Source: an uncultured Omnitrophica bacterium (GTDB taxonomy: Bacteria; Omnitrophota; Gorgyraeia; JACQQV01). Taken from it: a stretch of 64,000 bases of DNA. Location of the stretch: positions 70,498 to 134,497 of the forward strand of contig CAMTXH010000006.1 in the NCBI GenBank assembly GCA_947085655.1, in the 5' to 3' direction. Positions 1 to 64,000 of the stretch are shown here, piece by piece; within the stretch, counting starts at the first letter, position 1; every line of letters starts with the position of its first letter. The translations under genes and the position numbers were made by a program. The notes under the pieces are model-generated. The model was not told the origin of the DNA. It did not search any database and worked only from the letters and a program-made list of their open reading frames with translations.

Positions 1-194
1 GTATTTTGGATTCTTTCAATTTTTGGATGGTCTGATTGGCTTCCTTCGGCTGCTCCCAGAAGCCCGCTTTTGCAATCTCCTCCTCAAGGGAGGAGATGGT
101 TTCAAGCATCTCACCGACGTCAAAGATGCCTCCGAATCTTTTCAAGGCCGTCCCGGAGCTGTTTTAAAGAAGCGCGGATTTCGTCTAACGTCAT
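1..194 (-). CDS. prfB: peptide chain release factor 2 (partial, runs off left edge) with programmed +1 frameshift
   Basis: Manual minus-strand translation from the ATG at 192-194 gives MTLDEIRASLKQLRDGLEKIRRHL then an in-frame TGA. Shifting +1 continues DVGEMLETISSLEEEIAKAGFWEQPKEANQTIQKLKESKI, which is RF2-like. SD aaggagagagcc lies upstream of the ATG. Not in the ORF track because it has no downstream stop inside the window. Confidence 0.8.
119..133 (-). promoter_or_regulatory. prfB programmed +1 ribosomal frameshift site (internal SD-like GGAGG, 3 nt, CTT TGA C)
   Basis: Minus-strand reading CGG AGG CAT CTT TGA C. This has the same architecture as the E. coli prfB autoregulatory frameshift site (AGGGGG UAU CUU UGA C). 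Confidence 0.75.
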
Positions 195-251
195 GGCTCT
201 CTCCTTTCCTTCATCATACCGCAAAAAAAAGGGATCGTAAAGACATCCTCT

Positions 252-1649
252 TCAATGAAGTGATCTTTGTATCCGCTTTGCCAGGGTCTCGGTCATGCCG
301 CGCAGTTGCACCAGTCTTTCAGGAGAGGCCTTTTTCAGTTCCTCGAGACTTTTAAAATGGCAGAGGAGCTCCCGCAGACGGCGCGGACCGAGTCCCGGAA
401 TGGCCAGAAGCCGGGACTCAAACTGCGATTTGCCCCGGAGGAGGCGGTGATAACGGATGGCAAAACGGTGCGCTTCATCCCGGATCCGCTGGATCAGATG
501 GAGAGCTTTGGTGTTTCTCGGGAGTTCAATGGGCGTTTTTCTTCCCGGTTGATAAATCCTCTCGAGGCGCTTGGCAATTCCGATGACCGTGGTGTCGCCG
601 AAACCGAGCGGCTTCAGGACTCCGCAGGCAACACTCAAATGGCCCCGGCCTCCGTCAATGATGATGAGGTCCGGATGCTCAAGCTTCTCGCGTCTGACGC
701 GACGGTACCGCCGCCCGACCACTTCCCGCATCATCTCGTAATCGTCGATTCCCTTCACTTCCTTGATCCGGAAACGCCGGTAACCGTCTTTGTTGGGAAA
801 GCCGTCCACGAAACTGACCATCGAGCCGACGGCGGCAGCCCCAAAAATATTTGAGATGTCAAACGCCTCAATCCGCCTGGGGAGAAACTTCATCTTCAGA
901 ATCCCCTTGAGGTCCTGAAGTTGTTCCATCCAGCCGGTCCGTTGATTGCCGGAGGCCACGCCGCTCAAGGCCTGAATCTCATCCCGGACCTTTGCCGCCT
1001 CTTCATACTGCCTTTCCCGGGAAAGGGTGTGCATCTTCTCGGAGAGACTCCGCAAAAGCCCCTCCCGGTTCCCCTCCAGAAAAAGTTTTGCCTCCTCCAC
1101 GATCTGGCCGTAGCGACCCTGATCGATATTCCCCACACAGGGGGCATGACACTGTCCGATGTAGTAGTCGAGGCACGGTTTCTTGGGAAAGGTCCGGCAG
1201 TTCCGGAGGGGAAAAATCCGGCGCATCGAAGCCAGGGCAGTTTTGAGGAGCCTGGCATCCGTATAAGGACCGAAATAGAACGATCCGTCCTCCGTCTTCT
1301 TCCGGGTGACAAAAATCCGGGGAAACTCATCCCGGGTCAGCTTGATCCAGGGATAACTTTTGTCGTCCCGGAAGGCAACGTTGTATTTCGGCTGATGTTT
1401 CTTGATGAGACCCGCCTCATAAAAAAGGGCCTCCGCTTCGGAACGGGTCACCAGAAACGTGACCTCCTGAACCTGATCCAGCATGGCGGCAATTCTCGGC
1501 GGATGGGAGCGGGAACTCTGGAAATAGGAAAGGGCCCGCTTCCGGAGAGAGACCGCCTTTCCGACATAGAGAATATCTCCCCCCTTCCCTTTCATCAGGT
1601 AAACACCGGGTGCTTCAGGAAATGATTTTATTCTTTCTTGGAGATCCAT
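252..1649 (-). CDS. uvrC: excinuclease ABC subunit C (compact, 465 aa)
   Basis: N-terminal GIY-YIG motif (PGVYLMKG...ILYVGKA). UVR domain (QYEEAAKVRDEIQAL). C-terminal HhH (IPGLGPRRLRELL). Confidence 0.9.
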   Translation of the reverse strand: MDLQERIKSFPEAPGVYLMKGKGGDILYVGKAVSLRKRALSYFQSSRSHPPRIAAMLDQVQEVTFLVTRSEAEALFYEAGLIKKHQPKYNVAFRDDKSYPWIKLTRDEFPRIFVTRKKTEDGSFYFGPYTDARLLKTALASMRRIFPLRNCRTFPKKPCLDYYIGQCHAPCVGNIDQGRYGQIVEEAKLFLEGNREGLLRSLSEKMHTLSRERQYEEAAKVRDEIQALSGVASGNQRTGWMEQLQDLKGILKMKFLPRRIEAFDISNIFGAAAVGSMVSFVDGFPNKDGYRRFRIKEVKGIDDYEMMREVVGRRYRRVRREKLEHPDLIIIDGGRGHLSVACGVLKPLGFGDTTVIGIAKRLERIYQPGRKTPIELPRNTKALHLIQRIRDEAHRFAIRYHRLLRGKSQFESRLLAIPGLGPRRLRELLCHFKSLEELKKASPERLVQLRGMTETLAKRIQRSLH

Positions 1650-3187
1650 CGGATGAGTTGTTTCGCCTCCTCAAACCGGAATAAAAGCGAGAAGAGTAGA
1701 TAAGAAATCGCGCCTGATGTAATCGTACCGAGGAATGCCAGTCCCCAGAAAGGCGCGTTTTCTTTGAGCAGGTTGGAAGAGATCCAAGAAAGACAAACGG
1801 CCATCAAAAGCCCCGCACCCAAAAACCGGAGGGACGCCCTGAAAAGACGCCCTCCACCGAACGGGCCGATCCGCCTTCGCAAAAGGAAAAAAAGAAAAAG
1901 GAAATGAGCCGTCGAAGAGATGCTGGTCGCCAGGGCGATGCCGCCGATCTTCATCGGAAACATGAGGATGGCGTTGAAAAGAACATTCACCAAAAGGGCA
2001 AGCGCAGCAACCTTCACAGGGGTCCGGGTGTCCTGAAGGGAATAAAAGGCGGAGGCAAGAATTTTCGAGCCGGAAAACGAAAGAAGCCCCATCACATAAA
2101 AGAAAAGGGCTTGAGCGGTGATGTCCGTGGAGTAGACGTCAAAATTCCCCCGCTCAAAGAGAAGCCGGACAATCGGCCGCGCCAGGACCAGGGTTCCGAT
2201 TACGGCAGGAATCATGGTAAAGAAAACCGATTTCAAAGAAAAAAGGAGAGTCTCTCGGAATTTCTCCAGACTTTCTTCCTGGGCCTGGTCGGAAAGGGTC
2301 GGAAGGGCGGCCGTTGCCAATGAGACGCCGAACAAGGCAAACGGAAGTTGCACAATCCGGTTTGAATAATAGAGGGCAGCCACTCCTCCCTCCCCGACAA
2401 TCATCGAAAGCGAAGCAAAGATCCGGTCTATCATCACGCTGAGTTGGTAGACGGCTGAACCGAAGACCCGGGGAAGCAGAAGGCGCCCGACGTTTTGAAC
2501 CCCCGGATGGCGGGAGGAGAACCGGGCATTAAAAACAAACCCCTTCTGACGGAGAACCGGGAACTGAATGAGAAGCTGCACGACCCCGCCGACCAAGACC
2601 CCGATCCCGAGCCCCAACACTTGCGGTTCCATCCAGGGAACGAGAAGCAAAAGAGAAGCGATCATGCAGCAATTTAAAAGGGACGAACCGAGTGCCGGTA
2701 TAAAAAAATGGCGGAGGGTATTGAGAATTCCCATCCCGTACGCGCTCAACCCGACCAGAAAAAGAAAAGGAAATAAAAGCCGCGTCAGAAAAACGGTCAG
2801 CCGGTATTTCTCCGGATCCCCCAGAAAGCCGGGGGCATAGACCAAAACCAGAATCGGTGCGAGCGCCACTCCGAGAAGGGTGAGAAATCCAAGACGAAGA
2901 AGGGCCTGATTCCAGAGGAGCGCTGCCAATTCCCAAAAGGCCTCCTTCCCTTTCCGCCAGTAGCCGGCAAGGGTCGGAACGACGGCCGCACTCACCGCCC
3001 CCTCCGCAATGAAATCCCGGAACAGGTTCGGAATCGTGAAGGCGACCACAAAGGCCTGCGCCGAGGTGCCGGTGCCAAAGGCCCGGGCGATCAACACATC
3101 CCGGAGGAAGCCAAGGAGGCGGCTTGAAAAGGTGGTCCCTCCCAGAATAGCCGCGGAACGGGCAAGAGGCGCGAAAGTCCTTGACAT
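1628..3187 (-). CDS. murJ: lipid II flippase MurJ/MviN
   Basis: 519-aa polytopic membrane protein. N-terminus (TFSSRLLGFLRDVLIARAFGTG) and overall MurJ-like sequence. Confidence 0.85.
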   Translation of the reverse strand: MSRTFAPLARSAAILGGTTFSSRLLGFLRDVLIARAFGTGTSAQAFVVAFTIPNLFRDFIAEGAVSAAVVPTLAGYWRKGKEAFWELAALLWNQALLRLGFLTLLGVALAPILVLVYAPGFLGDPEKYRLTVFLTRLLFPFLFLVGLSAYGMGILNTLRHFFIPALGSSLLNCCMIASLLLLVPWMEPQVLGLGIGVLVGGVVQLLIQFPVLRQKGFVFNARFSSRHPGVQNVGRLLLPRVFGSAVYQLSVMIDRIFASLSMIVGEGGVAALYYSNRIVQLPFALFGVSLATAALPTLSDQAQEESLEKFRETLLFSLKSVFFTMIPAVIGTLVLARPIVRLLFERGNFDVYSTDITAQALFFYVMGLLSFSGSKILASAFYSLQDTRTPVKVAALALLVNVLFNAILMFPMKIGGIALATSISSTAHFLFLFFLLRRRIGPFGGGRLFRASLRFLGAGLLMAVCLSWISSNLLKENAPFWGLAFLGTITSGAISYLLFSLLFRFEEAKQLIRWISKKE

Positions 3188-3233
3188 GGGCAGAGAAAGT
3201 GTGTTACCCTTTCATAATAAAGGAGTTTGAGTC

Positions 3234-3503
3234 ATGCCGATTAAAAAAGCAGCCCTCAAAAGGATGAAGAGCGACCGGAAGCTGAAGGCACGGAACAGCT
3301 GGGTCCTGAATGAACTGAAAACTCTTTCCCGAAAATTCGAAAAACTGATCGCCTCTAATAACCGGGAAGGAGCCCAAGCACTCTTCAAAGAGGTCAGTCG
3401 GAAATTCGATAAGGCCTTCTCCCGCGGCATTATTCACAAAAACAGGGCCTCCCGAAAGAAGGCCCGTCTTGCCAAGAGACTTTCCAAGTTTTTAGCGGCA
3501 TAG
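3234..3503 (+). CDS. rpsT: 30S ribosomal protein S20
   Basis: 89-aa basic protein (MPIKKAALKRMKSDRKLKARN...) matching S20. RBS AAGGAG lies 7 nt upstream. Confidence 0.9.
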   Translation: MPIKKAALKRMKSDRKLKARNSWVLNELKTLSRKFEKLIASNNREGAQALFKEVSRKFDKAFSRGIIHKNRASRKKARLAKRLSKFLAA

Positions 3504-4454
3504 CGCCAGCAAAAACCTTTCGACTTCTTCCCTTCCCTCTCCTCTCCCTCTCTTCAATCGTTGGTCCATCTTTAAAAGAGCCTGGAGCCCCGATAGAAGT
3601 TCCGGCCCTTCAAAACGGGCTAGACAAGAAAAGAATGTTTCCTCCTCGCCCCAACGAAGCCGGAGCTGCCTTGCCGCCTCTTGAGGGCGGGTTCCGTTTT
3701 CGAGCAGTTCCTTGGCACGGAGCATCCGGCGGAGCTGCCACCCGACCGCTCCCATGATTTCGTGGGGCCGCTCTTTTCCCGTCAAGAGGCGATCCAGGAT
3801 TTTCAACGCTTCAAGACCTTCCCGAAAGGCGATCGCACGGGCGAGGGCAAAACTCGTCTGGCTCAGGGAAAAACCCATCAGAGTTTCCACATCCTTTTCG
3901 TCGATCGTCGGTTTTTCTCCCACAAACGTGGCGAGCGCCTCGACCGCCTGATCGCACTGGAAAAGATCCTCCCCCACCCGCTCCACGAGTGCCTCCTTGG
4001 CCTGGGGTAAGAATTTTTTGCCGGAAGAGGAGGCTCGCTCATCAAGCCACTTCAAAAAGGCGGCCCCTTTGGGAAGTTTGAAGACCGAGACCTGTGCAAG
4101 ATGCGAGAGTTTTTCAAAAAAAGGTCCCCGGAGATTTGTCTCGTCCGTCTCCAAAAGACAGCACGCCCCCCCTGGAAGACGGACCGCCATCTCCAACAGC
4201 CGTGATTGAAAAGTGGGAGGTGTTTTCTCGACGGAGATAATGCGCGTGAGGCGCGGTTGGGTCGCCCATGGGATCGTCTGAAGCGCTGTCAAGACCTCAT
4301 CGGGACGAAAGTTTTTGTCGTCGCCCCGGAACAGTTCACAAGCGACCGACTCCGGGTGAGCGGGGGAGAGTTTTTCCTTGAGCCGCTTCAGGGCTTCGGT
4401 TTTCTCCCAGTTGTTTTCTCCGGCAAAAACAAAAAGGGGGGCTACTCGGGCCAT
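3492..4454 (-). CDS. holA: DNA polymerase III subunit delta
   Basis: 320-aa HolA-like sequence. Conserved leuS-lptE-holA neighbourhood. Confidence 0.7.
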   Translation of the reverse strand: MARVAPLFVFAGENNWEKTEALKRLKEKLSPAHPESVACELFRGDDKNFRPDEVLTALQTIPWATQPRLTRIISVEKTPPTFQSRLLEMAVRLPGGACCLLETDETNLRGPFFEKLSHLAQVSVFKLPKGAAFLKWLDERASSSGKKFLPQAKEALVERVGEDLFQCDQAVEALATFVGEKPTIDEKDVETLMGFSLSQTSFALARAIAFREGLEALKILDRLLTGKERPHEIMGAVGWQLRRMLRAKELLENGTRPQEAARQLRLRWGEEETFFSCLARFEGPELLSGLQALLKMDQRLKRGRGEGREEVERFLLALCR

Positions 4455-4936
4455 TCTTCGACCGCCCGGTCAACGATCCGCCTGGCCAGCTCCTGGATCG
4501 CGTTCTCCCGCGCATCTCCCTCACTCACGGCGGAGGGTCCGCTGATGAGGAAACTGGTGTCGCCGACAAAGTTTTTCTCTTCCCAAATCACCTTTTGACT
4601 CCGGCTGTCCCACAGAGAAAAATCGACCATCAGGATCAGGCGGTACTCGGAAATTTCTTCGGCGCTGTCGTAGCGGAGCGGCTCCCGGATATAGCGGGTG
4701 AGCGTTCCTTTTAACACCGCATCCGCGTTCTCCCGGTTCGTCGTCCGGAGTGTCCCGTCGTAGAGGAAGCGCTCAATGATGCCGTTTGTCAGATCAATTT
4801 CGACCGCCGGCTCATAAGTGGCGTTCTTGAAGGTTTCCACATGCACGGTCTTAAGCCCATGCGGAGGGGTTCCGGTGAGGGCATAGCCGCATCCGGAGAC
4901 CCACAAAAGAAAAAGAAGCAGAATGCCTTGCTTCAT
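4442..4936 (-). CDS. lptE: LPS-assembly lipoprotein LptE-like
   Basis: Signal peptide plus lipobox (LWVSGCG). Size and position between the leuS region and holA as in Proteobacteria. Confidence 0.6.
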   Translation of the reverse strand: MKQGILLLFLLWVSGCGYALTGTPPHGLKTVHVETFKNATYEPAVEIDLTNGIIERFLYDGTLRTTNRENADAVLKGTLTRYIREPLRYDSAEEISEYRLILMVDFSLWDSRSQKVIWEEKNFVGDTSFLISGPSAVSEGDARENAIQELARRIVDRAVEEWPE

Positions 4937-5898
4937 TTCTTTTCTGTCTCCTCCCGCTTTTTTAAAACGGTTAATTTCTCCAGGGCCTCTTTCGCCGAAG
5001 CGCTTTCCGGATGCTCCTCGATCACCTTGTTATAATAGACAGCCGCTGCCGACCATTTCCCCTGCCCGTCGTAGAATTCCGCAATTTCAAGTGCTTTCTC
5101 CGCTTTTCTTTCTTTGAGGTCGCGGATCACTTCCTGCGATTCCTCAACCAGTTCACTCCCCGGATGCTCCTCGATAAAACGGGTGAACTGCTCGAGGGCC
5201 GCATCGGTGGACTGGGCGTCGTAACTGGAGGGCCTGGACATCTTGAAGGTTGTCAGCGCAATCTGATACTTGGCGTCATCTTTCAGTTCGGTTGAGGGGT
5301 AATCCTTCATCAGTCTCTCAAATGTCTTCTGGGCTTCCCCGTATTCCCCCGTCTTCCTGTAACATTCCCCCATTTTGTACAGGGCCAGTTCCGCATACGG
5401 CCCGTAGGGGGCGTGGTCAACCACCTGTTTGTAAATTTCAATCGCCTTTTGATAGGAAGGGAGAAGTTCGAGTCCGGCAATCTTCCGTTTCTTCCCGCTA
5501 TAGTACAGATTGGCGATCTGGTATTCCCGCTCAATCACCTCCTGAATCCGGGCGCTGTTGGGATATTTCTTGATGACTTCTTCATAGGCCTTAAAAGCAC
5601 CGTCGTAATCCTCAAGGGCTTCCAGCGAACGCCCGGCATAAAACTGGGCCTCGGCCGCTTCGTGACTCCGGGGGTACTGGCGGACCAGATTCTTCATCTC
5701 CTGCACCACCCGCCCGTGGTCGCCCGCTTCATAAAAGGAAAGGGCCCATGCGAGCTGTTCCGCGGGGGTCTGTTTGGAAACTTTCTTGGGATTGGTAAAC
5801 TTGGAGGTTTTAGGAGACCAGATCCAGAAGCCGTAAGCGCTCCCCTGAACACTTACGAGAAGGAAGCCAACTCCGATGAAAAGAAGGGACTTGCGCAT
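4933..5898 (-). CDS. TPR-repeat outer-membrane-associated protein (BamD/YfiO-like)
   Basis: Signal peptide followed by multiple TPR-like repeats (YPRSHEAAEAQFYAGRSLEAL...). Assignment to BamD is tentative. Confidence 0.45.
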   Translation of the reverse strand: MRKSLLFIGVGFLLVSVQGSAYGFWIWSPKTSKFTNPKKVSKQTPAEQLAWALSFYEAGDHGRVVQEMKNLVRQYPRSHEAAEAQFYAGRSLEALEDYDGAFKAYEEVIKKYPNSARIQEVIEREYQIANLYYSGKKRKIAGLELLPSYQKAIEIYKQVVDHAPYGPYAELALYKMGECYRKTGEYGEAQKTFERLMKDYPSTELKDDAKYQIALTTFKMSRPSSYDAQSTDAALEQFTRFIEEHPGSELVEESQEVIRDLKERKAEKALEIAEFYDGQGKWSAAAVYYNKVIEEHPESASAKEALEKLTVLKKREETEKK

Positions 5899-5966
5899 CG
5901 TCCCTTCATTATGGCATATCCCCCAAAAGGTGTCAATTTATCCAGAGAAATCGGGACGCGCTCTGT

Positions 5967-6398
5967 CTAAAGCGCAATCGTATAGGGGAAATCGCGATAC
6001 GCATCCTGCTTGGCAGGAATCAACTTCTCCGAAGGAGCCGCATTCTGCTCCACGAAGTGAGCTATTCTCCTTTTTGTCGGCTCCGGAATGTCCACAAACT
6101 TAATCCCCACATCATGTTGATAACTATAAGGAAGTTTCCGGATCCAGATCACTTTTCCGACCGTCCGGAGCGCCTCACTGGCAGGGCTCAGGAAAAACTC
6201 CATCTTGACCTTGCCATTCACAGGCAGAAACTCCCTTGAAAGGAGGCGAACTCCTCCCTCGCCAAGATCCTTGGTCAAAGAATCCTGGGTATGGCTCTCC
6301 TCCTTTCCGAATCGGACCGGAACATTCAGCCGCAATCTCGGATGCTCTCTTCTCCCCAGCAGGGCTTCGCTAATCTTACTCTTTATCATGACTAACAC
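5967..6398 (-). CDS. PilZ domain protein (c-di-GMP-binding type)
   Basis: RxxxR motif (RREHPRLR) and DxSxGG motif (DLGEGGVRL). Confidence 0.7.
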   Translation of the reverse strand: MLVMIKSKISEALLGRREHPRLRLNVPVRFGKEESHTQDSLTKDLGEGGVRLLSREFLPVNGKVKMEFFLSPASEALRTVGKVIWIRKLPYSYQHDVGIKFVDIPEPTKRRIAHFVEQNAAPSEKLIPAKQDAYRDFPYTIAL

Positions 6399-6684
6399 CC
6401 CATCCTCTTTATTTTCAATAAGTTAAAACGACTTCACACAAACTTTAAAAAAGTTCTATGAAATAAAAAACCCTATCTTTCCCATTGAAAGAATAGGGTT
6501 CAGCGAGTAAAATACCCGCTCAAGAAATGGCCATTTACCGACTTGTCAAGTGAGCTCCCTGAGACCCCATCCTTTCGAATGAGGTTCCAGTTGTTACAAA
6601 GTATAGCACAAATCTACCAATTGTCAAGAACTTTCTCTAAAAATTATTAACATTGAAAGTTAGATTTGATGAATAGGTGGCTTA

Positions 6685-8976
6685 TTATAACCCTTCTTCC
6701 CTTTCCGTGTCAACTCGAAATCTTTCTCCGTCCGAGAAGATCCGGATTATTCCGGAACGGACCGTCTGAACCGTAGGCACGTTGAAGTCTGCCAACAAAG
6801 AAAGTGTTTTGGGCGACGGCAGATGAAACATTTCCCGTTGTCCGACGCTAATCACGGCAACTTCCGGGGAAACCGCCTTCAAAAACGGGTTGCCTTCTTC
6901 CCCAAGGTCGCCGCCGTGGTGGGGCATTTTGAGTATTTCGCCGTCCAGATCAACTCCCGCCATTTGGATATTCCGGATCGCCTCCTTCTCGATATCCGCC
7001 GTCAAAAGAAATCGAATCTTTCCGTGGGTCAGTTTCAGGACCACTCCGTTATTGTTCGTGTCCTTCCCTGTTCCCTCTAAATAGGGTCGGGGCGGATGGA
7101 GGACTTCGAGAGAGACATTGCGGTATCCTATAATGCGCTGGCCCCGCCGTAGAAAAACCGGTTCAATCCCGCTCTTTTTTTGCGCTTCCCGGTATTCTTG
7201 ATAAGGAATGCTTCCCTTTTGAAGTCCGCTTTCAAAAAGGGTGCGGGGACGAAATGTTTTTAGAATAAACGGGAGCCCCCCGACATGGTCCCGGTCCGTA
7301 TGCGTCAAAAGGACCGCATCCAGGCGCCGGATGTTCTTTCGCCAGAGAAAGGGGGCAACGATGTCCCTCCCTGCATCAAAGTCTTCATACCGGTCTCCCC
7401 CATCTACCAATAAATTCCTTCCGTCCGGGAACTCGACAAAGATCGCATCGCCGTGTCCCACATCCAAAAAGGTGACGGTCAGGCGGTTCATTCCCCTGAC
7501 GAGGGGAATCCAAACCAAAAAATTCAAAAGAAAAAGCGTCGCAATAACCGTCTTCCAGCGGAAGCGCTTGAATTTTTCGGAAAAGAAAAGAAAGAGCAAA
7601 ACATAATAGAGAAAAACAAAAATCCCCGGCGCAAAAAGCCGGAAAGAACCGAAAGGGATCCGGTCCATCGTTTGGGTAATATTCACAAGCAGGGCCAAAA
7701 GGAGTTTCTCGAGCCCCAAAAGGAGGTCGGAAAAAAACGGGAAAGAACCGAGGAGTAGCCAAGGAATCCCGGCTCCGACAATCGGAAAAAGAAGCGGAAC
7801 AACAAAAAGATTGGCCGCAAGACTGACCGGGCTTACCTGCATGAAATGATAAGAGACCACCGGCCAGATACCGATCCAGACGCCGGCCGAAACTCCTAAA
7901 AGTTCGGCAAAAAAACGGACCGGCTGCCTGAGCCGGGCCGTTTTCAGCCGCTCGAGGGTCAGGAAAATAAAGAGGACCGAAAGAAAAGAAAGCTGAAACC
8001 CCGCTTCAAAAAGAAAAAGGGGATTCCAAACCAAAAGGATGAGATACGCAAGCGCCAGAATATTCAAAACAGGGCCCTTGCGAAAGAGAATCTTTCCCAG
8101 ACCGTAAAGAATGATCATGAGACTTGCCCGGACTACGGGAGGAGAACCGCCCACAAGAAATGCATAAGCGGTCAGACCAAAAAGAATAGAAAAAAATGCG
8201 GCGGTCCTTCCGAGGCAGAAGAGCCGGCAAGCGGCATAAAGGAGCGTGGCAATCACCCCCACATGAAGCCCGCTGATCGCCAAAAGATGAATCGTCCCTG
8301 TCCGGGCAAAAAGAGCCCAGAGCTCCCTTTCAAGGGTGGAGCGCTCACCGAGGATCATCGCTCCGAAAAGAGCCCCTTCATTTTCCGGAAGCCGTTCGAT
8401 GACCCGATGAAAGGCCCTTTCCCGGAAGAGTGTGAGTTTTCTCCTTGGCCATGTTGCATGCGTTCGATCCAAAGGAAGAAAACCATGGTAAGGTTTGACC
8501 CGGACGATTCCTTTTGATTCTTGAAGGAATCCCTCAACCAGAAGCTCCTGACCGTAGGAAGGAACCGGATGGCCCTGAACAAAAAGGCGGAGTTTTCCTC
8601 CGGAAGGGTGCCAACTGTTTTTTCCCTTCAGAGCGAAGGGATGGAAGTCAAAAGCGGTCCGATCTCCTCCCAAGGGGTTTGGATCCGATGCCACAACCCC
8701 CTTCAGACGGATCAGGACCGGACCTGTCTGATCCGGAGAGGCCGGATGCCATCTTTCTTGGGTCTGGGTCATCTCCCCGCGCAAAACTCCAAGAGACAAA
8801 AGAAGGAGAAAAAGAATTGCCGAAAATCCCTTATTATTGCGGCGCAGAAAAAAACCGAGCAAAAGGCAAATGAGGGACAGAAGTAAAACCGGCCAGAGGG
8901 GGGGATGAAACCGGAAAAAGAGGATGCATCCGAGGGTAAAAGGAAGGGCACTCCAGAGAAAAGAGGATTTACTCAA
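6685..8976 (-). CDS. comEC: DNA internalization competence protein ComEC/Rec2 (with metallo-beta-lactamase domain)
   Basis: 763 aa. N-terminal membrane region, ComEC core, C-terminal MBL motif (HTDRDHVGG). Confidence 0.9.
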   Translation of the reverse strand: MSKSSFLWSALPFTLGCILFFRFHPPLWPVLLLSLICLLLGFFLRRNNKGFSAILFLLLLSLGVLRGEMTQTQERWHPASPDQTGPVLIRLKGVVASDPNPLGGDRTAFDFHPFALKGKNSWHPSGGKLRLFVQGHPVPSYGQELLVEGFLQESKGIVRVKPYHGFLPLDRTHATWPRRKLTLFRERAFHRVIERLPENEGALFGAMILGERSTLERELWALFARTGTIHLLAISGLHVGVIATLLYAACRLFCLGRTAAFFSILFGLTAYAFLVGGSPPVVRASLMIILYGLGKILFRKGPVLNILALAYLILLVWNPLFLFEAGFQLSFLSVLFIFLTLERLKTARLRQPVRFFAELLGVSAGVWIGIWPVVSYHFMQVSPVSLAANLFVVPLLFPIVGAGIPWLLLGSFPFFSDLLLGLEKLLLALLVNITQTMDRIPFGSFRLFAPGIFVFLYYVLLFLFFSEKFKRFRWKTVIATLFLLNFLVWIPLVRGMNRLTVTFLDVGHGDAIFVEFPDGRNLLVDGGDRYEDFDAGRDIVAPFLWRKNIRRLDAVLLTHTDRDHVGGLPFILKTFRPRTLFESGLQKGSIPYQEYREAQKKSGIEPVFLRRGQRIIGYRNVSLEVLHPPRPYLEGTGKDTNNNGVVLKLTHGKIRFLLTADIEKEAIRNIQMAGVDLDGEILKMPHHGGDLGEEGNPFLKAVSPEVAVISVGQREMFHLPSPKTLSLLADFNVPTVQTVRSGIIRIFSDGERFRVDTEREEGL

Positions 8977-9313
8977 GAACGATTTGGTCTTTTATCTCAT
9001 CATAGGTTTTGGCTCCGATTCCTTCAATGTTTAAAAGGTCTTCCTTCCGCTCGAACCCCTGTTTTTTCTGAAAATCGACGATCCGCGCGGCGAGTGCCGG
9101 CCCGATCCGGGGAAGGCGGGCAAAATCTTCCGGAGTGCCCCGCCTCAACGAAACTTGCTTGGCCTTGACAAAAGCCGCTTCCTCGGAAGGAGATAAAACC
9201 TCAAGAGAAAAAGGGGTAAAGATCCTTGGTATCAAGTGAAGCGCCACGCCGGCTAAAAAGAGAGCACTTAAAAGAAGAGCTGCAATCCGTTCGGAACGCG
9301 TCGGACCTTTCAT
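8969..9313 (-). CDS. comEA: competence protein ComEA (HhH DNA-binding)
   Basis: Signal/TM segment then LPRIGPALAARIV...NIEGIGAKTYDEI HhH pair. Start taken as the internal ATG (MKGPTR...), which overlaps the leuS stop as ATGA. Confidence 0.8.
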   Translation of the reverse strand: MKGPTRSERIAALLLSALFLAGVALHLIPRIFTPFSLEVLSPSEEAAFVKAKQVSLRRGTPEDFARLPRIGPALAARIVDFQKKQGFERKEDLLNIEGIGAKTYDEIKDQIVLE

Positions 9314-11805
9314 CCCTGCACCACAAGATTCACCAGTTTCTGGGGAACAATGATCCACTGTTTGACCCGTTTTCCGTTCAGCCACTTTTGAACAGCGCTC
9401 TCCCCCAAAATCTTCTTCTTCAGCTCATCTTCGGAGACGCCGGCGCTCACCTGGAGTTTCGCGCGAACTTTACCGTTTACCTGAACCACCAGTGTAAATT
9501 CCTCTGTTTCCAAGGCGGAAGGATCGTATTCCGGCCAGGGAGCCCGAAAAATACTTTCCTTGTGGCCCAGCAAAGACCAGAGCTCCTCAGCCAAATGAGG
9601 TACAAAAGGAGCAAGAAGATAGACCAAAATTTCGGAGGCCTCCCGAAGGAGGAGTTTTTCGTTTTTCGAAAGGGTCCTTGGGTCCTCTCCGAGAGTGCGG
9701 GCCATCTCATTGACCAGTTCCATGGTGGAAGCGATGGCGGTGTTGAATCGGAAAGAGCCCTCCATATCCTCTGTCACCTTTTTGAGTGTTGTGTGCACTT
9801 TCCGCCGGAGGACCTTCCCCTTTTCATCCGGTACCACCCGTTCCAAAGCGGACTCCTTCGGGGCGCCGCTCGCCGAAAGGGCTTTCAGAAGCCGCCAGAC
9901 CCGGTTTAAAAACCGGAAAGAACCCTCCACCGCCCGGTCATTCCACTCCGCATCCTTCTCGGGAGGGCCGATGAAAAGCGTGTAAAGACGGACCGTATCC
10001 ACACCGAACCGCTCGATTAGTTCGTCCGGACTGACCACATTTCCCTTCGACTTGGACATCTTCATCCCGTCTTTGATAATCATCCCCTGTGTAAAGAGCC
10101 GCTCAAACGGCTCGTCAAAGGAAAGATATTTCAGATCGTGAAGCACCTTTACGATGAAGCGGGAATAGAGAAGATGAAGAATCGCATGCTCCACTCCCCC
10201 GATATACTGGTCAACGGGAAGCCATCGGTTCACCACCTCTGGGTCAAACGGTCTTTTGCTCTCCTTGGGGGAAAGATACCGGAGAAAATACCAGCTTGAG
10301 TCCACAAAGGTGTCCATCGTATCGATTTCCCGACGGGCCCTGCCCCGACACCGGGGGCAGACTGCATTGACAAATTCCGGCACATCTTTCAAGGGAGACT
10401 CGCCGGTCGGTTTAAAAGAGACCTCTTCCGGCAATAGGACCGGGAGCTCTTTTTCCGGCACCGGGAGGATACCGCACCGGTCGCAATAGAGGATCGGGAT
10501 CGGCGCCCCCCAGTAACGCTGCCGGGAAATCAGCCAGTCCCGGAGCCGGTAGGCCGAGGCGCGGCGTCCGATTTTCCTTTTCTCCATGTCATCGGCGATC
10601 TTCTCCATCCCTTCACGGCTCGGAAGGCCGTTAAAAGGGCCGGAATGGACAAGGATTCCTTCCTCTATATAGGCCGCCTCAAGGCGGGAGGCCTCAAGCG
10701 GTTCCCGGGGGTTATCAATCACCACCTCGATCGGGAGGCGGTATTGTTTGGCAAATTCAAAGTCCCTCTGATCATGCGCCGGAACAGCCATCACCGCCCC
10801 GGTTCCGTACTCGAGGAGGACATAATTCGCCACCCAAAGGGGGATTTCCTTTCCTGTCATCGGGTTGGTGACGGTCCGTCCGGTGAAGATTCCCTCTTTC
10901 TTCGTCTCGAGGGCGGAACGCTCCTCCTTGTTCTGTCGAAGAACCCGTTCCACGAATGATTCGATCTCCTGCCGGTTGGGGGAGCGGGCAATCAGCGATT
11001 CGAGGCGGGGATGTTCAGGGGCCATGACCATGTAGGTTGCGCCGTAAATTGTATCAACCCGGGTGGTGAAGCATCTCAGCGGCTCCTCTTCCTTGATTGG
11101 AAAATCAATTTCCACGCCGGTACTCTTTCCGATCCAGTTCCGCTGCATGATCCGGACGCGCTCCGGCCAGTCGGTCAGCTTTTCCAAGTCCAGAAGCAGC
11201 CGATCAGCGTAATCGGTAATCTTGAAAAACCACTGTTCCAAAAATTTCTGGATGACCGGCGTTTCGCAACGTTCGCAGGCACCATTCACCACCTGCTCGT
11301 TGGCCAAAACGGTCTGGCAGGAAGAACACCAATTGGCCGCCGCCCGTTTTTTATAGGCGAGCCCCTTCTCAAAAAGTTTCAGAAAGATCCACTGGGTCCA
11401 TTTGTAGTAATCGGGCAGACAGGAGGTTACTTCCCTCCGCCAGTCATAGCAGACCCCCCACTGCCGGAGCTGCCGTTTCATGGTCGCAATATTGGCGAGG
11501 GTCGATTTCTTCGGATGAAGTCCCCCCTTGATGGCGGCATTTTCCGCCGGGAGCCCGAAGGCATCCCACCCGATCGGGGAAAGAACGTTGAAGCCCTTCA
11601 TCCGCTTGTACCGGGCCACGACATCCCCGATGATGTAATTGCGGCCGTGCCCGACATGGAGCATCGAGGATGGGTACGGGAACATCACGAGGCAATAATA
11701 CTTCCCCTCGGTTCGGGAGGTGTCCGTTTCAAACAGGCGCTCTTTCTCCCAAAACGCCTGCCATTTGGGTTCGATGGTCTGGTACGGATAGGTCTCTTCG
11801 GTCAT
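9310..11805 (-). CDS. leuS: leucine--tRNA ligase
   Basis: HMGH-type HIGH motif (HVGHGRNY) and KMSKS motif present. Start placed at MTEETYPYQTIEPKWQ (the ORF-track start is 24 codons upstream). Confidence 0.95.
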   Translation of the reverse strand: MTEETYPYQTIEPKWQAFWEKERLFETDTSRTEGKYYCLVMFPYPSSMLHVGHGRNYIIGDVVARYKRMKGFNVLSPIGWDAFGLPAENAAIKGGLHPKKSTLANIATMKRQLRQWGVCYDWRREVTSCLPDYYKWTQWIFLKLFEKGLAYKKRAAANWCSSCQTVLANEQVVNGACERCETPVIQKFLEQWFFKITDYADRLLLDLEKLTDWPERVRIMQRNWIGKSTGVEIDFPIKEEEPLRCFTTRVDTIYGATYMVMAPEHPRLESLIARSPNRQEIESFVERVLRQNKEERSALETKKEGIFTGRTVTNPMTGKEIPLWVANYVLLEYGTGAVMAVPAHDQRDFEFAKQYRLPIEVVIDNPREPLEASRLEAAYIEEGILVHSGPFNGLPSREGMEKIADDMEKRKIGRRASAYRLRDWLISRQRYWGAPIPILYCDRCGILPVPEKELPVLLPEEVSFKPTGESPLKDVPEFVNAVCPRCRGRARREIDTMDTFVDSSWYFLRYLSPKESKRPFDPEVVNRWLPVDQYIGGVEHAILHLLYSRFIVKVLHDLKYLSFDEPFERLFTQGMIIKDGMKMSKSKGNVVSPDELIERFGVDTVRLYTLFIGPPEKDAEWNDRAVEGSFRFLNRVWRLLKALSASGAPKESALERVVPDEKGKVLRRKVHTTLKKVTEDMEGSFRFNTAIASTMELVNEMARTLGEDPRTLSKNEKLLLREASEILVYLLAPFVPHLAEELWSLLGHKESIFRAPWPEYDPSALETEEFTLVVQVNGKVRAKLQVSAGVSEDELKKKILGESAVQKWLNGKRVKQWIIVPQKLVNLVVQG

Positions 11806-11810
11806 CTGGA

Positions 11811-11839
11811 TTGTCTTTCGGGAATCTTTACCGTATAAT
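11811..11839 (+). promoter_or_regulatory. sigma70-like promoter for tRNA-Ala (TTGTCT-N17-TATAAT)
   Basis: -35 at 11811-11816 and -10 at 11834-11839, 13 nt before the tRNA 5' end. Confidence 0.4.
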
Positions 11840-11852
11840 AATATCCGATCGT

Positions 11853-11928
11853 GGGGCAGTGGTGCAGTTGGGAGCACACCTGAATGGCATTCAGGAGGTC
11901 AGGGGTTCGATCCCCCTCTGCTCCACCA
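11853..11928 (+). tRNA. tRNA-Ala (anticodon GGC)
   Basis: Hand-folded cloverleaf. Acceptor GGGGCAG/CTGCTCC with the G3:U70 alanine identity pair. Anticodon loop ATGGCAT. T-loop TTCGATC. CCA encoded. Confidence 0.9.
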
Positions 11929-12119
11929 TTTTTTTCATTCCATCCCGCTTGGGGATCGAAGGGAGCCGCGCGCATCCTGTGGATGAAAAGTCCCGAGCGA
12001 ATAGCGAGGGACGTCAGCGCGGCGGGTGGCCGACCGAGCGCGGGTTCAGGGACCCGCGCGAGGCGCCGATCCCCCTCTGCTCCACCATTTTTTTCATTCC
12101 ATCCCGCTTGGGGATCGAA
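11929..12119 (+). repeat. tRNA-associated element copy 1: 107-bp GC-rich core (11961-12067) flanked by a 52-bp direct repeat (11909-11960 = 12068-12119) that includes the last 20 nt of tRNA-Ala
   Basis: Direct comparison of the sequence. The core is >95% identical to 12411-12517. Confidence 0.85.
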
Positions 12120-12153
12120 CAATTTATCATAACATATTGGTGCATAAAAGAAA

Positions 12154-12181
12154 AGGAGCCGTATCAATCGGCTCCTTTTTT
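12154..12181 (+). terminator. rho-independent terminator
   Basis: Stem AGGAGCCG/CGGCTCCT with a 7-nt loop, followed by TTTTT. Confidence 0.7.
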
Positions 12182-12250
12182 CGTTTTTATCATACACGAT
12201 AAAACTGATTTTGTCAATACCCAATTGAAATTTTTTGGTTTTTTTGCGAA

Positions 12251-12279
12251 TTGAAATCCTTTTTAAAGCACTCTATAAT
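12251..12279 (+). promoter_or_regulatory. sigma70-like promoter for tRNA-Leu (TTGAAA-N17-TATAAT)
   Basis: -35 at 12251-12256 and -10 at 12274-12279. The tRNA starts at 12289. Confidence 0.6.
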
Positions 12280-12288
12280 ATGAAATAT

Positions 12289-12375
12289 GCCGAAGTGGCG
12301 GAATTGGTATACGCGCCGGTCTCAAAAACCGGTGGGGGCAACCCTGTGAGAGTTCGACCCTCTCCTTCGGCACCA
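12289..12375 (+). tRNA. tRNA-Leu (anticodon CAA), type II with long variable arm
   Basis: Acceptor GCCGAAG/CTTCGGC. Anticodon loop CTCAAAA. T-arm GAGAG-TTCGACC-CTCTC. CCA encoded. 87 nt. Confidence 0.9.
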
Positions 12376-12400
12376 CTTCTCTGAATTGCTCCAACGTCTT

Positions 12401-12536
12401 GAGGGTCGAAGGGAGCCGCGCGCATCCTGTGGATGAAAAGTCCCGAGCGAATAGCGAGGGACGCCAGCGCGACGGGTGGCCGACCGAGCGCGGGTTCAGG
12501 GACCCGCGCGAGGCGCCGACCCTCTCCTTCGGCACC
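12401..12536 (+). repeat. tRNA-associated element copy 2: same 107-bp core followed by a duplicate of the tRNA-Leu 3' end (cgaccctctccttcggcacc)
   Basis: Near-identical to 11951-12067, but the terminal ~19 nt copy tRNA-Leu rather than tRNA-Ala. The element ends 2 nt before the stop codon of the giant gene. Confidence 0.85.
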
Positions 12537-12538
12537 CC

Positions 12539-15500
12539 TTAGACCTTGTTGAGGTAATCGACATACGCCTCGAAGTAATCCGGGATGACCGGGACAGGGT
12601 CCACATAAATCTTATGCGTGAGGATGGTGAGGAAGGATTTGATGTCTTCCAGGGCTTTCTGGGGATCAGCCGTGCTGACAAATTCGGCAGCCGTATTCAC
12701 CAAAAGAGGGGCAAGATTCAGATAACGGTCATCCCCACCTTTTCGGGGTTCGAAGACCACGAGACGGATACCGGGATTTGAAATTCTAAGGCGCTTCGCT
12801 CTAAGATATCGCTCCCACGCCTTCATCTGGTCCTCACTCGAGACAATGACCAGATTGGAATTTTCCCCAAGGCGTAGTTTAAGGTTGTCCTGAAGAAGGT
12901 TCACCCAGAGAAACTCTTCAATTTGAAATCGATACTGGAGGGGAGGATCATTCTGGTAACGCGCTGACTCTTTTGCATCACCGTAATTTTCCAGAATGTC
13001 ATAGGTGATGACGGCATAAAACTGGTCGCGCCGGAGATGGAACCTTGCCAAATAATTCTCTACCTCCTGCATGGTCACGGTGGGATCCTCGATTAAAAGG
13101 ACATGTTTGAAAACACTCTCTTCGTTATTGAGGGAGTTTCCGGTCTCCCGCGCAAGACGATCCAAAGCCCAAGAGAAACTCTCCCCCATATCCTCCTTTA
13201 ACAGGGAGGATGGAAAAACAAGAATAAACGCCTCTCCGGTTTCCTTTAATCTTTCGCTCGCTTCGCGCATGGCCGGACTGACAGGACGCCGATGGAGCGG
13301 TTCATACGTGGTAAGCCACTCCGGTGTTTTCGCTACATACCGCTCGGCACCGTCCCGAACCCGAATCGGCTCCGGCTGATAAACAACAAGGGCCCGGTTG
13401 TCTTTCCATTCCCTGTGGCTGGCCACTTCGGTCTCCTCCGACAGCCGGTCATTCCGGCGGCTGAGAATGAGCTTTGCTGGTTCGCCGTGGTCCGCCCATC
13501 CGGCTATCTGTTCGGCAAGCCACCGCCTCTGCCCATTGAGGTCGTATGCGATCCCGTCGTCTCCGGCAAGAACCACGCTCTGATCTCCTAAGGGGAGTTC
13601 TCCTTCCAGAAACCATGCTTCCTCGCGTAAATAGGGTCTTATTTTCCGGTCTCCGTAAGAATTGGTAAATCTCCATGAAGGATCCACCCCCTCTGCCCGT
13701 TCGAAGGCCTGGAGGGTTTCATGATAAATCCCTCCCTTTGAAAGGACAATGTTTCTCCCTTTCTCATCCAATGCAGAGTTCTGCTCGGGAGTGGTCAGCC
13801 GGATTTCCCCCTGATCCGCAATCATGAACCAGGCATCCCCTCTTCCGAATCCGGAGACTTTCCGCTGGTCCCCCTTCTTCCGGATAAAGGCAACGGCGGC
13901 GGTTGCGCCCGATTCCATTTGATCCGTCAGTTTCCGAAGTGCTCGATCCGTCGCCCGATGGACCTCCATCATATTTTCGCCATGTTCCCGAACGGCTGCT
14001 TCAAAAAGAGAGGGGAGTCTTTGCTTAATCAAATGCGCCGCCTGTTCGTCACGATGCCCATCGATCACAGCAATTAAATCTCCTTCAACCTTTCCCACCC
14101 TTACCGGATGAACAAGGACGCGACTCTCCTGCCCCTCCCGTCCCTTGCCGATATCGGCCACATAGCTGATCTTCCCGCCCGAGACGGCATCCGTCACCCC
14201 AAATTCGTGCTCCACATTCCAACTGTATCGCTCACCGTTAAAAAGCCAAAATCCGTTTACAAACCTGTGATTCTCCATCCGCCATCGGCCGTCCAGATTT
14301 TCCTCGAAAAGTTCGATTCCCTTTTGAAGTTGTGCCTCCGTATGAAGTTTGTGCCCGAGTTCCGGATGATGCGTATGTCCCGCTCGGACCATTGCCAGTT
14401 CTTCCTGTGCCTGCTCGAGCGCTTCTTGAATTTTCGCCTCCATCAAAAGGTCCACGTCCAGAGGGTTTTTGGTCGCACTCTTGGTTTTACTGAGAATATG
14501 CCTTAGCACCACCTCCAGTCGAAGGAGAACATCCCCAATAATATCATTTTCAGGGCCGGGACCGACTTTCCGGGTAAAGTGAATCAGACGCTCCCCTGCC
14601 TTAACCCGCTGTGCCACGATACTTCCAAAACCTAGATGGGTCTCTTTTCCGTCCTCTACCTCGAAAACGGTGTTTGTGCCGATAAAGGTCGTCTCAAGAA
14701 TGATTCTCCCGGTGGAATCGGGACGATCCAGGATCACCGTGGAGCCGCCCCCCCAGTTGGGGGCATTCGCCACTGTTTTGGTTTCTCCTTTAACCTTGAA
14801 GGTAATTGGGCGTGCAATGAGGTTCAACGCCCTACTGGCAAGGTGGTGGTTTGTGTAAAGTCCCGAGGCAATGACATTCACATGGAGTGCGCCGATACCC
14901 CGGTTGACCCCCGCCACCGAGTCGTCAAAATGGCTCCTAAAGACTGTTGCGTAGGGCTCAAGGAGATGATCTCTTCCGATATTGCTGAATCTTGAGAGAA
15001 AAAGACTCCCTTCCGTCCGATCCCCGATAAACGAATTTTCAACACGGCCCATCCGCAAGCGGACTTCGTCTCCGAGTTGTGAAACGTTCCTGTCGGTCGA
15101 ATCAATCCACATCCGGACAAGATTCTCTTTCTTTCCGATGGCCGCCTGCTTGATTCGGGAACCCCAGATAAAAGTTTCTTCACCGACTACCGTATCTATC
15201 AGATGGGAGCCGAAAATTTGCGCTCCTTTCCGGATAACCGTCTTTCCTTCCAAAATCACCTCCGGCCCGATGATCGCTTCTTCTTCAATTTCAACCTGAT
15301 CGCCGATAATTGCTGTCGGGTCGATATCGGCAATAGCACCGAATTCCTCAAGAGGATTGACTCTCCTTTCACCCTTCGTCGGCTCAAACGTCCCTGGAAG
15401 ATGCGCCTCCGTTAGGATCGGTTCATAGTCCGGCACCCGGTCCCGCGGGATTTTCGGATCGTTTTCAGGAAGGTCTTTGAAAAGAGTTTGGCGGTAATCC

Positions 15501-18500
15501 GATGCAGAAATGCCTTCCAATGAGGCGATTCTTTTTAGATCGAGCGCTTCATGAGTCCATGTGCCGTTCTCAAATTTCCAACGGGAGTCTTTTGTTCCAT
15601 TCTGATATCGCCACGCACCGCTATCGATATGGAGCCGATAGGCCTCCCGCCATTTTTCAAGGAGGGCGATCCGCTCAGGGTCCTGGTCATCCGTGAATTT
15701 TGCCCTTTCCTCTGCAAGCTCCGCCTCCACGAGTGCTTTCCCGGTTTCAAGCATCTCAACCGGAAAGTCGTCCACTTCCGGCTTTTTCTCATCGGGCAGA
15801 GCATCAATCATTTCCTGCATCAGGGCAAAGACTGTGTCGGGGCTTTCGGTAAAAAGGAAAGGAACAGAAGTCGCTTTCCGGCTCAAACCGAACTTTGCCG
15901 CACCCGGAAGTGCCACGCCCCAATCATCCCATGCCGGTTTCCGCCGAACAGGAGAGCCGATCATTGAAAAGGGAGTTGCATGCGTGAGATTCCGGTTGGC
16001 CATCAGTGTCAGGGGATCGGAAGAGGGTTGTCCTCCGGCAAGGGCGATCCACCGTAAATAAGGACCCAAAATTGAAAGAGGATCGACCAAGAGGTAACCA
16101 TGGGCGCTCGATTCCGAGCCGTCGATTCCCCTGATCCGGATAGGCGGCAAAAGCGTTTTCGGATCCCGCGGGACAATTTGAATCATTTCCTCTTCCTTAA
16201 ATTCTTCATAAAGACCGTGTTTATGCGCTTTGAGCGGATTCAAGGTGCCGAGGTAACTCGAATCAACCACGTTCCGTCCGATATGGGCAATCGCTGGAAG
16301 GTTAAAGGTTTTACGGAGATGGAATCTCCGTCCGTCAAAGCGGAGGGAGACGATTCGATTGCGATGGAGAACCGAATCGATAAAGGCTTGGGCATTGAGA
16401 CGGTAGCCATGGCCGAGCCATGCCTCGCTCACTTCAATCGGAAGTTCGTGGCTTCCTTCAATAGAAACGTCATCCTCCGTATGGACAAGGGTCATTTTTG
16501 TATGAAGGAGCCGGTTCTCTTTCCCGATTTCGCTATTTTGATAGACGCCGCTTTCAATTTCCGTCCTTAAGCCGACGGTTGTATTAACGAGTCTTGCGCC
16601 ATTCACCCGCGCTTCCGGACCGACCCGCGTCTGGCTACCGGAGACCGTATATTCCCTTTTTCCGGAGAAATCCTTCCGGTCGAAGGACCAGTCCTCAAAC
16701 TTTCCAGGTTTACCGGTCGTCTCCAAAACAGCGTGGGAGACAATAGCGCGGTCTCCGACCACGGCTCCCGAAACAAAACTCGAATCGACCGCGGAGTCAA
16801 CGCCGAGTTCCACGGCATGATCCTTTGTCGCCTGAATGTAACTTCTCCCGGTGATCCGGGCACCTTGCAAGATCACGATCAGCCCTTCCCGCGCATCAAA
16901 CACCACTTCATCCCCGATGGCTCCGGCCCGCTCCAGTCCGAAAATATTCCGCGGGTCACCCAAGATTTTGTAGGCCCCGTCTTTGGCGCTCCGCCGCAGT
17001 TCGCGAAGCTGTCTCCTCAAATCGCTCAACGCCGAAGCCAGTTCTTCGCCTCGCTCCGATCGTCTTTCATGGGGATTCAGCCGCGCAAAACTGCTTTCGT
17101 GGGAAGAAATGCTTCTCCTTAACTCCTTGATCCGGGTGTGGAGATACCGTTCGGCTTCATACCGCTTCGGTTTTTTGTATTTCCTTGGGCCGCGGTATCC
17201 CCCGTCCCGGGCTTCTCCGGTCAGTCCGTCGCGGGCATTGGCCACACGGAGGCGCAGATCATCCAACTCTCTGATCCGGTCAATGTTTCCGGCGTCCTTC
17301 TTCTCTTCCTCGATGAGTTGACCGGCCTCACCGAACAATTGCTTTCGTTCATCTCGGATGGCGCTCAGCCGGTTCTGCGCGACACCCCCTTTTTCTTCTC
17401 TTGCGAGTTCCTCCAAAGAGGTGATAATTGCCTCAACGCGGGCAACGCGATTCCCGCCATCCTCAGCGTCCGGCGTTAAGTCATACCGTTCGTTTATCAA
17501 CTCCATAATTTCTTCCTGAATATCCCAAAGGCGCTTTTCAATCTCCGGGGTTATCTCTTTTGACCTGAGTTCTTCGCCCTCCAACTCCAATGCTCTTATA
17601 CGTGTGTTGATGTTGCGAATCTCGCGCATCCGGCTGCCCCCCTCCGGCGCTGTAAGGGTGCCTGCGGAAGGATCCCAGTGAGTGAGGTTTGCAAAGTGAA
17701 TCTCCTCTCCCTCCCCGAATTCTTCGGTCTCATGGTCGTCCCCCAGGAAGTAATGGCCTTCGGGAATCAGAGGTTTCTTCCGGTAAACCGTGTGCAAAAC
17801 GCCGGTAATGAGGCCGTTTTCGTCCGCTTCCGGCTCTGCGCCGATCACCTCCCGGACTTCGACTCCCAATGCCTTGAGACTTTCCCGAATATCCTCTCTT
17901 TCAAAGAAAAGGCGCGCTGCCGGCGCAAAACTTCTGGTCAAAATGGTGAGCCGGACCTGCTCATGTCCCCCTCTCCGTTTGAAGGCCTTCACCCACTCCA
18001 CAAATCTTGGATTCAGGGAATACCTTTTGGACATCTCTTCAAAATCATCCGTCCTGAGGAGTCTCGCATACATATTGAGATACGCCTGCCAACTGGCTTC
18101 GCCCGGATTCTCCCTGACTTCGTCGAGTCTCCGGCGGTGTTCTTCATCCACCCACGCCGGGTCGACCCCGGTCTTCTTCACCCATTCCCGGTAAGGGATC
18201 TCCTCGGAAACCACCGTCCCCTCAAAGTCGGCAAAGATATCGTTTTCGGCATAAACTCTTTCGGAGCCATCAAAGGCATTCTCCCTTTCTCCCAAAAACT
18301 CGACCCGGAAGGCCTCTGCCCAAGGAGGATGGAAAGGGGGGATTTTTCCCTTTCCTCCCTTTTCCCCTTCACCTCGCATGACGATTTCCATACCGATACT
18401 CGCCATCTGTCTGGCACGGTAACGGGCCGCCTTTGCTCTCTTTTCGATCTCTGGATCGCCGCTTCTTACTTCAAGCGCCGTCTCAAACGGATAAATGGCG

Positions 18501-21445
18501 TTAAAATCCTCAATTTCAGGCGGAGGAAGAAAAGGAAGATAAATGCCTGTCTCTTTATGTCGGGTTGAATAGGAACGGATCGCCTGAATGCCTTCATGGT
18601 ACACCGCGCGGTGGGAAGGGTGAGGGTCGTTTCTACTGTTTAGAAAAAAGACGACCTCTTTTCCCTTGAGGTTGCCTCCAAAATGGCCCATCAAGAAATC
18701 TTCGAGATGCGATTCCAAAAGCCGACCCCCCTCTTCAACGATTTGTGCATCGGACCAGTCAGGATGGGCCTTGTATAATTGGTGCCCGAGAAGGTTTGGC
18801 TCCGGAAGATCAAGAACCCTGCCGGACTTTATCTCCTCTTTAGCCCGGATGTCGGCAATGTCGCCCCGATCTTCCACTCCCGGTATGGCGGCGCCCGTAG
18901 AGGGAGAGAGAACAAAAATCCGGATCTTCACACCCGCCTTCGCTGCAAGGTGTGCCGTGGCACCCATGAGAACCGCCACATCATCCGGATGGGTGATAAT
19001 GGCGATGATCGGTGTCCCCTTCCTTCGCATCTCCTGGAACTTCCCGCTCCCCCAGATCAGAGGTCTGTTGGGAAGAAAACGATAGGTGCCTCCCTTCAGG
19101 TAGGCAAGCGGGAAGATTTCGGCATTCTGAACTCCAAGGTAGAGTCCGTTTTCCCTCCCCCGCGCCCGGGCCATCTCATCATAGGGCACGCGAAGCAGTT
19201 GGCTTTTGTGCGACTTAATTCCTTTCTCTTTGATGTCGGCTATGTTGTTGGTGTAAGGGACGATGATGCCCGGCTTGTCGAAGAGCTCGGAGGATTGATA
19301 AAAAACGCCCAGCGGAGACTCATTCCATTCCGAAACAGCCCGGCGGACGGCATTTTCAAGGGGAAAAAGATGAAGGGGTAAAAAAACAATGTCGAATGGA
19401 GAAGCCCGAATTTCTTTTTCGAGGGCCTCAAGTCCCTTTTGATCCTCTCCGAAAGCTACTTCCCTGGAAATTTGAAGATGTCGGAAATCATTTTTCCTTC
19501 CCCGAAGCCCGCTCAAAAAACTTCCTGCGTAAAAATCGGCATCCCGTTCGCCGATTTGTACCACCAGGGTCTTCATTCCCTCTGGAATAGGACTCTGATT
19601 GACATGGGGGAGTGTTTCGTCTTTAAAAAGAAACCTCGAGTTGGATTGAAGGAGATTCCGGATGCCTTCAAAGAATTCCCGTTTTCCCCCATCTTGTGCG
19701 CGACGACCGTCCAGTTCACCCCGGATAAGGCCTGTTGCGCCCCGTTTGAGCGCGGGGATTTGGCGCAGATTCTCCCCGGCCGGTCCCGCCTTCTCTTTCA
19801 GAATCTTATGATAAAGTTCAAGATCCGAGGCCTCCGTAATCTTCGGTGCAATCACCATATAGGACAAATTCTGTTCCTTCAAGAGTTTCGTAATCTGGGC
19901 GGTGTGGAATCCGCCTGCAATCAAGACGGCCAGGTCCACGCCTTCCTCCCGAACTTTACTGAGAGTATTGGCCACAAGGGCTTCATCCCGCTTCATCCCG
20001 ACTTTGTAGAAGGACTCGAGAAGTTCCAAATTGTCATCGATCACAGCAGTGTCCTGTGGAAAAGAGAGGGTTACATGATACTGATTCATTTTTTCAATCA
20101 GAAACGGCTTCCAAGTTTGTACGAGGAAGGTCTGGCGGTTTGCCTGATACGTCTCAAGGTCATCGGGTGAGAGATTGAGTTCCAGAAAGCTCAGGAGGAG
20201 ATCAAGACGGTCTGAAAGTTCAGAAAGTTCTTGTTCATCCGGCGAGGTGTAAAGATGGCTCTTAATTTCCTTTTCAAGAACGCGTCCTTCCCGGAAAAGT
20301 TCCACATGGTCCCGCCCGGCATAGAGAATGACATAATCGATGTACCGGTCCAGATCGCCGTGGGAACCGGGAGCCGGATCGTTTTTCTGGAGAACTTCCT
20401 TGAGAAACCCATAATACTCCCCGGGCCCTGTTTCGTTCATTTTATATTTGAGCCCCTTTTCGGCAAGAAGGGTAAGTTCCTCCTTGGAAAGAACCTGTGT
20501 CAACTTCCCGATGAGTGCCTGGTGCTGGCCGTCCACCTTTTCAAAATTGATGCTCTTCTCAAGGAGAGAGGCCTGCAGGAAATTGTCGAAATTGGGGTAT
20601 TGGAAAAGAGGGATGCTGTAACGCCGGGCCAGATCTCCCAAATACTGATAATATTCCACCGCCTGAATCTTCCCTTTGTCATATTCCTCTTTTTTCCGCT
20701 CAAGGGCTTTTATCTCCGGGGAGTAGATGTCGACTTTCAGAGTGTCTGCAATCGCCTCAAGCGCCCGGGCCTTTTCCAAGGATTTTGCCTTGATTCCATC
20801 CACTTTGAAGAAGATGCCCAAGTTCTGGTCGTAAAGCGCTTCATTCTCGATGCCCCAGAGGGTAATCGGTTTGTCCGAAACAATATCAAGGTATTCCTCC
20901 CCCGAAATTTTTCCGAGTTTCAGGTATTTCTCGGCAACCTCCAGACGCCTTTCCGGCGTCGCTTCGGTCCGCAAAAAGGAAAGGCTCGTATCTCCGCTTC
21001 CCCCCTCCACAAGAATCAGACGGAGACCATGCTCCTTGACGAGTTGGCCCAGGATGTTCGCGAGGTTTTTTTGCGCTTCATAATGGACATGAACATCCTG
21101 AATATGGATGATCAGGGGAAGGGGATTTCCTTCGTAGGTTTCGGAAATCCGGCCGTATTCCGGAGGGATCTGGATGGCCTGGGCGAGCGTCTTGGGACGC
21201 TCGCCGAGAAGCGTTAAAGGATCGACGGCCGGGGTAGACTTGACCGGTTTGATATCGGAGCGGGCGGTGACTGTCTCGGTCTTTGAATCGAACGCCTTTT
21301 TTTCCTCAACGGTCTGGAAGATGCTTTTCGCATGGAGAGGGACGTCGGAGAGGAAAAGGAAAGAAACGGCCAAACCCAAAAGCAAAAATCTTTGCCGCTT
21401 CCCTCTTCTAGTTGGTCGAAACGCCATTCCCTTTTCACCACCCAT
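12539..21445 (-). CDS. giant secreted multidomain protein (2,968 aa)
   Basis: Uninterrupted 8.9-kb ORF with signal peptide. Contains an N-module homologous to the 862-aa protein at 22981-25569 (a possible Tiki/TraB/ChaN-like two-His fold), an LmbE/PIG-L-like segment, a long coiled-coil, left-handed beta-helix repeats and a PP2C-like segment. Supporting motifs are listed under the giant-protein domain finding. Confidence 0.85.
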   Translation of the reverse strand: MGGEKGMAFRPTRRGKRQRFLLLGLAVSFLFLSDVPLHAKSIFQTVEEKKAFDSKTETVTARSDIKPVKSTPAVDPLTLLGERPKTLAQAIQIPPEYGRISETYEGNPLPLIIHIQDVHVHYEAQKNLANILGQLVKEHGLRLILVEGGSGDTSLSFLRTEATPERRLEVAEKYLKLGKISGEEYLDIVSDKPITLWGIENEALYDQNLGIFFKVDGIKAKSLEKARALEAIADTLKVDIYSPEIKALERKKEEYDKGKIQAVEYYQYLGDLARRYSIPLFQYPNFDNFLQASLLEKSINFEKVDGQHQALIGKLTQVLSKEELTLLAEKGLKYKMNETGPGEYYGFLKEVLQKNDPAPGSHGDLDRYIDYVILYAGRDHVELFREGRVLEKEIKSHLYTSPDEQELSELSDRLDLLLSFLELNLSPDDLETYQANRQTFLVQTWKPFLIEKMNQYHVTLSFPQDTAVIDDNLELLESFYKVGMKRDEALVANTLSKVREEGVDLAVLIAGGFHTAQITKLLKEQNLSYMVIAPKITEASDLELYHKILKEKAGPAGENLRQIPALKRGATGLIRGELDGRRAQDGGKREFFEGIRNLLQSNSRFLFKDETLPHVNQSPIPEGMKTLVVQIGERDADFYAGSFLSGLRGRKNDFRHLQISREVAFGEDQKGLEALEKEIRASPFDIVFLPLHLFPLENAVRRAVSEWNESPLGVFYQSSELFDKPGIIVPYTNNIADIKEKGIKSHKSQLLRVPYDEMARARGRENGLYLGVQNAEIFPLAYLKGGTYRFLPNRPLIWGSGKFQEMRRKGTPIIAIITHPDDVAVLMGATAHLAAKAGVKIRIFVLSPSTGAAIPGVEDRGDIADIRAKEEIKSGRVLDLPEPNLLGHQLYKAHPDWSDAQIVEEGGRLLESHLEDFLMGHFGGNLKGKEVVFFLNSRNDPHPSHRAVYHEGIQAIRSYSTRHKETGIYLPFLPPPEIEDFNAIYPFETALEVRSGDPEIEKRAKAARYRARQMASIGMEIVMRGEGEKGGKGKIPPFHPPWAEAFRVEFLGERENAFDGSERVYAENDIFADFEGTVVSEEIPYREWVKKTGVDPAWVDEEHRRRLDEVRENPGEASWQAYLNMYARLLRTDDFEEMSKRYSLNPRFVEWVKAFKRRGGHEQVRLTILTRSFAPAARLFFEREDIRESLKALGVEVREVIGAEPEADENGLITGVLHTVYRKKPLIPEGHYFLGDDHETEEFGEGEEIHFANLTHWDPSAGTLTAPEGGSRMREIRNINTRIRALELEGEELRSKEITPEIEKRLWDIQEEIMELINERYDLTPDAEDGGNRVARVEAIITSLEELAREEKGGVAQNRLSAIRDERKQLFGEAGQLIEEEKKDAGNIDRIRELDDLRLRVANARDGLTGEARDGGYRGPRKYKKPKRYEAERYLHTRIKELRRSISSHESSFARLNPHERRSERGEELASALSDLRRQLRELRRSAKDGAYKILGDPRNIFGLERAGAIGDEVVFDAREGLIVILQGARITGRSYIQATKDHAVELGVDSAVDSSFVSGAVVGDRAIVSHAVLETTGKPGKFEDWSFDRKDFSGKREYTVSGSQTRVGPEARVNGARLVNTTVGLRTEIESGVYQNSEIGKENRLLHTKMTLVHTEDDVSIEGSHELPIEVSEAWLGHGYRLNAQAFIDSVLHRNRIVSLRFDGRRFHLRKTFNLPAIAHIGRNVVDSSYLGTLNPLKAHKHGLYEEFKEEEMIQIVPRDPKTLLPPIRIRGIDGSESSAHGYLLVDPLSILGPYLRWIALAGGQPSSDPLTLMANRNLTHATPFSMIGSPVRRKPAWDDWGVALPGAAKFGLSRKATSVPFLFTESPDTVFALMQEMIDALPDEKKPEVDDFPVEMLETGKALVEAELAEERAKFTDDQDPERIALLEKWREAYRLHIDSGAWRYQNGTKDSRWKFENGTWTHEALDLKRIASLEGISASDYRQTLFKDLPENDPKIPRDRVPDYEPILTEAHLPGTFEPTKGERRVNPLEEFGAIADIDPTAIIGDQVEIEEEAIIGPEVILEGKTVIRKGAQIFGSHLIDTVVGEETFIWGSRIKQAAIGKKENLVRMWIDSTDRNVSQLGDEVRLRMGRVENSFIGDRTEGSLFLSRFSNIGRDHLLEPYATVFRSHFDDSVAGVNRGIGALHVNVIASGLYTNHHLASRALNLIARPITFKVKGETKTVANAPNWGGGSTVILDRPDSTGRIILETTFIGTNTVFEVEDGKETHLGFGSIVAQRVKAGERLIHFTRKVGPGPENDIIGDVLLRLEVVLRHILSKTKSATKNPLDVDLLMEAKIQEALEQAQEELAMVRAGHTHHPELGHKLHTEAQLQKGIELFEENLDGRWRMENHRFVNGFWLFNGERYSWNVEHEFGVTDAVSGGKISYVADIGKGREGQESRVLVHPVRVGKVEGDLIAVIDGHRDEQAAHLIKQRLPSLFEAAVREHGENMMEVHRATDRALRKLTDQMESGATAAVAFIRKKGDQRKVSGFGRGDAWFMIADQGEIRLTTPEQNSALDEKGRNIVLSKGGIYHETLQAFERAEGVDPSWRFTNSYGDRKIRPYLREEAWFLEGELPLGDQSVVLAGDDGIAYDLNGQRRWLAEQIAGWADHGEPAKLILSRRNDRLSEETEVASHREWKDNRALVVYQPEPIRVRDGAERYVAKTPEWLTTYEPLHRRPVSPAMREASERLKETGEAFILVFPSSLLKEDMGESFSWALDRLARETGNSLNNEESVFKHVLLIEDPTVTMQEVENYLARFHLRRDQFYAVITYDILENYGDAKESARYQNDPPLQYRFQIEEFLWVNLLQDNLKLRLGENSNLVIVSSEDQMKAWERYLRAKRLRISNPGIRLVVFEPRKGGDDRYLNLAPLLVNTAAEFVSTADPQKALEDIKSFLTILTHKIYVDPVPVIPDYFEAYVDYLNKV

Positions 21446-21447
21446 CC

Positions 21448-22959
21448 TTAGAGTCTTCGGAGTGTTTCCCGGAATTTGCGGACTGCCTCAATCGCTTCCT
21501 CCTCGAATCCGGTGGAAAGGACCTCGACCGGAATGGTCCAGGTGAGTCCCTCCTCGATTCTCGCAATCAAGGCACTGTTTAGATGATCAAGGCCGACCTC
21601 CGTATCCTTGACCGGCAAATCAAACGTAAAAGCAACGGAATTCTCTCGCCCTTCAAATAGCCTGGCAACTTCCCTTCTGGCAAAAATCAGGTTTTTCCGT
21701 TCGGGGGAAGGGCCGCCTTTTTCCTCGAGTTTTTGCTGAATGTAGCTCTCAATGCCGGCCACTTCCGATAAACGTTCGGCCGGGACGAACATCCCAAAAT
21801 CCTCCGGTGTCAGGTCCACGGGAAGACCCGTCTTCTTTGAAGCAAACGCGTTCATCTCGTTGAAAAAGTTGCTTGTCTTTTCCGCATCCATGGCTTGAAG
21901 CACCCCCTCACGCGGGGTCAGCGGCAGGAAAGCGGTCACAATCCCGCTTCCGACTTTTCCGAAACGGGGTTCCTGCCGGACGCGTCTCCAGAGGGCTGCC
22001 CATGCATCGAAACTGTAATAGTAATAAGCGGGTTCGGACACCAAGACAACCGGTGCGTTAACCCTTTTCAACTGGTTTAAAATCACACCCGAAAGCGGGC
22101 TGTCCACCGTCGGAAAGAGCTTCGGACCGACATTTTCAAGTGCGGAAAGCCGCGCTTCGGCCTCGATAATTTGCTCTTGAAGAGCAGTCTCTTCTTCGGG
22201 ATGGGTCGCAAAATAATCCGAATTGATGCCGAGGGCTGTTTTGAAATCCCGCCGAAGTCTCTGCGCATCTTTGACCCGGTCGGAAAACGTGCTTCCGGCT
22301 CCTTTTCCATATAAAAGAAAGGGGGCGTCAATGTGACTTAATATTCTAACAGAAGCGGCAAGGTAGTCCGGGAGTTCTTTCTGGCGGGCCAAGAGAGCCC
22401 CTAAAACATCCTCCGGGATGGCTCGCCGCGTATCGACACGGACATGGACACGAATCAAATCGCCTGTTTCGGAACTGGAAATTTTGACTTCAACCGGCTT
22501 CCGGTCCGGAAGGGAACGCTCCCCTAACGCAAAAGTCACTTCGGAACTGGCAGTCTCAGGATGGGAACTCGACACGCGCCCCTCGAATATTCTTTGAAGC
22601 TGTGCCAACGTCAGCGCTTCTCTCTCTTTTAAGAGGCCCTGCCCCATGTACCGTTCCATGATATCCTCATAATCGGCTGAATCAACATGTCTTCTTCGTG
22701 CTTCACCGCTCAAGGGGACATTGGTTTCGCGATACCGTTTCTCCCGGTCATCCCCGAGACGGTTCGCGCCGTCCCGAAGGGAGAGGGCCTGTTCCGCGGC
22801 AATCAAATCATTTTGGAGATTCTGCATGAGGCCGCCGTCCTTCTCCGCCATGGGAGGCCGGTAATGATCCTCAGCCGGGGCACCCCAGGCCGGCATGACG
22901 GCAAAGAAAATTCCCGCGATCAGCATCGAAATCATTTTTTGAAGAAATGAGCGATTCAT
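21448..22959 (-). CDS. secreted protein, paralog of the C-terminal module of the 862-aa protein
   Basis: Signal peptide. Shares AEKDGGLMQNLQ, FGKxGSG, VDLTxEDFG and a ...LRETL C-terminal block with 22981-25569. Confidence 0.8.
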   Translation of the reverse strand: MNRSFLQKMISMLIAGIFFAVMPAWGAPAEDHYRPPMAEKDGGLMQNLQNDLIAAEQALSLRDGANRLGDDREKRYRETNVPLSGEARRRHVDSADYEDIMERYMGQGLLKEREALTLAQLQRIFEGRVSSSHPETASSEVTFALGERSLPDRKPVEVKISSSETGDLIRVHVRVDTRRAIPEDVLGALLARQKELPDYLAASVRILSHIDAPFLLYGKGAGSTFSDRVKDAQRLRRDFKTALGINSDYFATHPEEETALQEQIIEAEARLSALENVGPKLFPTVDSPLSGVILNQLKRVNAPVVLVSEPAYYYYSFDAWAALWRRVRQEPRFGKVGSGIVTAFLPLTPREGVLQAMDAEKTSNFFNEMNAFASKKTGLPVDLTPEDFGMFVPAERLSEVAGIESYIQQKLEEKGGPSPERKNLIFARREVARLFEGRENSVAFTFDLPVKDTEVGLDHLNSALIARIEEGLTWTIPVEVLSTGFEEEAIEAVRKFRETLRRL

Positions 22960-22980
22960 TGTTTCTCCTTTTTCTAAAGA

Positions 22981-25569
22981 TTATAAGTTGATGAGTGTCT
23001 CCCGGAGGGTCCGGAGGGCCGCCTCCGCATCTTCGGAAACAGTCCAGACTTTCGCCTCAATGAAAGTGCTCCGTCCGACCGCGAACGATAAAAGTTCCTC
23101 CAGATTCCGATATCCGACCTGATCCCCGACCTGATTCGATACAAACGGCGACTCAACGGTGAAGGCAACAAAGGAAGGAAGCGACGGAGCGAGTCTCTCG
23201 GCCACCTGCTTTCTGGCAAACATCCGGGTAAGAGGGCGTCCCGCTTCCTCCTGGATATGCCGGCTCGTTGCTTCGTGGTCCGAAAGGAGTGCCGGTGGAA
23301 CCACAACGCCGAAATCCTCAAGTGTCAGGTCCACATTCTTTCCGGTGTATCTTTTGGCAAATGCGCTCAGTATCTCAAGTGCTTTGGAGATCTTCTCCAA
23401 ATCAACACCCCTAAGGGCATCTCCCGGCTGATTAGAAATGGCGTATGGAAGAAGGGCTGAAATGACTCCGCTTCCTTTTTTCCCGAACTCTGGATCCTGC
23501 CTGCGATACCGCCAATAGTCCACGTAAAGGTCCGGATTAAAAGCAAAGTAAGCCAAGTCGTATCCCACAACAATGGGGTTATCCACATTCCTTGCCTGCG
23601 CCAAGACATTCGGTGAAAGGAGGTCGGATGTCAGAAAGATGTTGCGGCCGATCAGAAGATCGTCGCTCAAACGAGTCCCCCCGTCACCCGCTTGACCGGT
23701 CAGGTCGTTCCGTTCGTCTATCAAGTCTCTAATCTTCTGCTGTACCGCCGCAATTTTTGCCCTTTCGGGATCGGCTGCCGGGAGTGCGAGAAGTCTTTGT
23801 TCTTCTCTTCCCAGTTCGCCGATTTCGCGAATGACTTCGTCCAAATAATCCTCGCCTTCATCGTCCTCACGGACCCCCCCGTCGCGGACCGTGACAGCGG
23901 CAATCTCATCCTGAAGATTTTGCATGAGCCCGCCGTCTTTCTCGGCGGTTGGCTGGCGGAGTTGCCCCACGATTAAATGCGATTTTTCCTTCAAAATGGT
24001 GTAATAAAGTTCCGGATTTCCCGCTTCCGTGATTCGGGGCGAAATGACAATATGGGAAATACCCTGCTCTCTCAAAATCTGTGTCAGCCCCGGCGTATGA
24101 AATCCTCCTGTAATCAGGACGGCGAACGTGACTTTCTCCTTTTTCATTTCCCTCATCGAATTTTCAACAAATGCCACATCCCGCGCCTGCGCAATCCGGT
24201 AAAAGCGATCCATCGTCTTGAGATGCTCATCGACGCTGCCGACTTCCTGCGGAATGGCAATCTCCAAACGGTGTTCGTTGATTTTACCCTCCAGATAAGG
24301 GATAAATGTCTTGACGGAAAATCTCAGGCGGTTTTTCTGGTAAAGGGCGAAGTCATCCGGTGAAATTTTGAGCCGGAAAAGGCCCGAAAGAAGCCTCAGG
24401 TGTTTCGAAATGGCGGCGAGCTGCCTTTCGTCTTCGGAAGTAAAGAGTTTTTCCCGAACCGCCTGTTCCAGCCGGTCCCCCTCCTTGAAAAGTTCCGAGT
24501 GCTGGATATCCCCATATAAGGAAAGATAGCGGACATATTTTTCAAGATTCGGGTAATCTTCAAGGGCCACGCTCTTTTCGGAAGCCACATTCGCCACATG
24601 ACCGTAGTATCGTCGCTGGGAAACTTTCCCTTCCTGATAGGCGAGACTCTGACTCACCAATAGATCCAATTCCTCCTGCGTCAGGTCATCCGTCAATGTT
24701 TCGATGAGCCGGTTCCGCTCCTCGTCAACCTGTCCGAAATCAATGGCCTTCTCCAGTCGGTAGGCCTGAAGGAGTCGCTCCACGTTCGGATATCCCTCCG
24801 CCCCGCCGTAAGCGGCCAGGTATTCGTAATAGTCCACGAGTTCCATCTGTTCCGTCTCGTATGCCTCGCGCATCTTCTCAAGGTCGAGATGGGCGGAACT
24901 GTAAATGGTTTTTTTGAGTGTTTCCACCGCTTCCTGGAGGCGGTCGAGCTGGTCTAGTGCCACTTTTTTCAGTCGTTCGACCTCCAGAAAGACCCGGAAA
25001 TTCTCCTCGTAAAGCTCCGCGTCTTCAATCCCCTGCCGGATGATCGGATAATCGCTCACCAGTTCCAGATATTCGTCCCCCGCAATGAGTCCCTTCCGGA
25101 GATACCGTTCTGCCACCTCCGTCCGTGCCTCTTTTGAGCCGAGTTTCCGTAGCGAAGAAAGATCCCCCCGGATATCCCCCCCTTCCACAAGAATTAACTT
25201 CACGTCGTTGTTCCGGATGAGAGACTCCAGAATGGAAGCAAGGTTTTTCTGTGCTTCGTAGTGCACATGGGCATCTTGAATATGGATCAGAGTCTGTTCG
25301 GAGTTTCCTTCGTAGATATCGACGATCCGGCCGTAGGCCTCCGGGATTTGAATCTCACCTAATCCGAGGGAACGCAAAAGAAACGCTTCTTTTTGGGGAG
25401 AGGTTGTCTGAATCGGATCCGGCAGCACAGGTGCCACGACCCGCGCCTGCTGAAAGATGCTTCTCTCAGGCGGATCGGCCCATGCCATGGTTCCGGCACC
25501 GACTACACCGAGCACGATAAGAAGCAAAAGGCTCTTTTCTTTTATTAGCTTCTTCTTTATACCCTTCAC
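22981..25569 (-). CDS. secreted two-module protein (N-module shared with the giant protein, C-module shared with the 503-aa protein)
   Basis: Signal peptide. About 550 aa are collinear with giant-protein residues ~40-590 (IHIQDAHVHYEAQKNLA...ILVEGG...ITGGFHT...ELYYTILKEK). Confidence 0.8.
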   Translation of the reverse strand: MKGIKKKLIKEKSLLLLIVLGVVGAGTMAWADPPERSIFQQARVVAPVLPDPIQTTSPQKEAFLLRSLGLGEIQIPEAYGRIVDIYEGNSEQTLIHIQDAHVHYEAQKNLASILESLIRNNDVKLILVEGGDIRGDLSSLRKLGSKEARTEVAERYLRKGLIAGDEYLELVSDYPIIRQGIEDAELYEENFRVFLEVERLKKVALDQLDRLQEAVETLKKTIYSSAHLDLEKMREAYETEQMELVDYYEYLAAYGGAEGYPNVERLLQAYRLEKAIDFGQVDEERNRLIETLTDDLTQEELDLLVSQSLAYQEGKVSQRRYYGHVANVASEKSVALEDYPNLEKYVRYLSLYGDIQHSELFKEGDRLEQAVREKLFTSEDERQLAAISKHLRLLSGLFRLKISPDDFALYQKNRLRFSVKTFIPYLEGKINEHRLEIAIPQEVGSVDEHLKTMDRFYRIAQARDVAFVENSMREMKKEKVTFAVLITGGFHTPGLTQILREQGISHIVISPRITEAGNPELYYTILKEKSHLIVGQLRQPTAEKDGGLMQNLQDEIAAVTVRDGGVREDDEGEDYLDEVIREIGELGREEQRLLALPAADPERAKIAAVQQKIRDLIDERNDLTGQAGDGGTRLSDDLLIGRNIFLTSDLLSPNVLAQARNVDNPIVVGYDLAYFAFNPDLYVDYWRYRRQDPEFGKKGSGVISALLPYAISNQPGDALRGVDLEKISKALEILSAFAKRYTGKNVDLTLEDFGVVVPPALLSDHEATSRHIQEEAGRPLTRMFARKQVAERLAPSLPSFVAFTVESPFVSNQVGDQVGYRNLEELLSFAVGRSTFIEAKVWTVSEDAEAALRTLRETLINL

Positions 25570-25852
25570 TTTACACCATACACCTTACACCGTTTTATTG
25601 GGGTGGCGGGCGGAATAGGTTGGGAAGGATGGGGGTCCAGGCCCAAGCCCTATCCCACCTGCCATCCCAAAGGGATTGCAAGTTTATAAAAGTTCTGAAG
25701 AAACTGGTTAAAAAAAGAACCCCCGATCCTGGGAAAAGTATATCACACCCCAGGGGGGATGTCAAGGTATGAAAGTCAACTTAAAAAAACATGTAACGTG
25801 TTTAAAACTAAATAGTTAAGTAAATTTAAAAACGACATTTTGTCTCGATTAA

Positions 25853-26857
25853 CTATTCCTTTTCTTCCTTTTTCCTCCCCCCTTTTGCCTCGCTTTTTTT
25901 CTCTTCAACCGTTTCAAACGCCCCCATTTTCCGGAATTTTTCGTACCGCTCCTCAAGAAGTTTTTCCTTTGGAAGTTTTTGAAGAACTTTCAGGTGCTTT
26001 CCGACCGCTTCTTTCAGGGCAGCGGCAGTTTTTTCCGCGTCATGGTGGGCCCCGCCGAGCGGCTCCGGAATGATCTCATCAATCACCCCCAACTCCAGGA
26101 GGTCCTGGGCAGTCAGTTTCAGGGCACTGGCCGCATCGGGGGCGCGGGCACGGTCCTTCCAGAGGATCGCGGCACACCCTTCCGGAGAAATCACGGAATA
26201 ATACGCATTTTCCAGCACCAACGTGCGGTCGCCGACGCCGATCCCGAGCGCCCCGCCGCTTCCTCCCTCCCCAATCACCACGACGATAATCGGAACGGCC
26301 AGACTGATCATCTCCCTGAGATTGTAGGCAATCGCTTGGGCCTGTCCTCGCTCTTCGGCCCCAACTCCCGGGTAGGCTCCGGGCGTATCCACAAGACAAA
26401 GGATGGGATGGTCAAACTTCTCCGCCAATTTCATGATGCGCATCGCCTTGCGGTATCCTTCCGGATGGGCGCTCCCGAAATTTCGCAAGAGGTTCTCTTT
26501 GGTGTCCCGTCCCTTTTGATGACCGATGACGGTAAGGGCAGTCCCGTCGAATTTGGCGAAGCCGGTGATAATCGCCTGGTCATCCCGGAAGGCGCGATCG
26601 CCGTGGAGCTCGACGAAATCGCTCATGATGAGGGAAATATAATCCATGGAATAAGGTCGCTGGGGATGTCGGGCAATCTGGACGCGCTGCCAGGGAGTGA
26701 GATTTTCGTAAACAGACTCGCGGAGTTCGATCAGTTTTTTCTCGAGCGATTTAATTTCCCCATCGAGGCCGATCTTTCCTTTCGACGCAAGACTCCTCAG
26801 TTCGGCAATCTGTTTCTCGAGCTCGGTAATCGGCTTTTCGAAGTTAAGGTCTGCCAC
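25853..26857 (-). CDS. accA: acetyl-CoA carboxylase carboxyltransferase subunit alpha
   Basis: Highly conserved AccA sequence ([15 protein letters not shown]...[11 protein letters not shown]). Confidence 0.9.
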
Positions 26858-27781
26858 TTAATCACCAATCGTGACTTCCGTTCCGATCGGGATCAACGCG
26901 TAGAGTTCTTCCACATCCTTGTTGTGCATCCGGACACATCCGGCGGTAATGGCACTTCCGATGGATGCCGGATCCCGTGTCCCGTGAATACCGTATCCCG
27001 GTTCGTTGATCCCCATCCAGCGGCTCCCCAAAACGTTCTCGGGACTGTCCGACGGAACAACGGCCCCCAACGTGTACCAAACCGGATTGATGAGCTTATT
27101 GGTGATTTTGTACGTTCCGACCGGGGTGGAATCGTTTTCGCCTGTGGCAACGGGATAGATTTTGAAAATCTCTTCCCCCGCTTTCAGGGTTAGCTGATTC
27201 TGGGATTTATCTACCAGGATGCTGAAGGAAACCGAAGGCACTTTCAACTTCATGCCGGGGCGGATCAGCGCTGATTTCAGCCCGTTCGCCTTCATGAGGA
27301 GTTCAATGGTGGTGCCATGAGTCCTTGCAATCTTCCCAAGGCTATCCCCCGGCTGAACCGTCACCTTTTTATAAAGAGGGGTCATGGTGGGAGAATAAAG
27401 AATCGCCACGTTGACTTCTCCCAACCGTTCCTGCGCCAGGACAACCGAATCGGTATTGGGAAACATCTGAACGATCCTTTGATACGTTTCCTTGGCCCCC
27501 AAAAGATCCCCCCGACGGAGTTGGACATTGCCGATACCGAGAGTCCCTTTCGCCATCAACTCCGGAGAGGGGGCTTCTTGCGAAATGTCGGTATAAATCC
27601 GGAGGGCTTCATCCCACTGTTCTCCTGAAAGTGCCGCTTCTGCTTTCCGGAATAGTCCCTCATACCGGTTTTGCTGAAAAAGACTGGCCCCTTCCTCACG
27701 GGGTCCGAAAACAAACCGCACCCCCAATCCCGCCGCCAAAAGGCCGACCAGAACAAACACCAGTCCCCAACGTCTTGTCAT
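26858..27781 (-). CDS. L,D-transpeptidase with LysM domain (YkuD family)
   Basis: N-terminal TM segment and TPR-like region. LysM (VTVQPGDSLGKIA). YkuD catalytic region (GIHGT...SAGCVRM). Confidence 0.8.
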   Translation of the reverse strand: MTRRWGLVFVLVGLLAAGLGVRFVFGPREEGASLFQQNRYEGLFRKAEAALSGEQWDEALRIYTDISQEAPSPELMAKGTLGIGNVQLRRGDLLGAKETYQRIVQMFPNTDSVVLAQERLGEVNVAILYSPTMTPLYKKVTVQPGDSLGKIARTHGTTIELLMKANGLKSALIRPGMKLKVPSVSFSILVDKSQNQLTLKAGEEIFKIYPVATGENDSTPVGTYKITNKLINPVWYTLGAVVPSDSPENVLGSRWMGINEPGYGIHGTRDPASIGSAITAGCVRMHNKDVEELYALIPIGTEVTIGD

Positions 27782-27797
27782 TGTTTTCCCTCAATCC

Positions 27798-28250
27798 TCA
27801 AAGTTGGAACACCAGCATGGATAGGATAATACCCAGAAAGGCTCCCATAATCACTTCGACCGGCGTATGGCCCAGGAGTTCCTTTAACCGGTCTTCCCGG
27901 ATATTTTTCTTAACATAAATATCATCCAGTATTTTGTTCAACGCTTCCGCCTGCTTGCCGGTTGCCCGACGGACCCCCTGGGCGTCAAACATAATGATCA
28001 GCGCCACCACTGAAGCCAGGGCAAAGAGCGCCGAGTGAAATCCGGTGACAAGGCCGACGCTCGTCGCCAGAGAGGCCATCCCCGCCGCATGACTGGAAGG
28101 CATTCCTCCCGTTTCCACAAACCACTGGAAATTAAAACGCTTTTCCCGGTATACGCCGAGTAGGACCTTGATCACCTGTGCAACGAACCATGACAGGAGC
28201 GTGACCCCCAAGATCCGGTTGGCTCCTACTTCCTTCAGAAAATCATGCAT
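27798..28250 (-). CDS. divergent PAP2 family protein (DUF212/YuiD-like)
   Basis: GGMPSSHAA motif and 150-aa membrane topology. Confidence 0.75.
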   Translation of the reverse strand: MHDFLKEVGANRILGVTLLSWFVAQVIKVLLGVYREKRFNFQWFVETGGMPSSHAAGMASLATSVGLVTGFHSALFALASVVALIIMFDAQGVRRATGKQAEALNKILDDIYVKKNIREDRLKELLGHTPVEVIMGAFLGIILSMLVFQL

Positions 28251-28257
28251 AATTTTG

Positions 28258-29352
28258 CTACCCCCGGGAAAATCCTTTCAATCCGGACTGGAACCCTTTC
28301 AGCACCAACTCCAGTTCCTCGCGGTTGTCGGAGTTGTTCCGTGCTTCCTCCAGTGTAATTTTCCCGGAACGGTAAAGCGCCACCAGGGCCTGATTAAAGG
28401 TCTGCATCCCGAAAATCGCACCGTCCTGAATGAAGGCGGGAATCTGAAGCGTCTGTCCTTCATAAATGAGCCCCCGAATCGTGGGGGTCAGCCGCATGAT
28501 CTCGCAGGCGGGGATCCTCCCGCCCCCATCCTGCTGGGGAATCAGCCGGAGCGAAATCACCCCTTTTAAAAGAAGGGAAAGCTGAAGACGAATCTCATGG
28601 TGCTGGTAAGGGGGGAAGAAATTAATGATCCGTTCCACCGTCTGGGTCGCATTGATGGTGTGAAGGGTGCTCAAGACCAACTGGCCCGTTTCCGCCGCCT
28701 GAATGGCGCTTGACATCGTTTCCACGTCCCGGATATCGCCGATATGAATGATATCGGGCGTCTGCCGCATGATGTGGCGGAGGGCATGGTAATAGGAGCG
28801 GGTGTCCATCCCCACTTCCCGCTGGCTGATAATCGATTTCTTGTCGTGATGGATGAATTCAATCGGGTCCTCAATCGTCAGGATATGCTTTTCAAGATTT
28901 AAATTGATGTAATCAATCATACTGGCGATGGTAGTGGATTTCCCGCAACCGGTGGATCCCGTCAGCAGCACCAGCCCCCGCGTCTCGTGGCAGAGTTCCC
29001 GCAACACCTTGTCCGGAAGGTTCAGTGCTTCAAAAGAAGGAACGCTGTCCTTGATAGCCCGGAACACAATCCCGAGACTCCCCCGTTGAAGGTAGACATT
29101 GGCACGAAACCGCCCGATTCCAGACAGACTCAGCGCCAGATCCACCTCCAGGTTGCTCTCAAAGGCCCTTTTTTGTTCCTCATTGAGGATTTCGTTGACA
29201 TAGGCCTTGACCTCCTCCACCGTTAAAGTTCCGTCTCCTTCCGGCTGGAGTTTGCCGTAAACACGAAAACAGGGAGGACTCCCTGTTTTCAAATAGAGGT
29301 CCGAGGCCTCTTTCTTCGCCATCTGTTTAAGATAATCGATAACGCGACCCAT
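28258..29352 (-). CDS. pilT: type IV pilus retraction ATPase PilT
   Basis: Walker A (GSTGCGKST), Asp box, Walker B and His box, with PilT-like overall sequence. Confidence 0.85.
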   Translation of the reverse strand: MGRVIDYLKQMAKKEASDLYLKTGSPPCFRVYGKLQPEGDGTLTVEEVKAYVNEILNEEQKRAFESNLEVDLALSLSGIGRFRANVYLQRGSLGIVFRAIKDSVPSFEALNLPDKVLRELCHETRGLVLLTGSTGCGKSTTIASMIDYINLNLEKHILTIEDPIEFIHHDKKSIISQREVGMDTRSYYHALRHIMRQTPDIIHIGDIRDVETMSSAIQAAETGQLVLSTLHTINATQTVERIINFFPPYQHHEIRLQLSLLLKGVISLRLIPQQDGGGRIPACEIMRLTPTIRGLIYEGQTLQIPAFIQDGAIFGMQTFNQALVALYRSGKITLEEARNNSDNREELELVLKGFQSGLKGFSRG

Positions 29353-29370
29353 CGTTACGCCCTCATTGTA

Positions 29371-30768
29371 TCATTTCCCGATGCAGAATTGGGAGAAGAT
29401 TTTATCGAGGAGGTCCTCCGTAAAGACCTCCCCCACCACCTCGCCGAATCCTTCGAGGGCCTCCCGGAGGTCGACGGCGACGATTTCAGGTGGAGCGGAA
29501 GATTCCAAACGCTCCTGCGCCTGTTCGAGTGCTTTCAGGGAACGGGCTAGGGCTTCCCGATGACGGATATTCGTAATCAGCGTTCCTTCCGAGAGCTGGA
29601 CCCTCCCTTCCCACACACTCTGATGAATGGCCGACTCCAGCTGTGCGATTCCATCCCCTGTCGTCGCTGAGACTTTGACGAGAGGGTGCCCGTTCCGGAC
29701 GCTTGAAACATCTTCCTCCTTCAGTTTTTGGGGAAGATCCGCTTTATTGACCACAAAAATGACCTTTTTCCCTTGAATCTCCTTGAACAGCGCCCAATCG
29801 GCCGGCGCGGTCGGCTCGCTTCCGTCCAGCACAAACAGAACCAACTCCGCCCGGCTCAGATAAAAGCGGCTCCGCGAAATCCCCTCCGCTTCGATGATAC
29901 AGCCCGTTTCCTGAATCCCGGCCGTATCCACGAGGCGAACCGGGATACCCCGGATGTTCGCCACCTCCTCAATCGCATCCCGCGTTGTCCCGGCAATCGG
30001 GGTGACGATAGCGCGGTTATGCCGGAGGAGCGCATTCAAAATGCTCGATTTCCCGACGTTTGGCCGTCCTGCAATGACGGTGGTCAATCCTTCCCGGAAG
30101 ACGATTCCTGCCGAGGCGTTTTGAAGGAGAAGTTCCAGCTCCCGGATCAAGCGCTTCAGCTTTTCCAGAATCTGACCTTCATTCAAAATTTCAATATCCT
30201 CGTCGGGAAAATCGATCCCCCCTTCCACATGGCAAAGCACATTAAGAAGAATCTCCTGGAATTCCCGGATTTTCTTCGACAGTTCCCCCTGCAGTTGATC
30301 CATCGCCGAGCGGAGACTCGCATCCGTTTTGGAGCGAATGACGTCCAGCACCGCCTCTGCCTGCGAAAGGTCGATACGGCCGTTCAGGAATGCCCGCTCG
30401 GTAAACTCACCCGGCCGGGCCAGCCGTGCCCCTTGACGCAAAAGGCATTCCAAGATCTCCCGGAGGGAGACCGTTCCCCCGTGACCGAAAATCTCCACCA
30501 TGTCCTCGCAGGTGTAGGTCCGGGGAGCCCGCAATATCAGAAGGAGGACTTCATCCAGTCGCCTCCCGGTCTCGGGATCGGTCACATAGCCGTGTGAGGC
30601 CCGAAAAGATTCCATCTTGGAGGGCTTTTTGTCCCGCTTGGAAAAAAAGATCCGGTCTGCGATTTCAAGAGCCCTTTTTCCGCTCATCCGGATGACTCCG
30701 ATCGCCGATTCGCCGATCGGAGTGGCAATGGCGGCGATGGTGTCCTGTGTCTCATCACGCAATTTTCT
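29371..30768 (-). CDS. mnmE: tRNA modification GTPase MnmE
   Basis: G domain (GRPNVGKSS) and C-terminal CIGK motif. Start placed at MRKLRDE, which overlaps the folC stop by 1 nt. Confidence 0.9.
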   Translation of the reverse strand, partial: RKLRDETQDTIAAIATPIGESAIGVIRMSGKRALEIADRIFFSKRDKKPSKMESFRASHGYVTDPETGRRLDEVLLLILRAPRTYTCEDMVEIFGHGGTVSLREILECLLRQGARLARPGEFTERAFLNGRIDLSQAEAVLDVIRSKTDASLRSAMDQLQGELSKKIREFQEILLNVLCHVEGGIDFPDEDIEILNEGQILEKLKRLIRELELLLQNASAGIVFREGLTTVIAGRPNVGKSSILNALLRHNRAIVTPIAGTTRDAIEEVANIRGIPVRLVDTAGIQETGCIIEAEGISRSRFYLSRAELVLFVLDGSEPTAPADWALFKEIQGKKVIFVVNKADLPQKLKEEDVSSVRNGHPLVKVSATTGDGIAQLESAIHQSVWEGRVQLSEGTLITNIRHREALARSLKALEQAQERLESSAPPEIVAVDLREALEGFGEVVGEVFTEDLLDKIFSQFCIGK

Positions 30769-32129
30769 CATGAAGCGACTTTCTCCGCTTTCTTTTTCGG
30801 ACTTTTGGCTTCCTGAAGAAACGCGAGCGCCTCCCCAACCAGATAGAGTGACCCGGCCACTACCACAACCCACTCCCCATCAACCCGACGGCAGGCCCAG
30901 TCGAGGGCTTCGTCCAGGGAGGGAACCAATTGGAGATACCGCGAATAGGGGGCCGCATAGTCCATCAGGGCACAAACCGGAAGGGCCCGTTTATTTTTCG
31001 CCTGGGTCAAAATGACACTTTCTGCCATCGGACAGAGAATCCGGCAGACCGTTTCCACCTCTTTGTCCTGGGAAATCCCGAGAATCAGAAGAACCGGCTT
31101 TCCGGGAAAGAGGTCGCAAAGTGTTTCCTTTAACGCATTGGCAGAGGCGTCGTTTTGTGCGCCGTCCAGAATGAGGAGCGGCTCTTCACCCACCACCTGA
31201 ATCCGCCCCGGCCAATCCACCTTTGAAAGTCCCTTTTGAATGGAGGCCTTGGAAAGTGAAAATCCTTTCCGCTTCAAAACCTCACAGACGCCGATGGCGG
31301 TCACGGCATTGTCCACCTGATGTGCCCCCAAAAGCGGAACAAAAAGAAGCGGGTAGTCTCCCCCGGGACCCATCACCTGAAAACGGGTCCCCTCTCTGGA
31401 ACGGCCGAGTTCTTGAATATTGTAATGTTCTGCGACTTCCAAAAGGGGCGCCGATTTTGTCCGGGCGATCTCCCGAATCACCTCCAGCGCTTCCGGTTCC
31501 TGAGGGGCCGTCACCGCAGCCGTTTCCGGCTTCACGATTTCGGCTTTTTCGGCGGCAATGGAAGTCAAGGTTTTTCCGAGTTTGTCGGTATGGTCGTAAC
31601 TGATCGGGGTAATGACCGAAACAAGGGGATGCACCACATTGGTGGCATCCAGCCGACCTCCCATTCCGACCTCCAAGACAGCCATCTCCACTTTTCTCTG
31701 TTTAAAATAAAGGAAGCTGAGTGCCGTAAAGACTTCAAAGAAGGTAAAGGGCCCCGTCTCCTCCGTGAGAGCATCCAGTGCGGGTTTGATCTCCTCCAAG
31801 AGAAACGCCAGCTCCCCGTCGGTGATGCACCTCTGTTCCTCCCCCTTGATGGATGTCCGGATCCGTTCATGCCGCGACAAAAGGTGCGGTGAGGTATAAA
31901 GCCCGGTCGGGATTCCCGCTTCCCGAAAAATTGCGTAAAGCATCGCACAGGTGGACCCTTTGCCCCTTGTCCCTGCCACATGAACACTCCGGAAAGCGTT
32001 CTGCGGATTGCCGAGGGCATCCAGGAGTCTCCGAACCCGCTCCAGTTTCATGGCATCGTACGAGTAGGTGGTGATCTTCTCGTAATCAATCAGCGAATCC
32101 AAAAATTGAAGAGTCTGTTTCTGGGTCAT
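30768..32129 (-). CDS. folC: dihydrofolate synthase / folylpolyglutamate synthase
   Basis: Mur-ligase family P-loop (GTRGKGST) and FolC-like sequence. Confidence 0.85.
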   Translation of the reverse strand: MTQKQTLQFLDSLIDYEKITTYSYDAMKLERVRRLLDALGNPQNAFRSVHVAGTRGKGSTCAMLYAIFREAGIPTGLYTSPHLLSRHERIRTSIKGEEQRCITDGELAFLLEEIKPALDALTEETGPFTFFEVFTALSFLYFKQRKVEMAVLEVGMGGRLDATNVVHPLVSVITPISYDHTDKLGKTLTSIAAEKAEIVKPETAAVTAPQEPEALEVIREIARTKSAPLLEVAEHYNIQELGRSREGTRFQVMGPGGDYPLLFVPLLGAHQVDNAVTAIGVCEVLKRKGFSLSKASIQKGLSKVDWPGRIQVVGEEPLLILDGAQNDASANALKETLCDLFPGKPVLLILGISQDKEVETVCRILCPMAESVILTQAKNKRALPVCALMDYAAPYSRYLQLVPSLDEALDWACRRVDGEWVVVVAGSLYLVGEALAFLQEAKSPKKKAEKVAS

Positions 32130-32132
32130 CGG

Positions 32133-33677
32133 TCAATGTTTGAAATGGCGAATGCCGGTCAGGACCATCGCCACATCAAATTCGTTACAGGCGCGGATGA
32201 CCTCCCCATCGCGGATGGATCCCCCCGGCTGAACCATCGCATGGATTCCGGCCAGCGCGGCCACTTCGATATTATCCGGAAACGGAAAGAAGCCGTCACT
32301 CGCCAAAACCGCCCCCGCAGCCCGGTTTCCCGCTTTTTCAACCGCAAGCCTCACCGCCCCCACACGCGAGGGCTGTCCCCCGCCGATGGCAACGGTTGTC
32401 TCACCCTTTGCGATCACGGCAGCGTTCGAACGGACATCCTTGGCTACCTGAAATGCAAAACGAAGCGATTTCTCCTCTTCTCGGGTCGGCTTTTTTTGGG
32501 TCACGCAGCGCCAACGAAAAGGAGCGGTCGAAGCATCCGGCGTCTGAACCAGAAAAATGTCACGGGAAAGGGGCTTCATCTCGTGCCTTTCCCTTCCGTC
32601 CCGATAAAAAGTTTCAAAGGAAACAACCCTCAGATTCGGTTTCCGCTTCAAAATGCGTAAAGCGCTCTTCGTAATTTCCGGAGAGGCGATCACTTCAAGA
32701 AAGCCGCTTTGCAGAATCCGTTTTGCCATCCGGCCGTCCAACGGCCGGTTCAGTCCCACAACCCCTCCGAATGCCGATTCAGGATCACAAGCCCATGCCC
32801 TTTCAAAGGCCTCTTCCGCGGTCCGCCCGAGCGAAACACCGCAAGGGGAGGCGTGCTTGATCAAGGCGCAGGCCGGCTTTTTGAATCCCCTGACAATCCG
32901 GTAGGCGGCATCCAGATCCAAAAGATTGTTATAGGAGAGCGGCCTGCCCTGGAGGGCAAGAGATTCCGCCGCCAAAGGAGATGCCCCATTAAGGTAAAGG
33001 GCCCCTTCCTGATGAGGATTTTCACCGTACCGGAGGGACATCCACTTCCGGAGGGTGAGATTCAGAGATTTGGGAAGAAGTTCTTTTTTTCCTTTATCCA
33101 TTTCATTGAAGAAGCTCCGGATCGCCTGGTCATAGAGACTCGTCCGGAGAAAGGCGTGGCAGGCGAGGGACTGTTTCATCTTCTCCCGGATTCCTCCCCG
33201 CTTCAGCGCCTTCAGAACTTCTCCGTAAAAAGCAACCCCCGGAACAACCGTGACATACCGGTAGTTCTTCGCCGCCGCCCGGAGAAGGGCTACGCCACCC
33301 ACATCGATTTGCTCAAGACACTCGGCAGCGCTCATTTTTTTCCGAAGGGCTTCCTCGAACGGATAAAGATCAACCGCCACAAGATCAATCGGCTCCACTC
33401 CTTCCCTCCGAAGCGCTTTCATGTGCGAGGCTTTCGAGCGGTCCGCCAAAATCGCCGCATGGATTCGGGGATGAAGGGTCTTCACCCTTCCGTCAAGGAG
33501 TTCCGGATAGCCGGTCAGGGCTGAAATCTCCCGGACCGGGATCCGGCGGCGCCTCAAAAAAGAGGCGGTCTTGCCGGTGGAAAGAAGCTTGAAACCGCAT
33601 TGAACAAGCCCTCTCGCAAAAGGGAGAAGATCTGTCTTGTCGTAGACACTCAAGAGGGCCTGTTTTGTTTTTGCCAT
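32133..33677 (-). CDS. purH: bifunctional AICAR transformylase / IMP cyclohydrolase
   Basis: MGS-like N-terminus (ALLSVYDKTDL) and AICARFT domain. Confidence 0.95.
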   Translation of the reverse strand: MAKTKQALLSVYDKTDLLPFARGLVQCGFKLLSTGKTASFLRRRRIPVREISALTGYPELLDGRVKTLHPRIHAAILADRSKASHMKALRREGVEPIDLVAVDLYPFEEALRKKMSAAECLEQIDVGGVALLRAAAKNYRYVTVVPGVAFYGEVLKALKRGGIREKMKQSLACHAFLRTSLYDQAIRSFFNEMDKGKKELLPKSLNLTLRKWMSLRYGENPHQEGALYLNGASPLAAESLALQGRPLSYNNLLDLDAAYRIVRGFKKPACALIKHASPCGVSLGRTAEEAFERAWACDPESAFGGVVGLNRPLDGRMAKRILQSGFLEVIASPEITKSALRILKRKPNLRVVSFETFYRDGRERHEMKPLSRDIFLVQTPDASTAPFRWRCVTQKKPTREEEKSLRFAFQVAKDVRSNAAVIAKGETTVAIGGGQPSRVGAVRLAVEKAGNRAAGAVLASDGFFPFPDNIEVAALAGIHAMVQPGGSIRDGEVIRACNEFDVAMVLTGIRHFKH

Positions 33678-34429
33678 GATAAGCCCAGTTTTTTTGTGAT
33701 TGGCCCTACTTTGCCGTTTCCGATAACCCGGCGATCGACCGATGCGACCGGCATGATCCCCATGGAGGTATTGGTTAAAAAGGCCTCGTCCGCCCCATAC
33801 AGTTGGGTCCGGGTAAAAGGTTCCTCCCGGACCGGGATCCGGAGTTCTCTCGATCGCCGGAGGGTCTGGTCCCGCGTAATCCCGCGTAAAATGCCGAGGG
33901 AGGAGGGAGGGGTCCAGAGTTCTCCCCCCTTCACCATAAAAAGATTCGCGATTCTTCCCTCTGTGACGTATCCTCTCGCATCCAGATAAATTTCTTCGAG
34001 GGCCTCCGGAAGCGTCAGTGAATCGATCGTTGCCAAAAGTCCGTTCGTGTAATCTTTGACCTTCAGTTGAGCATCCAACGCACTGATCACATTCCGCCGC
34101 GTGGCACTCGTCCGGACCGCTACCCCCCTTTCGTAATAGGAAAGAGGATACCGCTTTGCCTCCTTCACGATCAAAAAAAGGCGTGCACGTTTTCCCTCCT
34201 TCAAAAAGGCAAGCCGGATCAAGGCGTTCGGGTAGGGCTTCGAAGAGATTTCTTTTTCAAGGAGCCGCTTCAGCTGGACGCGCGAACGGCCGATTGAAAA
34301 ATCAAGGGTCCGGGCCGAGTCAAAGAGGCGGTCGAGGTGTTCCCCCAAAGCAACGATCTTTCTCTTCTCAGATCTCAACGTCTCAAAGATCCCTTCCGCC
34401 AAAACATCCTTCGCCAAAAATTCAGGCAT
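33650..34429 (-). CDS. pabC: aminodeoxychorismate lyase (class IV aminotransferase fold)
   Basis: Fold-type IV PLP enzyme sequence. Operon position between pabB and folC. Confidence 0.65.
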   Translation of the reverse strand: MPEFLAKDVLAEGIFETLRSEKRKIVALGEHLDRLFDSARTLDFSIGRSRVQLKRLLEKEISSKPYPNALIRLAFLKEGKRARLFLIVKEAKRYPLSYYERGVAVRTSATRRNVISALDAQLKVKDYTNGLLATIDSLTLPEALEEIYLDARGYVTEGRIANLFMVKGGELWTPPSSLGILRGITRDQTLRRSRELRIPVREEPFTRTQLYGADEAFLTNTSMGIMPVASVDRRVIGNGKVGPITKKLGLSWQKQNRPS

Positions 34430-35885
34430 GCAGAAGTTTCCCCTCCCCTTTCAGCGCCTCCACCAACGCCTGCGCTTTATGGAGACTCTCTTCGTACTCC
34501 CTCAAGGGATCCGAATCTGCGACGATACCGGACCCGACCTGAATATAGGCCTGGTCCTCTTTCAGGATGAATGTCCGGATCACCAGATTCAAGTCCATCT
34601 CGCCGTTAAAACCGAGGTAGCCGATGGAACCGGTATAAATCCCCCGGCCCACCGGCTCCAATTCGTCGATAATTTCCATGCACCGGACCTTTGGGACGCC
34701 GGTAATCGTTCCCCCGGGGAAGAGGGCCCGGAGGATTTCGAGAAAGTGATTCCCTTTTTTGAGATGCCCCCGGATGTTCGAGACGATGTGGATGACATGG
34801 GAGTATTCTTCCAGCGTCATCATTTCGTTCACACGGACCGTCCCAAAATCGCAGACCCTTCCCAGGTCGTTCCGCTCAAGGTCAATCAGCATCAGATGTT
34901 CGGCTCTTTCCTTCTCGTTGAGCAAAAGTTCCACCCGTTTTTTCAAGTCCTCTTCTTCGTCCTTCCCCCGCGGTCGGGTTCCGGCAATCGGGCGGGTCTC
35001 GAGCCACTCGCCGTCTTTCCGGACCAGCCGCTCCGGCGAGGAACTCACAATTGCAAAATCGCCGAAATCAAAAAAAGCGGCAAAGGGAGAGGGATTGATC
35101 TGCCGGAGATGTTCATAGAGAAAATAGGGGGGGCCGCTGTAGGAACCGTGAAGACGTTGGGAGAGGTTTGCCTGAAAAATATCCCCCGCCCGGATGAAAT
35201 TTTTGGCCCGTTCCACCATCCATTTGAATTCAAGATAAGACATATTGGATGAAATTCGGGAGACGCGGATCGTTTCTTCTTTTTGAACTGGGAAGGAGAC
35301 GCTTCGAAGAAGGTCCTCCATGCTTTCAATCTCTTCGACGGCGCGGGCATACCCTTTTTCCCTTTCCTCTGCGGAGGCATTCGCAACAAGCCACACCTTC
35401 CCCTCGAGATGGTCAAAGGCAACCAGACGGTTCACAAACAAAAACAACAGGTCCGGCAGGAGCAAATCGTTCTTGGCAAAATTCGGAAGCCGCTCAAAGA
35501 AATGCCGCACGTCGTAACTGAAATAGCCGACCGCGCCGCCGCTGAAAGGGGGAAATCCGGAAAACTTGGGGCTTCGATGCCGGGAAAGAACTCGCCAAAG
35601 AATCCTAAGCGGCTCCCCCCGCATCGATTCCGTTTTTCCTCCCTCTTCCATCCAGACCCAGTCCCCCTTGCTTTTAAAGACCAGATACGGATCCCACCCC
35701 AAAAACGAGTAGCGGCCGGTCAGCGGATGGTGCCGGGCACTCTCCAAGAGGAAGGGGTACCCTGTTTTCAGAACCTTTTTGAGAAGCTCGGTGGGATTGG
35801 GTAAGTCTGTAACTTCTTTATATACAGGTACTTGTGAAAAGTCTTTGGCCAGTTCCAAAAACTGGCTCAAGGAGGGTGTAACCAT
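34422..35885 (-). CDS. pabB: aminodeoxychorismate synthase component I (chorismate-binding enzyme)
   Basis: Chorismate-binding C-terminal domain (GTITGVPKVRCMEIIDELE...GSIGY). Adjacent to pabC and folC. Confidence 0.75.
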   Translation of the reverse strand: MVTPSLSQFLELAKDFSQVPVYKEVTDLPNPTELLKKVLKTGYPFLLESARHHPLTGRYSFLGWDPYLVFKSKGDWVWMEEGGKTESMRGEPLRILWRVLSRHRSPKFSGFPPFSGGAVGYFSYDVRHFFERLPNFAKNDLLLPDLLFLFVNRLVAFDHLEGKVWLVANASAEEREKGYARAVEEIESMEDLLRSVSFPVQKEETIRVSRISSNMSYLEFKWMVERAKNFIRAGDIFQANLSQRLHGSYSGPPYFLYEHLRQINPSPFAAFFDFGDFAIVSSSPERLVRKDGEWLETRPIAGTRPRGKDEEEDLKKRVELLLNEKERAEHLMLIDLERNDLGRVCDFGTVRVNEMMTLEEYSHVIHIVSNIRGHLKKGNHFLEILRALFPGGTITGVPKVRCMEIIDELEPVGRGIYTGSIGYLGFNGEMDLNLVIRTFILKEDQAYIQVGSGIVADSDPLREYEESLHKAQALVEALKGEGKLLHA

Positions 35886-35893
35886 GGGAAATA

Positions 35894-36400
35894 TTATAAC
35901 ATATTTCCCGTAAGGTTGGCTTGATATCGCTTCAGAAAAAGGCGGTCTTTTTCGCGACCTGCGATCTTTTTGGACATGAGCAGTTTCCGGAGCCCTCCCA
36001 CACGGATGGGGACCTCATCCACCAGAAAAATTTTCGCATCCTTTTCCAGTTCCCGAAAAACGTAACCGGAGATTCGCAGAAGAAGCTCAATCTGAATTCC
36101 CTGGGGATTGGTCGCCATCAAGGTTCCTTGCCGTTGAACAATTTCTTTTATGTGATCGGGGCGGAAGGGTCCTTCTTTCGTTGCGACATGGAATCCTAAG
36201 CGTGATAAAATACCGACTGCTTTTTTAAGATTTCCAAGGGTGTTTTCTAAAAAGAGGTCGTAGTCTTGGGTCGAAAAACTCTCGGAAGGACTTTTGGCAT
36301 AATAGTTGATCCCTGAGACGCCGACCACTACATACCGAACCCCCTTTTGGTTGAAGGCATGAAGGACTTCGGTATAAGGATCAAATCGTGGGCGGTTCAT
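35894..36400 (-). CDS. minimal nucleotidyltransferase-fold protein (putative toxin/antitoxin partner)
   Basis: hG[GS] ... [DE]h[DE]h pattern (VVVGVSGINYY...DYDLFLE). The start ATG immediately follows the stop of the upstream HTH gene. Confidence 0.5.
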   Translation of the reverse strand: MNRPRFDPYTEVLHAFNQKGVRYVVVGVSGINYYAKSPSESFSTQDYDLFLENTLGNLKKAVGILSRLGFHVATKEGPFRPDHIKEIVQRQGTLMATNPQGIQIELLLRISGYVFRELEKDAKIFLVDEVPIRVGGLRKLLMSKKIAGREKDRLFLKRYQANLTGNML

Positions 36401-36741
36401 CGCTTTTTCTTCGCCTTCACATAGTGTCGGTTCCATGCAAGAGTCACTTTCGGAACCCAGGACTTGTCAGTCCCATCCTCGGACAACGCCTCAATTTTGT
36501 CTACTGCTCGATCAAGGGCTTTTTCATGAAAAAGCGGTCTTTCCTCCTCAGAACCCAAAATCAGATCCCCTACCCCACAGTGAAGAAACTGGGCTATCTT
36601 GGAAAGTTGTCTCAAGGAGACTGGGCGCGTTCCAGAATCCATCGCTGAAAGATTTGAGAGATACAGGCCAAGTTTTTTTGCCACTTCGGTCAGTGTCATT
36701 CCTCTCAACAACGCTTCTCCCCGTATATGGGTCCGAACCAT
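36397..36741 (-). CDS. XRE-family helix-turn-helix transcriptional regulator
   Basis: N-terminal HTH_XRE-like segment (LTEVAKKLGLYLSNLSAMDSG). Confidence 0.65.
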   Translation of the reverse strand: MVRTHIRGEALLRGMTLTEVAKKLGLYLSNLSAMDSGTRPVSLRQLSKIAQFLHCGVGDLILGSEEERPLFHEKALDRAVDKIEALSEDGTDKSWVPKVTLAWNRHYVKAKKKR

Positions 36742-36757
36742 CCGTTTCCCCCTTATT

Positions 36758-36788
36758 CAATATTATCATAAAGTGATAATATTGTCAA
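36758..36788 (-). promoter_or_regulatory. promoter overlapped by a perfect 11-5-11 palindromic operator (CAATATTATCA-taaag-TGATAATATTG)
   Basis: On the minus strand: TTGACA-N17-TAATAT. The palindrome spans the -10 and spacer, immediately upstream of the HTH gene. Confidence 0.6.
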
Positions 36789-36793
36789 GTGCC

Positions 36794-37819
36794 TTAGACG
36801 CTGAATTTGATGGCGAGGACGTCGCCGTCTTTGACCGGGTACTCCTTCCCTTCCAAACGGAGAAGCCCCTTCTCGCGGAGGGTATTGACCGAACCGTGGT
36901 TGAAAAGGTCATTACAGGAAAAGACCTCTGCTTTGATAAATCCCCTTGCCATGTCGGTGTGAATTTTGCCGGCCGCATCGATCACTGTTCTTCCTTCCTC
37001 AAGCGCCCAAGCCCTTGCCTCATCCCCTACCACCGTAAAAAAGGAGATCGTCTGGAAGGCCTGGAAAGTTGTCTTGAAAAAGGACTCTTTGGCGAGTTGT
37101 TCGATGCCGAGTTCCTTCATAAATGTTTTCCGCTCCGCTTCATCCAGTTCAAGAAGCTCTTTTTCGCTCTTCGCGGAAAATGCTATCCATGGAAGACCGA
37201 GCTTCGCAATCTCCTCCAAACATTGCAATTTTTCTCCGATGCCAGATTCGGCAATGTTGACAATAATCGCCAAGGGTTTCCTGGATAGGAAGGTATAATG
37301 TTTGATCCATTTCTCCTCGTCGGCTGTCAAGGGTAGACTTCGAAGCGGCATCTCTTTTTTCACAGCGTCGCGACATTTGACAAGGACCGGAAGTTCCTTT
37401 TCCCTCTCCTTCCTCCCTTTCTTGAGTTCTTCTTCCAGTTTCCGGGTGGAACTTTCAAGAACCTCCAGATCCTTCAGCAAAAGTTCTGAAGAAATGGCGT
37501 TGAATTCCTCAACCGGATTCGGGGAATCTGTAAAAGCATTCAATACCACCGCAAAACCCTCCGTCTCCCGGACCTGGGCAAAATTCAGTCCCTGATTGGG
37601 TGTCGCGGTCAGTTGGGGCGAATCGACCAGTTCTATGTGGAGATAAGTCTTTTTCTTGGAACGGACGATTTCGGAGAGCCGGTCGAGCCGCTCATCCAAA
37701 AAAGAGAGCGTGGCAATGGATGGTTTCTGGTATTCCGGCGGATGGGCCTGGGGTCCGGCAAGGGCAAAAAAAGCGGTGGTCTTCCCGGATTGGGGGACCC
37801 CGATGAGGGCGATCTTCAT
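36794..37819 (-). CDS. ychF: Obg-family ribosome-binding ATPase YchF homolog (atypical P-loop)
   Basis: Collinear with YchF including the C-terminal TGS-like end (KDGDVLAIKFSV). The G1 motif reads GVPQSGKTT instead of GLPNVGKST. Confidence 0.7.
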   Translation of the reverse strand: MKIALIGVPQSGKTTAFFALAGPQAHPPEYQKPSIATLSFLDERLDRLSEIVRSKKKTYLHIELVDSPQLTATPNQGLNFAQVRETEGFAVVLNAFTDSPNPVEEFNAISSELLLKDLEVLESSTRKLEEELKKGRKEREKELPVLVKCRDAVKKEMPLRSLPLTADEEKWIKHYTFLSRKPLAIIVNIAESGIGEKLQCLEEIAKLGLPWIAFSAKSEKELLELDEAERKTFMKELGIEQLAKESFFKTTFQAFQTISFFTVVGDEARAWALEEGRTVIDAAGKIHTDMARGFIKAEVFSCNDLFNHGSVNTLREKGLLRLEGKEYPVKDGDVLAIKFSV

Positions 37820-37876
37820 GAAACTATTTTAACATAAAAAAGATTGTGTTATGATGGTTTCCTGACGGAGGCACAG

Positions 37877-38488
37877 ATGGGACTTCTCGTACTGGTTCGG
37901 CACGGACAATCTCAGTGGAATCTTGAAAATAAATTCACCGGATGGATTGACGTCCCCCTCACCGAAAAAGGCCGGGAGGAAGCGCGGAAGGGGGCTTTGA
38001 AGATTAAAGCGATCCGTTTCGACAAGGCCTTTACCTCCGCTTTAATCCGTGCCCACCAGACCCTCGATATTATTCTGGAGGCGATTAAGCAGAAAACGAT
38101 TCCCGTCGAAAAGGACCAGGCGCTGAATGAGCGCCATTACGGCGAACTGCAGGGATTAAACAAGGACGAGATGCGCCAAAAATTCGGAGAGAAGCGGGTC
38201 CATCTTTGGCGCCGGAGTTACGATGTGGCGCCTCCCGGCGGGGAAAGTCTCAAAGATACGGCCGCCAGGACCCTTCCTTACTTTAGGAAGAAAATCCTGC
38301 CTGAAGTGAAAGCGGGTAAAAATATTCTTGTTTCGGCCCACGGCAACAGTCTCCGGTCGATCGTGATGGACCTTGATAAACTCTCGAAGGAGGAAGTCAT
38401 CCGACTTGAAATCGCAACTGGTGCCCCCATCGTCTACGAGATCGATCCCTCCGGAAAAATCCTTAAGAAGACTGTTCATGCCCTGTAG
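37877..38488 (+). CDS. gpmA: 2,3-bisphosphoglycerate-dependent phosphoglycerate mutase (short form)
   Basis: LVLVRHGQSQWN catalytic His motif and histidine phosphatase fold. RBS GGAGG upstream of ATG 37877. Confidence 0.85.
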   Translation: MGLLVLVRHGQSQWNLENKFTGWIDVPLTEKGREEARKGALKIKAIRFDKAFTSALIRAHQTLDIILEAIKQKTIPVEKDQALNERHYGELQGLNKDEMRQKFGEKRVHLWRRSYDVAPPGGESLKDTAARTLPYFRKKILPEVKAGKNILVSAHGNSLRSIVMDLDKLSKEEVIRLEIATGAPIVYEIDPSGKILKKTVHAL

Positions 38489-38936
38489 AAAGAGGAAATC
38501 GGATCGGCCAAAAAGGGTAATTCCCGGACCACTGGCCTTCCCGATTCAGCCGGATTTCCCGACCGGTATACTCGGCTGACCTTCGCCTCGCAATAATGGT
38601 AAAATCGTCTCTGCCTCCAATGACCCGATAATCCCACTTTCTTTCTTCCGAAAAGTTCGGCTCTATCAGCAAATTTCTGAACGGCGCCCCCCAGTATTCC
38701 AAACCATCCGAGGCAAATTTCAGATGTTCGTGATAATAAATGAATTCATCGCGGCGGATGATACCGAGAGTATAAAGGGCCTCGACTGTCGCGAATAGCT
38801 CCCTCCAAATAATGACCGGTGCCGGCGGTTCATCCGGTGACGCGTCATTTCCATAACCCGGCAAAGGGAAAAAGAAGAGAGTCGAGAGCAGCACCGCCAA
38901 AAGGAAAGACAAACTTCTTTTGGTTTTTCGAGTCAT
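38463..38936 (-). CDS. hypothetical secreted protein
   Basis: Internal start MTRKTKRSLSFLLAVLLSTLFFFPLPGYG gives a signal peptide. No recognisable domain. Confidence 0.4.
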   Translation of the reverse strand: MTRKTKRSLSFLLAVLLSTLFFFPLPGYGNDASPDEPPAPVIIWRELFATVEALYTLGIIRRDEFIYYHEHLKFASDGLEYWGAPFRNLLIEPNFSEERKWDYRVIGGRDDFTIIARRRSAEYTGREIRLNREGQWSGNYPFWPIRFPLSTGHEQSS

Positions 38937-39766
38937 GATAAAGTCCTCTGCGCATAGACGTACAGATATTGCTGAGCATAGCCGGAAGTTCCACCGAATT
39001 TTTTTTCGGCGAAACGTTGCATTTTCCGGTAAGAGCGGCGCCGGCCCCGAAAATAACACTTCCGAAGAGCCCGCTCAATCCAGACATCGATCGGAAACGC
39101 CTCCATCCTCCCGTACGCAAAAAGGAGAATGCAATCCGCCACCTTTTCTCCCACACCCGGAAGGGTTAAAAGGGCTTCTTTCGCTTCGGCCGTCTCCATC
39201 CGGTGCAATTTTTCCAGACGAAACCTCCCCTCCGAAACGGCCCTTGCCGTTTCCAAAAGATACCGGTCGCGGAAACCGGGGCGGATCGGAAAAAGATCGG
39301 AAGACTTAAGTGCCGCGATTTTCTCCGGTGCCGGAAAGGTATATCGGAGCGCGCCATTCGAACCAACCGGCATCCCGAAGCGGACGGAGAGATTTTCCAC
39401 CAAAGAGGCGATCCGCTTCACGTTGTTAAAAGAAGAAAAAATGTAAGAACCGAGACACTCCCACGGATCCTGTTTCAGAATCCGGAGCCCCCAGAATTCC
39501 TTGAGGGCATCTTCAAGAACAGGGTCTTCCCGGAGAGGAGAAAGCATTTCTTGGAGGTTCAGGTCGAGGGAAAAATACCGGACAATTTCTTCGGGTGGAA
39601 CAGGCGGATCGGTTTCCACAAAAAGAGTATCGCCTTCTTGCGAGACCTTCCAGACCCCATTGCCCACGACGCCGGTGTACCCCTCACCATTTCGCTGCCA
39701 CCGGAACGCCTGCCCGCACTCCAGCGTCTGCCGTAAACTAAAGTCACTTACCCGAAGTATAAGCAT
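38933..39766 (-). CDS. ogg: 8-oxoguanine DNA glycosylase / DNA lyase (HhH-GPD)
   Basis: HhH-GPD motif (LPGVGEKVADCILLF...D) and OGG1-like N-terminal domain. Confidence 0.8.
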   Translation of the reverse strand: MLILRVSDFSLRQTLECGQAFRWQRNGEGYTGVVGNGVWKVSQEGDTLFVETDPPVPPEEIVRYFSLDLNLQEMLSPLREDPVLEDALKEFWGLRILKQDPWECLGSYIFSSFNNVKRIASLVENLSVRFGMPVGSNGALRYTFPAPEKIAALKSSDLFPIRPGFRDRYLLETARAVSEGRFRLEKLHRMETAEAKEALLTLPGVGEKVADCILLFAYGRMEAFPIDVWIERALRKCYFRGRRRSYRKMQRFAEKKFGGTSGYAQQYLYVYAQRTLS

Positions 39767-39838
39767 ATGTTATCTTGTGCCGAGCGGCGACTCAGTACGT
39801 TGTAAGCGAAAAGCGACAGGGTTTGCCGGAGCGACTGT

Positions 39839-39889
39839 CGAAAATCCGACGCATCCTTGACCGCGATCCAGTGTCGCGTCGGATTTTCG
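39839..39889. repeat. 14-bp perfect inverted repeat hairpin (cgaaaatccgacgc / gcgtcggattttcg, 23-nt loop) within an AGCGA-rich intergenic region
   Basis: Read directly. No adjacent U-run, so not a terminator. Confidence 0.6.
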
Positions 39890-39973
39890 TCACAGCGAGC
39901 GGAGATGCGTAATCGAAGCGAGCGACAAGCGGAGGCAACCCTGGCGATTTTCGCTATGCCGAGCGGCTTCCCA

Positions 39974-40534
39974 TCAACTTTGAATTTTGGGAAGGGTGAT
40001 CTCCTTCTGCGCCTGGTATCGTCCCTTCTTATCCTTATAAGAGACCTCGCACACCTCATCCGCCTGAAAGAAAATCACCTGCCCAATTCCCTCATCCGCG
40101 TAGATTTTCGCGGGGAGCGGCGTGGTGTTCAAAATCTGAAGCGTCGCATACCCCTCCCACTCCGGCTCAAAAGGGGTAACGTTGATCAGGATGCCGCAGC
40201 GGGCATAACTCGATTTTCCGACGCAGAGCGTGAGAATATTCCTGGGAATCCGGAAATATTCCACCGTTTTCCCGAGCACAAAAGAATGGGGCGCGATCGT
40301 GCAGATTTTCCCGATAAAATCGGCGAAACAGGCCGGGTCCAGGTGCTTCGGATCGACGAAACTCGCTTTGGTCGGGTTGAAAATTTTGAATTCATCCGAG
40401 AGGGTGATGTCATAACCGTAGGAAGAGATACCGTAGGAAATCACCCCTTTTGAGAGCTGCCTTTCATGAAAGGGCTCGATCATTTTCTCTTTTTCGCACA
40501 TCTTCCGGATCCACCGGTCGTTTTTAATGCTCAT
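39974..40534 (-). CDS. dcd: dCTP deaminase
   Basis: Conserved Dcd sequence (GYDITL...[10 protein letters not shown]...FEPEWEG). Confidence 0.9.
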
Positions 40535-40609
40535 GCATTTCCTCCGAGGATCAGTTTCCTTAAATATTTAAACGGGAGGGAACCTTCTTTGAGAAGCCGC
40601 GTATGGAAT

Positions 40610-42160
40610 TCACCCAGCTTGAAATGACCCTTTTTTCTTGTAATCCTCCCTTAACCTCAAAATTTCCTGCTTCCCGATCAGATAACTGGACGGCTGGGTC
40701 GGCTCCAACAGATACCGTCTCACCTCTCTGATGGCAGAGTCATGCGCCATCGAGACCTCCCGCTTCAAAAATGCCACTCCCTCCCTTGATGTCATCCGGC
40801 CGGTATGGAGTTGCGAATCGAGGATGACGCGGGAGGATCGCCAGAGATGGTTTTTCATGAGGAGAAGATAGGTCTTCGAATCCGGGTCAAATCCCTCTTC
40901 AAGCATCATCTCTTCGCAATAAAAAGCCCATCCTTCTGCCAGCACATCATCATGCGAAAACTTCCGGATGGGGGAGGGGTGGTCATTCTGCCAGGCGAAC
41001 TGAAGGTGGTGCCCCGGATAGGCCTCGTGGATTACCGTCAGCCGAACTTCCTGGATCGAGTGCTCCCGCAGAAGGGCCCGGATTTTTTTCTTGCTTCCAA
41101 AAGGAGGGGTCACATAGAAAATGCCCTGCGGCTTTTTCTCAAGGGGAGCCGGCGGAAGGTAGGCGGCATACGGGATAATCGGCCGATCATAGACGGGTGT
41201 TTCGGTTACAAGGAGATGATCCTTCCTCGGGAATTTGGCGATCTCTTTCTCCCGGATAAAGCGCCTCACCCGGGAAAGGACCTTTTGGTACTCGCCGACA
41301 AGATGTTTCGGGCTTGGAAGATCCAGCCGGCTTTTATAAAGGATGGAGCGCCAGTCCTGATGGGGATCAATGAGCTTGGCAACCATCCGGATTTTTTTCT
41401 TCGACGATTCCAGTTCCTCCCTTCCCATCTCGTAGAGGGTTTTGGAATTGTAGGGCAGAAGATGCGCCTCTTTCAGCATGAAGTCGAAAAGCTCGCGTCC
41501 GATGGCGGCGGATCCCTTTGCCTTTCGAAAAAGTTTTTTCTTAAGAAAGCGGCTGTATTCTCTGAGGGCGAGGAGAGTTTCCCGCTGCGCCTCCAAAAGG
41601 TCTCTCCGAAGGGATGCGGGCAACCCCGAGTCTTTTGGGACAATGTCTTCAAAGAATTCGATGGCGCTTTCGGTGATTTCATGGGCGGTGTGGACGGCGT
41701 CCTTTGAGCAGACTTTCAGATTCCGCTTGGCCTGTTCCAGAAACCGCGGGATCTGCCGCATCCGGAGACTCAGATTCCGAACCCGTTCCTTCCGCGGCGC
41801 AAAGATCCCGACCACAAGGAAATAACAGGCCTCCGTGCAGTACGTGGCGTAAGAGGCGGGGTCCGTCTCCCAGGGCCTCTGGCGTCTCTCAAGTTCCAAT
41901 CCCGCCCAAAGGTCCTGGCAGAGTGATTCATAATCGATCCGCGTTTCAAAATCGAGTCTTTGGGGGTTTATTTTGCTCCGGAAGGCCCGTAAAAAATCGG
42001 CCTCCCCCCTCAGATACTCTTCGATTCCGTCTTTCGAAAAATCACCGAGGAGATCATCATAAAGATGGTATCCGTAATGGGTCGCCTCCATCGGCCGGGC
42101 CCTGAAAAAGAACCGTTTATAATCGGAAAAGAGTTTGTAGAGTTTTTCCTTCTCGGACAT
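40610..42160 (-). CDS. DUF885 family protein (metallopeptidase-like HExxxGHH)
   Basis: HEAYPGHHLQ motif. Size ~516 aa. Confidence 0.65.
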   Translation of the reverse strand: MSEKEKLYKLFSDYKRFFFRARPMEATHYGYHLYDDLLGDFSKDGIEEYLRGEADFLRAFRSKINPQRLDFETRIDYESLCQDLWAGLELERRQRPWETDPASYATYCTEACYFLVVGIFAPRKERVRNLSLRMRQIPRFLEQAKRNLKVCSKDAVHTAHEITESAIEFFEDIVPKDSGLPASLRRDLLEAQRETLLALREYSRFLKKKLFRKAKGSAAIGRELFDFMLKEAHLLPYNSKTLYEMGREELESSKKKIRMVAKLIDPHQDWRSILYKSRLDLPSPKHLVGEYQKVLSRVRRFIREKEIAKFPRKDHLLVTETPVYDRPIIPYAAYLPPAPLEKKPQGIFYVTPPFGSKKKIRALLREHSIQEVRLTVIHEAYPGHHLQFAWQNDHPSPIRKFSHDDVLAEGWAFYCEEMMLEEGFDPDSKTYLLLMKNHLWRSSRVILDSQLHTGRMTSREGVAFLKREVSMAHDSAIREVRRYLLEPTQPSSYLIGKQEILRLREDYKKKGSFQAG

Positions 42161-42221
42161 CGCCTTTTTTCCATCATACTACAAAAAGAATAGACAGGAA
42201 AGCACAATCCCGCTAAAATAA

Positions 42222-43622
42222 ATGGCCATGAACAAAATCCAAAGGGCCAACTGGGTGCATGAGCTTCTTTTAAAACTTCCCCCCGAAGAGCAACGAAACC
42301 TCCTTCGCCGGGTCCGACAGGTCAGTCACGAGGAGAGAATCCTGTATGAAAAATCGAGGGGAGGGGAGAAGGTGATCGACCTTTTTGTCCGGCCCCGTCT
42401 CCTCTATCCATATCAGTTGGCCTACTGCCGGAGCATCATCCTGGAACTTCAGAAGGCGATCGAGACGATTTACTTCAATTATTTCCATGAACCGATGTTT
42501 CAGGAAATTCTTCCTTTCCACGGCATTGAAAGGGAGCATTTTGTCCGCTTTTATGCCGCCCAGGGCCGCGCCCAAACCGTCATGAGCCGGTGGGATGCCG
42601 TTTCCGATTATAGCGGCGCGAACTGGAAAAGGCACCTTCGGTTTGTCGAATGGAACGGCGTCGGAATCGGCGGGATTTACTATGCGGTTGCGACAGAAGC
42701 AATTATGCGGCGGTCTCTCCTCCCGCTCCTTAAGAAATTGCGTCCCGATCTTCAGATTGTGCGGATGACCGATGCCCGCGAGTTGCTTCTGCGGCAGATC
42801 CTCCGCCATGCCAAAAAGGTGCGTATTTCCTTAAAACGCGTCGCTTTGGTGGAGGAACTCCGTGACCCCGGCGGGCCGCTCGAATTCGAAGAGTTCCGCG
42901 ATTACTTCAAAAAAAGGGGGCTCGATGCGCTCCTTTCGGATGCGCGAGATCTCTCTTTAAGGAAGGGAAAGATTTTTGCGCGCGGAAAAGAGGTCCAGAT
43001 GATTTACCGGGATACGGAGCTTGAAGAAGCCCTTTATATGGAAAAAAAGAAAGAAAACGTCGATGCCTTTAAGGAGGCGTTCCGCCGGAATGCCGCCGTC
43101 TCTTCCTTAATGGGAGAACTTGACCATAAAAGCGCTTTGGAGGTTCTCACCCGGCCCGATCTTGCGGGCACCTTTACCCCGAAGCAGCGCAAAATCTTCC
43201 GCGCCCATGTCACCTGGACAAGGTTGCTTCGCCCCATCAAGACCACCGACCCCTACGGTCGGACGGTCGACCTCTATACGTATGCAAGACGCAAAAAAGA
43301 AACATCGGTGATTAAACCGAACCGGGAATTCGGAGGGGTCGGGGTTATCTTTGGAAGAAAACTTTCACAAAGGGAGTGGGAAAAAGCTTTGGCGAAGGCG
43401 GTCCGCCATCCGGGCACATGGGTGATTCAACATGAGGCCCAAAACCACCCGAAAAAATTTGTCACTTCCCGGAGGGGCAAACTTCAGGAGGAGACGATCA
43501 ATGTCGTCGACGGCCACATCGTCACCCCGGACGGGATCTCCATCATCGGCCGCGGCGCCCGCCATGAGGTTGTCAATGTTGCAAGACAGGGCGGCCTCGT
43601 CGCCACACTCGTGTATCGATAG
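42222..43622 (+). CDS. hypothetical protein, possibly ATP-grasp-like (circularly permuted/GspS-like)
   Basis: 466-aa ORF. Family assignment is tentative. The last 83 bp of the gene are duplicated at 45071-45153. Confidence 0.35.
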   Translation: MAMNKIQRANWVHELLLKLPPEEQRNLLRRVRQVSHEERILYEKSRGGEKVIDLFVRPRLLYPYQLAYCRSIILELQKAIETIYFNYFHEPMFQEILPFHGIEREHFVRFYAAQGRAQTVMSRWDAVSDYSGANWKRHLRFVEWNGVGIGGIYYAVATEAIMRRSLLPLLKKLRPDLQIVRMTDARELLLRQILRHAKKVRISLKRVALVEELRDPGGPLEFEEFRDYFKKRGLDALLSDARDLSLRKGKIFARGKEVQMIYRDTELEEALYMEKKKENVDAFKEAFRRNAAVSSLMGELDHKSALEVLTRPDLAGTFTPKQRKIFRAHVTWTRLLRPIKTTDPYGRTVDLYTYARRKKETSVIKPNREFGGVGVIFGRKLSQREWEKALAKAVRHPGTWVIQHEAQNHPKKFVTSRRGKLQEETINVVDGHIVTPDGISIIGRGARHEVVNVARQGGLVATLVYR

Positions 43623-43762
43623 GGACTGTCCCCCATATTCTCCTCCGAGTCGCTTCTGTGGGGGGACTGTCCCTAAGAGTAAATCCTTATTTACTGTCCC
43701 CCATACTGACGAGGGTGTTAGTAAGAAGGATACACTAGTCCCCTTAAAAGGGACTTAGTCCC
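43620..43762. repeat. GGGACTGTCCC-type palindromic repeat cluster (copy A)
   Basis: TAGGGACTGTCCCCCATA ... TGTGGGGGGACTGTCCCTAAGAGTAAATCCTTATTTACTGTCCCCCATA plus AGTCCCCTTAAAAGGGACT. The same units recur at 45151-45263 and 46412-46468. Confidence 0.8.
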
Positions 43763-43846
43763 GCAAGGTGTGGAATTCTTCTTGACAGACCCTGAAGGGT
43801 CGTGTAATATGAATATTGGATATTCAAAATATACATAGGCGCATTC

Positions 43847-45046
43847 ATGAAGATTCAAAGAATTCTGGCGAAAAAGCTTCTTTTGTCCGTGAAGCGTTTC
43901 CCGGTGGTGACCGTCACCGGACCCCGTCAATCGGGCAAAACCACACTGGTTCGTGGTGAACTCCGGAACTACGCGTATCTCTCATTGGAATCCCCCGACC
44001 ATCGCGCTTTTGCCTTAGAGGACCCCAAAGGATTCCTGAAGCAGTTTAACGGACCTGTCATCCTGGATGAGGTCCAGCGCACGCCGGATCTATTTTCCTA
44101 TATCCAGGTAGCCGTCGATGAGCGAGATCGTCCGGGGCAATTCATCCTGACAGGATCGCATCATTTTCTCCTCTTACAGACGATTTCACAGTCTCTGGCC
44201 GGACGGTGCGCTGTTCTGCATCTACTCCCCTTTTCTTTGGCGGAACTGTTTGGCCGTCAAAGTGCTTCGATGGAAAAACTGGGAAAAAGAGTTTCCTCCC
44301 CTGGCCCTCTTCCCCGTCGATCTCTTGTGGAATATCTTTTCTCCGGATTTTACCCGAGGATTCATGATAAAAGGCTTCCTCCCCGCGACTGGCTGGGGAG
44401 TTACTACCAGACCTATCTGGAGCGGGATGTCCGAAATGTCCTGAAAGTGGGGGATCTTGAGGCATTTAGCCGATTTGTCCATCTTTGCGCCGGACGGAAC
44501 GGGCAGTTGCTGAATCTTGTAGGGCTTGCTTCCGATTGCGGCATCACGCATACCACGGCGAGACGGTGGATTTCCGTCTTGGAAGCAAGTTTCCTGATTG
44601 TGCTCCTTCGGCCCCATCACCGAAATTTCGGAAAGCGGCTTGTCAAAAGCCCGAAGATTTATTTTTTGGACACGGGGCTTCTCTGCTTCTTGCTCGGAAT
44701 CCGATCTCCGCGGGAGCTCCATGCGCATGGCGCGCGCGGCGCCATTTTTGAGAGCCTTGTGTTTTCGGAGTTCTATAAGAATTTCGTCCACCGGGGGGAG
44801 CGGCCTTCCATTTATTTCTGGAGAGATGCTAGGGGACATGAGATCGATTTCCTCATCGACGCAGGCGGGCGTTTGCTACCGGTTGAAGCGAAGTCGGGTC
44901 GGACAGTTTCCGAGAACTTCTTTGATGAAATCGTCTACTGGAGGAGTCTTGCGGGACAGCGGAAAGCGCCGGCTGCTTTGATCTATGGGGGGGATCAGCC
45001 GTTACTGCGTCAAGGGGTAGCGATTCATCCCTGGTTTACGCTGTAA
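43847..45046 (+). CDS. AAA family ATPase with C-terminal DUF4143 (COG1373-type)
   Basis: Walker A (GPRQSGKTT) and Walker B (ILDEVQ). C-terminal region typical of DUF4143 proteins. Confidence 0.75.
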   Translation: MKIQRILAKKLLLSVKRFPVVTVTGPRQSGKTTLVRGELRNYAYLSLESPDHRAFALEDPKGFLKQFNGPVILDEVQRTPDLFSYIQVAVDERDRPGQFILTGSHHFLLLQTISQSLAGRCAVLHLLPFSLAELFGRQSASMEKLGKRVSSPGPLPRRSLVEYLFSGFYPRIHDKRLPPRDWLGSYYQTYLERDVRNVLKVGDLEAFSRFVHLCAGRNGQLLNLVGLASDCGITHTTARRWISVLEASFLIVLLRPHHRNFGKRLVKSPKIYFLDTGLLCFLLGIRSPRELHAHGARGAIFESLVFSEFYKNFVHRGERPSIYFWRDARGHEIDFLIDAGGRLLPVEAKSGRTVSENFFDEIVYWRSLAGQRKAPAALIYGGDQPLLRQGVAIHPWFTL

Positions 45047-45070
45047 TCATCCATTATTCTTCGACTATCC

Positions 45071-45153
45071 CCATCATCGGCCGCAGCGCCCGCCATGAGG
45101 TTGTCAATGTTGCAAGACAGGGCGGCCTCGTCGCCACGCTGGTGTATCAATAG
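45071..45153 (+). pseudogene. duplicated 3' tail of the upstream ATP-grasp-like gene (83 bp, ~5 mismatches, ends in the same TAG)
   Basis: Aligns to 43540-43622. Would encode ...IIGRSARHEVVNVARQGGLVATLVYQ*. Confidence 0.75.
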
Positions 45154-45263
45154 GGACTGTCCCTAAGAGTAAATCCTTATTTACTGTCCCCCATACGCTT
45201 CTCTGAATCGCTTCTGTGGGGGGACTGTCCCTAAGAGTAAATCCTTATTTACTGTCCCCCATA
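45151..45263. repeat. GGGACTGTCCC-type palindromic repeat cluster (copy B, two tandem units)
   Basis: Two copies of GGGACTGTCCCTAAGAGTAAATCCTTATTTACTGTCCCCCATA separated by cgcttctctgaatcgcttctgtgg. Confidence 0.8.
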
Positions 45264-45395
45264 TAGTCCGCAGTTCGGAGTTTATAGTTCGTAGAAATAT
45301 TATGAGTGAAAGACTTCCCCGACATTTTTCCTTGACATCGCCTCCAGTCATAACTTACAATAATCATTGTAATAATTAACAATGGAGGGCGATGG

Positions 45396-45938
45396 ATGAT
45401 CAGTCTCCGATCCCAGATGACACAGAAAGTCCTTGGATACCTCATGCTCCATGAGGACTCGGAGCTCTATGTCAACGAAATGGCACGCCGCCTAGAGGTG
45501 GATCCGGGAAACCTCATTCGGAAGCTCAAAGAACTGGAGGAAGAAGGTCTTCTCAAAAGCCGCACAAGAGGAAAAGAACGCTATTATTCTCTCAACACCT
45601 CTTTTGCTCTCTTTAAAGAATACAAAAAGATCATCCTGAAAACAGTGGGTCTGGAACACCTCCTCAAAGAGGCGATCCGGAAGATAAAAGGCATTCAGGC
45701 GGCGTGGCTTTTCGGCTCCTATGCCAGGGATAAGATGGATGCTTCAAGCGATGTTGATCTTCTCCTCGTAGGGACACATGACGCCGTGGATGCCCAAAGG
45801 AAAATCGCTCCAATCCAAAAATCCATTGATCGGGAGATCAACGTCGTGAGCATGAGTCCAAAGGAATACCAAAAAGGCCGGGGAAGCCATTCCCTTCTTA
45901 AATCGATCCGGAAAAGCCGGCACATTCAACTCCTATGA
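45396..45938 (+). CDS. nucleotidyltransferase (MNT-type) with N-terminal winged-HTH
   Basis: GSYARDKMDASSDVDLLLV minimal NTase motif. N-terminal HTH-like segment. Confidence 0.7.
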   Translation: MISLRSQMTQKVLGYLMLHEDSELYVNEMARRLEVDPGNLIRKLKELEEEGLLKSRTRGKERYYSLNTSFALFKEYKKIILKTVGLEHLLKEAIRKIKGIQAAWLFGSYARDKMDASSDVDLLLVGTHDAVDAQRKIAPIQKSIDREINVVSMSPKEYQKGRGSHSLLKSIRKSRHIQLL

Positions 45939-46345
45939 CGTTTGAACAAGGATACTTTCGGGAATTTAAATTTACCAAAGCGCAAATTGCTCAGTATGTT
46001 CGGAATGCCGGTCGCGACCTGCAAATTGCCAAAGAAGATTCCCATCTTGAGGTCCGGTTCACGTATAGTTACCAAGCACTCATCAAAATCGCCATTGCGC
46101 TCGTTGCCAAGGAAGGGTATAGGGTCCGCAGTATTCCGGGGCATCATGTGAAGTTGTTGGCGAAAGCATCCGAACCTTTGAAGGATCCCGATGTCTTGGC
46201 GATCGGAGACGCCATGCGGACAAGGAGAAACGATGACTTCTATGGGGAAGGAATTTTAATTACCGAGAAAGAAGCGACGGATTACCTTGAATTTGTTCGG
46301 CGCATCCTCACCAAAGCCGAACACCTCATCCAAGGTAAGTCCTAA
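45935..46345 (+). CDS. HEPN domain protein (partner of the upstream MNT; type II/VII TA-like pair)
   Basis: 4-bp overlap with the MNT gene. Helical ~136-aa protein with an Rx4-6H-like segment (RSIPGHH). Assignment by context and size. Confidence 0.55.
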   Translation: MTFEQGYFREFKFTKAQIAQYVRNAGRDLQIAKEDSHLEVRFTYSYQALIKIAIALVAKEGYRVRSIPGHHVKLLAKASEPLKDPDVLAIGDAMRTRRNDDFYGEGILITEKEATDYLEFVRRILTKAEHLIQGKS

Positions 46346-46411
46346 AACATTTGAAGCAAGAGGAAACTTCTAGTCTTCCGGATACTAGAAGATCTCCCCT
46401 TTAAAGTTTCG

Positions 46412-46468
46412 TAGGGACTGTCCCCCATACTCTTCCCAGAGTCACTTCTGTGGGGGGACTGTCCCTAC
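46412..46468. repeat. GGGACTGTCCC-type palindromic element (copy C), abutting the kamA stop codon
   Basis: TAGGGACTGTCCCCCATA-(21 nt)-TGTGGGGGGACTGTCCCTA. Flanked by a ~34-bp imperfect duplication of the kamA 3' tail (46369-46411 vs 46476-46520). Confidence 0.8.
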
Positions 46469-47596
46469 CTACTCATCGGCGTATTCCGGGTATTCGAAGA
46501 TCTCCCCTTTATAGTTACGAAGGATCACTTTGCCGTCCCCCATGCTGACGATGTAATTGGGCTGGATCGGAATCTTCCCTCCCCCGCCGGGCCCGTCAAT
46601 CACATACGTCGGCACGGCATAGCCGGTCGTATGACCCCGCAGTCCTTCGATGATCTCGACCCCCTTCTGAACCGCAGTCCGGAAATGCGTCGTTCCCTTC
46701 ACCAAGTCACACTGGTAGATGTAGTAGGGACGGACTCGGATCATGAGGAGTTTGTGCATTAATTCTTTCATCACTTCCACAGAGTCGTTGATTCCTCTAA
46801 GGAGCACGCTTTGGCTTCCCAAGGGAATGCCGGCATCGACCATCCGTTCGCAGGCCTCCTTCACTTCCGGCGTAATCTCCTTCGGATGATTCACATGGAC
46901 ACTCATCCAGACCGGATGATACTTCCGGACCATTTCGCAAAATTCCGGCGTGATCCGCTGCGGAAGGGCAAACGGAATCCGGGAGCCGATCCGTAAAAAC
47001 TCGATATGTTTAATCGAGCGGAGTCTCTTCAGCATGTATTCGATTTTTGAGTCGATCAAAAGAAGAGGATCTCCGCCCGATATCAAGACATCCCTGACAA
47101 CCGGCGTTTTCTCAAGATACTCACAGGCCCGGTCGAAATTTTCCTGGACAAAAGGGTTCCGCTTGTCCTCGCCGACGATCCGGCTTCGGGTGCAGTAACG
47201 GCAATAAACCGCACAGCGGTTCGTCACCAAAAGGAGCACCCGGTCCGGATACCGATGGACCAGCCCCGGCACCGGCATGTGGCTGTCCTCCCCGCAGGGG
47301 TCGGTCATCTCAAGGGGCGAAACAATCAGTTCCCCCGCCCTCGGGACAAACTGCCGCCGGATCGGGCAACTCGGATCCTGGGGATCCATCAGGATGGCGG
47401 TATGGGGGGTAATGGCCATGGAGAGTTTATGCTTTGGAAGTTTAAGCCCCTCCTCTTCCTCGGGTGTGAGTGTAATGATCTGTTCCAGCTCTTCCTTGGT
47501 CTTCAGACTGTTCCGGAGTTGCCACTTCCAGTCGTTCCACTCCGCATCCGAAACACCACTCCAAATTCCCCGTGCGGCCTTTACCGCAATCGCCAT
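46469..47596 (-). CDS. kamA: lysine 2,3-aminomutase family radical SAM protein (KamA/EpmB-like)
   Basis: CxxxCxxC (CAVYCRYC). N-terminal W..WQLRN motif. PLP-binding region. Start placed at MAIAVKAARG (the ORF-track start is 55 codons upstream). Confidence 0.8.
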   Translation of the reverse strand: MAIAVKAARGIWSGVSDAEWNDWKWQLRNSLKTKEELEQIITLTPEEEEGLKLPKHKLSMAITPHTAILMDPQDPSCPIRRQFVPRAGELIVSPLEMTDPCGEDSHMPVPGLVHRYPDRVLLLVTNRCAVYCRYCTRSRIVGEDKRNPFVQENFDRACEYLEKTPVVRDVLISGGDPLLLIDSKIEYMLKRLRSIKHIEFLRIGSRIPFALPQRITPEFCEMVRKYHPVWMSVHVNHPKEITPEVKEACERMVDAGIPLGSQSVLLRGINDSVEVMKELMHKLLMIRVRPYYIYQCDLVKGTTHFRTAVQKGVEIIEGLRGHTTGYAVPTYVIDGPGGGGKIPIQPNYIVSMGDGKVILRNYKGEIFEYPEYADE

Positions 47597-47609
47597 GCTC
47601 TGCCCTCCT

Positions 47610-48680
47610 TTAGGATGCCGCCAGTCGATTGGTCTTCTGCCACAACTTCTCCTGCGGCACCGATTTTGCCCTTTTGCGGGCAATGGCACATTCCACAATT
47701 TTTCCGATGACGTCGGCATAAGAGAGTCCGGCGGCCTGCGCCGAACGGATGAAACCCGCATCCGACGAAATGGCAGGATTCGGATTCACTTCAATAATAT
47801 AAGGGGTCTCTCCCCTGGCTCTGAAATCGACCCGGACATAATCCCGGCACCCGAGCGCCGCGGAAGCCCTCAAGGCAAGGGCGTGGAGTCTTTTCTCAAG
47901 CGAAGAAGAAAGGGATGCGGGACAGACCGGCGGCGTTTTTTTATACTCCGGGGAATCCTCCTTCCACTTGGAAGCAAAGGTCAGGATCCGGGGCATGCCG
48001 GGAGGAATGGAGGAAAAATCAATTTCAGAAATCGGAAGGATCTGGGCGTTTTTTCCGTTTCCGAGAATCGCCACATTGAATTCCCGGCCGTCAATATACT
48101 CCTCCGCAATGACCGGCTGGTGGTACTTTACCATCATCTTCATGACCTGTTCGCGGAGGGCCGTTTCGTTTTCCACGACCGAATCCTTCTCCATGCCAAG
48201 ACTCCCATCCTCATGAAGGAGTTTCACGATGAGGGGAAACTGGACATTGGCCGGAAGCGCTTCGAGTCCGGTTTCAAAGACCAGATGAGCCGGCACCGGG
48301 AGGCCATTGGCTGACAAAAACCGCTGGGTCTTTGATTTGTTGAGGGAAAGTCCCAGGGTCAGAGGTCCGGATCCGGTATAAACCACTCCCAAAAGCTCCA
48401 TGAGAGATGCCACATACGCCTCGTACACCCCCTCCCCCTTGATATCCTCGCAGAGGTTGAAGACAATATCCCCCCGGTAAAGGAGGAGTTCCTGGAGAAA
48501 GGTCTCGATGTTCTGATAGACAATTTGTAGGCGGCGGGTCGTGTAGCCGAGCCGGGAGAGGGCCTGCTCCACCTCTTTGGCTTCGGTAAGGATGTCATCC
48601 TGGGAAGAGAGCGACCGATCTTCCGATCCCTCCCCGTATTGACTGTTATCGTAAAGAATGGTGATGGGTTCTCGATACAT
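47610..48680 (-). CDS. D-alanine--D-alanine ligase family ATP-grasp enzyme (Ddl-like) 1
   Basis: ATP-grasp motifs (LIVKLLHEDGSLGM...EEYIDGREF...IIEVNPNP). Confidence 0.7.
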   Translation of the reverse strand: MYREPITILYDNSQYGEGSEDRSLSSQDDILTEAKEVEQALSRLGYTTRRLQIVYQNIETFLQELLLYRGDIVFNLCEDIKGEGVYEAYVASLMELLGVVYTGSGPLTLGLSLNKSKTQRFLSANGLPVPAHLVFETGLEALPANVQFPLIVKLLHEDGSLGMEKDSVVENETALREQVMKMMVKYHQPVIAEEYIDGREFNVAILGNGKNAQILPISEIDFSSIPPGMPRILTFASKWKEDSPEYKKTPPVCPASLSSSLEKRLHALALRASAALGCRDYVRVDFRARGETPYIIEVNPNPAISSDAGFIRSAQAAGLSYADVIGKIVECAIARKRAKSVPQEKLWQKTNRLAAS

Positions 48681-49716
48681 GCTCCACCAGTCCTACCCGC
48701 TTGCAAGCGATTGAAAAAACCTTGAGGATGAGTTCTTCATACGTCATTCCCATGGCGCGGGCCGCCTTTGGAAAACAGGAATTCTGTTCCGGATCCGGAA
48801 GAATCCCGGGAAGGGGATTCACCTCGATGATTTGCGGCTCCCCTTTTGCATCCAGCCGGAGATCTATCCGGCACCAGTCCCGGCATTTCAATGCGAAAAA
48901 GGCCTCCCGGGAGAGCTCCGCCAGACGCTTCTCTAGCTCGGGCGGAATCTTGGCCGGACATTCAAAGATCCGGAGAGGAGAAGAAGGGGTATCCCAGACC
49001 CACTTGGCCTCGTACGAATAAATTGGGTTGGCTTTTTTGGGCAGGGCCTTCAGGTTAATTTCAACGACTGGAAGGACCTCAAGAGAGGGACCATTTCCCA
49101 GAAGGGCAACGGTGAATTCCCTCCCTGGGAGAAACTCCTCCACCAAGGCAGGCTGATGATAGCACTCCAGGATGCGATGGACTTCTTTCCGGAGGGTTTG
49201 GTCATTTTCAGCGACTGAACTGTCCGGAATCCCCTTGCTTGACCCTTCCCAAACGGGCTTCACGATGAGGGGAAACTCAAGACCGTTCCGCTGAAAACTC
49301 GGGCTTTTGAAAACGAGGAAGTCAGGGGTGGGAATCCGGTGCTGCCGCAGGACCCGTTTTGTCCAGGCCTTATCCAGGGTAATGGTGAGGGTTTCGGGAC
49401 TCGATCCGGTATAAGGAATAGAGAGGCGCTCCAAAAGCGCCGGAATTTCCGCCTCCCGCAAGGGACCAAAACGGCCTTCTGCGATGTTAAAAACGATATT
49501 GGGCCGTTCCTGTTTCAGGCGCTGGGCTGCCGATCGGTCCGCCTCAATCAAGACCACTTCGTGATAGCGACAAAGGGGCCTTGCGATTGCCTGAATGGTC
49601 TCGGCTTCATCCCATTCCAGATAGGCGTCTTCCGGGACCCCCTTCCTTCTTCCGTTTCCAGCCGCCCCGAGAGTCCCGACCTCTTTTTTTTCGTTATAGG
49701 TCAGGCCAACCTTCAC
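48646..49716 (-). CDS. D-alanine--D-alanine ligase family ATP-grasp enzyme (Ddl-like) 2
   Basis: Paralog of the preceding gene (LIVKPVWEGSSKGI...EEFLPGREF...IIEVNPLP). Confidence 0.7.
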   Translation of the reverse strand: MKVGLTYNEKKEVGTLGAAGNGRRKGVPEDAYLEWDEAETIQAIARPLCRYHEVVLIEADRSAAQRLKQERPNIVFNIAEGRFGPLREAEIPALLERLSIPYTGSSPETLTITLDKAWTKRVLRQHRIPTPDFLVFKSPSFQRNGLEFPLIVKPVWEGSSKGIPDSSVAENDQTLRKEVHRILECYHQPALVEEFLPGREFTVALLGNGPSLEVLPVVEINLKALPKKANPIYSYEAKWVWDTPSSPLRIFECPAKIPPELEKRLAELSREAFFALKCRDWCRIDLRLDAKGEPQIIEVNPLPGILPDPEQNSCFPKAARAMGMTYEELILKVFSIACKRVGLVEHVSRTHHHSLR

Positions 49717-49737
49717 TGTCGCGTCACATTCTCGCCT

Positions 49738-50088
49738 TTAGGGGTTCCCTCCTAAAAGCGAAACCCGTTCCTTTAGGGTACTCCGCGCAATGGTATCCAC
49801 CAATCGCAGTACCCGAAAGATCCGGTCGTCCGCCACCGCGTAGTAGACGTTTGCCCCCTCCTGCCGGGACACCAGAATGTTGGCATGTTTCAATGCCGCT
49901 AAATGACGCGACACGTTTGATTGTCCAATTCCGATGGCAGAGACAATGTCTCCGACCGCCTTTTCTCCTTCTTTCAAGGATTCTAAAATCTCCAACCGGA
50001 CCGGATGCGCCAGCGCCTTCAGGTAATTTGACTTGAGATTTCGCCGTGCAATCTGGACACGACCCATCCGAATGACTCCTATATACAC
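49738..50088 (-). CDS. ArsR/SmtB family transcriptional regulator
   Basis: HTH_ArsR signature (ALAHPVRLEILESL...VGDIV...GQSNVSRHLAALKHANIL). Confidence 0.8.
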   Translation of the reverse strand: MYIGVIRMGRVQIARRNLKSNYLKALAHPVRLEILESLKEGEKAVGDIVSAIGIGQSNVSRHLAALKHANILVSRQEGANVYYAVADDRIFRVLRLVDTIARSTLKERVSLLGGNP

Positions 50089-50149
50089 ATATCCCTCTTG
50101 TCGCCTATGAAAATATTAGCATATGTCTATTTACTTGTCAAGGGATTTT

Positions 50150-51259
50150 TTACTCGTTGGTGAGAAGCCAGTCCAGCCGGAGGGTCTTTTCAATGTCCTT
50201 CACAGCCCCTTTAGCCCGTTTTTCAAGGTCGGAAAGCCCGAAGGTCTGGGTGACCACCCTTCCGACCCCCATCCGGAGGGTCCGGGCCAGGTTCTGGCGG
50301 ATGCTTTCCTTGACATCCTCTCCAAGAGCGAAAGCCGGGTCATGGAGGGAACCGCTCACCTTCACCGGAAAGGCGACCACACCCTGACTATCCCGCAGAT
50401 AGGCCAAAAGCTGTTCCTGGGAAATGCCGAAAATCGTCTCAACCAGTGCACTGGCGGGAGAGGGGCGAAGGAGAAGGTCATGGATCTGGATCAGCCCGAC
50501 CCCCCGGAGCATCCCTTCTGAAATCTCCAAATCTCCTTCCAGATCCAGCCAGCCGCGCGCCAATCCCATCGGCACCGGCTGAGTCAAATATGGGTTCCAG
50601 GGGGGAAGGTCCATCTCCTGGACCATCACTCCCATTCGGAGATCCCCTTTTTGCGGCTCCAGCCATCCCTTGAGCCGAAGTGAGCCGGCGGAGGGAAACG
50701 ACCCTGCGCCCACCTTCCCTTCCAGCCAGAAAGGAATTTCGCCGCTTTGGAGCGGAAAACGGAGCTTCTCTGCTCCAGCGGTTACCTCCCGAAGATGCAC
50801 GGCATATTCCCCCGGGATAGACCCATCGGAAATTTCCAAGCTTCCCTCTTTGATGGAGAAGGATTGGACAGAAAAAGTCCTTTTTGGGGCAGGGATCCTG
50901 GTTGGGCCTCTTTCTTTTAAATAACGGAAGAGATTCAACGACCCATCCGGATGCCGGTAAAGCCAAAGGGTCGGACGCTCCACCGATACCTTTTCCACTT
51001 CAATCGCCTCAGACAAAAGGGACTTCCAGCGGGGAACAAGGGTCACCCGCTCCGTGCGAAACCGTTCGCGCCCCTTTGCGAAAAGACGGAGATGGGAAAG
51101 AACAATCTGACCCGGCCGCTCAAGAGAGACCTTGAGCAGAAAGACATCCAGCCCTGTTGTCCTTTCGAGGAGCGTCACGGTAGCGGTTTTTAAGAGGAAG
51201 GGGAAAGCGAGGGTAAGGACAACAATCAAAATGAGGGACCAAAGGAGAAAATACTTCAC
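50150..51259 (-). CDS. hypothetical membrane-anchored protein (AsmA/DUF748-like?)
   Basis: N-terminal TM anchor. No firm motif. Confidence 0.35.
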   Translation of the reverse strand: MKYFLLWSLILIVVLTLAFPFLLKTATVTLLERTTGLDVFLLKVSLERPGQIVLSHLRLFAKGRERFRTERVTLVPRWKSLLSEAIEVEKVSVERPTLWLYRHPDGSLNLFRYLKERGPTRIPAPKRTFSVQSFSIKEGSLEISDGSIPGEYAVHLREVTAGAEKLRFPLQSGEIPFWLEGKVGAGSFPSAGSLRLKGWLEPQKGDLRMGVMVQEMDLPPWNPYLTQPVPMGLARGWLDLEGDLEISEGMLRGVGLIQIHDLLLRPSPASALVETIFGISQEQLLAYLRDSQGVVAFPVKVSGSLHDPAFALGEDVKESIRQNLARTLRMGVGRVVTQTFGLSDLEKRAKGAVKDIEKTLRLDWLLTNE

Positions 51260-51873
51260 CGGTGGTTTGTCAGGTGAGCGGTGTCGTTGATGCGGGTGAC
51301 AACCGTTCCCCGGGAGGTCCCGGTCCGGATCTCCGTCAATCCGGCATTGTCAAGCCGCAGACGGATTAGGAACTGATCTCTGTCCCCTTTCAGAAGGCGG
51401 GAAAGAACCGCGGCGATCACACCACCATGAGTCACGATTAAAAGGTTCCCCTCCGATTTCCGCTTCAGGAGTCGTTTAAAGGTCTTCAGGACCCTCCTCT
51501 GGAATCTGGAAACCGCCTCCGCCTTCGGAATCCGGACCTTGGAGGGCGTTTTGAGCCACTTTTGGTAGCCGTTCCGGTAGGCGCGGTTGATCTCTTGGGG
51601 GGTCATCCCTTCCCACGCCCCCAGATCTATCTCTCGAAGCCCTCTTTCGTACAGAATCGGGACACTGAGTTCCTTTTGAATGAGCCGGGCGGTTTCCCGG
51701 CTCCGGAGAAGGTCGCTTGCAACAATCCGGGAAATTCCCTCCCGTTTCAGCCGGCGGGCCAACTGCCGTGCCTGACGCTTCCCTTCAGCCGAAAGAGAGG
51801 GATTATGGCTTCCCTGAAGCCGATTTTGCTCATTCCAGATTGTCGAACCGTGACGGACAAAATAGATGTTCAT
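51256..51873 (-). CDS. histidine phosphatase family protein (phosphoglycerate mutase-like)
   Basis: RHG motif (VRHGSTIWN) and ...THGGVI. Confidence 0.8.
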   Translation of the reverse strand: MNIYFVRHGSTIWNEQNRLQGSHNPSLSAEGKRQARQLARRLKREGISRIVASDLLRSRETARLIQKELSVPILYERGLREIDLGAWEGMTPQEINRAYRNGYQKWLKTPSKVRIPKAEAVSRFQRRVLKTFKRLLKRKSEGNLLIVTHGGVIAAVLSRLLKGDRDQFLIRLRLDNAGLTEIRTGTSRGTVVTRINDTAHLTNHR

Positions 51874-51925
51874 GCCTTAATCAGCAGAAAGGATGGGCCT
51901 TGGGCAGGATGGGGAGACAAAGGCG

Positions 51926-52288
51926 TTATGGCTGATTGGGCTGGGACTGCTTTTCGAGCTCAAAGATACGGGATTCCAGGACCTGCTTCTCCCGAAGAAG
52001 CCGGTCATGGTCATTCTTCAGAGAAATCTTGATGTCCACAAGACGATCGTATTCCTCACGAAGAGCCGACTTTTCTCCAAGCGCCTCCGCCAATTTCGAA
52101 CGGCTTTCGGCCAATTCCTCCTTCACGGTCTCTTTTTCCTTTTCAAGGTCACCCTTCTCCTTCGTCAAGACGGTCACCTGATCCCTGAGCTTGTCCCGCT
52201 CCCTGCGAAGTTCGTTGTATTTTTCCTTGGAAACCCCGCACCCGGCCAAAAAGAGCACCGCCAGTACAAGAAGTTCAATTCTTTTCAT
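51926..52288 (-). CDS. coiled-coil lipoprotein
   Basis: Internal start MKRIELLVLAVLFLAGC (lipobox) followed by heptad-rich sequence. Confidence 0.5.
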   Translation of the reverse strand: MKRIELLVLAVLFLAGCGVSKEKYNELRRERDKLRDQVTVLTKEKGDLEKEKETVKEELAESRSKLAEALGEKSALREEYDRLVDIKISLKNDHDRLLREKQVLESRIFELEKQSQPNQP

Positions 52289-52713
52289 TGCGATTCCTCT
52301 TGCTGAAGATACTGTTTCAGTTTCTCCCAAGTGACCGGTCCGACCACGCCGTCCGCTTTAAGCCCTTGGGAACCTTGGAAATCCTCAATCGCTTTTTGGG
52401 TGAGAGGGCCTGCCTTTCCGTCAACGGCTCCCGCGTAGTATCCCGCACCCTTCAGCGCAGCCTGGATCAACCGGGTTTTTTCGGAGGCATTTTGAGGAAG
52501 TTCCGAAAACGCAACAGGCGCAGAGACGGATGGAGAGGCGGTTACGCTCACTGCCGGTGAAACCGGCCTCGATGAAACAACCGTTACCCCCGGAGCCGGC
52601 TCCGACCAAGTCGGTTCCGTGCCGACCGTTTCATGGGCTTCCTCCCGCGACCCGCATCCCGAAAAAAAGAGCACCACAAAACCTAAAAAAACACCCAAAA
52701 AAAATTTTGGCAT
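52285..52713 (-). CDS. peptidoglycan-binding domain lipoprotein
   Basis: Internal start MPKFFLGVFLGFVVLFFSGCGS (lipobox). C-terminal PG_binding_1-like (LIQAALKGAGYYAGAVDGKAGPLTQKAIEDFQ). Confidence 0.6.
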   Translation of the reverse strand: MPKFFLGVFLGFVVLFFSGCGSREEAHETVGTEPTWSEPAPGVTVVSSRPVSPAVSVTASPSVSAPVAFSELPQNASEKTRLIQAALKGAGYYAGAVDGKAGPLTQKAIEDFQGSQGLKADGVVGPVTWEKLKQYLQQEESQ

Positions 52714-52798
52714 CAAAGCCCTCCCTTTTAAATTAGAGTTCATTATAAACGGGGGCACTTCTCTTGTCAAGGCCGTCCGGTTAGGGTAGGATAATCGT

Positions 52799-54268
52799 GT
52801 GAAGCCGCTCAAACAACTCATCCCGAGCCATGTCTGTCTCTCCTGCCGGGTCTGCTGCCGTTTTGCAGAGCAGAAGAGCACCATGGTCCCGCGTTTCATG
52901 CAGGAGGAAGTGGACCGGCTTTCCCCAAAAGAGCGGACCTTCTTCCAGACCTCCGGGAAGAGTCCCCGCCGTCCCGCCTTGAAACACTATGAAGGGACCT
53001 CCGGTCAAACTTGCGCCTGTCCCTTCTTCAATCCGGTCACACAGGAATGCACCATCTACCCCAACCGTCCTCTGGATTGCCAACTCTACCCTTTTGTGTT
53101 GACCTTCGGGGCAACGCGCAAGCGGATCCTTTTGAGTTTGGATACCCAATGTCCTTTTGTACAGGACGCTGCCAATCAGGAGGCGCTGGCCGGCTACGGC
53201 GATTATGTTCGGGATTATCTTGAGGAAAGATCGCTCGTTTCATCCCTCTCCCTTAATCCCGGTTTGGTCAGTGAAGATGGGCCGAGCTTTCTTCCTTTTT
53301 TTCCCCTTGCCGGGCTTTCGGAAAAAATTTGTCGTGTCACCCTCTATGGGGATCTCTCTCCCCTCCCTCGCGGCTGGAATCCGGTCACTCTCGAGGACCA
53401 CGAGTTTTTGAGGAGGCGTTTCTCCGGTTCGCCGCGCGAATTTTCCGAGGAATCGTTCGTCTCCTCCGTTATTTTTTCAGACCTGATGCATTTCTATTGG
53501 AAGGAAAAAGAAGGGGTCCTTTTTATGGTCGCTCAACAGGGAAACCGTTTTTTCATGTCGGTCCCTCCGCTCGTGCCGAAAAGAACGGATCGTCATCTCC
53601 GGTCCGCTTTCGAAATGCTTTCCGAATTAAATCCGCCGGGGTCTGCGGGCCGGATTGAGGGGCTGACCGAAGAAGAGGCGGCCCTTGCCGCCTCATTCGG
53701 TGCTTGCTGCTATCCGAAGCCGCCGGAGTATCTTTACGAACGGAAGTCCCTTGTAGAGCTCTCCGGAGACCCTTATAAATCGAAGCGTGCGCTTTGCAAC
53801 TATTTTACCGGTCATTATCCGTTTACGCTGGAGCCGTATCAATCTTCGGATTTTCTGGAATGTCTCCAATGTTTCAAACGATGGCAGAATGAAAAACAGA
53901 AAAAGACAGAAGATACCTACGCCCTCGCCTTGCTGGAGGATGCCGCATTTGTGCATCGTCGGGCACTCCTCCATGCGGAGGCACTCGAGCTCGAAGGCAA
54001 AGTCATCCGAATCGCGGGAGAAGTTAAAGGATACACCTTCGGCTACCCCCTCAAGGAGGACACCTGGTGCATCCTTCTTGAAATCGCTGACCCCTCCATC
54101 AAGGGACTGGCGCAATTTCTCTTCAGGGAGTTCTGCCGGGAAAAGAGCGGATTTGAGTGGATCAGTGCGATGGATGATTCGGGGCTTGAAAGTCTCAGGC
54201 AGGTCAAGCGTTCCTATCGCCCCGCACGGATTAAAACTCCTTTTGTGGCTTCCCGGGAAGGCCCCTGA
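52799..54268 (+). CDS. fusion protein: YkgJ/UPF0153 CxxCxxCC metal-binding domain + DUF2156-like (MprF/LysX C-terminal, GNAT-fold) domain
   Basis: N-terminus has CLSCRVCC ... CACPFF ... CTIYPNRPLDCQLYP (UPF0153 pattern). C-terminal ~250 aa resemble DUF2156. The DUF2156 call is tentative. Confidence 0.5.
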   Translation: MKPLKQLIPSHVCLSCRVCCRFAEQKSTMVPRFMQEEVDRLSPKERTFFQTSGKSPRRPALKHYEGTSGQTCACPFFNPVTQECTIYPNRPLDCQLYPFVLTFGATRKRILLSLDTQCPFVQDAANQEALAGYGDYVRDYLEERSLVSSLSLNPGLVSEDGPSFLPFFPLAGLSEKICRVTLYGDLSPLPRGWNPVTLEDHEFLRRRFSGSPREFSEESFVSSVIFSDLMHFYWKEKEGVLFMVAQQGNRFFMSVPPLVPKRTDRHLRSAFEMLSELNPPGSAGRIEGLTEEEAALAASFGACCYPKPPEYLYERKSLVELSGDPYKSKRALCNYFTGHYPFTLEPYQSSDFLECLQCFKRWQNEKQKKTEDTYALALLEDAAFVHRRALLHAEALELEGKVIRIAGEVKGYTFGYPLKEDTWCILLEIADPSIKGLAQFLFREFCREKSGFEWISAMDDSGLESLRQVKRSYRPARIKTPFVASREGP

Positions 54269-54989
54269 ATTTCCGGAGCTGCTTCAGGGTCACCTGAAAA
54301 TCTTTCGGCAGGGGTGACTCTACAGTAATCTCCCGCCCGTCCAGATTCCGGAAGCGAAGACCCACCGCATGAAGAGTGAGGCGGTCGATGAGCGGTTTTT
54401 CCCCTTCCTCCTTCCTTTTATAGCCGGGCTTCAACTCCGAAAGGTAGAGCGCTTGGCGATGGCCGTAGAACTGATCCACCGCAAGGGGATAGCCGATACT
54501 GGCCAAGTGCACCCGGACCTGGTGTGTTCGTCCGGAAAGCGGTTTGACAAGAAGGAGGGTAAATCCCCGAAATTTTTCAAGGACCCCGTAGAGGGTCAGG
54601 GAAGGCTTTCCCCGCTTCCCGGCCACTTCGGTTTTTCCGGGACGCAACGGATCTTCCGCAATGGGCTGTTCAATCCGACCGCTCTTCTCCGCCAGTTCCC
54701 CTTCCACCAAAGCGTAATAGGTCTTGGTCACGGCGTGGGTCTGAAACTGTCGGGAAATCTCCCGCTGGCTTTCAAGATCCTTGGCAAAAAGGATGAGGCC
54801 GCTTGTCTCTTTGTCCAGACGGTGAACCAGCCGGAGACTTGAACTCAGTGTCTCCCGCATGGTTCCCAAGAGACTGATTTTCGTCTTGTTCCACCGATCC
54901 GGAATCGTCAGAATCCCGGCCGGCTTGTTCACCACCACCAAGTGTGAATCTTCATAGAGAATTTCGGGTGCGAGGGAATCGGTTTTCAC
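54231..54989 (-). CDS. RluA-family 23S rRNA/tRNA pseudouridine synthase
   Basis: Catalytic motif HRLDKETSGLILFAK. Confidence 0.85.
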   Translation of the reverse strand: MKTDSLAPEILYEDSHLVVVNKPAGILTIPDRWNKTKISLLGTMRETLSSSLRLVHRLDKETSGLILFAKDLESQREISRQFQTHAVTKTYYALVEGELAEKSGRIEQPIAEDPLRPGKTEVAGKRGKPSLTLYGVLEKFRGFTLLLVKPLSGRTHQVRVHLASIGYPLAVDQFYGHRQALYLSELKPGYKRKEEGEKPLIDRLTLHAVGLRFRNLDGREITVESPLPKDFQVTLKQLRKFRGLPGKPQKEF

Positions 54990-56119
54990 GGCGAAAAGCG
55001 GAGAAGGAATTCCCCGACCATCGGATCCGACAGCATAAACGCATCCTCTTTCCGCCGGACCAGTCCCTTCGTCTCAAGGCGGTAGAGAAAGTTCTTGATG
55101 TTGTCCACCGGAAAATTCCGTTTCCTTTTTTCGAAAATCATCACCTGCCTCAAATCCGAAATGGACATCGGGACCTTTTTTTCCGCCAACACCTTCAGCA
55201 CCTCATTTTCCCGGTCGCTGGCCCGCCGGATGAGGGCATGGAAATAATCCTGGCCGAGTTCGCGAAGCGACCGTTCAAAGGCCCCGTCCCATGAAGAAAG
55301 GCCCACCTTCCCTCCGATCTGCGCCTCATACAAGTGGCTGGCGAGGAGCTGGACTTCGTAAGGATGGCCCTGCGTCACGGTGAAAATCTTTTCAAGGATT
55401 TCATTCTCAAAAAACACGCCGCTTCCGGAAAGGGTTTCCCGGATAAGGTTGGAGCATGCTTCCCGGCCCAGATTCTCAACGGCCTCCCTTTTCCGGAAAA
55501 ACCGGCCCACCGGATCGTGTTTGTCCAAAAAAGTCCGCCACCCCTCCGGCGTCGTCGACAAAACGAAAAGAAAACGGCTCTTTTCCAAAACCGTCTCATG
55601 GCTGAGGGCGGCCCGGAGGATGTCGATGACCTGGGGAATCGGTCCGAAATTCTGAACGTCGTCGAGCAGAACAAGGGCCAAATCGGTGTTAAGGCGTTCC
55701 CAAAGTCCCGTTAAAAACCGGACCAGAGCGACCTGCGGCTGGTGGGAGAGACGTTTTTTGCCGGAGCGGCTTTTTTCGACCGGAAAAAGATCCCGGTCGG
55801 CCGGCAACGTCGGAAATCCGAGAAGAATCTCTTCCATGAGGAGAGAAATTCCTTCTTCAAGATGGGCTTTCTCAGGAAACCGGTTGATGGCGCAAAAAGA
55901 AGCAGGGGATCCTCCCTTTTGGGCGCTTTTTTTGAATTGTTTCAGAAGAGAGGTCTTTCCGATGCCCCAGTCGCCGACTACAACCATGTGATGCGGGCGG
56001 AGTTCCCTGGCTTCCTGGAGGGTTGCCTGAAAACGGACAAGGGTTTCCTCTCTCCCTCCGAAGACCTTCGGTTCCCAGCCGGATTGGGGCGTGAAAGGAT
56101 TTGCTGCAATTACTTCCAT
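54986..56119 (-). CDS. AAA ATPase (archaeal-type ATPase domain) with C-terminal winged-helix
   Basis: Walker A (GDWGIGKTS) and Walker B (LVLLDDVQ). C-terminal wHTH-like LYRLETKGLVRR. Confidence 0.6.
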   Translation of the reverse strand: MEVIAANPFTPQSGWEPKVFGGREETLVRFQATLQEARELRPHHMVVVGDWGIGKTSLLKQFKKSAQKGGSPASFCAINRFPEKAHLEEGISLLMEEILLGFPTLPADRDLFPVEKSRSGKKRLSHQPQVALVRFLTGLWERLNTDLALVLLDDVQNFGPIPQVIDILRAALSHETVLEKSRFLFVLSTTPEGWRTFLDKHDPVGRFFRKREAVENLGREACSNLIRETLSGSGVFFENEILEKIFTVTQGHPYEVQLLASHLYEAQIGGKVGLSSWDGAFERSLRELGQDYFHALIRRASDRENEVLKVLAEKKVPMSISDLRQVMIFEKRKRNFPVDNIKNFLYRLETKGLVRRKEDAFMLSDPMVGEFLLRFSP

Positions 56120-56853
56120 TTTGGATTCCTTTCAAGCCATTCCCGCAGTTCGATGGATTGGCCGGTCACTTTTTTGGAGGAATCCGAGCCGAGATAGACA
56201 AAAAGGCCGGCAATGTCATCGGGTGTCGGAAGCGCTTTCGGATTTTCATCCGGATAGGCCATCGCCCGCATCGCTGTGCGGGTCCCTCCCGGATTCACCG
56301 CATTCACCCGGATGCCGTGTTCCAGGACCTCCTCTGCCATCGCTTGCATCATGCCTTCGATGCCGAATTTGGAGACGGCGTAAGGTCCCCAATAGGGGGC
56401 GGGTCGCTTCCCGGCACCGGATGAAATCAAAATGACCGACCCTGATTTTTGTTGCATCATCACCTTGAGCGCCTCACGGGCAGGGAGAAAACTCCCTTTT
56501 AGATTCACTGCCATCGTTCGTTCCCAATCCTCTTCCGTGACCTCCGTCAAAGGGGCGCGGGGAGTTAGGATTCCGGCTGAAGTAACGAGAATATCAATGG
56601 CCTTAAAAGCGCTCTTTGCCGCCTGCATGAGTTGGATGGCATCCTGTTCCACAGAGACATCAGTTACCACCGCAAGGGTCTCTCCCCCCTCTCGTTTGAT
56701 CGCTTGGGCCACTTTCTGGAGGGCATCCGGATAGCGGCTGGCAAGAACCACTTTTGCCCCTTCCTGGGCATACCGGCGCGCCACCGCCTCCCCGATCCCG
56801 CGGCTCGCCCCTGTAATCACAGCTACTTTACCTTGAAGATTTTTCTCTTTCAT
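56110..56853 (-). CDS. SDR family NAD(P)-dependent oxidoreductase
   Basis: TGASRGIG cofactor motif. Catalytic YxxxK (YAVSKFG). Start placed at the internal ATG (MKEKNLQGKVAVITG). The ORF-track start is a TTG 9 codons upstream. Confidence 0.85.
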   Translation of the reverse strand: MKEKNLQGKVAVITGASRGIGEAVARRYAQEGAKVVLASRYPDALQKVAQAIKREGGETLAVVTDVSVEQDAIQLMQAAKSAFKAIDILVTSAGILTPRAPLTEVTEEDWERTMAVNLKGSFLPAREALKVMMQQKSGSVILISSGAGKRPAPYWGPYAVSKFGIEGMMQAMAEEVLEHGIRVNAVNPGGTRTAMRAMAYPDENPKALPTPDDIAGLFVYLGSDSSKKVTGQSIELREWLERNPKWK

Positions 56854-56868
56854 AACCTGTTGTCCCAC

Positions 56869-56921
56869 ATTATAAAACAAAACGGGTACAAAATCAAGTA
56901 CTTTTTGTACCCTTTGTACCC
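56869..56921 (-). promoter_or_regulatory. promoter (TTGATT-N17-TATAAT on minus strand) overlapped by inverted repeat GGGTACAAAA-N9-TTTTGTACCC plus an extra TTTGTACCC half-site
   Basis: Read directly. -10 at 56869-56874 and -35 at 56892-56897. The IR spans 56884-56912. Confidence 0.5.
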
Positions 56922-56923
56922 GA

Positions 56924-57013
56924 GGGACGTTTCTACACCTGGCTCCAATCTGTCCCCGGCATCTGCCCTATCGCAGGCCGGGGACAGGTTGGGGACAGAA
57001 CTAGAAACGTCCC
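56924..57013. repeat. nested inverted repeats (GGGACGTTTCTA ... TAGAAACGTCCC enclosing GTCCCCGGC ... GCCGGGGAC)
   Basis: 12-bp outer IR with the right arm overlapping the stop of the MDR gene. 9-bp inner IR. Confidence 0.6.
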
Positions 57014-58041
57014 TAAACTTTCAGGATTAACTTACCGAAGAGGTTGCGGCTTTCCATCTTTTCATGGGCCTTCGCCGCTTCTTTTAAAGGGAAGATGGAA
57101 TCGACCACCGGCTTCACTTTCCCGGATGCAGCCAACCGGAGGACCTTCCGGAGTTCCCGCTCCCCTCCCATGGTGGAACCAAGAATGGAAAACTGTTTGA
57201 AAAAAAGGAACCGGAGGTCCATTTCTACTTTAGGACCGCTTGTCGTCCCGCAGGTGACAAGACGGCCCCCTTTCGCAAGACAGGCCAAACTCCCGGTCCA
57301 GGTTTCCGGTCCAATATGCTCCAAGACAACCTCCACTCCTTTTCCTTTGGTCAGACGCTTGACCTCTTCGGCAAAATCGCTTTTTTTGTAGTTGATAACC
57401 CCCCAGGCTCCGAGTTTTTTCGCCTTGGCCAGTTTTTCATCCGACCCGGCCGTTGTGATGACGCGGGCACCCGCCTGTCGTGCCAGCTGAATCGCCGCGC
57501 TCCCGACCCCGCTCCCCGCTCCATGAATCAAAACTGTCTCTCCTTTTTTAAGACCGGCGCGGGTGATGAGCATATGATGAGCCGTCAAAAAGACAAGCGG
57601 GACCGCCGCCCACTCTTCAAAAGAAAGACCCGGCGGAACAGGAATGACATTTCTTGCCTTCGTCACAAAATATTCGGCGTTTCCGCCATCGCGGACATAA
57701 CCGAGAATCTGATACGAAGGGCAGAGACTTGTCTGATCTGTGCGGCAAAAGGAACACTTTCCGCATCCGCTTCCGGGCGAGATGACCACCGCCGTTCCTA
57801 CTTTGGGGCGCGTGACTCCCTTCCCCAGTTTGTCCACCACGCCGGAAATATCCGAACCGAGAATATGCGGGAGGGGAATCGTGATTCCGGGAAGCCCCAT
57901 TCGGAGCCAAAGATCCAAATGATTGAGAGCGCACGCTTTCACGCGGATCCGGATCTCCCCCGCCTTTGGTTCAGGGGTCGGCCGTTCCCCGTATTCCAAA
58001 ACCTCCGGGCCTCCGTGGCGGGAAATAAAAACGGCTTTCAC
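57013..58041 (-). CDS. zinc-binding alcohol dehydrogenase / quinone oxidoreductase (MDR family)
   Basis: GroES-like N-terminus. Rossmann GAGSGVGSAAIQLA. Confidence 0.8.
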   Translation of the reverse strand: MKAVFISRHGGPEVLEYGERPTPEPKAGEIRIRVKACALNHLDLWLRMGLPGITIPLPHILGSDISGVVDKLGKGVTRPKVGTAVVISPGSGCGKCSFCRTDQTSLCPSYQILGYVRDGGNAEYFVTKARNVIPVPPGLSFEEWAAVPLVFLTAHHMLITRAGLKKGETVLIHGAGSGVGSAAIQLARQAGARVITTAGSDEKLAKAKKLGAWGVINYKKSDFAEEVKRLTKGKGVEVVLEHIGPETWTGSLACLAKGGRLVTCGTTSGPKVEMDLRFLFFKQFSILGSTMGGERELRKVLRLAASGKVKPVVDSIFPLKEAAKAHEKMESRNLFGKLILKV

Positions 58042-58988
58042 GAAGCGGACTCCTTCAGTGAAGTATCAAAGATCTGGTAAAGTTCCTCAAGATCTTCCGG
58101 TTTGAGAGCTCCCCTCTCATGGGCCCGGATATTCTCCTCAACTTGCTCCGGAGTCTTCGCCCCCGGAATAACGACGGAGACCTCCCCACGGGAAAGGACA
58201 AATTTAAGCGCCACCTGGGCAAGAGTAGTCTTGTACCGGTCTGCCATGAACTTCACCGCTTCCACCTCTTCCAGTTCTTCCTTTAACTCCTCTTTGGTCC
58301 ACCGCTTTCGGTGATCGTTTTTCCCGAAGACCGAATCCTTTGTATATTTTCCCGTCAAAAACCCGCACGCAAGGGGCTCGCGGGCGATCACTCCGACATT
58401 TTTCTTTTTTGCAAGCGGGAGAATTTGCGGGCGAACCTCCTGCTCAATCATGTTATATACAAGCTGTACCGTATCGGACCCTCCGGACAAAATGACCTCC
58501 TTTGCCTCATCCACTTCATGAATCGAAATGCCGACAAAGCGTGTTTTTCCCTCCCGCTTGAACTCATCCAGCGTCTTGAAAATTTCCCCTTCCCGGATCG
58601 TCTCAAGATCCGGATTGTGAAGATGATAAATATCGACGTAGTCCGTCTTGAGCCGTTTCAAACTCTGGTGAAGCGCTTCCTTTAAATAGGAAGCTCCCAT
58701 CTCTTTTTTCCGCTCCTTTCCGTGATAAAAGTCCCATCCCCCCTTGGTGGCGATGAAGAGTTCTTTTCGAATACCCTGGAAGAGTTTGCCGAGGAGTTGT
58801 TCGCTGTGGCCGTTTCCGTAGATATCGGCCGTGTCAAAAAAATTGACACCGAGATCGAGTGCTCTTTTTACCGCCCGGCTGGAGACACGGTCATCGGTAG
58901 AGCCGTAACTTGTCCCCCCGATTGCCCAAGCCCCGAAACCGATCTCGGAAACGTCAAGGTTCGTCCGTCCAAGTTTCCGGAATTTCAT
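58038..58988 (-). CDS. aldo/keto reductase
   Basis: MKFRKLGRTNLDVSEIGFGAW...DTADIYG AKR signature. Start approximated at the internal Met. The ORF-track start is a TTG. Confidence 0.75.
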   Translation of the reverse strand: MKFRKLGRTNLDVSEIGFGAWAIGGTSYGSTDDRVSSRAVKRALDLGVNFFDTADIYGNGHSEQLLGKLFQGIRKELFIATKGGWDFYHGKERKKEMGASYLKEALHQSLKRLKTDYVDIYHLHNPDLETIREGEIFKTLDEFKREGKTRFVGISIHEVDEAKEVILSGGSDTVQLVYNMIEQEVRPQILPLAKKKNVGVIAREPLACGFLTGKYTKDSVFGKNDHRKRWTKEELKEELEEVEAVKFMADRYKTTLAQVALKFVLSRGEVSVVIPGAKTPEQVEENIRAHERGALKPEDLEELYQIFDTSLKESAS

Positions 58989-59373
58989 CCGCAAATGGTT
59001 TTTCCTCCCCCGGTTTTTTAAGAAAAAAGAGTTGCGGAAACTCCTGAAGCGGTTCCTGACGCGCAAGGCGTTCCTGAAGGGTCTGAAATGTTTTCAGAAA
59101 TGCCTCGACGTCCACTCCCCAGTAGCCGCGGCGGAAGGATTGGAGTTTCTCAACCGAACTTCCGTAAAGATCACCGCCGGTTCCCTCCCCCTTCTGAACG
59201 TGCACCAAGAAAGCGGCCGCCTGAATCAACCCCTGAAGGAACCGCTTGTCCTCCTCGTCGGCGGTATTTCTCCAGATCTCCTCCCATGCCTCGTGCGCTT
59301 CAAAAAATTTCTCTCGGTTAAAATAGTTGATTCCCTTATGGTAATTTTCCCAGTCTTCCGGCTCGTACTTCAT
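58954..59373 (-). CDS. DUF309 domain protein
   Basis: FNREKFFEAHEAWEEIW motif. Confidence 0.6.
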   Translation of the reverse strand: MKYEPEDWENYHKGINYFNREKFFEAHEAWEEIWRNTADEEDKRFLQGLIQAAAFLVHVQKGEGTGGDLYGSSVEKLQSFRRGYWGVDVEAFLKTFQTLQERLARQEPLQEFPQLFFLKKPGEEKPFADEIPETWTDEP

Positions 59374-59954
59374 TAAAAATCAATCCCCCTCTGGGCCACA
59401 ATCCCCTTCCGGAAGGGGTGTTTCACTTCTTTCATTTCGGTGACAAGGTCGGCGACGGCTACGAGCTCCTTCGGCGCGTTCCGTCCCGTCAAAACCAGAT
59501 GAAGCGGGGCCGGTTTCTGTTTGATAAAATCGATCACTTCCCGCTTCTTCAAAAATCCGTATCCCAGCACGTAGTTGATTTCATCCAGAATGACCACATC
59601 GTATTTCCCGCTCAAAATCGCCTCTTTGGAAAAGCGCCAAGTCTGTTCGGAAAGAGCCACATCCCTTGACCGGTCCTTCGTCTCCCAGGTAAAACCCTCC
59701 CCCATCTGAAGAATCGTGAAGCGCTCCGGAAACTGCTTAGCCGATTCCAATTCGCCATATTTCCAGCTTCCCTTCATGAATTGAATCATGAGAACCTTCA
59801 TGCCGGCACCGAGCGCCCGGAAAGCAAGGCCGAGGGCGGCGGTCGTCTTCCCCTTCCCCGGTCCGGTGTAAACAAGGATGAGGCCTTTCTTCCGGGGGGC
59901 TTTGAGGATTTTACGCTTATCGATTTTCCGCGTGCGCGGCACTCTGACGGCCAA
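59373..59954 (-). CDS. cobO: cob(I)yrinic acid a,c-diamide adenosyltransferase (CobO/BtuR type)
   Basis: P-loop GPGKGKTTAALG and CobA/CobO-like sequence. Confidence 0.8.
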   Translation of the reverse strand: MAVRVPRTRKIDKRKILKAPRKKGLILVYTGPGKGKTTAALGLAFRALGAGMKVLMIQFMKGSWKYGELESAKQFPERFTILQMGEGFTWETKDRSRDVALSEQTWRFSKEAILSGKYDVVILDEINYVLGYGFLKKREVIDFIKQKPAPLHLVLTGRNAPKELVAVADLVTEMKEVKHPFRKGIVAQRGIDF

Positions 59955-60840
59955 GGTAGTCCTTCATCCCTTCCTGGGTGGTGAATTGAGGCCGGTATCC
60001 GATCAGGGAGCGGGCCTCGGTCAGGTCCGCTTCCGTGTAATCCTGGTAGAAGGCGTAAGGGTTGTCAAAATACTCCGGCTTGTGGAAGGTCCCGAGAATT
60101 TCATTTAATGTCCGGATCACTTCGTTGAAAGAGACCGCTTTGCCGGTCCCCACATTCACAATGCCGCTTTTTCCGGATTGAAAAGCAAGGAGATTCGCCC
60201 GGACCGCATCCTTGACATACACAAAATCCCGCTTCTGTTCCCCATGTTTAAAAATACGCGGCCTCCTCCCGGATTTCATCTGTGCGGCGAGCTTGGAAAC
60301 CATACTGGTGGCGTTTCCCTTGTAGGATTCGCGGGGACCAAAAACATTAAAGTAGCGAAGCCCGACAATCGGCGGGTAGGTCTTCTGACGAATCGCCCGG
60401 ATCGCCATCTCGTCCATCCTGGCTTTGGAAACGCCGTAACAGTTGGTCGGCTGGGAGGGTTGGGATTCCCTCATAGGGGCTTGTCCTTTTCCGTAAACAG
60501 CGGCGGAGGAGGCGTAAATCACGGGTGCAGCGAGTTTTTTTGCAAAATCAAGAAGGGGCTGAAATCCGTCGACATTGGCGCGGAACATTTTTTTCTCATC
60601 CGTGACGGTGGTGTCGGTAATTGCCGCCTGATGAAAAATGGCATCGAGCGCTTTGAATTTGGAAGCGAAATTGAAAGAGGTCACATCCGCACGGATCACC
60701 TCCCCCCGGAAACCTTTGAGATTGTTTTCATTTCCGGACGAAAAATCATCCAAAACGGTGACAGTGTGTCCCTCGTTTTCAAGAAAGAGGGCCAAATTCG
60801 AGCCGATAAATCCGGCGCCGCCCGTCACAAGTACCTTCAT
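59917..60840 (-). CDS. hldD: ADP-L-glycero-D-manno-heptose-6-epimerase-like NAD-dependent epimerase
   Basis: VTGGAGFIGSN. YASSAAVYG. C-terminus ADLT..R..GY.P collinear with HldD. Confidence 0.7.
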   Translation of the reverse strand: MKVLVTGGAGFIGSNLALFLENEGHTVTVLDDFSSGNENNLKGFRGEVIRADVTSFNFASKFKALDAIFHQAAITDTTVTDEKKMFRANVDGFQPLLDFAKKLAAPVIYASSAAVYGKGQAPMRESQPSQPTNCYGVSKARMDEMAIRAIRQKTYPPIVGLRYFNVFGPRESYKGNATSMVSKLAAQMKSGRRPRIFKHGEQKRDFVYVKDAVRANLLAFQSGKSGIVNVGTGKAVSFNEVIRTLNEILGTFHKPEYFDNPYAFYQDYTEADLTEARSLIGYRPQFTTQEGMKDYLGRQSAAHAENR

Positions 60841-61463
60841 TGCTTCACACTCACGCTCACCCCGTCCCGAAGCGGGAGGATCGTTGTGAAAAGACCGTTT
60901 GTTTCGTAAATCAGCCGGGTGAATTCGCGGATTCCTTCCGTTGTCGCGTCCCGATCCCTGGTCATGACTTTCCCGAACCAGAGGATGTTGTCCGCGATTA
61001 AAAGACCTCCTTTGCGCAGTTTCGGGAGCGCCTTCCGGAAGGCAACCGGATAATCTTCCTTGTTGATATCGATGAAAATCAGATCGAAAGGGCCGGGGTA
61101 ACGGTCAATGACTTCAAGGGCATTCCCGACTTCGACCTTGATCCGTTCCTCCACCTCTCCCTTTTTAAAAAAGTTCTTCGCTTTCTCTGTCAATTTCGGG
61201 GACCCTTCCGTGAACACGACCTTCCCGTCCCCCGGAACGGCCTTCGCAAACCAGTAGGCGGAGTAGCCGAAGCCGCTTCCCATTTCAAAAATGTACTTCG
61301 CTTTAATAGAAAAAGCGAGTTGAAAAAGGAAACGTCCGACGAGGGGACCGACCATCGGGAAGTCAAGGGACGCTCCATACGCCTCCATCTCTTTGAGGAG
61401 GGCGTCCTCCTCGGGAAGGAGCTGATACAGGTATTTCTCCACGCGGGGATGGACCAATTCCAT
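60837..61463 (-). CDS. class I SAM-dependent O-methyltransferase (family 3)
   Basis: SAM motif (IFEMGSGFGYS) and caffeoyl-CoA OMT-like sequence. Confidence 0.75.
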   Translation of the reverse strand: MELVHPRVEKYLYQLLPEEDALLKEMEAYGASLDFPMVGPLVGRFLFQLAFSIKAKYIFEMGSGFGYSAYWFAKAVPGDGKVVFTEGSPKLTEKAKNFFKKGEVEERIKVEVGNALEVIDRYPGPFDLIFIDINKEDYPVAFRKALPKLRKGGLLIADNILWFGKVMTRDRDATTEGIREFTRLIYETNGLFTTILPLRDGVSVSVKQ

Positions 61464-61560
61464 GGAGCGATTTTACCATAAAAGGAAAAATTGAGACAAC
61501 CACTCTTTTGCGTGAATCGATCTGCCTTGCGTGGTATAATGAGGTAAAAGGAGGAAAGCC

Positions 61561-61671
61561 ATGAATATTTTCGGTATTGTCCTGATTGTGATTATCGCCG
61601 CGGGTCTTCTTTTCTGGAAAAAATGCGGCGGCGGTTGCGGAATGAAGAAAAAGGGAGACGAACATAAGTGA
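61561..61671 (+). CDS. small Cys-rich membrane protein (FeoB-associated Cys-rich membrane protein-like, 36 aa)
   Basis: Manual translation gives MNIFGIVLIVIIAAGLLFWKKCGGGCGMKKKGDEHK*. Strong RBS AAGGAGG. Extended -10 TGgTATAAT upstream. Absent from the ORF track because it is under 60 aa. Confidence 0.5.
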   Translation: MNIFGIVLIVIIAAGLLFWKKCGGGCGMKKKGDEHK

Positions 61672-62297
61672 CCTCCCGGGAACGGGCCCAGAAAATTTTT
61701 GCCATTCTCAAAAAGGAGATTCCGGACGCCCGCTGTGCCCTGAACCATAAGAACCCCCTGGAGCTTCTGGTGGCAACGATTCTCTCCGCCCAATGCACTG
61801 ATAAGCGGGTGAACGAGGTCACGAAGACACTCTTCAAAAAATACAAATCCGCAAAAGATTACGCCACCGCTTCCCCAAAGACCTTCGAACAGGAAATCCG
61901 CTCAACCGGTTTTTACCAGAACAAAACCAAAAGTATCATCAACTGCTGTAAAAAACTCGTCGAAAACCACAACGGCCAAGTCCCGAAGACGATGGAGGAA
62001 TTGACCCCGCTTCCGGGTATCGGGCGGAAAACCGCCAATGTCATTTTAGGGACCGCTTTCGGCATTCCCGGTATTGTGGTGGACACGCATGTGAAACGGT
62101 TAAGCCAACGGATGGGGCTGACGGACAAAAAGGACCCGGACAAAATCGAATTCGATCTGATGGAACTGATTCCTCAGAAGGAGTGGACCTTATTTTCGCA
62201 TACGCTGATCTGGCATGGACGGCAGACCTGTCATGCCCTTAAGCCCGATTGTCCCGCCTGTAGGGTCAATCGGCTCTGTCCGTCCTCAACAGTGTAA
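61668..62297 (+). CDS. nth: endonuclease III
   Basis: HhH-GPD (LPGIGRKTANVIL...D) and C-terminal 4Fe-4S cluster Cys motif (C..C..C..C). The GTG start overlaps the stop of the small ORF. Confidence 0.9.
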   Translation: MTSRERAQKIFAILKKEIPDARCALNHKNPLELLVATILSAQCTDKRVNEVTKTLFKKYKSAKDYATASPKTFEQEIRSTGFYQNKTKSIINCCKKLVENHNGQVPKTMEELTPLPGIGRKTANVILGTAFGIPGIVVDTHVKRLSQRMGLTDKKDPDKIEFDLMELIPQKEWTLFSHTLIWHGRQTCHALKPDCPACRVNRLCPSSTV

Positions 62298-62313
62298 AGG
62301 GAGGAAATGAATC

Positions 62314-63006
62314 ATGAAAATTGGTGTGATGTTGTCCGGGTGCGGCGTGATGGATGGTTCGGAAATCCACGAATCGATCCTCACTCTCTTGGCGATTGAC
62401 CGGGCCGGGGCCGAAGCAATCTGCATGGCACCGAACATCGAACAGAAAGAGGTCATCGACCATCTGGCCAACAAGCCGGAAAACGAAAAAAGAAATGTCC
62501 TCAAGGAGGCGGCCCGGATCGCCCGAGGAAAAATCCGGGATGTGAAAACGGTAAAAGCGAATGAACTCGACGCCCTCATCTTTCCGGGCGGATACGGGGC
62601 GGCGAAGAATCTCTGCGATTTTGCTACCGAGGGAAAAGACGCAAAGGTCCACCCGGACGTGGCGCATCTTGTGACCAACATCGTTCAGGCAAAAAAGCCG
62701 GTCGGTGCCATCTGTATTGCCCCGGCGCTCATGGCGGCCATCTATAGGGGAAAGCAAAAGGTCCGCCTGACCATCGGAACCGACAGGGAAACAGCGGCAC
62801 AGCTTGAGGCGATGGGGGCTGAACATCAGAACTGCCCGGTCCGGGAATTGGTGATGGACCGCGAAAACAGACTCGTGACAACGCCCGCCTATATGCTTGC
62901 CAACCGGATCTCGGAAGCGGCCGAAGGAATAGAGAAGCTGGTCAAGGCCGTCATTGAACTCGCCGGAGAAGAAGCTTGGACAAAAAAGAGGTTGCTTCAG
63001 TCTTAG
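62314..63006 (+). CDS. elbB: isoprenoid biosynthesis glyoxalase ElbB (DJ-1/PfpI family)
   Basis: ElbB-like sequence (MKIGVMLSGCGVMDGSEIHE...PGGYGAAKNL...GAICIAP). Confidence 0.8.
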   Translation: MKIGVMLSGCGVMDGSEIHESILTLLAIDRAGAEAICMAPNIEQKEVIDHLANKPENEKRNVLKEAARIARGKIRDVKTVKANELDALIFPGGYGAAKNLCDFATEGKDAKVHPDVAHLVTNIVQAKKPVGAICIAPALMAAIYRGKQKVRLTIGTDRETAAQLEAMGAEHQNCPVRELVMDRENRLVTTPAYMLANRISEAAEGIEKLVKAVIELAGEEAWTKKRLLQS

Positions 63007-64000
63007 AAGAGATCGGAACCCTCCTTGAATTGAAGAATGAAAATGTGTTCAAAGTGAGAGCCTATTACAACGCCGCCCGGACGATCGAAGGGCTTTCCGA
63101 AGATCTGGAAACACTCGTTAAGGAAAAACGCCTCCGGGAAATAAAGGGGGTGGGGGAAGGGCTTTCGGAGAAAATTACGGAACTTGTCACGACTGGAAAA
63201 TTGAAATATTACGACTCACTCAAAAAGAGTCTCCCCGCGGGCCTTCTGGAGATGCTCGATATCCCCGGCCTCGGCCCCAAAAAGGCAAAAAAACTCCATG
63301 ACGAACTGGGGCTGAAATCGATCGGGGAACTGGAGTATGCCTGCAAGGAGAACCGTCTCCTCGAGTTGGAGGGGTTTGGCGAAAAATCGCAGGCCAAGAT
63401 CCTCGACGGTATCCGTTTCATCAAAAAACACCACGAATACCATCTCTATCCGGAGGCGTTTGAGGCGGCAGAGGAGATCTTTGACGCGCTCAAAAAGGAC
63501 AAAACGATCCGGCGGATCAGCATGGCAGGGAGTCTCCGGAGGAGAAAAGAGATCATCCGCGATGTTGATTTTGTTGTTTCCACGAAAGATCCGGAGTCGG
63601 TCGTCAAACGCTTCACTTCCCTCCCCTCCGTTGAAACCGTCCAGCAGAAAGGCGAAACCAAGGCAAGTATCCTTCTCAAATCGGGTGTTCAGGCAGACCT
63701 CCGGGTTGTTTCGGATAATGAATTTCCCTATGCCCTTCACCACTTCACCGGGAGCAAAGAACACAATATCGCCATGCGCGCACGGGCCCAGCGGATGGGC
63801 TATAAGATGAACGAATACGGCCTCTTCAAAGGAAAAAAATTGATTCCCTGTAAAGATGAGGAGGAGATTTTCAAAAAATTGGGGCTTTCCTATATCCCTC
63901 CGGAACTCCGGGAAGACATGGGCGAAATTCAGGCGGCGGAAAAAGGGAAACTTCCCCGTCTCGTTCAGCCGAAAGAGATCCAGGGCGTTTTTCACGTCCA
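62976..64000 (+). CDS. polX: DNA polymerase X family protein (partial, runs off right edge)
   Basis: Manual translation gives ...LLELKNENVFKVRAYYNAARTIE... (PolX N-terminal HhH region) and ...VDFVVS... The probable TTG start at 62976 overlaps the elbB 3' end. No stop within the window. Confidence 0.75.
   Translation, partial: MDKKEVASVLEEIGTLLELKNENVFKVRAYYNAARTIEGLSEDLETLVKEKRLREIKGVGEGLSEKITELVTTGKLKYYDSLKKSLPAGLLEMLDIPGLGPKKAKKLHDELGLKSIGELEYACKENRLLELEGFGEKSQAKILDGIRFIKKHHEYHLYPEAFEAAEEIFDALKKDKTIRRISMAGSLRRRKEIIRDVDFVVSTKDPESVVKRFTSLPSVETVQQKGETKASILLKSGVQADLRVVSDNEFPYALHHFTGSKEHNIAMRARAQRMGYKMNEYGLFKGKKLIPCKDEEEIFKKLGLSYIPPELREDMGEIQAAEKGKLPRLVQPKEIQGVFHV

Follow-up and report, generated by a model that had tools for sequence, protein, structure and literature searches.

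The window, the whole stretch of DNA analysed here (64,000 nt from an uncultured Omnitrophota bacterium), carries two tRNA genes on its + strand that are recognized by ARAGORN and Rfam: tRNA-Ala(GGC) at 11853-11928 and tRNA-Leu(CAA) at 12289-12375, both intact and with CCA encoded. Behind each of them lies a folded, GC-rich core of ∼106 nt, at 11961-12066 (Ala) and 12411-12516 (Leu). The two cores are identical at 104 of 106 positions; the mismatches are 12014/12464 (T>C) and 12022/12472 (G>A), both substitutions of the Leu copy relative to the Ala copy and to the family consensus. A 36-nt piece of the core occurs exactly twice in the window, and in none of 100 shuffles. Immediately 3′ of the Ala core, CGATCCCCCTCTGCTCCACCA (12067-12087) is identical to positions 56-76 of tRNA-Ala, and 3′ of the Leu core, CGACCCTCTCCTTCGGCACC (12517-12536) is identical to positions 56-75 (C56 to C75) of tRNA-Leu; this copy of the last 20-21 nt of the tRNA begins at C56 in every case. 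Our first-pass annotation had described a near-identical core behind the two tRNAs on the same strand, with each copy ending in the 3′ end of its own tRNA, and both statements hold.

Directly 5′ of each core is a perfect inverted copy (9-10 nt) of positions 54-63 of the same tRNA, a tRNA-specific arm that had been overlooked in the earlier description. The sequence GGGGATCGAA (11951-11960) is the exact reverse complement of tRNA-Ala 54-63, and GAGGGTCGAA (12401-12410) is that of tRNA-Leu 54-63, which places the core at the tip of a tRNA-specific hairpin. The unit is comprised of an antisense arm (9-10 nt, tRNA 54-63, from the T-loop and the 3′ T-stem), a core of 106-108 nt, and a sense arm (20-21 nt, C56-A76). 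The apparent match of the antisense arm to positions 54-55 is ambiguous, as TCGA and TGCA, the T-loop cores, are each self-complementary. Both window antisense arms have CTT on their left, the core ends show weak symmetry only, and the inverted repeats are copies of the host tRNA that change with it; CGA (Ala, Leu) or CA (at a tRNA-Phe locus described below) can be read as a 2-3-nt target-site duplication. A tandem tRNA pseudogene, with the left arm as a sense T-stem and the core in the T-loop, was considered and rejected: at all four independent loci identified here the antisense match to tRNA 54-63 is exact over 9-10 nt and there is no sense match of at least 6 nt, the Phe locus being decisive.

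The spacer between tRNA and antisense arm at the Ala locus is 22 nt long (11929-11950, trailer block S) and can be aligned with the spacers of three related loci (L010, L004, and L024). Spacer and antisense arm recur there, and only there, as a second exact copy lacking the core (12088-12119), which creates an exact repeat of 53 nt (11908-11960 = 12067-12119; 52 bp in the first-pass annotation). Otherwise, the direct repeats of the tRNA 3′ segment that flank the insert measure 20-23 nt, again starting at C56. Between the repeats are 138-141 bp without any gene remnant, the ORFs that cross this interval being spurious read-throughs only. The 25-nt Leu spacer (12376-12400) resembles, by hand alignment, the native, element-free tRNA-Leu trailers of relatives (L010 and L004), with ∼16 of 26 positions shared and GAATT common at the same offset; insertion would therefore have occurred in the trailer, not in the T-loop. 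As previously noted for this “giant gene”, the Leu copy stops 2 nt short of the stop codon (12539-12541) of a convergent ORF of 2968 aa. Upstream of the tRNA-Ala unit is a sigma-70-like promoter (TTGTCT-17-TATAAT, 11811-11839 on the + strand, a consensus match only), and a bidirectional intrinsic terminator (12149-12181) closes the unit 3′ of the element; these predicted consensus sites bracket tRNA-Ala and the element, which lies 3′ of the tRNA on the same strand. The tRNA-Leu unit has a similar promoter consensus match (TTGAAA-17-TATAAT, 12251-12279, + strand).

On the tRNA-sense strand, the core forms five predicted helices with recurrent tandem G.A pairs; in the Ala copy these are Hc (11965-71/12017-23), Ha (11973-77/11981-85), Hb (11990-98/12004-12), He (12029-37/12060-66), and Hd (12038-44/12053-59). 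The tandem G.A mismatches occur at three places on the + strand and would read U.C/C.U on the other strand, and the + strand folds better (folding z of -3.0 and -2.65, against -1.96 and -2.17 for the - strand). The first-pass annotation had pointed to a strong hairpin, GCGCGGG/CCCGCGC, and had suggested a comparison of copies for covariation. The hairpin is present as Hd, which also appears as GUGUGGG/CCCACAC and AAGUUGGG/CCCAACUU among the variants, and the comparison finds 8 pairs changed on both sides, with a covariation score reached by 0 of 500 shuffles; the sample behind this score is small, because there are only five variants from four loci, and part of it comes from one diverged lineage. 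Helix Hc changes from GCCGCGC/GCGCGGC to GCCGAGC/GCUCGGC, and Hb, wholly resequenced in L010, is still a 9-bp hairpin. Across the alignment, 86% of cells pair, while slid partners give 29-43%. In the Leu copy, the A at 12472 breaks a C-G pair of Hc and leaves an uncompensated C.A mismatch.

The two tRNA-derived arms are perfectly complementary at all loci, and a closing helix of 7-8 bp (P1) is possible, with the first 8 nt of the Ala antisense arm as its 5′ strand and the first 8 nt of the Ala sense arm as its 3′ strand. Its formation would leave positions 64-76, including ACCA (the other 13 nt of the Ala sense arm), as a single-stranded tail that mimics a tRNA 3′ end. The P1-closed fold lies 2-7 kcal/mol above the minimum-energy fold, in which the C/U-rich tRNA copy is paired to the G-rich junction strands instead. 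When the full precursor is folded, the energy minimum has the distal copy paired to the 5′ acceptor strand. For the antisense arm, pairing with the real T arm is 1.4-3.7 kcal/mol better than pairing with the decoy. An acceptor-like stem between the tail and the core 5′ sequence GGGAGCCG or GGGUGG was also tried and set aside, as its registers differ between tRNAs and U changes to G in L010.

Diverged copies are found in related Omnitrophota, behind tRNA-Ala (L010 and L014) and behind tRNA-Phe (L020), with both arms re-tailored. The core design is seen at three tRNA species (Ala, Leu, and Phe), and five sequence variants from four loci were found in total. Every copy in the relatives adjoins a tRNA and ends in the 3′ end of that tRNA; a core confined to the two window sites, or copies elsewhere lacking the duplication, would have spoken against the first-pass annotation. 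For Ala, Leu, and Phe alike, C56 is the first position of the sense copy, despite the unusual T-loop of the Phe tRNA (UGCAAGU). The L010 unit is located between tRNA-Ala and tRNA-Leu, 56 nt from the next tRNA, and its comparison with the window gives 100% identity for the tRNA, 21/21 for the sense arm, 9/10 for the antisense arm, 82% for the core, 68% for the spacer, and 58% downstream. Other relatives have element-free sites or deletion remnants (L004, L024), and the Ala spacer is also present in the element-free L024. The sequence of L006 is exactly that expected from recombination loss between the repeats. All lineages also have a block 3′ of tRNA-Ala that resembles a decayed, older copy of positions 64-76. 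In an assembly of the window's species, the sequence breaks off precisely where arm and core meet; the element accounts for assembly breaks beside tRNA genes in these genomes.

Several searches delimit this distribution. Of the 9 loci brought up by a metagenome scan with a two-block pattern, only L014 and L020 proved real, and a covariance model (R1) run over 210 kb of sequence recovered only the five known copies, two of them in the 64-kb window. A scan of the genome contigs with the 20-mer GGATGAAAAGTCCCGAGCGA gave only two chance matches, inside genes; since this pattern reaches into the variable hairpin Hb, copies of the L010 type are undetectable by it. No further tRNA-Phe loci were obtained via the DUF2490 neighbor of L020, where synteny is not kept, and the additional LeuRS relatives examined were empty, truncated, or non-syntenic. 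Spurious ORFs were also used as protein queries for more copies: the six-frame peptides, concatenated into one query, drowned in word matches, and phmmer with one reverse frame produced low-complexity matches only.

The proximity of the two window copies, which are 98% identical and 450 bp apart, invites an explanation as a functionless by-product of local replication errors, in which template switching between the quasi-palindromic T arms of adjacent tRNA genes copied the Ala core to the Leu locus and quasi-palindrome correction then perfected the arms. The CTT to the left of the antisense arm in both copies, the CGA microhomology between the core end and the T-loop, and the two uncompensated changes of the Leu copy are all in keeping with this origin, but it leaves unexplained the tRNA-Phe copy, which has the same junction on another contig with a different T-loop, as well as the retention of the fold over 18% divergence at tRNA-Ala. 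We consider this explanation improbable.

Further searches addressed known RNA families and partner proteins. Rfam 15 was searched with 1 kb around the region and, at permissive thresholds, with the element by itself. Apart from the two tRNAs, no family passes, self-cleaving ribozymes, riboswitches, RNase P, tmRNA, and group II intron domains included; the best match on the core scores 17 bits (E=0.042), where the gathering score is 49.5. Resemblances to hammerhead, HDV-like, twister, C/D-box, RNase P CR-I, and group II domain 5 motifs were compared by eye and dismissed, the motifs being unfit or their strand order impossible. Pfam searches of 28 window ORFs revealed no integrase, reverse transcriptase, transposase, or RNA-guided nuclease (TnpB, IscB, Cas12); the same four classes are missing from the called genes of the syntenic left flank, and the neighbors at related loci include no recombinase and no RNA-guided effector gene. 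The element does not adjoin a reverse transcriptase: its 3′ neighbors are the terminator or tRNA-Leu at the Ala locus and the end of the convergent ORF at the Leu locus. Four pattern scans of viral contigs and BLAST searches of plasmid and phage sequences gave 0 matches, and the element matched no mobile-element family among those compared.

These results bear on the interpretation favored at first pass, that the duplications are the relic of an integrase-bearing element, with a tRNA-linked structured RNA as the second option. Under the former, a larger island would have entered each tRNA 3′ end and been deleted to ∼140 bp, leaving a degraded att site, and direct repeats running from the T-loop to the tRNA 3′ end are indeed the classical signature of tyrosine integrases. 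However, this history needs one and the same deletion to have happened at two tRNAs of a single genome, and to have left that remnant again at a third tRNA of a different organism. It also has to accommodate helices kept through compensatory changes, an inverted arm that is tRNA-specific, and an interval that retains no ORF remnant, and one attP cannot match three tRNAs. The cognate integrase did not turn up among the 28 scanned window ORFs or at the related loci, and the absence of a match in the Rfam, integrase, reverse transcriptase, transposase, viral, plasmid, and phage searches likewise argues that this is not a decayed integrase att scar. We regard a degraded att site as very improbable; the structured RNA is the better-supported half of the initial interpretation.

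The main rival is a non-autonomous mobile DNA element with a folded, single-stranded attachment site. The inverted tRNA-like arms, ∼106 nt apart, would pair when the DNA is single-stranded and re-create the T-loop and T-stem of the tRNA gene as a duplex, and a recombinase encoded elsewhere would exchange strands with the tRNA gene at 55|56. The product of integration would be an intact tRNA and, 3′ of it, the spacer, the inverted arm, the core, and the 3′ end that was displaced. The direct repeats fit this scheme, as they start at the same T-loop position in three tRNAs (20-23 nt, and 53 nt at one locus), and so do the presence, absence, and remnants among relatives, the match of L006 to a recombination-loss product, the apparent older, decayed 3′-end copy further downstream, and the assembly break at the arm/core junction, as a repeat would cause. 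Conservation of structure over diverging sequence is also typical of attC-like sites, and the architecture has a precedent in CTXphi (PMC3089051). Against it, the scheme predicts that the spacer belongs to the element, whereas the Leu spacer resembles a native trailer and the Ala spacer occurs in the element-free L024. One and the same recombinase would be needed for three tRNAs, and both arms would have to change on each occasion. No recombinase was seen among the scanned window ORFs or at related loci, and no copies appear in the viral, plasmid, or phage collections. The core, moreover, is multi-branched, its junction strands are conserved, and it contains tandem G.A pairs, unlike a simple imperfect hairpin. 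The R-box consensus of attC is absent, and the arms GGGGATCGAA, GAGGGTCGAA, and AGACTTGCA fit neither the attC consensus RYYYAAC/GTTRRRY nor a dif-like one. On balance, we judge such an element unlikely, although it deserves serious consideration. If correct, it would represent a minimal, gene-less, tRNA-targeting element that matches each new target on both strands, and the manner in which its target-matching arms are templated would be a question relevant to programmable insertion.

A related possibility is that the unit is the guide RNA of an RNA-guided system encoded elsewhere, in which the core is the scaffold and the 20-21-nt 3′ tail the guide. From C56 onward, the tail matches the non-target strand of the tRNA gene exactly. 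Just upstream, the invariant G53-T54-T/G55 could serve as a TAM- or PAM-like motif that the guide-encoding copy, preceded by GGCGC, does not have, and the 5′ antisense arm would be directed at the opposite strand or cover the seed. A constant core with variable arms, and a scaffold followed by a variable 3′ tail, correspond to the geometry generally known for TnpB omega-RNA or Cas12 crRNA; the tail keeps its length of 20-21 nt and its start at C56 at three tRNAs, and the flank differs between target and guide locus. Nonetheless, no TnpB, IscB, Cas, or recombinase gene is present among the 28 scanned window ORFs or at related loci, the guide would be aimed at an intact tRNA gene of the cell itself, P1 takes up the first 8 nt of the putative guide, and there is no likeness to any Rfam scaffold. 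The C56 start follows equally from other models, and a tail equal to tRNA gene positions 56-76, which in the gene come after G-T-T/G, is a consequence of the anatomy whichever model applies. A guide RNA of this kind has, in our estimation, little probability. A broader proposal, doubtful but less so, is that the unit is the nucleic-acid part of a new system directed at tRNA genes. It would be a scaffold whose arms (antisense 54-63, sense 56-76) read both strands of the segment from T-loop to 3′ end, and with its help a protein encoded elsewhere (recombinase, nuclease, or reverse transcriptase) would home to tRNA genes; with arms rewritten from each new host tRNA, the element, mobile or guide, would retarget itself.

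Our best reading of the unit is a previously undescribed, modular structured element in the tRNA 3′ trailers of one Omnitrophota clade. That it is specifically a structured RNA made in the pre-tRNA trailer, whose antisense arm pairs with either the decoy or the real T arm, is a plausible proposal that we advance tentatively. The element would be transcribed with its tRNA from the tRNA promoter and would function as an RNA, acting on or with its own tRNA precursor. The antisense arm may pair with the decoy copy (P1, 8 bp), whereas its pairing with the real T arm (9-10 bp) would be a little more stable, and the distal 3′ half could take the place of the proximal half opposite the tRNA 5′ acceptor strand, so that the transcript would have two mutually exclusive folds. 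The conserved core, via a bound protein, a ligand, or its own folding, would then decide between a correctly folded, processable tRNA and a sequestered one. New loci would arise rarely, when a templated duplication copies both arms anew from the tRNA gene that receives the element.

In weighing this RNA, we counted in its favor the exact arms at all loci, the covariation, the + strand folding, the context, the conservation between the window and L010, the energetics, and the negative searches. Counted against it were the small covariation sample, the ambiguity at positions 54-55, the position of the P1-closed fold above the minimum, the uncompensated C.A mismatch in the Leu copy, and the pattern of gain, loss, and decay, which suits mobile DNA; in addition, the intact sense arm could mean recent origin rather than selection, and the 98% identity of the window cores could be the result of gene conversion between repeats 450 bp apart. 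We also know of no mechanism that would re-template both arms, which weighs on the same side. If the proposal is true, this would be the first structured RNA family built around the host tRNA's own sequence, and an antisense T-arm clamp together with a 3′-end decoy could provide cis control, or a quality check, of tRNA folding and maturation; to our knowledge, no such device is known in bacteria. Whether RNA or mobile DNA, the element opens non-coding biology in the uncultured phylum Omnitrophota to concrete tests.

The structured trailer element has partial counterparts among known systems. The tRNA att sites of tyrosine integrases carry direct repeats of a tRNA 3′ segment that starts in the T-loop. 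The element resembles their attL/attR in that foreign DNA is enclosed by a repeat spanning T-loop to 3′ end, next to a tRNA that stays intact; here, however, only ∼140 bp lie between the repeats, no integrase was found, the same insert is present at three tRNAs, an inverted T-loop/T-stem copy is added, and the insert behaves as a conserved folded molecule. In E. coli, 3′ETS-leuZ is a short, Hfq-dependent sponge from a tRNA trailer, without tRNA-derived arms. The element shares with it the location in a tRNA trailer, within the tRNA transcription unit and without a promoter of its own, but differs in having a conserved, multi-helix core of 106 nt and copies of the T-loop and 3′ end of its tRNA.

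The CTXphi attP(+) has two dif-like sites in opposite orientation, ∼90 bp apart, which form a forked hairpin (PMC3089051). In attP(+) and integron attC, as in the element, inverted target-like sequences ∼90-110 nt apart can anneal into a hairpin and mimic the target duplex, and structure is conserved more than sequence (PMC3089051). In contrast to these sites, the element has no Xer- or IntI-type consensus, no recombinase was found, and the intervening fold is branched; its unit of ∼140-160 nt is free of cargo and targets a tRNA gene, with arms that vary from tRNA to tRNA. TnpB omega-RNA, Cas12 crRNA, and IS110 bridge RNA similarly combine a constant scaffold with variable, target-matching ends, one sense and one antisense, whereas the element is without a linked effector and its target is the adjacent, essential tRNA gene; unlike the left and right halves addressed by the IS110 bridge RNA, its arms cover the same target positions and pair together. 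Retron msr-msd RNA is also closed by inverted-repeat 5′ and 3′ ends around small hairpins and one long hairpin, but the element has no adjacent reverse transcriptase or Rfam match, and its closing repeats are tRNA-derived. Finally, the element differs from a MITE in that its inverted repeats are not intrinsic to it, but are instead copies of the host tRNA.

Two tRNA genes, tRNA-Ala(GGC) at 11853-11928 (+) and tRNA-Leu(CAA) at 12289-12375 (+), are the only ones detected by ARAGORN in the 64-kb window, and both were confirmed by Rfam. As described in the first-pass annotation, both are trailed on their own strand by a GC-rich core, here delimited to 106 nt (11961-12066 (+) 3' of tRNA-Ala, and 12411-12516 (+) 3' of tRNA-Leu), with 2 differing positions between copies and a GC content of up to ~70%, vs ~50% in the surroundings. 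The window has two exact occurrences of a 36-nt piece of the core, vs 0 in 100 shuffles. Each core does end in a duplicate of its own tRNA 3' end, a sense arm which abuts the core (CGATCCCCCTCTGCTCCACCA at 12067-12087 (+) for Ala; CGACCCTCTCCTTCGGCACC at 12517-12536 (+) for Leu), and the long duplication reported at the Ala locus is an exact repeat of 53 nt. A convergent 2968-aa ORF indeed has its stop codon 2 nt past the end of the Leu copy. An inverted arm was absent from that description: directly 5' of each core, 10 bases (Ala, GGGGATCGAA, 11951-11960 (+); Leu, GAGGGTCGAA, 12401-12410 (+)) exactly reverse-complement positions 54-63 in the adjacent tRNA, covering the T-loop and the T stem's 3' strand. 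The unit is thus tripartite, with an antisense arm, a core, and a sense arm. The two arms can pair over 8 bp, and the differences between the Ala and Leu arms are compensatory.

Consensus promoters occur just upstream of both tRNAs, and the first terminator 3' of tRNA-Ala (12149-12181) is located past the element, which would therefore most simply be part of the pre-tRNA transcript. In the related locus L010, there is a tRNA on either side of the element, and no terminator is obvious. A strong minus-strand promoter-like site (12189-12217 (-); TTGACA-17-TATGAT, 11/12) is situated between the two tRNA units in the window, and is aimed into the bidirectional terminator. Among 28 window ORFs scanned with Pfam, there is no integrase, transposase, reverse transcriptase, or RNA-guided nuclease; four have no Pfam match, and those that could be identified have housekeeping roles (ACCase, MnmE, Mur ligase, PurH, and others). 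The syntenic left flank is also comprised of housekeeping genes, and the neighbors in related loci are the same as in the window. The giant ORF (12539-21445 (-)), which converges on the tRNA-Leu unit, has a PIG-L deacetylase domain (aa 815-955) as its sole Pfam match. Orthologues of 2681-3467 aa occur at the same position in the relatives L004 and L005, where two ORFs (503 and 862 aa) without Pfam match are encoded upstream.

The gene flanking the element encodes leucyl-tRNA synthetase (LeuRS), with nearest relatives in the Omnitrophota, and the syntenic LeuRS / tRNA-Ala / tRNA-Leu / giant-gene locus was compared in relatives at 76-79% LeuRS identity. In a same-species MAG with identical LeuRS (GCA_964374045.1), contig CAYJWX010000004.1 ends at the antisense-arm/core junction (position 1 of this locus, L003, is window 11960), which is the behavior expected of an assembler that met a repeat; the element evidently fragments short-read assemblies beside tRNA genes. 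The loci of the relatives sort into three groups: empty, element present, and remnant. The element is absent at both tRNA-Ala and tRNA-Leu in L005, L006, and L007-9. Further copies beside tRNAs, which the first-pass annotation had proposed to seek, were found with tRNA-matched arms in each case. In L010-12 and the metagenome contig L014, a diverged copy with both arms (GGGATCGAA ... CGATCCCCCTCTGCTCCACCA) follows tRNA-Ala, and tRNA-Leu begins 56 nt after the element. In L004, the remnant runs from the spacer through the antisense arm to nt 8 of the core, and continues directly into downstream sequence. In L024, it is reduced to the spacer and GGATCC, the outcome expected of a deletion between the two GATC tetranucleotides of the arms.

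One further locus, contig L020, was identified by scanning metagenomes with two conserved blocks; in it, the element is 3' of tRNA-Phe(GAA) (L020 3502-3577 (-)). The T-loop of this tRNA is UGCAAGU, with a G at position 55 in the Rfam alignment, where U is normally invariant; the antisense arm, AGACTTGCA, is the reverse complement of tRNA-Phe positions 54-62, and the sense arm, CAAGTCTCTCTCCCGGCACCA, is a copy of C56-A76. All four independent loci have an exact antisense match of 9-10 nt, no sense match of at least 6 nt, and a sense arm starting at C56. A pure replication-error origin leaves the Phe locus unexplained. Over 210 kb of sequence, a covariance model of the five copies matched those five and no others, and neither the viral, plasmid, and phage collections searched for the element nor Rfam searches with the core (including the core alone with lax filters) returned a match.

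Examination of the alignment (five distinct sequences, 137-140 nt) revealed a branched structure, with coordinates here for the Ala copy (+): P1, formed by the arms (11951-58 / 12067-74), Hc (11965-71 / 12017-23), Ha (11973-77 / 11981-85), Hb (11990-98 / 12004-12), He (12029-37 / 12060-66), and Hd (12038-44 / 12053-59). Standard pairs occupy 86% of cells, the remainder being mainly recurrent tandem G.A pairs; pairing falls to 29-43% when partners are slid by 1-3 columns, and the covariation score and paired fraction were reached by 0/500 shuffles. Two-sided changes occur at 8 pairs, and RNAalifold agrees on the main helices. In L010, the sequence of Hb is wholly replaced (CGAGCGAAUAGCGAG to GCCACAGAUCGUGGC) with its nine stacked positions kept. 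Across the alignment, Hc changes from GCCGCGC/GCGCGGC to GCCGAGC/GCUCGGC, and Hd occurs in three variants (GCGCGGG/CCCGCGC, GUGUGGG/CCCACAC, and AAGUUGGG/CCCAACUU). The G.A motifs are stabilizing on the tRNA-sense strand only, and this strand folds better than its opposite. The evidence for a conserved fold is good but, at five sequences, not conclusive, and such a fold would fit RNA and single-stranded DNA alike. In L014 (~365-395), four T/A-to-G/C changes relative to the otherwise identical L010 are all at the Hd tip, shifting the register of a stem that persists; these reflect either real hypervariability or sequencing error. The initial proposal of an att-site relic fails, given the same insert at three tRNAs, the conserved fold, the inverted tRNA-specific arm, and the lack of any gene remnant.

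At the tRNA-Ala locus, identity between the window and L010 was computed by segment: 76/76 in the tRNA, 21/21 in the sense arm, 9/10 in the antisense arm, 82% in the core (with most stem changes compensated), 68% in the spacer, and 58% downstream. Because 21 unchanged positions are improbable at the neutral-looking flank rate (0.65^21 ~ 1e-4), the sense-arm tail would be either selected or young. Further downstream, a block resembling tRNA-Ala 64-76 is present by hand alignment in every lineage, empty ones included, with varying decay (e.g., TCAACTCCAGCCA in L024 and TCAACTTTAACCCA in L007); in L004, L005, L007, L024, and the window (~12120-12133), it occurs just before TCATAAC. These blocks are suggestive of earlier rounds of the same duplication, as older, decayed copies of the tRNA-Ala 3' end. 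The Ala and Leu cores of the window share 98% identity, vs 82% for orthologous Ala cores, and the Leu copy is missing from L010, L004, and L006; it may thus have been duplicated recently from the Ala copy, at a distance of 450 bp, or its similarity may be held by gene conversion. Of its two derived substitutions, one disrupts a pair. The Leu spacer resembles the native trailers of tRNA-Leu in L010 and L004 by hand alignment (~16/26 positions, with a common GAATT at the same offset), which suggests that the three-part unit was inserted ~25 nt into the trailer, rather than in the T-loop.

Other hairpin-rich sequences also accompany tRNAs in these loci. Directly after the tRNA-Phe element, L020 has a second, unrelated, hairpin-closed GC-rich insertion (3170-3316 (-); TGGTTCGAC...GTCGAACCA), bordered by CTCCCGGCACCA and CTCCCGGTACCA, which repeat 12 nt of the tRNA-Phe 3' end; L006 contains a shortened relative (1611-1800) that is not near a tRNA end. 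In L005 (9433-9622 (-)), a hairpin-rich leader of ~150 nt, lacking in relatives, separates a TATAAT box from tRNA-Leu, and since its last bases, immediately ahead of the tRNA 5' end (GCCGAAG), are GGCCGAAGCGAC, it looks like an upstream counterpart bearing a duplicate of that 5' end. The tRNA-Leu trailer of L010 (~2390-2560 (-)) contains a perfect 11-bp inverted repeat (GCAATGTTGCC ... GGCAACATTGC) enclosing ~110 nt before the giant gene, another hairpin-closed trailer insertion. The CCA end is not encoded in tRNA-Leu (9429-9512 (-)) and tRNA-Ala (9882-9956 (-)) of L004, and is encoded in the window and all other relatives.

The feature is real, recurrent, and structured. We tentatively favor, at somewhat below even odds, a structured RNA of the tRNA trailer, because the core is branched and its junction strands are conserved, the G.A motifs are strand-specific, the position in tRNA units is fixed, and no mobility gene was found among those scanned. 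The antisense arm would have a built-in choice between forming P1 with the sense-arm decoy (8 bp) and invading the real T arm (9-10 bp), the latter computed to be better by 1.4-3.7 kcal/mol. The distal 3' half could take the place of the proximal half across from the 5' acceptor strand, and this is the minimum-energy solution in 4/4 full precursors. However, P1 is not the minimum-energy pairing in the isolated element, the T-loop cores TCGA and TGCA are self-complementary, which renders pairing to positions 54-55 ambiguous, and the rebuilding of both arms on a new tRNA is left unaccounted for. A guide RNA, with the core as scaffold and a 20-21-nt 3' guide, is a less likely reading, for which no effector was found among the genes scanned. 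To our knowledge, there is no described RNA or mobile-DNA family with a conserved core between inverted and direct copies of the host tRNA T-loop-to-3'-end segment, and the unit does not fully fit any of the known classes considered.

A serious alternative is a mobile element that carries no gene and has a folded hairpin as its attachment site. It would account for both target copies (inverted and direct), the constant 55|56 junction, the direct repeats, the losses, and the series of decayed copies, but it is at odds with spacers that look native, and would require an unseen recombinase able to cope with three tRNAs. As such a mobile element, the unit would resemble an integron attC or the forked-hairpin site of CTXphi, in which two dif-like sites in opposite orientation, ~90 bp apart, form a forked hairpin (PMC3089051).

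Follow-up and report, generated by a model that had tools for sequence, protein, structure and literature searches.

A probable clade-specific operon of Omnitrophota and its three cysteine-free, predicted exported proteins: a Tiki-like family, an orphan domain and a multi-enzyme chain

Omnitrophota is a widespread uncultured phylum and the record holder for gene length. In the relevant preprints its very long proteins carry many unrelated enzyme domains (e.g. phosphoglucomutase, HAD) behind a signal peptide, and their genes adjoin T2SS/pilus and glycoside-hydrolase genes; the comparison made here was with the 'multi-enzyme metabolic cluster' class (bioRxiv 10.64898/2026.06.07.730766) and the Archaeovorins (bioRxiv 10.1101/2023.11.21.568195). 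MARTX toxins are likewise long exported proteins with interchangeable enzyme modules, conserved linkers and a strain-variable repertoire, and they possess RTX repeats, a cysteine protease domain and a T1SS signal. A third point of comparison is the Tiki/TraB/erythromycin-esterase (Ere)/ChaN superfamily (the clan of PF01963, PF04187 and PF05139, including PrgY, GumN, RRSP and HopBA1), for which a catalytic set of two His, two Glu and an Arg (E-x-H, E, H) was defined in RRSP and the Ere enzymes (PMC6254334).

The protein of 2,968 aa described here (the giant) tiles multiple enzyme domains together with a signal peptide, as the class of the 2026 preprint does, at a smaller scale. It lies far below the 10-kaa scale of the surveys and the genes of more than 90 kb (>30 kaa) of West-Roberts et al., and the prevalence and topology counts reported in the 2026 preprint refer to proteins of at least 10 kaa (bioRxiv 10.64898/2026.06.07.730766). 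Unlike the very long proteins, it is without internal transmembrane helices and is encoded in a syntenic locus of housekeeping genes. From MARTX, whose export it shares by prediction, it differs in having a predicted Sec signal peptide in place of the RTX repeats, cysteine protease domain and T1SS signal, and in its chromosomal, syntenic and moderately conserved locus. The evidence set out below indicates that the locus is probably a clade-specific Omnitrophota operon of three Sec-exported, cysteine-free proteins, which combine a new Tiki-type module (N), an orphan domain (C) and a chain of enzyme domains.

The window, that is the whole 64-kb stretch of DNA analysed, contains on its minus strand three adjacent open reading frames, encoding p862 (862 aa), p503 (503 aa) and the giant (Table 1). 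The initial annotation had placed these genes consecutively, 21 nt (p862/p503) and 2 nt (p503/giant) apart, and its coordinates proved exact. The neighbours are housekeeping genes (accA, leuS, mnmE, purH), and the presence of LptE, BamD and MurJ genes inside the window indicates a diderm host. The suggestion that the AT-rich region upstream of the p862 gene holds the promoter agrees with a GC content of 42% in these 283 bp, compared to 53% in the whole window, and of 34% in 25700-25852; the candidate promoter found there (11/12 matches, TG extension) is the best sigma-70-like site within 12300-26000. Rfam and tRNA scans revealed the downstream tRNA-Ala and tRNA-Leu and nothing else. A conserved upstream L,D-transpeptidase (YkuD-LysM) was considered as an anchor of the three proteins and rejected, synteny being its sole support and accA and the promoter region intervening.

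Table 1. Positions in the window of the three genes, their predicted modules and motifs, and the candidate promoter
Feature	Position	Strand	Residues and motifs	Basis
Candidate sigma-70-like promoter	25737..25765	-	TTGACA-17-TG-TATACT, in AT-rich spacer after accA	motif score
Gene 1, p862 (N+C fusion)	22981..25569	-	signal peptide + Tiki-like N-module + DGG linker + C-module
p862 signal peptide	25477..25569	-	aa 1-31, ...GTMAWA/DPPERSIF (cleavage at slash), family-conserved	sequence inspection
p862 N-module	23962..25353	-	aa 73-536, Tiki/TraB/Ere/ChaN-superfamily alpha/beta core; D99-x-H101, E129, R463, H491
p862 junction/linker	23650..23961	-	aa 537-640, AEK-DGG, VR-DGG, AG-DGG with helices between
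p862 C-core	22984..23649	-	aa 641-862, orphan alpha/beta domain; FGKxGSG, VDLTxEDFG, FAR
Gene 2, p503 (stand-alone C paralogue)	21448..22959	-	signal peptide + DGG motif + ~180-aa insertion + C-core
Mature p503 N-terminal motif	22762..22860	-	aa 34-66, RPPMAEK-DGG-LMQNLQ...LR-DGA-NR
p503 C-core	21451..22131	-	aa 277-503
Gene 3, giant (exported multi-enzyme protein)	12539..21445	-	2,968 aa, paralogous N-module at head	export predicted
Giant signal peptide	21329..21445	-	aa 1-39, RRGKRQRF-LLLGLAVSFLFL-SDVPLHA/KSIF (cleavage at slash)	sequence inspection
Giant N-module	19694..21175	-	aa 91-584, IHIQDVH 113-119, LVEGG 145, GGFHT 511; ends at AQ-DGG (585)
Degenerate LmbE/PIG-L-like domain	19046..19648	-	aa ~600-800, metal motif lost, C-terminal ...SHKSQ kept	weak inference
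PIG-L/LmbE deacetylase domain	18581..19003	-	aa 815-955, HPDD 819-822 (THPDD 818-822), HPSH 942-945	Pfam PF02585
Possible HAD-IB-like domain	17789..18238	-	aa 1070-1219, motif I DFEGT	NCBIfam TIGR01488, weak
Helical linker cassettes	16973..17653	-	aa 1265-1491, AE-DGG 1329, AR-DGG 1414, AK-DGA 1489
First left-handed beta-helix (LbH1)	16346..16972	-	aa ~1492-1700	alt_bact_glmU E about 1e-3, weak
Second left-handed beta-helix (LbH2)	15011..15340	-	aa 2036-2145, GlmU/LpxA/LpxD C-terminal-domain-like
Candidate PP2C-type phosphatase domain	13406..14149	-	aa ~2433-2680, DGH 2462, GD 2536, DDG 2629, DN 2682
Giant C-terminal domain	12542..13345	-	aa 2701-2968, VR-DGA-ERYVA ahead of it	no family match

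The N-module of p862 had been described as collinear with the N-terminus of the giant and its C-module as collinear with p503. BLASTP with composition adjustment bore out both relationships: aa 73-572 of p862 align with aa 91-594 of the giant at 42% identity (E=3e-113) and aa 618-862 with aa 255-503 of p503 at 35% identity (E=2e-30), with the refinement that p503 contains an insertion of about 180 aa (aa ~75-255) absent from the C-module of p862. At the DNA level repeats (79% over 61 nt) are limited to the conserved catalytic motif, and orthologues of each module occur in other genomes, which shows that the shared blocks are homologous, and not low-complexity or compositional as the initial annotation had allowed. 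No significant BLASTP match was obtained between p503 and the giant, and the C-family profile, run against the C-terminal 1,483 aa of the giant, revealed no hidden C-module. The paralogy and the orthologues of the single modules support the proposed arrangement of N+C, C alone and N with extra domains; the N-module of the giant probably represents a second, anciently duplicated N-module.

The core of the N-module is of the alpha/beta type, in which helices flank a parallel beta-sheet as in the Tiki superfamily, and is divided by an all-helical insertion of about 290 residues. All 44 N-family sequences share H101, E129, R463 and H491 (p862 numbering), and D/E99 stands two residues ahead of H101, so that the module carries the 2His/2Glu and Arg set of the superfamily (PMC6254334). 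These residues lie at strand ends, as the topology predicts, the correspondence being one of motif order and secondary-structure position rather than of superposed coordinates. The likeness to this fold noticed earlier is supported by the core fold and the invariant catalytic residues. The N-modules of the window matched none of PF04187, PF01963 and PF05139 in Pfam, and no NCBIfam model above threshold; the best relative reached 26.2 bits (cut-off 27.7), and weak PF04187 matches were found in 8 of the 44 members. Only spurious EF-hand-like matches to the helical insertion were returned when the N-family profile was compared with PDB sequences, and the link to the superfamily is seen by structure only. 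N apparently constitutes a new family inside the Tiki/TraB/erythromycin-esterase/ChaN superfamily, outside all existing families and with an intact active site. It is nearly restricted to Omnitrophota and differs from the rest of the superfamily in the helical insertion and in occurring both as a stand-alone protein and at the head of long multi-domain proteins.

A word-indexed homologue search returned for p503 only itself; since orthologues of block D of the giant that were already known likewise escaped it, the 'no homologues' result was not accepted as it stood. An exhaustive HMMER search found the C family in 10 clusters among 1.84 billion representatives and, judged from these sequences, C is an orphan alpha/beta domain restricted to this Omnitrophota clade. 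Residues 537-640 of p862 correspond to the mature N-terminus of the stand-alone C proteins, and the fusion junction joins the end of N to residue ~39 of a stand-alone C. Among the loci compared the N-C fusion occurs in this genome only. It probably arose in frame by a deletion that took the stop codon, the spacer, the C signal peptide and about seven mature residues, while p503, the other C copy, which has diverged and bears the insertion, stayed free. A 'Rosetta stone' fusion of this kind implies joint action of N and C.

The giant shares PF02585 and the HPDD and HxxH motifs with the PIG-L/LmbE deacetylases (archaeal diacetylchitobiose deacetylase, MshB, BshB), with Pfam scores of 39.1 and 42.7 bits (cut-off 28.2), and its match to diacetylchitobiose deacetylase in the PDB (E=0.005) covers the HPDD region. 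Known members of this family are soluble cytoplasmic enzymes, whereas the domain of the giant sits in a long protein predicted to be exported and follows a putative degenerate copy, the latter recognised from a third matched stretch to diacetylchitobiose deacetylase. The possible HAD block is a weak match (TIGR01488, E=5.5e-4, 19.9 bits with a cut-off of 45) in which the second Asp of DxDxT is replaced by Glu; it is missing from the orthologous loci L001, L003 and L005 and was seen only in the long protein of this genome. The linker cassette that follows occurs also in L007_G1 and L003_C2, and the region of LbH1 is kept in L001, L002 and L005. For LbH2, the hexapeptide beta-helix is indicated by a local match to NCBIfam GlmU (E=1e-9) and by a profile comparison with LpxA/GlmU/LpxD of the PDB (E=4e-7); Pfam Hexapep remained below threshold (22.5, cut-off 27), and full-length equivalog models gave no match, the alignment being confined to the LbH part. 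A tandem duplication of LbH1 and LbH2 finds no support, as a self-BLAST of the giant showed no internal repeats. The single-sequence Pfam score of the candidate PP2C domain was 19.8 bits (cut-off 20.3), and a profile of four orthologues matched PDB PP2C structures over about 245 residues with E=1e-7; its first metal motif, expected as ED, reads QES in this genome and QED in two orthologues. The C-terminal domain, to which neither Pfam nor NCBIfam assigned a family, is kept in L001 and L005.

The signal peptides ascribed to all three proteins in the initial annotation were recognised by eye as Sec-type, with a basic n-region, a hydrophobic core and an AWA, AWG or LHA site, and cleavage-type sites (PAWG, AWA, xHA) are kept across the families. 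The giant has one hydrophobic segment in its entire length, at the N-terminus, and p862 a single N-terminal peak. No cysteine occurs in the 4,333 aa of the three proteins, compared to 0.91% in the 35 other genes of the window (P about 6e-18); most orthologues have 0-1 Cys and one N orthologue has two. Such total avoidance of cysteine is typical of exported proteins.

With regard to the co-occurrence of N, C and long genes, for which a survey had been proposed, the three were found together at six more distinct loci of Omnitrophota. In L001, L002, L003/4 and L005/6 they follow one another as N, C and long gene between accA and leuS; in L007/8 only the order N, C, long gene was seen, since the contigs end there. 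A scan of genome contigs gave one related locus, and a metagenome scan only loci already known. The repertoire of the long proteins differs: L005 lacks PIG-L, L002 has PGM_PMM, and PGM/PMM, GlmS-like, FBA-TIM-GAPDH and PGK are among the enzyme types of the relatives. Block D, 48-67% identical among orthologues, begins at aa 1486 in the window, 1142 in L001, 694 in L005 and 2020 in L002, and these starts coincide with DG[GA] motifs at 1489, 1145, 697 and 2023, respectively, which places the module breakpoints at these motifs. More generally, a [K/R]-D-G-[G/A] motif is conserved in the helical linkers that join the modules. In its strict form it occurs six times in the window, always within the three genes; nearly all sites have K, R or E at position -4, and Asp is invariant at -3. 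In having GG or GA after a helix the sites recall the double-glycine leaders of C39 peptidases, and C39 domains are reported at the N-termini of Omnitrophota giants in the giant-gene preprints. This assignment was rejected: C39 leaders have hydrophobic residues at -4, -7 and -12 whereas the DGG sites are charged at -4, and no C39 domain was found in the operon or among the 20 neighbouring genes scanned.

Farther away, five of six sampled distant loci with an N-family gene have very long neighbour genes (2,000 to 47,725 aa) and one has none; genes directly beside N-family genes include those of 47,725, 37,855 and 8,571 aa. For eight long N-family fusion proteins Pfam gave nothing informative beyond one weak PGK match. 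A Tiki/ChaN-type companion is apparently unmentioned in either giant-gene preprint, as far as term searches of their text show.

According to the reading preferred here, the operon would be conserved and lineage-specific to a small clade of diderm, uncultured Omnitrophota. Its long protein would consist of an N-module, a dead and a live PIG-L/LmbE domain, a possible HAD domain, two beta-helices, a PP2C and the C-terminal domain, and related genomes would add, drop, split or fuse modules at the DGG-punctuated helical linkers. It is tempting to speculate that the products form one enzyme set outside the cytoplasm, acting on amino-sugar-containing polymers of the envelope or of prey surfaces, to which N would contribute an ester or peptide hydrolase activity. 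The exported location is hard to reconcile with an active LbH acyltransferase because such enzymes normally use cytoplasmic acyl-CoA or acyl-ACP; the helix may be structural. The locus offers a compact (~3 kaa) version, and hence a small model, of the giant-protein architecture of the phylum, with at least five natural variants differing by whole modules, a defined motif at the junctions, an enzyme that may serve in processing or as a partner, and a fusion linking two of the partners, in proteins small enough for expression and testing. The N family beside very long genes is moreover a concrete handle on how giant proteins are handled.

A somewhat unlikely alternative is the maturation of a polyprotein, in which cleavage would take place at the DGG motifs, with the Tiki-like N-module as the protease; it would trim the N-terminal extension of the C proteins and, after export, cut the giant and the N+C fusion into separate enzymes. 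Cleavage would make gene fusion and fission nearly neutral and would in this way explain the shuffling. The motif stands at every module junction, is kept at the N-C fusion point, and lies in exposed model segments of low confidence (pLDDT <50 at the motifs of the p862 linker). It is also found 15-40 residues past the signal peptide of the stand-alone partners, a place where a simple linker between domains would not be expected, and in the more distant genome L019 the proteins encoded on both sides of the N-family gene begin with a signal peptide and continue with K[A/K]-DGG-[D/S]. The block AEKDGGLMQNLQ is identical in 12 of 12 residues between p862 and p503, paralogues of only 35% overall identity, and its five nucleotide differences are all synonymous. 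Known proteolytic members of the superfamily cut near N-termini or before Asp, as Tiki does in trimming the N-terminus of Wnt. RRSP cleaves between Tyr32 and Asp33 (PMC6254334), and a giant-gene preprint suggests that N-terminal peptidase domains might split Omnitrophota giants. Against this, DGG is absent from most other N-family proteins, the long fusions included, fragments of true giants beside N genes show no enrichment of the motif, and the superfamily comprises also esterases (Ere) and non-enzymes (ChaN), so that the fold alone is no proof of a protease. A hitherto unrecognised maturation system, in which the Tiki-like N family would act with the [K/R]-D-G-[G/A] motif and the protease would be encoded both beside the polyprotein and as its first module, is unlikely. 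If true, a dedicated Tiki-type protease would cut exported long Omnitrophota proteins at linker motifs into free enzymes and, extended to the N-flanked genes of 8,000 to 48,000 aa, the 'giant proteins' of the phylum would be precursors and not single functional molecules.

The long protein could also be a multi-effector delivered to a host or prey cell in the manner of MARTX or polymorphic toxins, its modules that depend on cytoplasmic cofactors (LbH, PP2C and HAD, and PGM/PMM, GlmS-like or glycolytic ones in relatives) acting in the other cell and its repertoire recombining at the linkers. The variation of modules among orthologues described above, the HAD block peculiar to this genome, the enzymes of cytoplasmic type behind signal peptides and the near absence of cysteine are consistent with this; Omnitrophota have been proposed to be predators or parasites (PMC10066038), and the Tiki-fold RRSP is one of the MARTX effectors (PMC6254334). 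The locus is, however, strictly syntenic and of housekeeping character, and neither a dedicated secretion system nor an immunity gene adjoins it; Pfam and NCBIfam searches of the whole protein and of segments gave no RTX repeats, cysteine protease or translocation domain, and the conservation of block D shows that it is not hypervariable. We consider this role quite unlikely.

Very improbable is a membrane-tethered scaffold, with an uncleaved N-terminal anchor and enzymes that face the cytoplasm as an assembly for sugar-nucleotide or amino-sugar metabolism. The enzyme types (PIG-L/LmbE, LbH and PP2C, and those listed for the relatives) are usually cytoplasmic, but the basic residues preceding the hydrophobic segment should place the bulk of the protein outside by the positive-inside rule, and the conserved AxA-type cleavage motifs and the total cysteine avoidance also oppose a cytoplasmic location. 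Many relatives in the Tiki superfamily are extracytoplasmic. The 2026 preprint first took such long proteins for intracellular metabolic clusters, a reading contradicted by its own topology predictions for its longest protein, of 147,155 aa (bioRxiv 10.64898/2026.06.07.730766). An artefact, whether compositional similarity of the shared blocks, mis-assembly of the giant reading frame or a fusion of pseudogenes, is refuted by the composition-adjusted E-values given above, by intact orthologous reading frames in independent assemblies from different samples, and by the exact protein being found on several contigs of the collection.

The three minus-strand reading frames that encode p862, p503 and the giant protein of 2,968 residues were found exactly at the coordinates first assigned to them, with intergenic gaps of 21 and 2 nt. 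The modular paralogy proposed in the initial annotation was reproduced by composition-adjusted BLASTP, in which the Tiki-like N-module heading both p862 and the giant aligned over aa 73-572 and aa 91-594, respectively, with 42% identity (E=3e-113), and the C-module common to the C-terminal part of p862 and to p503 over aa 618-862 and aa 255-503 with 35% identity (E=2e-30). These E-values ruled out a compositional origin of the shared blocks, and a reading of the locus as an artefact was excluded. At the DNA level, similarity of the two N-modules is left only in the catalytic-motif region (79% over 61 nt), and no similarity between p503 and the giant was detectable by BLAST or profile-profile comparison; the paralogy is old and genuine. 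BLASTP also gave a separate block, AEKDGGLMQNLQ, identical at 12 of 12 positions in p862 and p503; since the peptide is the same despite five synonymous nucleotide differences, selection on it is a better explanation than very recent gene conversion. An insertion of ~180 residues in p503, absent from the C-part of p862, is present also in the C protein of locus L005.

Features of the operon and its flanks, domains of the giant in order, and proteins of related loci
Feature	Position	Strand	Remarks
p862, 862 aa	22981-25569	minus	ORF and translation
p503, 503 aa	21448-22959	minus	ORF and translation
Giant, 2,968 aa	12539-21445	minus	ORF and translation
Sigma-70-like promoter candidate	25765-25737	minus	TTGACA-17-TATACT with TG extension; best such site in region
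LysM-YkuD L,D-transpeptidase	26858-27781	minus	with TPR repeats
PilT-like ATPase	28258-29352	minus	
tRNA-Ala	11853-11928	plus	
leuS, longest ORF	9310-11877	minus	
Giant: LmbE-like region			degenerate; after N-module
Giant: PIG-L domain			HPDD and HxxH metal motifs
Giant: HAD-IB-like block			weak match; only in window genome
Giant: helical linker			~230 residues, after HAD-IB-like block
Giant: first left-handed beta-helix (LbH)			weakly supported; unassigned region next
Giant: second LbH			resembles GlmU/LpxA/LpxD C-terminal domain
Giant: PP2C domain			borderline as single sequence; four-sequence profile against PDB PP2Cs E=1e-7
Giant: C-terminal domain			after PP2C; without family assignment
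L001			N 579 aa, C 337 aa, long protein 2,681 aa
L002			N 526 aa, C 324 aa, long protein 3,467 aa with PIG-L, PGM_PMM_I/III, LbH, PP2C
L003/L004			N 565 aa, C-like protein 427 aa, C 288 aa, long protein 1,986 aa with PIG-L, PP2C
L005/L006			N 535 aa, C 467 aa, long protein 2,155 aa with LbH, PP2C; no PIG-L
L007/L008			N 551 aa, C 392 aa, long gene split: 1,123 aa and >906 aa

Homologues of the N-module derive nearly all from metagenome bins of Candidatus Omnitrophota, and the same arrangement was met again in six other distinct loci of independent assemblies; a groundwater Omnitrophota MAG provides the genome locus that is most closely related (L001). Four of the six show the complete order accA / N / C / long protein / leuS; in L007/L008 the contigs end, so that only the order N, C, long gene can be seen. 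N and C are separate genes in all six loci, each with a predicted signal peptide, and relative to these the N+C fusion is peculiar to the window genome. The stand-alone C protein of L001 matches aa 537-862 of p862 end to end with 37% identity, and the stand-alone N protein ends at the position equivalent to aa ~534; from these alignments, p862 arose by an in-frame deletion, which removed the N stop codon, a spacer of ~22 nt, and the signal peptide plus ~7 mature residues of C. The protein is a classic Rosetta-stone fusion, from which it can be argued that N and C would act together. The cores of the two window C copies are 42-45% and 36-41% identical to canonical C proteins, which are less diverged among themselves (47-62%), a pattern that fits a duplication with subsequent relaxation or specialisation.

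No Pfam or NCBIfam model matched the N-module, and comparison of the N-family profile with PDB sequences gave nothing relevant. The AlphaFold2 model obtained from 44 family members was confident (pLDDT 89.2, pTM 0.81) and contains an alpha/beta core split by an all-helical insertion of ~290 residues; sub-threshold matches to PF04187 were found in 8 of the 44. The active site of the superfamily is composed of E-x-H, Glu and His together with an essential Arg (RRSP structure paper, PMC6254334). The 14 invariant positions of the N family include H101, E129 (VEGG), R463 and H491 (GGFH), and a D/E stands two residues before H101, in IQ[D/E]AH; in the model the conserved residues are placed as expected, at the ends of strands or in the helix before. 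The likeness to the Tiki superfamily, at first only an inference, was borne out by the model, the PF04187 matches and the active-site columns; N forms a new family within a known hydrolase superfamily and is probably catalytically active.

The PIG-L domain of the giant scored above the Pfam threshold, and its nearest solved relative is diacetylchitobiose deacetylase. [quoted passage not shown] Stand-alone proteins of 820-840 aa outside the locus (P0104, L009:8001-10520, adjoining asnS, asnA and TRAP-transporter genes; P0105) are 24-25% identical to the part of the giant from the first to the second LbH, which suggests that the double beta-helix block may be an independent unit.

When 1.84 billion cluster representatives were searched exhaustively with HMMER, only 10 C-family clusters were returned at E<=1e-30; all that could be placed sit in the same locus type, and genome and metagenome scans gave no additional C-family loci. 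By these searches C is a clade-restricted orphan. In every stand-alone full-length C protein, the predicted signal peptide ends in a conserved PAWG-like site and is followed by the motif ...AE..(DGG)..M..L..DL.A.DGG.R. In the AlphaFold2 model of C (pLDDT 72), the N-terminal part is helical and disordered, and the core is alpha/beta. Distant members are the 427-aa protein of L003 and the C-terminus of the 1,123-aa protein of L007 (hhalign probability 97.9%), 48% identical to each other; both are extra signal-peptide proteins (L003:11709-12992, L007:3514-6885) with a DGG-helix-DGG cassette.

The junction (DGG) motif, [A/S/T]-x-[K/R/E/Q]-D-G-[G/A]-x-[R/K], often with ...L-T-G-x-A... in front, marks each module boundary in all the loci and also stands close to the N-terminus of the mature C proteins. 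Homology blocks of orthologous long proteins start and stop at it, and the motif coincides with evolutionary breakpoints: in four genomes the block from the LbH to the C-terminus begins at aa 1486, 1142, 694 and 2020, and AR/AK/SK-DG[G/A]-Y[K/Q]ILG stands at aa 1489, 1145, 697 and 2023. The cassette DGG-helix-helix-LTGxAGDGG is repeated across four different proteins. In the 64-kb window (long ORFs, six frames) the strict motif occurs six times, always within the three operon genes, and all three DGG motifs of the C model fall in segments with pLDDT below 50. It is tempting to regard the motifs as sites at which the N-module cleaves, so that the long protein and the N+C fusion would be polyproteins, and this would explain both the tolerance of fusion and fission and the position of the motif immediately downstream of the signal peptide in stand-alone partners; however, most other N-family proteins lack the motif, and we consider such processing unlikely. 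In one Omnitrophota giant-gene preprint, N-terminal C39 or S8 peptidase domains are suggested as possibly cutting giants into pieces.

Six further N-family genes, more distant and on long contigs, were compared, a sample too small for statistics. The N gene lies between genes of 47,725 and 8,571 aa in L014 (L014:1-13593, JGI Ga0129287_10000002) and directly after a 37,855-aa gene in L016 (L016:1-7771, CAYJVG010000001.1), in both cases stand-alone and on the strand of the adjoining giant genes. In L017 (L017:6001-13725) the gene that follows it encodes 2,846 aa with GlmS-like GATase/SIS domains, and in L018 2,032 aa; in L019 (L019:399-9861) it is flanked by genes of 629 aa and of 2,680 aa, the latter with FBP aldolase, TIM and GAPDH domains, and the products of both flanking genes have a predicted signal peptide and K[A/K]-DGG-[D/S] at residues 63-70. 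The long neighbours in L017 and L019 are signal-peptide proteins of central-metabolism enzymes; the N gene of L013 has no long neighbour. Moreover, ~17 of 88 N-family members head proteins of >900 aa, one with a PGK-like domain (P0071). The occurrence of N genes beside long genes suggests that the family generally accompanies long exported proteins in Omnitrophota. Term searches of the two giant-gene preprints (bioRxiv 10.64898/2026.06.07.730766; bioRxiv 10.1101/2023.11.21.568195) gave no mention of a Tiki/ChaN-type neighbour, the only item searched by name; the C family, the junction motif, the N+C fusion and the association of N with long genes go unmentioned in the papers searched.

The predicted signal peptides, reported earlier for all three proteins, were recovered with basic n-regions, hydrophobic cores and conserved small-x-small sites, and that of the giant is its single hydrophobic segment. 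Cysteine is absent from the 4,333 residues of the three proteins and amounts to 0.91% (118/12,958) in 35 other window genes (P about 6e-18); the orthologues in L001-L007 mostly have 0-1 Cys, one N orthologue (L003) having two. Exported proteins typically avoid cysteine, and its absence here supports an extracytoplasmic location. We favour, with some reserve, an exported enzyme set: the three proteins would pass through Sec with signal-peptide cleavage, N and C would act jointly, and the extracytoplasmic substrates of the set would be polymers that carry amino sugars, either in the cell's own envelope or on the surface of a host or prey, N hydrolysing ester or peptide bonds. The support for this reading is mostly anatomy rather than biochemistry. 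A MARTX-like effector, which is improbable, and a cytoplasm-facing scaffold, which is more improbable still, are less well supported. The exported set shares the paradox described for the longest Omnitrophota proteins, namely enzyme types that normally use cytoplasmic cofactors behind export signals (bioRxiv 10.64898/2026.06.07.730766). The locus brings no new principle and is an unusually tractable entry point to the open question on the largest bacterial proteins.

The window covers housekeeping genes of a diderm, with uvrC, murJ, a holA-like gene, lptE, bamD, comEC, leuS, tRNA-Ala and tRNA-Leu downstream of the operon and accA, the L,D-transpeptidase, DUF212, the PilT-like ATPase, mnmE, a Mur-ligase/FolC-like gene, purH and others upstream. 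The transpeptidase and ATPase genes, just upstream of accA, are syntenic with the operon in L001, L002, L003/L004 and L005, i.e. all loci with a visible upstream flank. Because of their tight spacing, common strand and gene order conserved in other genomes, the three genes likely form a single operon. The spacer after accA is AT-rich, as had been noted (283 bp, GC 42% against 53% for the window), and the sigma-70-like promoter candidate at 25765-25737 falls within it. Between the giant stop codon and the convergent tRNA-Leu lie 163 GC-rich nt (12376-12538) with a GCGCGGGT...ACCCGCGC hairpin and no T-run, and no canonical intrinsic terminator was found in this interval. The longest leuS ORF overlaps the tRNA-Ala over its first 25 nt, and the true leuS start is probably a codon further downstream. 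The public gene calls for p862 (P0001, 848 aa, start 25527) and p503 (P0089, 495 aa, start 22935) lack the first 14 and 8 codons of the longest ORFs; the longer p862 regains a basic n-region and the longer p503 has a GGAG Shine-Dalgarno 8 nt upstream of its start, and the database starts are therefore probably too short.

Follow-up and report, generated by a model that had tools for sequence, protein, structure and literature searches.

A giant Omnitrophota protein with a TIKI/TraB-like head and motif-bordered enzyme cassettes, a candidate self-cut polyprotein

The stretch of uncultured Omnitrophota DNA analysed here (the window, 64,000 nucleotides) carries a giant gene that is genuine. Its product falls into a protein family of Omnitrophota and Elusimicrobia that is very large and has no annotation. 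Members of this family are predicted to share one layout: a signal peptide comes first, then a conserved TIKI/TraB-like hydrolase head, then interchangeable enzyme cassettes divided by a short repeated junction motif. Direct support is available for the architecture, for the size of the family, for a motif that sits where cassettes border on one another, and for the fusion and fission of genes at this motif. The giant gene may encode a modular, signal-peptide-led polyprotein that is cleaved at its junctions, with its own head as the probable protease; we give this reading, in which the cleavage is deduced from sequence, about an even chance. A cassette-built polyprotein is favoured over a static scaffold, the view taken in an initial annotation of the window. 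The domain calls of that annotation were mostly right, with three of its four segments upheld, and the export-type signal is present, but its single long coiled coil and the supposed unusualness of the architecture did not stand, and it missed both head and motif.

The giant gene is one unbroken ORF (12539..21445, minus strand, 2968 aa) with an ATG start and 8.9 kb without an in-frame stop. An identical protein occurs on NCBI GCA_964374045.1 and in a Logan assembly made independently from run ERR4904390, and two more similar places were found besides these identical copies. Syntenic orthologues of 1986–3467 aa occupy the same place in the chromosome and keep the module order (head, PIG-L, beta-helix, PP2C, C-terminal unit). 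The locus sits among housekeeping genes and is not island-like. Could the ORF be an artefact of assembly or gene calling that fuses separate genes? Its length and its source, a metagenome bin, are all that speaks for this. The ORF is not a chimera, because it is identical in independent assemblies and has orthologues in synteny; given also the shared order of these orthologues and the 8.9 kb free of in-frame stops, an artefact has practically no chance, and the uninterrupted ORF of the initial annotation is confirmed. The features are collected in Table 1.

Table 1. Features of the giant gene and of the genes upstream of it, with positions in the window
Feature	Residues (aa)	Coordinates	Strand	Basis
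Putative signal peptide or signal anchor	1-40	21326..21445	(-)	sequence and hydropathy, by eye
Head module: hydrolase core of TIKI/TraB/EreA/ChaN fold, interrupted by a ~300-aa helical insert	~85-550	19796..21193	(-)	
Junction motif 1, AQDGG, in disordered linker behind the head	583-587	19685..19699	(-)	residues before it pLDDT <50
Degenerate LmbE-like half-domain	~625-790	19076..19573	(-)	weak: secondary alignment to C-terminal part of diacetylchitobiose deacetylase, and motifs
PIG-L/LmbE deacetylase domain	~812-1010	18416..19012	(-)	PF02585 and PDB matches
Junction motif 2, AFDGS	1057-1061	18263..18277	(-)	motif scan and homology-block comparison
Possible HAD-like unit (DFEGT, 1073-1077)	~1070-1260	17666..18238	(-)	weak TIGR01488 match
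Charged helical spacer units, with junction motifs 3-5	~1280-1491	16973..17608	(-)	composition and motif sites
Junction motifs 3-5, AEDGG, ARDGG, AKDGA	1327-1331, 1412-1416, 1487-1491	within 16973..17608	(-)	
Probable first beta-helix block	~1495-1640	16526..16963	(-)	sub-threshold matches
Conserved region of unknown fold, between the beta-helix blocks	~1641-2029	15359..16525	(-)	conserved in P0002-P0004
Left-handed beta-helix/hexapeptide acyltransferase-like block	~2030-2300	14546..15358	(-)	NCBIfam and clade profile
PP2C-like phosphatase domain	~2430-2695	13361..14158	(-)	clade profile, orthologue Pfam scores, alignment
Junction motif 6, VRDGA	2696-2700	13346..13360	(-)	same border in P0002, P0003, P0004
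C-terminal unit of unknown function	2701-2968	12542..13345	(-)	homologous unit in P0002-P0004
Second operon gene: signal peptide, AEKDGG/LRDGA motifs, X-type domain, no head	503 in total	21448..22959	(-)	sequence
First operon gene	862 by ORF, 848 by NCBI call	22981..25569	(-)	translation; hmmsearch E 7e-159
Promoter-like site ahead of the three-gene block: TTGACA-17-TATACT, TG extended		25737..25765	(-)	consensus scan, 11/12 matches

At the N-terminus, a basic n-region (RPTRRGKRQR) and the hydrophobic stretch FLLLGLAVSFLFL are followed by VPLHA|KSIFQ, and the hydropathy of the giant protein reaches its maximum at aa 20–38. As judged by eye and by hydropathy, nearly all of the 78 relatives have the same n/h/c layout. 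This putative Sec-type signal peptide or anchor, found here and in nearly all relatives, agrees with the export or secretion claimed earlier, and export is accordingly predicted. The prediction is at odds with the presence of domains expected to require acetyl-CoA, ATP or phosphoprotein substrates; these cofactor needs, together with the Tat signals in relatives described below, appear to point to a cytoplasm, either that of the cell itself or that of a host. Internal hydrophobic segments, considered as markers of unit starts, showed no general pattern in the family.

The head is the sole part common to all 78 homologues and is N-terminal in every one; the initial annotation had no segment for aa 85–550. 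Its AlphaFold model (pLDDT 87) shows an alpha/beta TIKI fold whose core is a parallel beta-sheet, a placement made by fold search alone: compared by sequence with Pfam, NCBIfam and the PDB, the head gave nothing significant, no Pfam model of the superfamily passes its threshold, and PF04187 ('Tiki superfamily, ChaN') is matched weakly by 9 of 17 members, with a best E of 0.004. Invariant in the 78 head sequences are His119, Glu147, Arg486, Gly511, Gly512 and His514, and Asp117 is present in 94%. Judged from alignment and spacing, the head residues match the 2His/2acid set of the superfamily (acid-x-His, Glu, distal His) and its conserved Arg. The second GxxH motif of the superfamily is kept as GGFH (511–514), and the first corresponds to QDVH in the query, a QDxH pattern.

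The active-site set of RRSP comprises Glu3900-x-His3902, Glu3930 and His4030, and Bcr135 has the pair His85/Glu113 (PMC6254334). Asp117-x-His119, Glu147 and His514 of the head mirror the RRSP set, and the His-to-Glu spacing of 28 residues in Bcr135 is equal to that between His119 and Glu147. The head is a new branch of the TIKI/TraB/ChaN/EreA superfamily, outside any named family and very large, with about 10,000 unannotated clusters at 50% identity and ~7,000 strong members. It departs from the superfamily in having QDxH for the first GxxH, a ~300-aa helical insert and no Pfam match above threshold, and in being fused to, or encoded beside, its presumed substrates. Fold and catalytic-type residues are established, and hydrolytic activity, as peptidase or esterase, is predicted. 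The TIKI/TraB-PrgY-GumN/ChaN/erythromycin-esterase superfamily includes site-specific endopeptidases, namely TIKI (on Wnt) and RRSP (on Ras/Rap1); esterases and the haem-binding ChaN belong there too, so that proteolysis is not a necessary function of the head.

Among the cassettes behind the head, the PIG-L/LmbE domain is matched by PF02585 at aa 815–955 with 39.1 bits (gathering score 28.2) and with 50–59 bits in orthologues, and diacetylchitobiose deacetylase is matched weakly in the PDB. The domain contains THPDD (818–822) and HPSH (942–945), which we take to be the zinc/catalytic motifs (A)HPDD and HxxH, after MshB/LmbE. With the Pfam score above threshold and both motifs present, the LmbE/PIG-L segment called earlier holds, and de-N-acetylase activity on a GlcNAc substrate is predicted for it. 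In the degenerate half-domain, AHPDD is replaced by GERDAD and KSHKSQ is retained. The HAD-like unit matches NCBIfam TIGR01488 weakly (E 0.009), has no match in the PDB, and is a singleton absent from the rest of the clade. The region previously described as a coiled coil of ~250 aa is indeed made of highly charged helices (43% D/E/K/R at aa 1290–1492), but, judged from composition and run lengths, it does not read as one long coil: Gly/Pro-free runs are just 20–31 aa long, and the stretch is broken into short units by three junction motifs, with DG at 1329, 1414 and 1489.

Of the two beta-helix blocks proposed earlier, the second (aa ~2030 onwards) is supported, with NCBIfam GlmU/LpxA/LpxD matches at aa 2032–2143 (E 1.8e-7 to 1e-3) and a clade profile that matches the LpxA, GlmU and LpxD structures (E 1e-7); the Pfam hexapeptide repeat scores 15.8 bits, under its 27-bit cut-off. 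The first block has only matches below threshold (TIGR03991, E 3e-4; LbH_EIF2B in P0004). An AlphaFold model of aa 1489–2416, based on four sequences, gave short repeated strands with a pLDDT of 44 and is unreliable. The region at aa ~1641–2029 has no Pfam family or PDB match. The PP2C/SpoIIE-like segment of the initial annotation is supported by a five-sequence clade profile matching PP2C structures (E 1e-9) and by PF00481 in the orthologues P0003, P0004 and P0005 (57, 41 and 30 bits, cut-off 20.3), while the domain of the query alone has no Pfam match. The query keeps DGH (2462–2464), GDDG (2628–2631) and DN (2682–2683), but the Asp of the RxxxED metal site is replaced by Ser in the query (REGQES, 2436–2441) and in P0002, while P0003–P0005 have Asp; the complete metal-binding Asp set (RxxxED, DGH, DG, DN) is thus lacking. 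The domain is predicted to be a PP2C homologue with a PP2C fold whose activity is doubtful. For the C-terminal unit, no match was obtained in Pfam or the PDB, and its homologues in P0002–P0004 begin exactly at a junction motif. A homologue search with this unit alone did not recover even its parent protein, probably owing to a limit of the word index.

The motif A[KR]DG[GA] marks cassette borders in the giant protein, in its orthologues and in both upstream genes. Homology blocks among P0001–P0005 start and stop at junction sites, those shared with P0003 and P0005 starting at junction motif 1. It is also at these sites that cassettes vary between orthologues: a unit of the phosphoglucomutase (PGM) family is inserted in P0003, PIG-L is missing from P0004, and PP2C is isolated in P0005. 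Of 35 DG[GA] sites taken from clade members and their operon partners, 23 have Ala at position −2, 22 have Arg or Lys at −1 and 21 have Arg or Lys at +5. Different sites use different codons, and therefore selection acts on the peptide; a motif at the DNA level, such as an internal ribosome-binding site or a recombination site, is excluded by the same differences. Across the whole family DGG is not enriched (58 observed versus 75 expected), and the motif is thus clade-specific.

The two upstream genes are part of the same system, a point that, like the repeated motif, was absent from the initial annotation. The first operon gene consists of a signal peptide, a paralogous head, an AEKDGG junction and a Pfam-dark 'X' domain, and corresponds to two separate genes of related genomes (L003/L004) fused at the motif; where the two are split, it comes after the second gene's own signal peptide. 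The stop codon of the second operon gene lies 2 nt ahead of the giant gene's ATG. Genes of this system fuse and split exactly at the junction motif.

Other lineages of the family have motifs of their own (GARLA, RSELR, RSEAR and RTSP), with 5–15 copies per protein (p 1e-9 to 1e-35). Repeated motifs occur in 15 of 78 proteins versus 1 of 170 shuffled controls, and in the six motif-bearing proteins inspected closely the first site lies directly behind the head. Pfam domains do not cross a motif site, and the MraZ domain of P0041 ends exactly on one. Cassette enzymes of Omnitrophota include PGM, PFK, CsrA and pseudouridine synthase. Internal Tat-like signals in relatives start 2–8 aa past a motif in 4–5 of 7 cases. 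The motif classes track the head-module tree, a match that could be plain shared ancestry. When 92 further long members were scanned for exact motifs, two passed, and one of the two motifs, HExGH, is probably a repeated metalloprotease motif and not a junction. Most family members are without repeated exact motifs, and the scans do not support universality.

How could such a chain work? A Sec-type N-terminal signal or anchor would lead the conserved TIKI/TraB-fold head, behind which independent cassettes would follow, each introduced by A[KR]DG[GA]: the LmbE deacetylase, the HAD-like unit, short charged spacers, the acyltransferase-like beta-helix with PP2C, and the C-terminal unit. The junction motif would be a processing site at which the chain is cut into separate enzymes. 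The likeliest protease would be the head, which would cut its own chain in cis and neighbouring proteins with signal peptide and motif in trans. Comparable cases would be TIKI, which trims Wnt at its N-terminus, and RRSP, which cuts Ras at a single site.

The scaffold of the initial annotation amounts to an uncut, membrane-tethered multi-enzyme assembly line, with the motif as a flexible hinge or docking peptide. The cassettes do look related through amino-sugar chemistry (LmbE deacetylase, the GlmU/LpxA/LpxD-like beta-helix, the phosphoglucomutase of P0003), and multi-enzyme giants have been interpreted in this way (10.64898/2026.06.07.730766). However, hinges are seldom conserved at five positions with varying codons, and a hinge would be needless right behind the signal peptide of single-domain proteins, where the motif is nevertheless kept. 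The units also exist as separate genes in sister genomes, and the Tat signals that follow the motif in relatives would be meaningful only if the N-terminus were free. We consider the uncut assembly line somewhat unlikely.

A second question is whether the motifs are cut by another protease, the head being an envelope or prey esterase or amidase, a PrgY-like peptide binder, or a membrane or surface anchor. Such roles would suit a superfamily with erythromycin esterases, ChaN and TraB/PrgY; the Arg/Lys at P1 in several motif classes (AR|DGG, GAR|LA, xR|SELR) suits a trypsin- or kexin-like enzyme, and for the larger giants of Omnitrophota, C39 and S8 peptidases have been suggested. Against this, no protease gene is found in the conserved neighbourhood of the giant gene, the cassettes have no constant partner other than the head, and stand-alone heads adjoin genes with signal peptide and motif. 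Cutting by a separate protease is unlikely.

MARTX toxins are very large exported polypeptides whose strain-variable effector cassettes are freed by a built-in protease that cuts the linkers between them. That protease is a cysteine protease domain activated by inositol hexakisphosphate, secretion is of type I, and glycine-rich repeats flank the effectors. The giant protein likewise has enzyme cassettes on one large chain, with a built-in protease as a conjecture, but has no cysteine protease, type I system or glycine-rich repeats, and its TIKI-like head is N-terminal, behind a Sec-type signal. A secreted MARTX-like multi-effector toxin, delivered to and processed in a host or prey cell where its enzymes act, would differ from head-driven processing in location alone and is a variant of it. 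It would fit the Sec-type signal and the cytoplasm-type enzymes, the reported episymbiotic or predatory habit of the lineage, a PilT-like ATPase ~7 kb away in conserved synteny, and the resemblance of the head to the effectors RRSP and HopBA1. With no translocation or receptor-binding module recognised, and with a syntenic, non-island location amid housekeeping genes, a toxin is highly improbable.

Polyproteins of picornaviruses and potyviruses offer another likeness to the preferred reading, a self-cut polyprotein: a lineage-specific short motif between units, co-varying with the encoded protease, and fixed stoichiometry from one ORF. The difference is that here the gene is cellular and chromosomal, lies in a housekeeping neighbourhood and has another protease fold, with cleavage suggested by the sequence.

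Omnitrophota multi-enzyme giants with a signal peptide or TM have already been described (preprints of West-Roberts et al. 2023, 10.1101/2023.11.21.568195, and Nielsen & Lui 2026, 10.64898/2026.06.07.730766), so that several enzymes on one exported chain, called unusual in the initial annotation, are not so for this phylum. Those giants have at least 10,000 aa, some over 30,000 aa, with C39/S8 peptidase or SecA-like domains named in them; their cleavage is suspected and the 'cleavage points' are stated to be unknown (same references). The giant protein shares with them the lineage, the N-terminal signal peptide or TM, the suspected cleavage, unrelated cytoplasm-type domains on one chain (PGM, glycosyltransferases, HAD, kinases, methyltransferases) and the paradox of predicted export versus metabolic content. 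It differs in its size of 3 kaa, its distinct unannotated TIKI/TraB-like head and its explicit repeated junction motif. The junction motifs would be the first concrete candidate cut sites of such giant bacterial proteins.

Whether the giants of ultra-small, host-dependent bacteria act whole or cut is a standing question, on which the main study stalled without known cleavage points. The head and the lineage-specific motifs give testable predictions, namely exact peptides for existing proteomes and three or four residues to mutate, and the motifs give a defined way of dividing giant ORFs, so that each unit can be annotated and its structure predicted. More broadly, and only tentatively, thousands of genes of Omnitrophota, Elusimicrobia and Auribacterota might encode polyproteins self-cut by a TIKI-like head at lineage-specific junctions (A[KR]DGG, GARLA, RSELR, RTSP and others), freeing ordinary enzymes, some of which would then be exported by their own retained Tat signals. 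If this is true, giant genes would be operon substitutes, and part of what has been counted as 'transmembrane helices' in the giant proteins of Omnitrophota would be the signal peptides of single units.

The giant gene has an ATG start and encodes 2968 aa; in the translation of the window it reads without interruption, as the initial annotation had it. The protein is 100% identical on GCA_964374045.1 (contig CAYJWX010000019.1) and, independently, in a Logan assembly made from run ERR4904390; besides identical copies, an assembly search found two more similar places for the gene. Relatives of 1986–3467 aa lie at the equivalent chromosomal position in other genomes, within the conserved order MnmE, PilT-like ATPase, DUF212, YkuD, AccA, two or three Pfam-less genes, the giant gene, LeuRS, ComEA and ComEC. 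Since an identical protein exists elsewhere and relatives occupy the same position, an assembly chimera is ruled out for practical purposes. The surroundings are ordinary housekeeping DNA. Two tRNA genes, tRNA-Ala(GGC) and tRNA-Leu(CAA), with a terminator-like hairpin between them, lie between the giant gene and LeuRS on the opposite strand, and a 466-aa ORF without Pfam match stands amid housekeeping genes.

A search of 5.8 billion proteins yielded 78 relatives of 1.6–5.1 kaa; a few of them bear a source name, and these names are Omnitrophota, Elusimicrobia or Endomicrobia. Apart from four close orthologues (P0002–P0005), they have only aa ~85–550 in common with the giant protein, a head that always lies immediately behind an N-terminal signal-like segment. 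In the remainder the proteins differ widely in their enzymes, among them phosphoglucomutase, phosphofructokinase, hexokinase, glycogen synthase, PEP synthase, CsrA, Ser/Thr kinases, methyltransferases, helicases, Lon and pseudouridine synthase. In the giant protein, in P0002–P0005 and in many relatives a short conserved motif comes behind the signal-like segment, namely RSIF[RQ] in the clade of the giant protein (here KSIFQT) and [FL]W.ERR in a second group; it may be a sorting or topology signal. The head profile matched 10,341 proteins among 1.84 billion cluster representatives, 7,235 of them at E ≤ 1e-30; in the best 150 of the 10,341 (502 to 6039 aa) the head starts within the first ~190 residues, and within ~100 in all but one. 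In GTDB genomes, the majority of them Omnitrophota MAGs, a degenerate DNA pattern for IHIQDAHxN matches at least 120 loci, and some genomes have several. An Omnitrophota-type head is also present in many third-party MAGs labelled 'uncultured Planctomycetia' (loci L011, L013, L028, L032, L034–L036, L039, L040 and others), and GCA_964374045.1, a bin of the window genome, is among those so labelled; taxonomically, this label is probably too coarse or mistaken.

Pfam, NCBIfam and PDB sequence searches with the head returned no match; 9 of 17 head members matched PF04187 ('Tiki superfamily, ChaN') weakly. The AlphaFold model from a 17-sequence alignment (pLDDT 87) predicts a small alpha/beta core that is split by a ~300-residue helical insert. 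Conserved in the head are Asp117-x-His119, Glu147, Arg486 and Gly-Gly-x-His514, among which Asp117, His119, Glu147 and His514 have their counterparts in RRSP's 2His/2Glu set (Glu3900, His3902, Glu3930 and His4030; PMC6254334), and the His-to-Glu spacing of 28 residues equals that in Bcr135 (PMC6254334).

Four kinds of segment had been recognised in the giant protein. The PIG-L/LmbE segment is confirmed (PF02585, 39.1 bits against a cut-off of 28.2, aa 815–955, with THPDD and HPSH motifs), and the region weakly matches diacetylchitobiose deacetylase structures. N-terminal of this intact domain lies a degenerate LmbE-like half, and the two copies suggest an old tandem duplication of which one copy is dead. 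The proposed ~250-aa coiled coil is indeed highly charged (43% over aa 1290–1492) but consists of short helical spacers in a row, not of one long coil; its Gly/Pro-free runs are only 20–31 residues, with three junction motifs in between. Of the two proposed beta-helix stretches, the first has sub-threshold support only, whereas the second (from aa ~2030) is supported, with NCBIfam GlmU, LpxA and LpxD matches (E down to 1.8e-7) and, as a clade profile, matches to GlmU/LpxA/LpxD structures at E 1e-7; the AlphaFold model of aa 1489–2416 had a pLDDT of 44, too low to use. The PP2C segment lacks a Pfam score in the giant protein alone and is recovered through its clade, in which orthologues exceed the Pfam threshold and a five-sequence profile matches PP2C structures (E 1e-9). 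Its motif reads REGQES in the giant protein and P0002, and REGQED in P0003–P0005. Because one metal-site Asp is replaced by Ser, the putative activity is uncertain, and this loss suggests a weakened or inactive phosphatase in the former two. A weak HAD-like NCBIfam signal at aa 1070–1219 gained no support in a PDB search, and the C-terminal 270 aa matched nothing in Pfam, PDB or homologue searches.

These units are bordered by the junction motif A[KR]DG[GA], which is also present in P0002–P0005 and in the two upstream genes, the latter having AEKDGGLMQNLQ twice. Among 35 collected DG[GA] sites, Ala stands at −2 in 23, and Arg or Lys at −1 in 22 and at +5 in 21. The codons vary between sites; therefore conservation is at the peptide level. 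When the proteins were split in silico at these sites, homologous blocks began and finished at the cuts, and between orthologues units are gained, lost or isolated: P0003 has a phosphoglucomutase unit inserted, P0004 is without the PIG-L unit, and P0005 has PP2C alone with one motif on each side.

The two genes directly upstream, both Pfam-less, belong to the same system as the giant gene; this three-gene block has gaps of 21 nt and 2 nt and is preceded by a strong promoter-like site. Both encode a Pfam-dark X domain of ~230 aa, common to four proteins at 35–43% identity. In two related genomes (loci L003 and L004) head and X domain are encoded separately, by a head gene that ends directly behind the module and an X gene that starts with its own signal peptide and then has the motif; in the 862-aa protein two such genes are fused. 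The free head there adjoins free motif-bearing proteins. Because the split X genes keep signal peptide and motif, the junction motif, retained in fused and free units alike, is part of each unit's N-terminal leader.

In other lineages, an exact motif of 4–5 residues is repeated 4–13 times in 15 of the 78 members (p 1e-9 to 1e-35), in the classes GAR[LM]A, RSE[LAV]R, RTSP and SGAAP, which correspond to clades of the head-module tree; just 1 of 170 sequences reached 1e-7 in a shuffled control. The sites never fall inside Pfam domains, which often start 12–24 residues downstream, and the first site lies directly behind the head in 6/6 motif-bearing proteins inspected in detail. The MraZ domain of P0041 ends precisely at a site. 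There are seven convincing internal Tat-like signals, four or five of which begin 2–8 residues behind a motif, against a roughly estimated chance expectation of about 2%. The units look like entire former proteins, export signals included. A second set of long members has an exact repeated motif in only 2 of 92; the repeated motif is proven for some sub-lineages, including that of the giant protein, and not for the entire family.

Coordinates of features in the window and in related proteins and loci
Feature	Position (aa)	Position (nt)	Strand	Basis or remarks
Giant gene		12539-21445	-	
862-aa gene		22981-25569	-	signal peptide, paralogous head (42% identity), AEKDGG junction, X domain
503-aa gene		21448-22959	-	signal peptide, AEKDGG junction, X-type domain, no head
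X domain, 862-aa protein	629-862	~22981-23680	-	homology
X domain, 503-aa protein	255-503	~21448-22197	-	homology
X domain, L003		6990-7964		homology
X domain, L004		7115-7981		homology
KSIFQT	40-45	21311-21328	-	
Degenerate LmbE-like half-domain	~625-790	19076-19573	-	same structure matches as intact domain; GERDAD for AHPDD, KSHKSQ kept
PP2C motif	2436-2441	14123-14140	-	
Junction motifs, DG[GA/S] after Ala/Val-x	DG at 585, 1059, 1329, 1414, 1489, 2698		-	sequence
tRNA-Ala(GGC)		11853-11928	+	
Hairpin		12149-12181		bidirectional
tRNA-Leu(CAA)		12289-12375	+	
466-aa ORF		42222-43622	+	
Internal Tat, P0041	1372-1400			well-formed twin-arginine
Internal Tat, P0037	2220-2250			well-formed twin-arginine
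Internal Tat, P0049	3342-3370			well-formed twin-arginine
Internal Tat, P0055	3855-3885			well-formed twin-arginine
Internal Tat, P0046	~3423-3460			well-formed twin-arginine
Internal Tat, P0032	~90 aa behind head			well-formed twin-arginine

The analysis shows the modular build, the placing of the motif at unit borders, its role as the point where genes fuse and split, and the modelled fold and conserved catalytic-type residues of the head. We propose that the junction motif would serve as a processing site; a rival explanation is a scaffold that stays uncut. The processing enzyme would be the head itself, acting both in cis and in trans, for which TIKI and RRSP, sequence-specific endopeptidases of its superfamily, offer precedents by analogy. 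Alternatively, a different protease does the processing and the head has another role. As to the compartment, a basic n-region, a hydrophobic core and a small residue at −1 predict export, whereas the LbH acyltransferases and PP2C, and in relatives the kinases, RNA enzymes and Tat signals, speak for a cytoplasm, a paradox noted in both preprints on Omnitrophota giants (10.1101/2023.11.21.568195; 10.64898/2026.06.07.730766). A further alternative is a multi-effector toxin delivered to a host.

The same preprints have already described giant Omnitrophota proteins as multi-enzyme and membrane-targeted, and full-text literature searches found no paper on the head module or the junction motifs. The giant protein itself is a further case of a known Omnitrophota phenomenon; the head-plus-junction organisation is a new form of it. 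For Omnitrophota giants of at least 10 kaa, predicted TM helices are reported at a density of about one per 370 residues (10.64898/2026.06.07.730766), a spacing close to the unit length in the present family, and signal peptides that single units have kept may account for some of these helices. With the head-plus-junction organisation, processing becomes a testable question.
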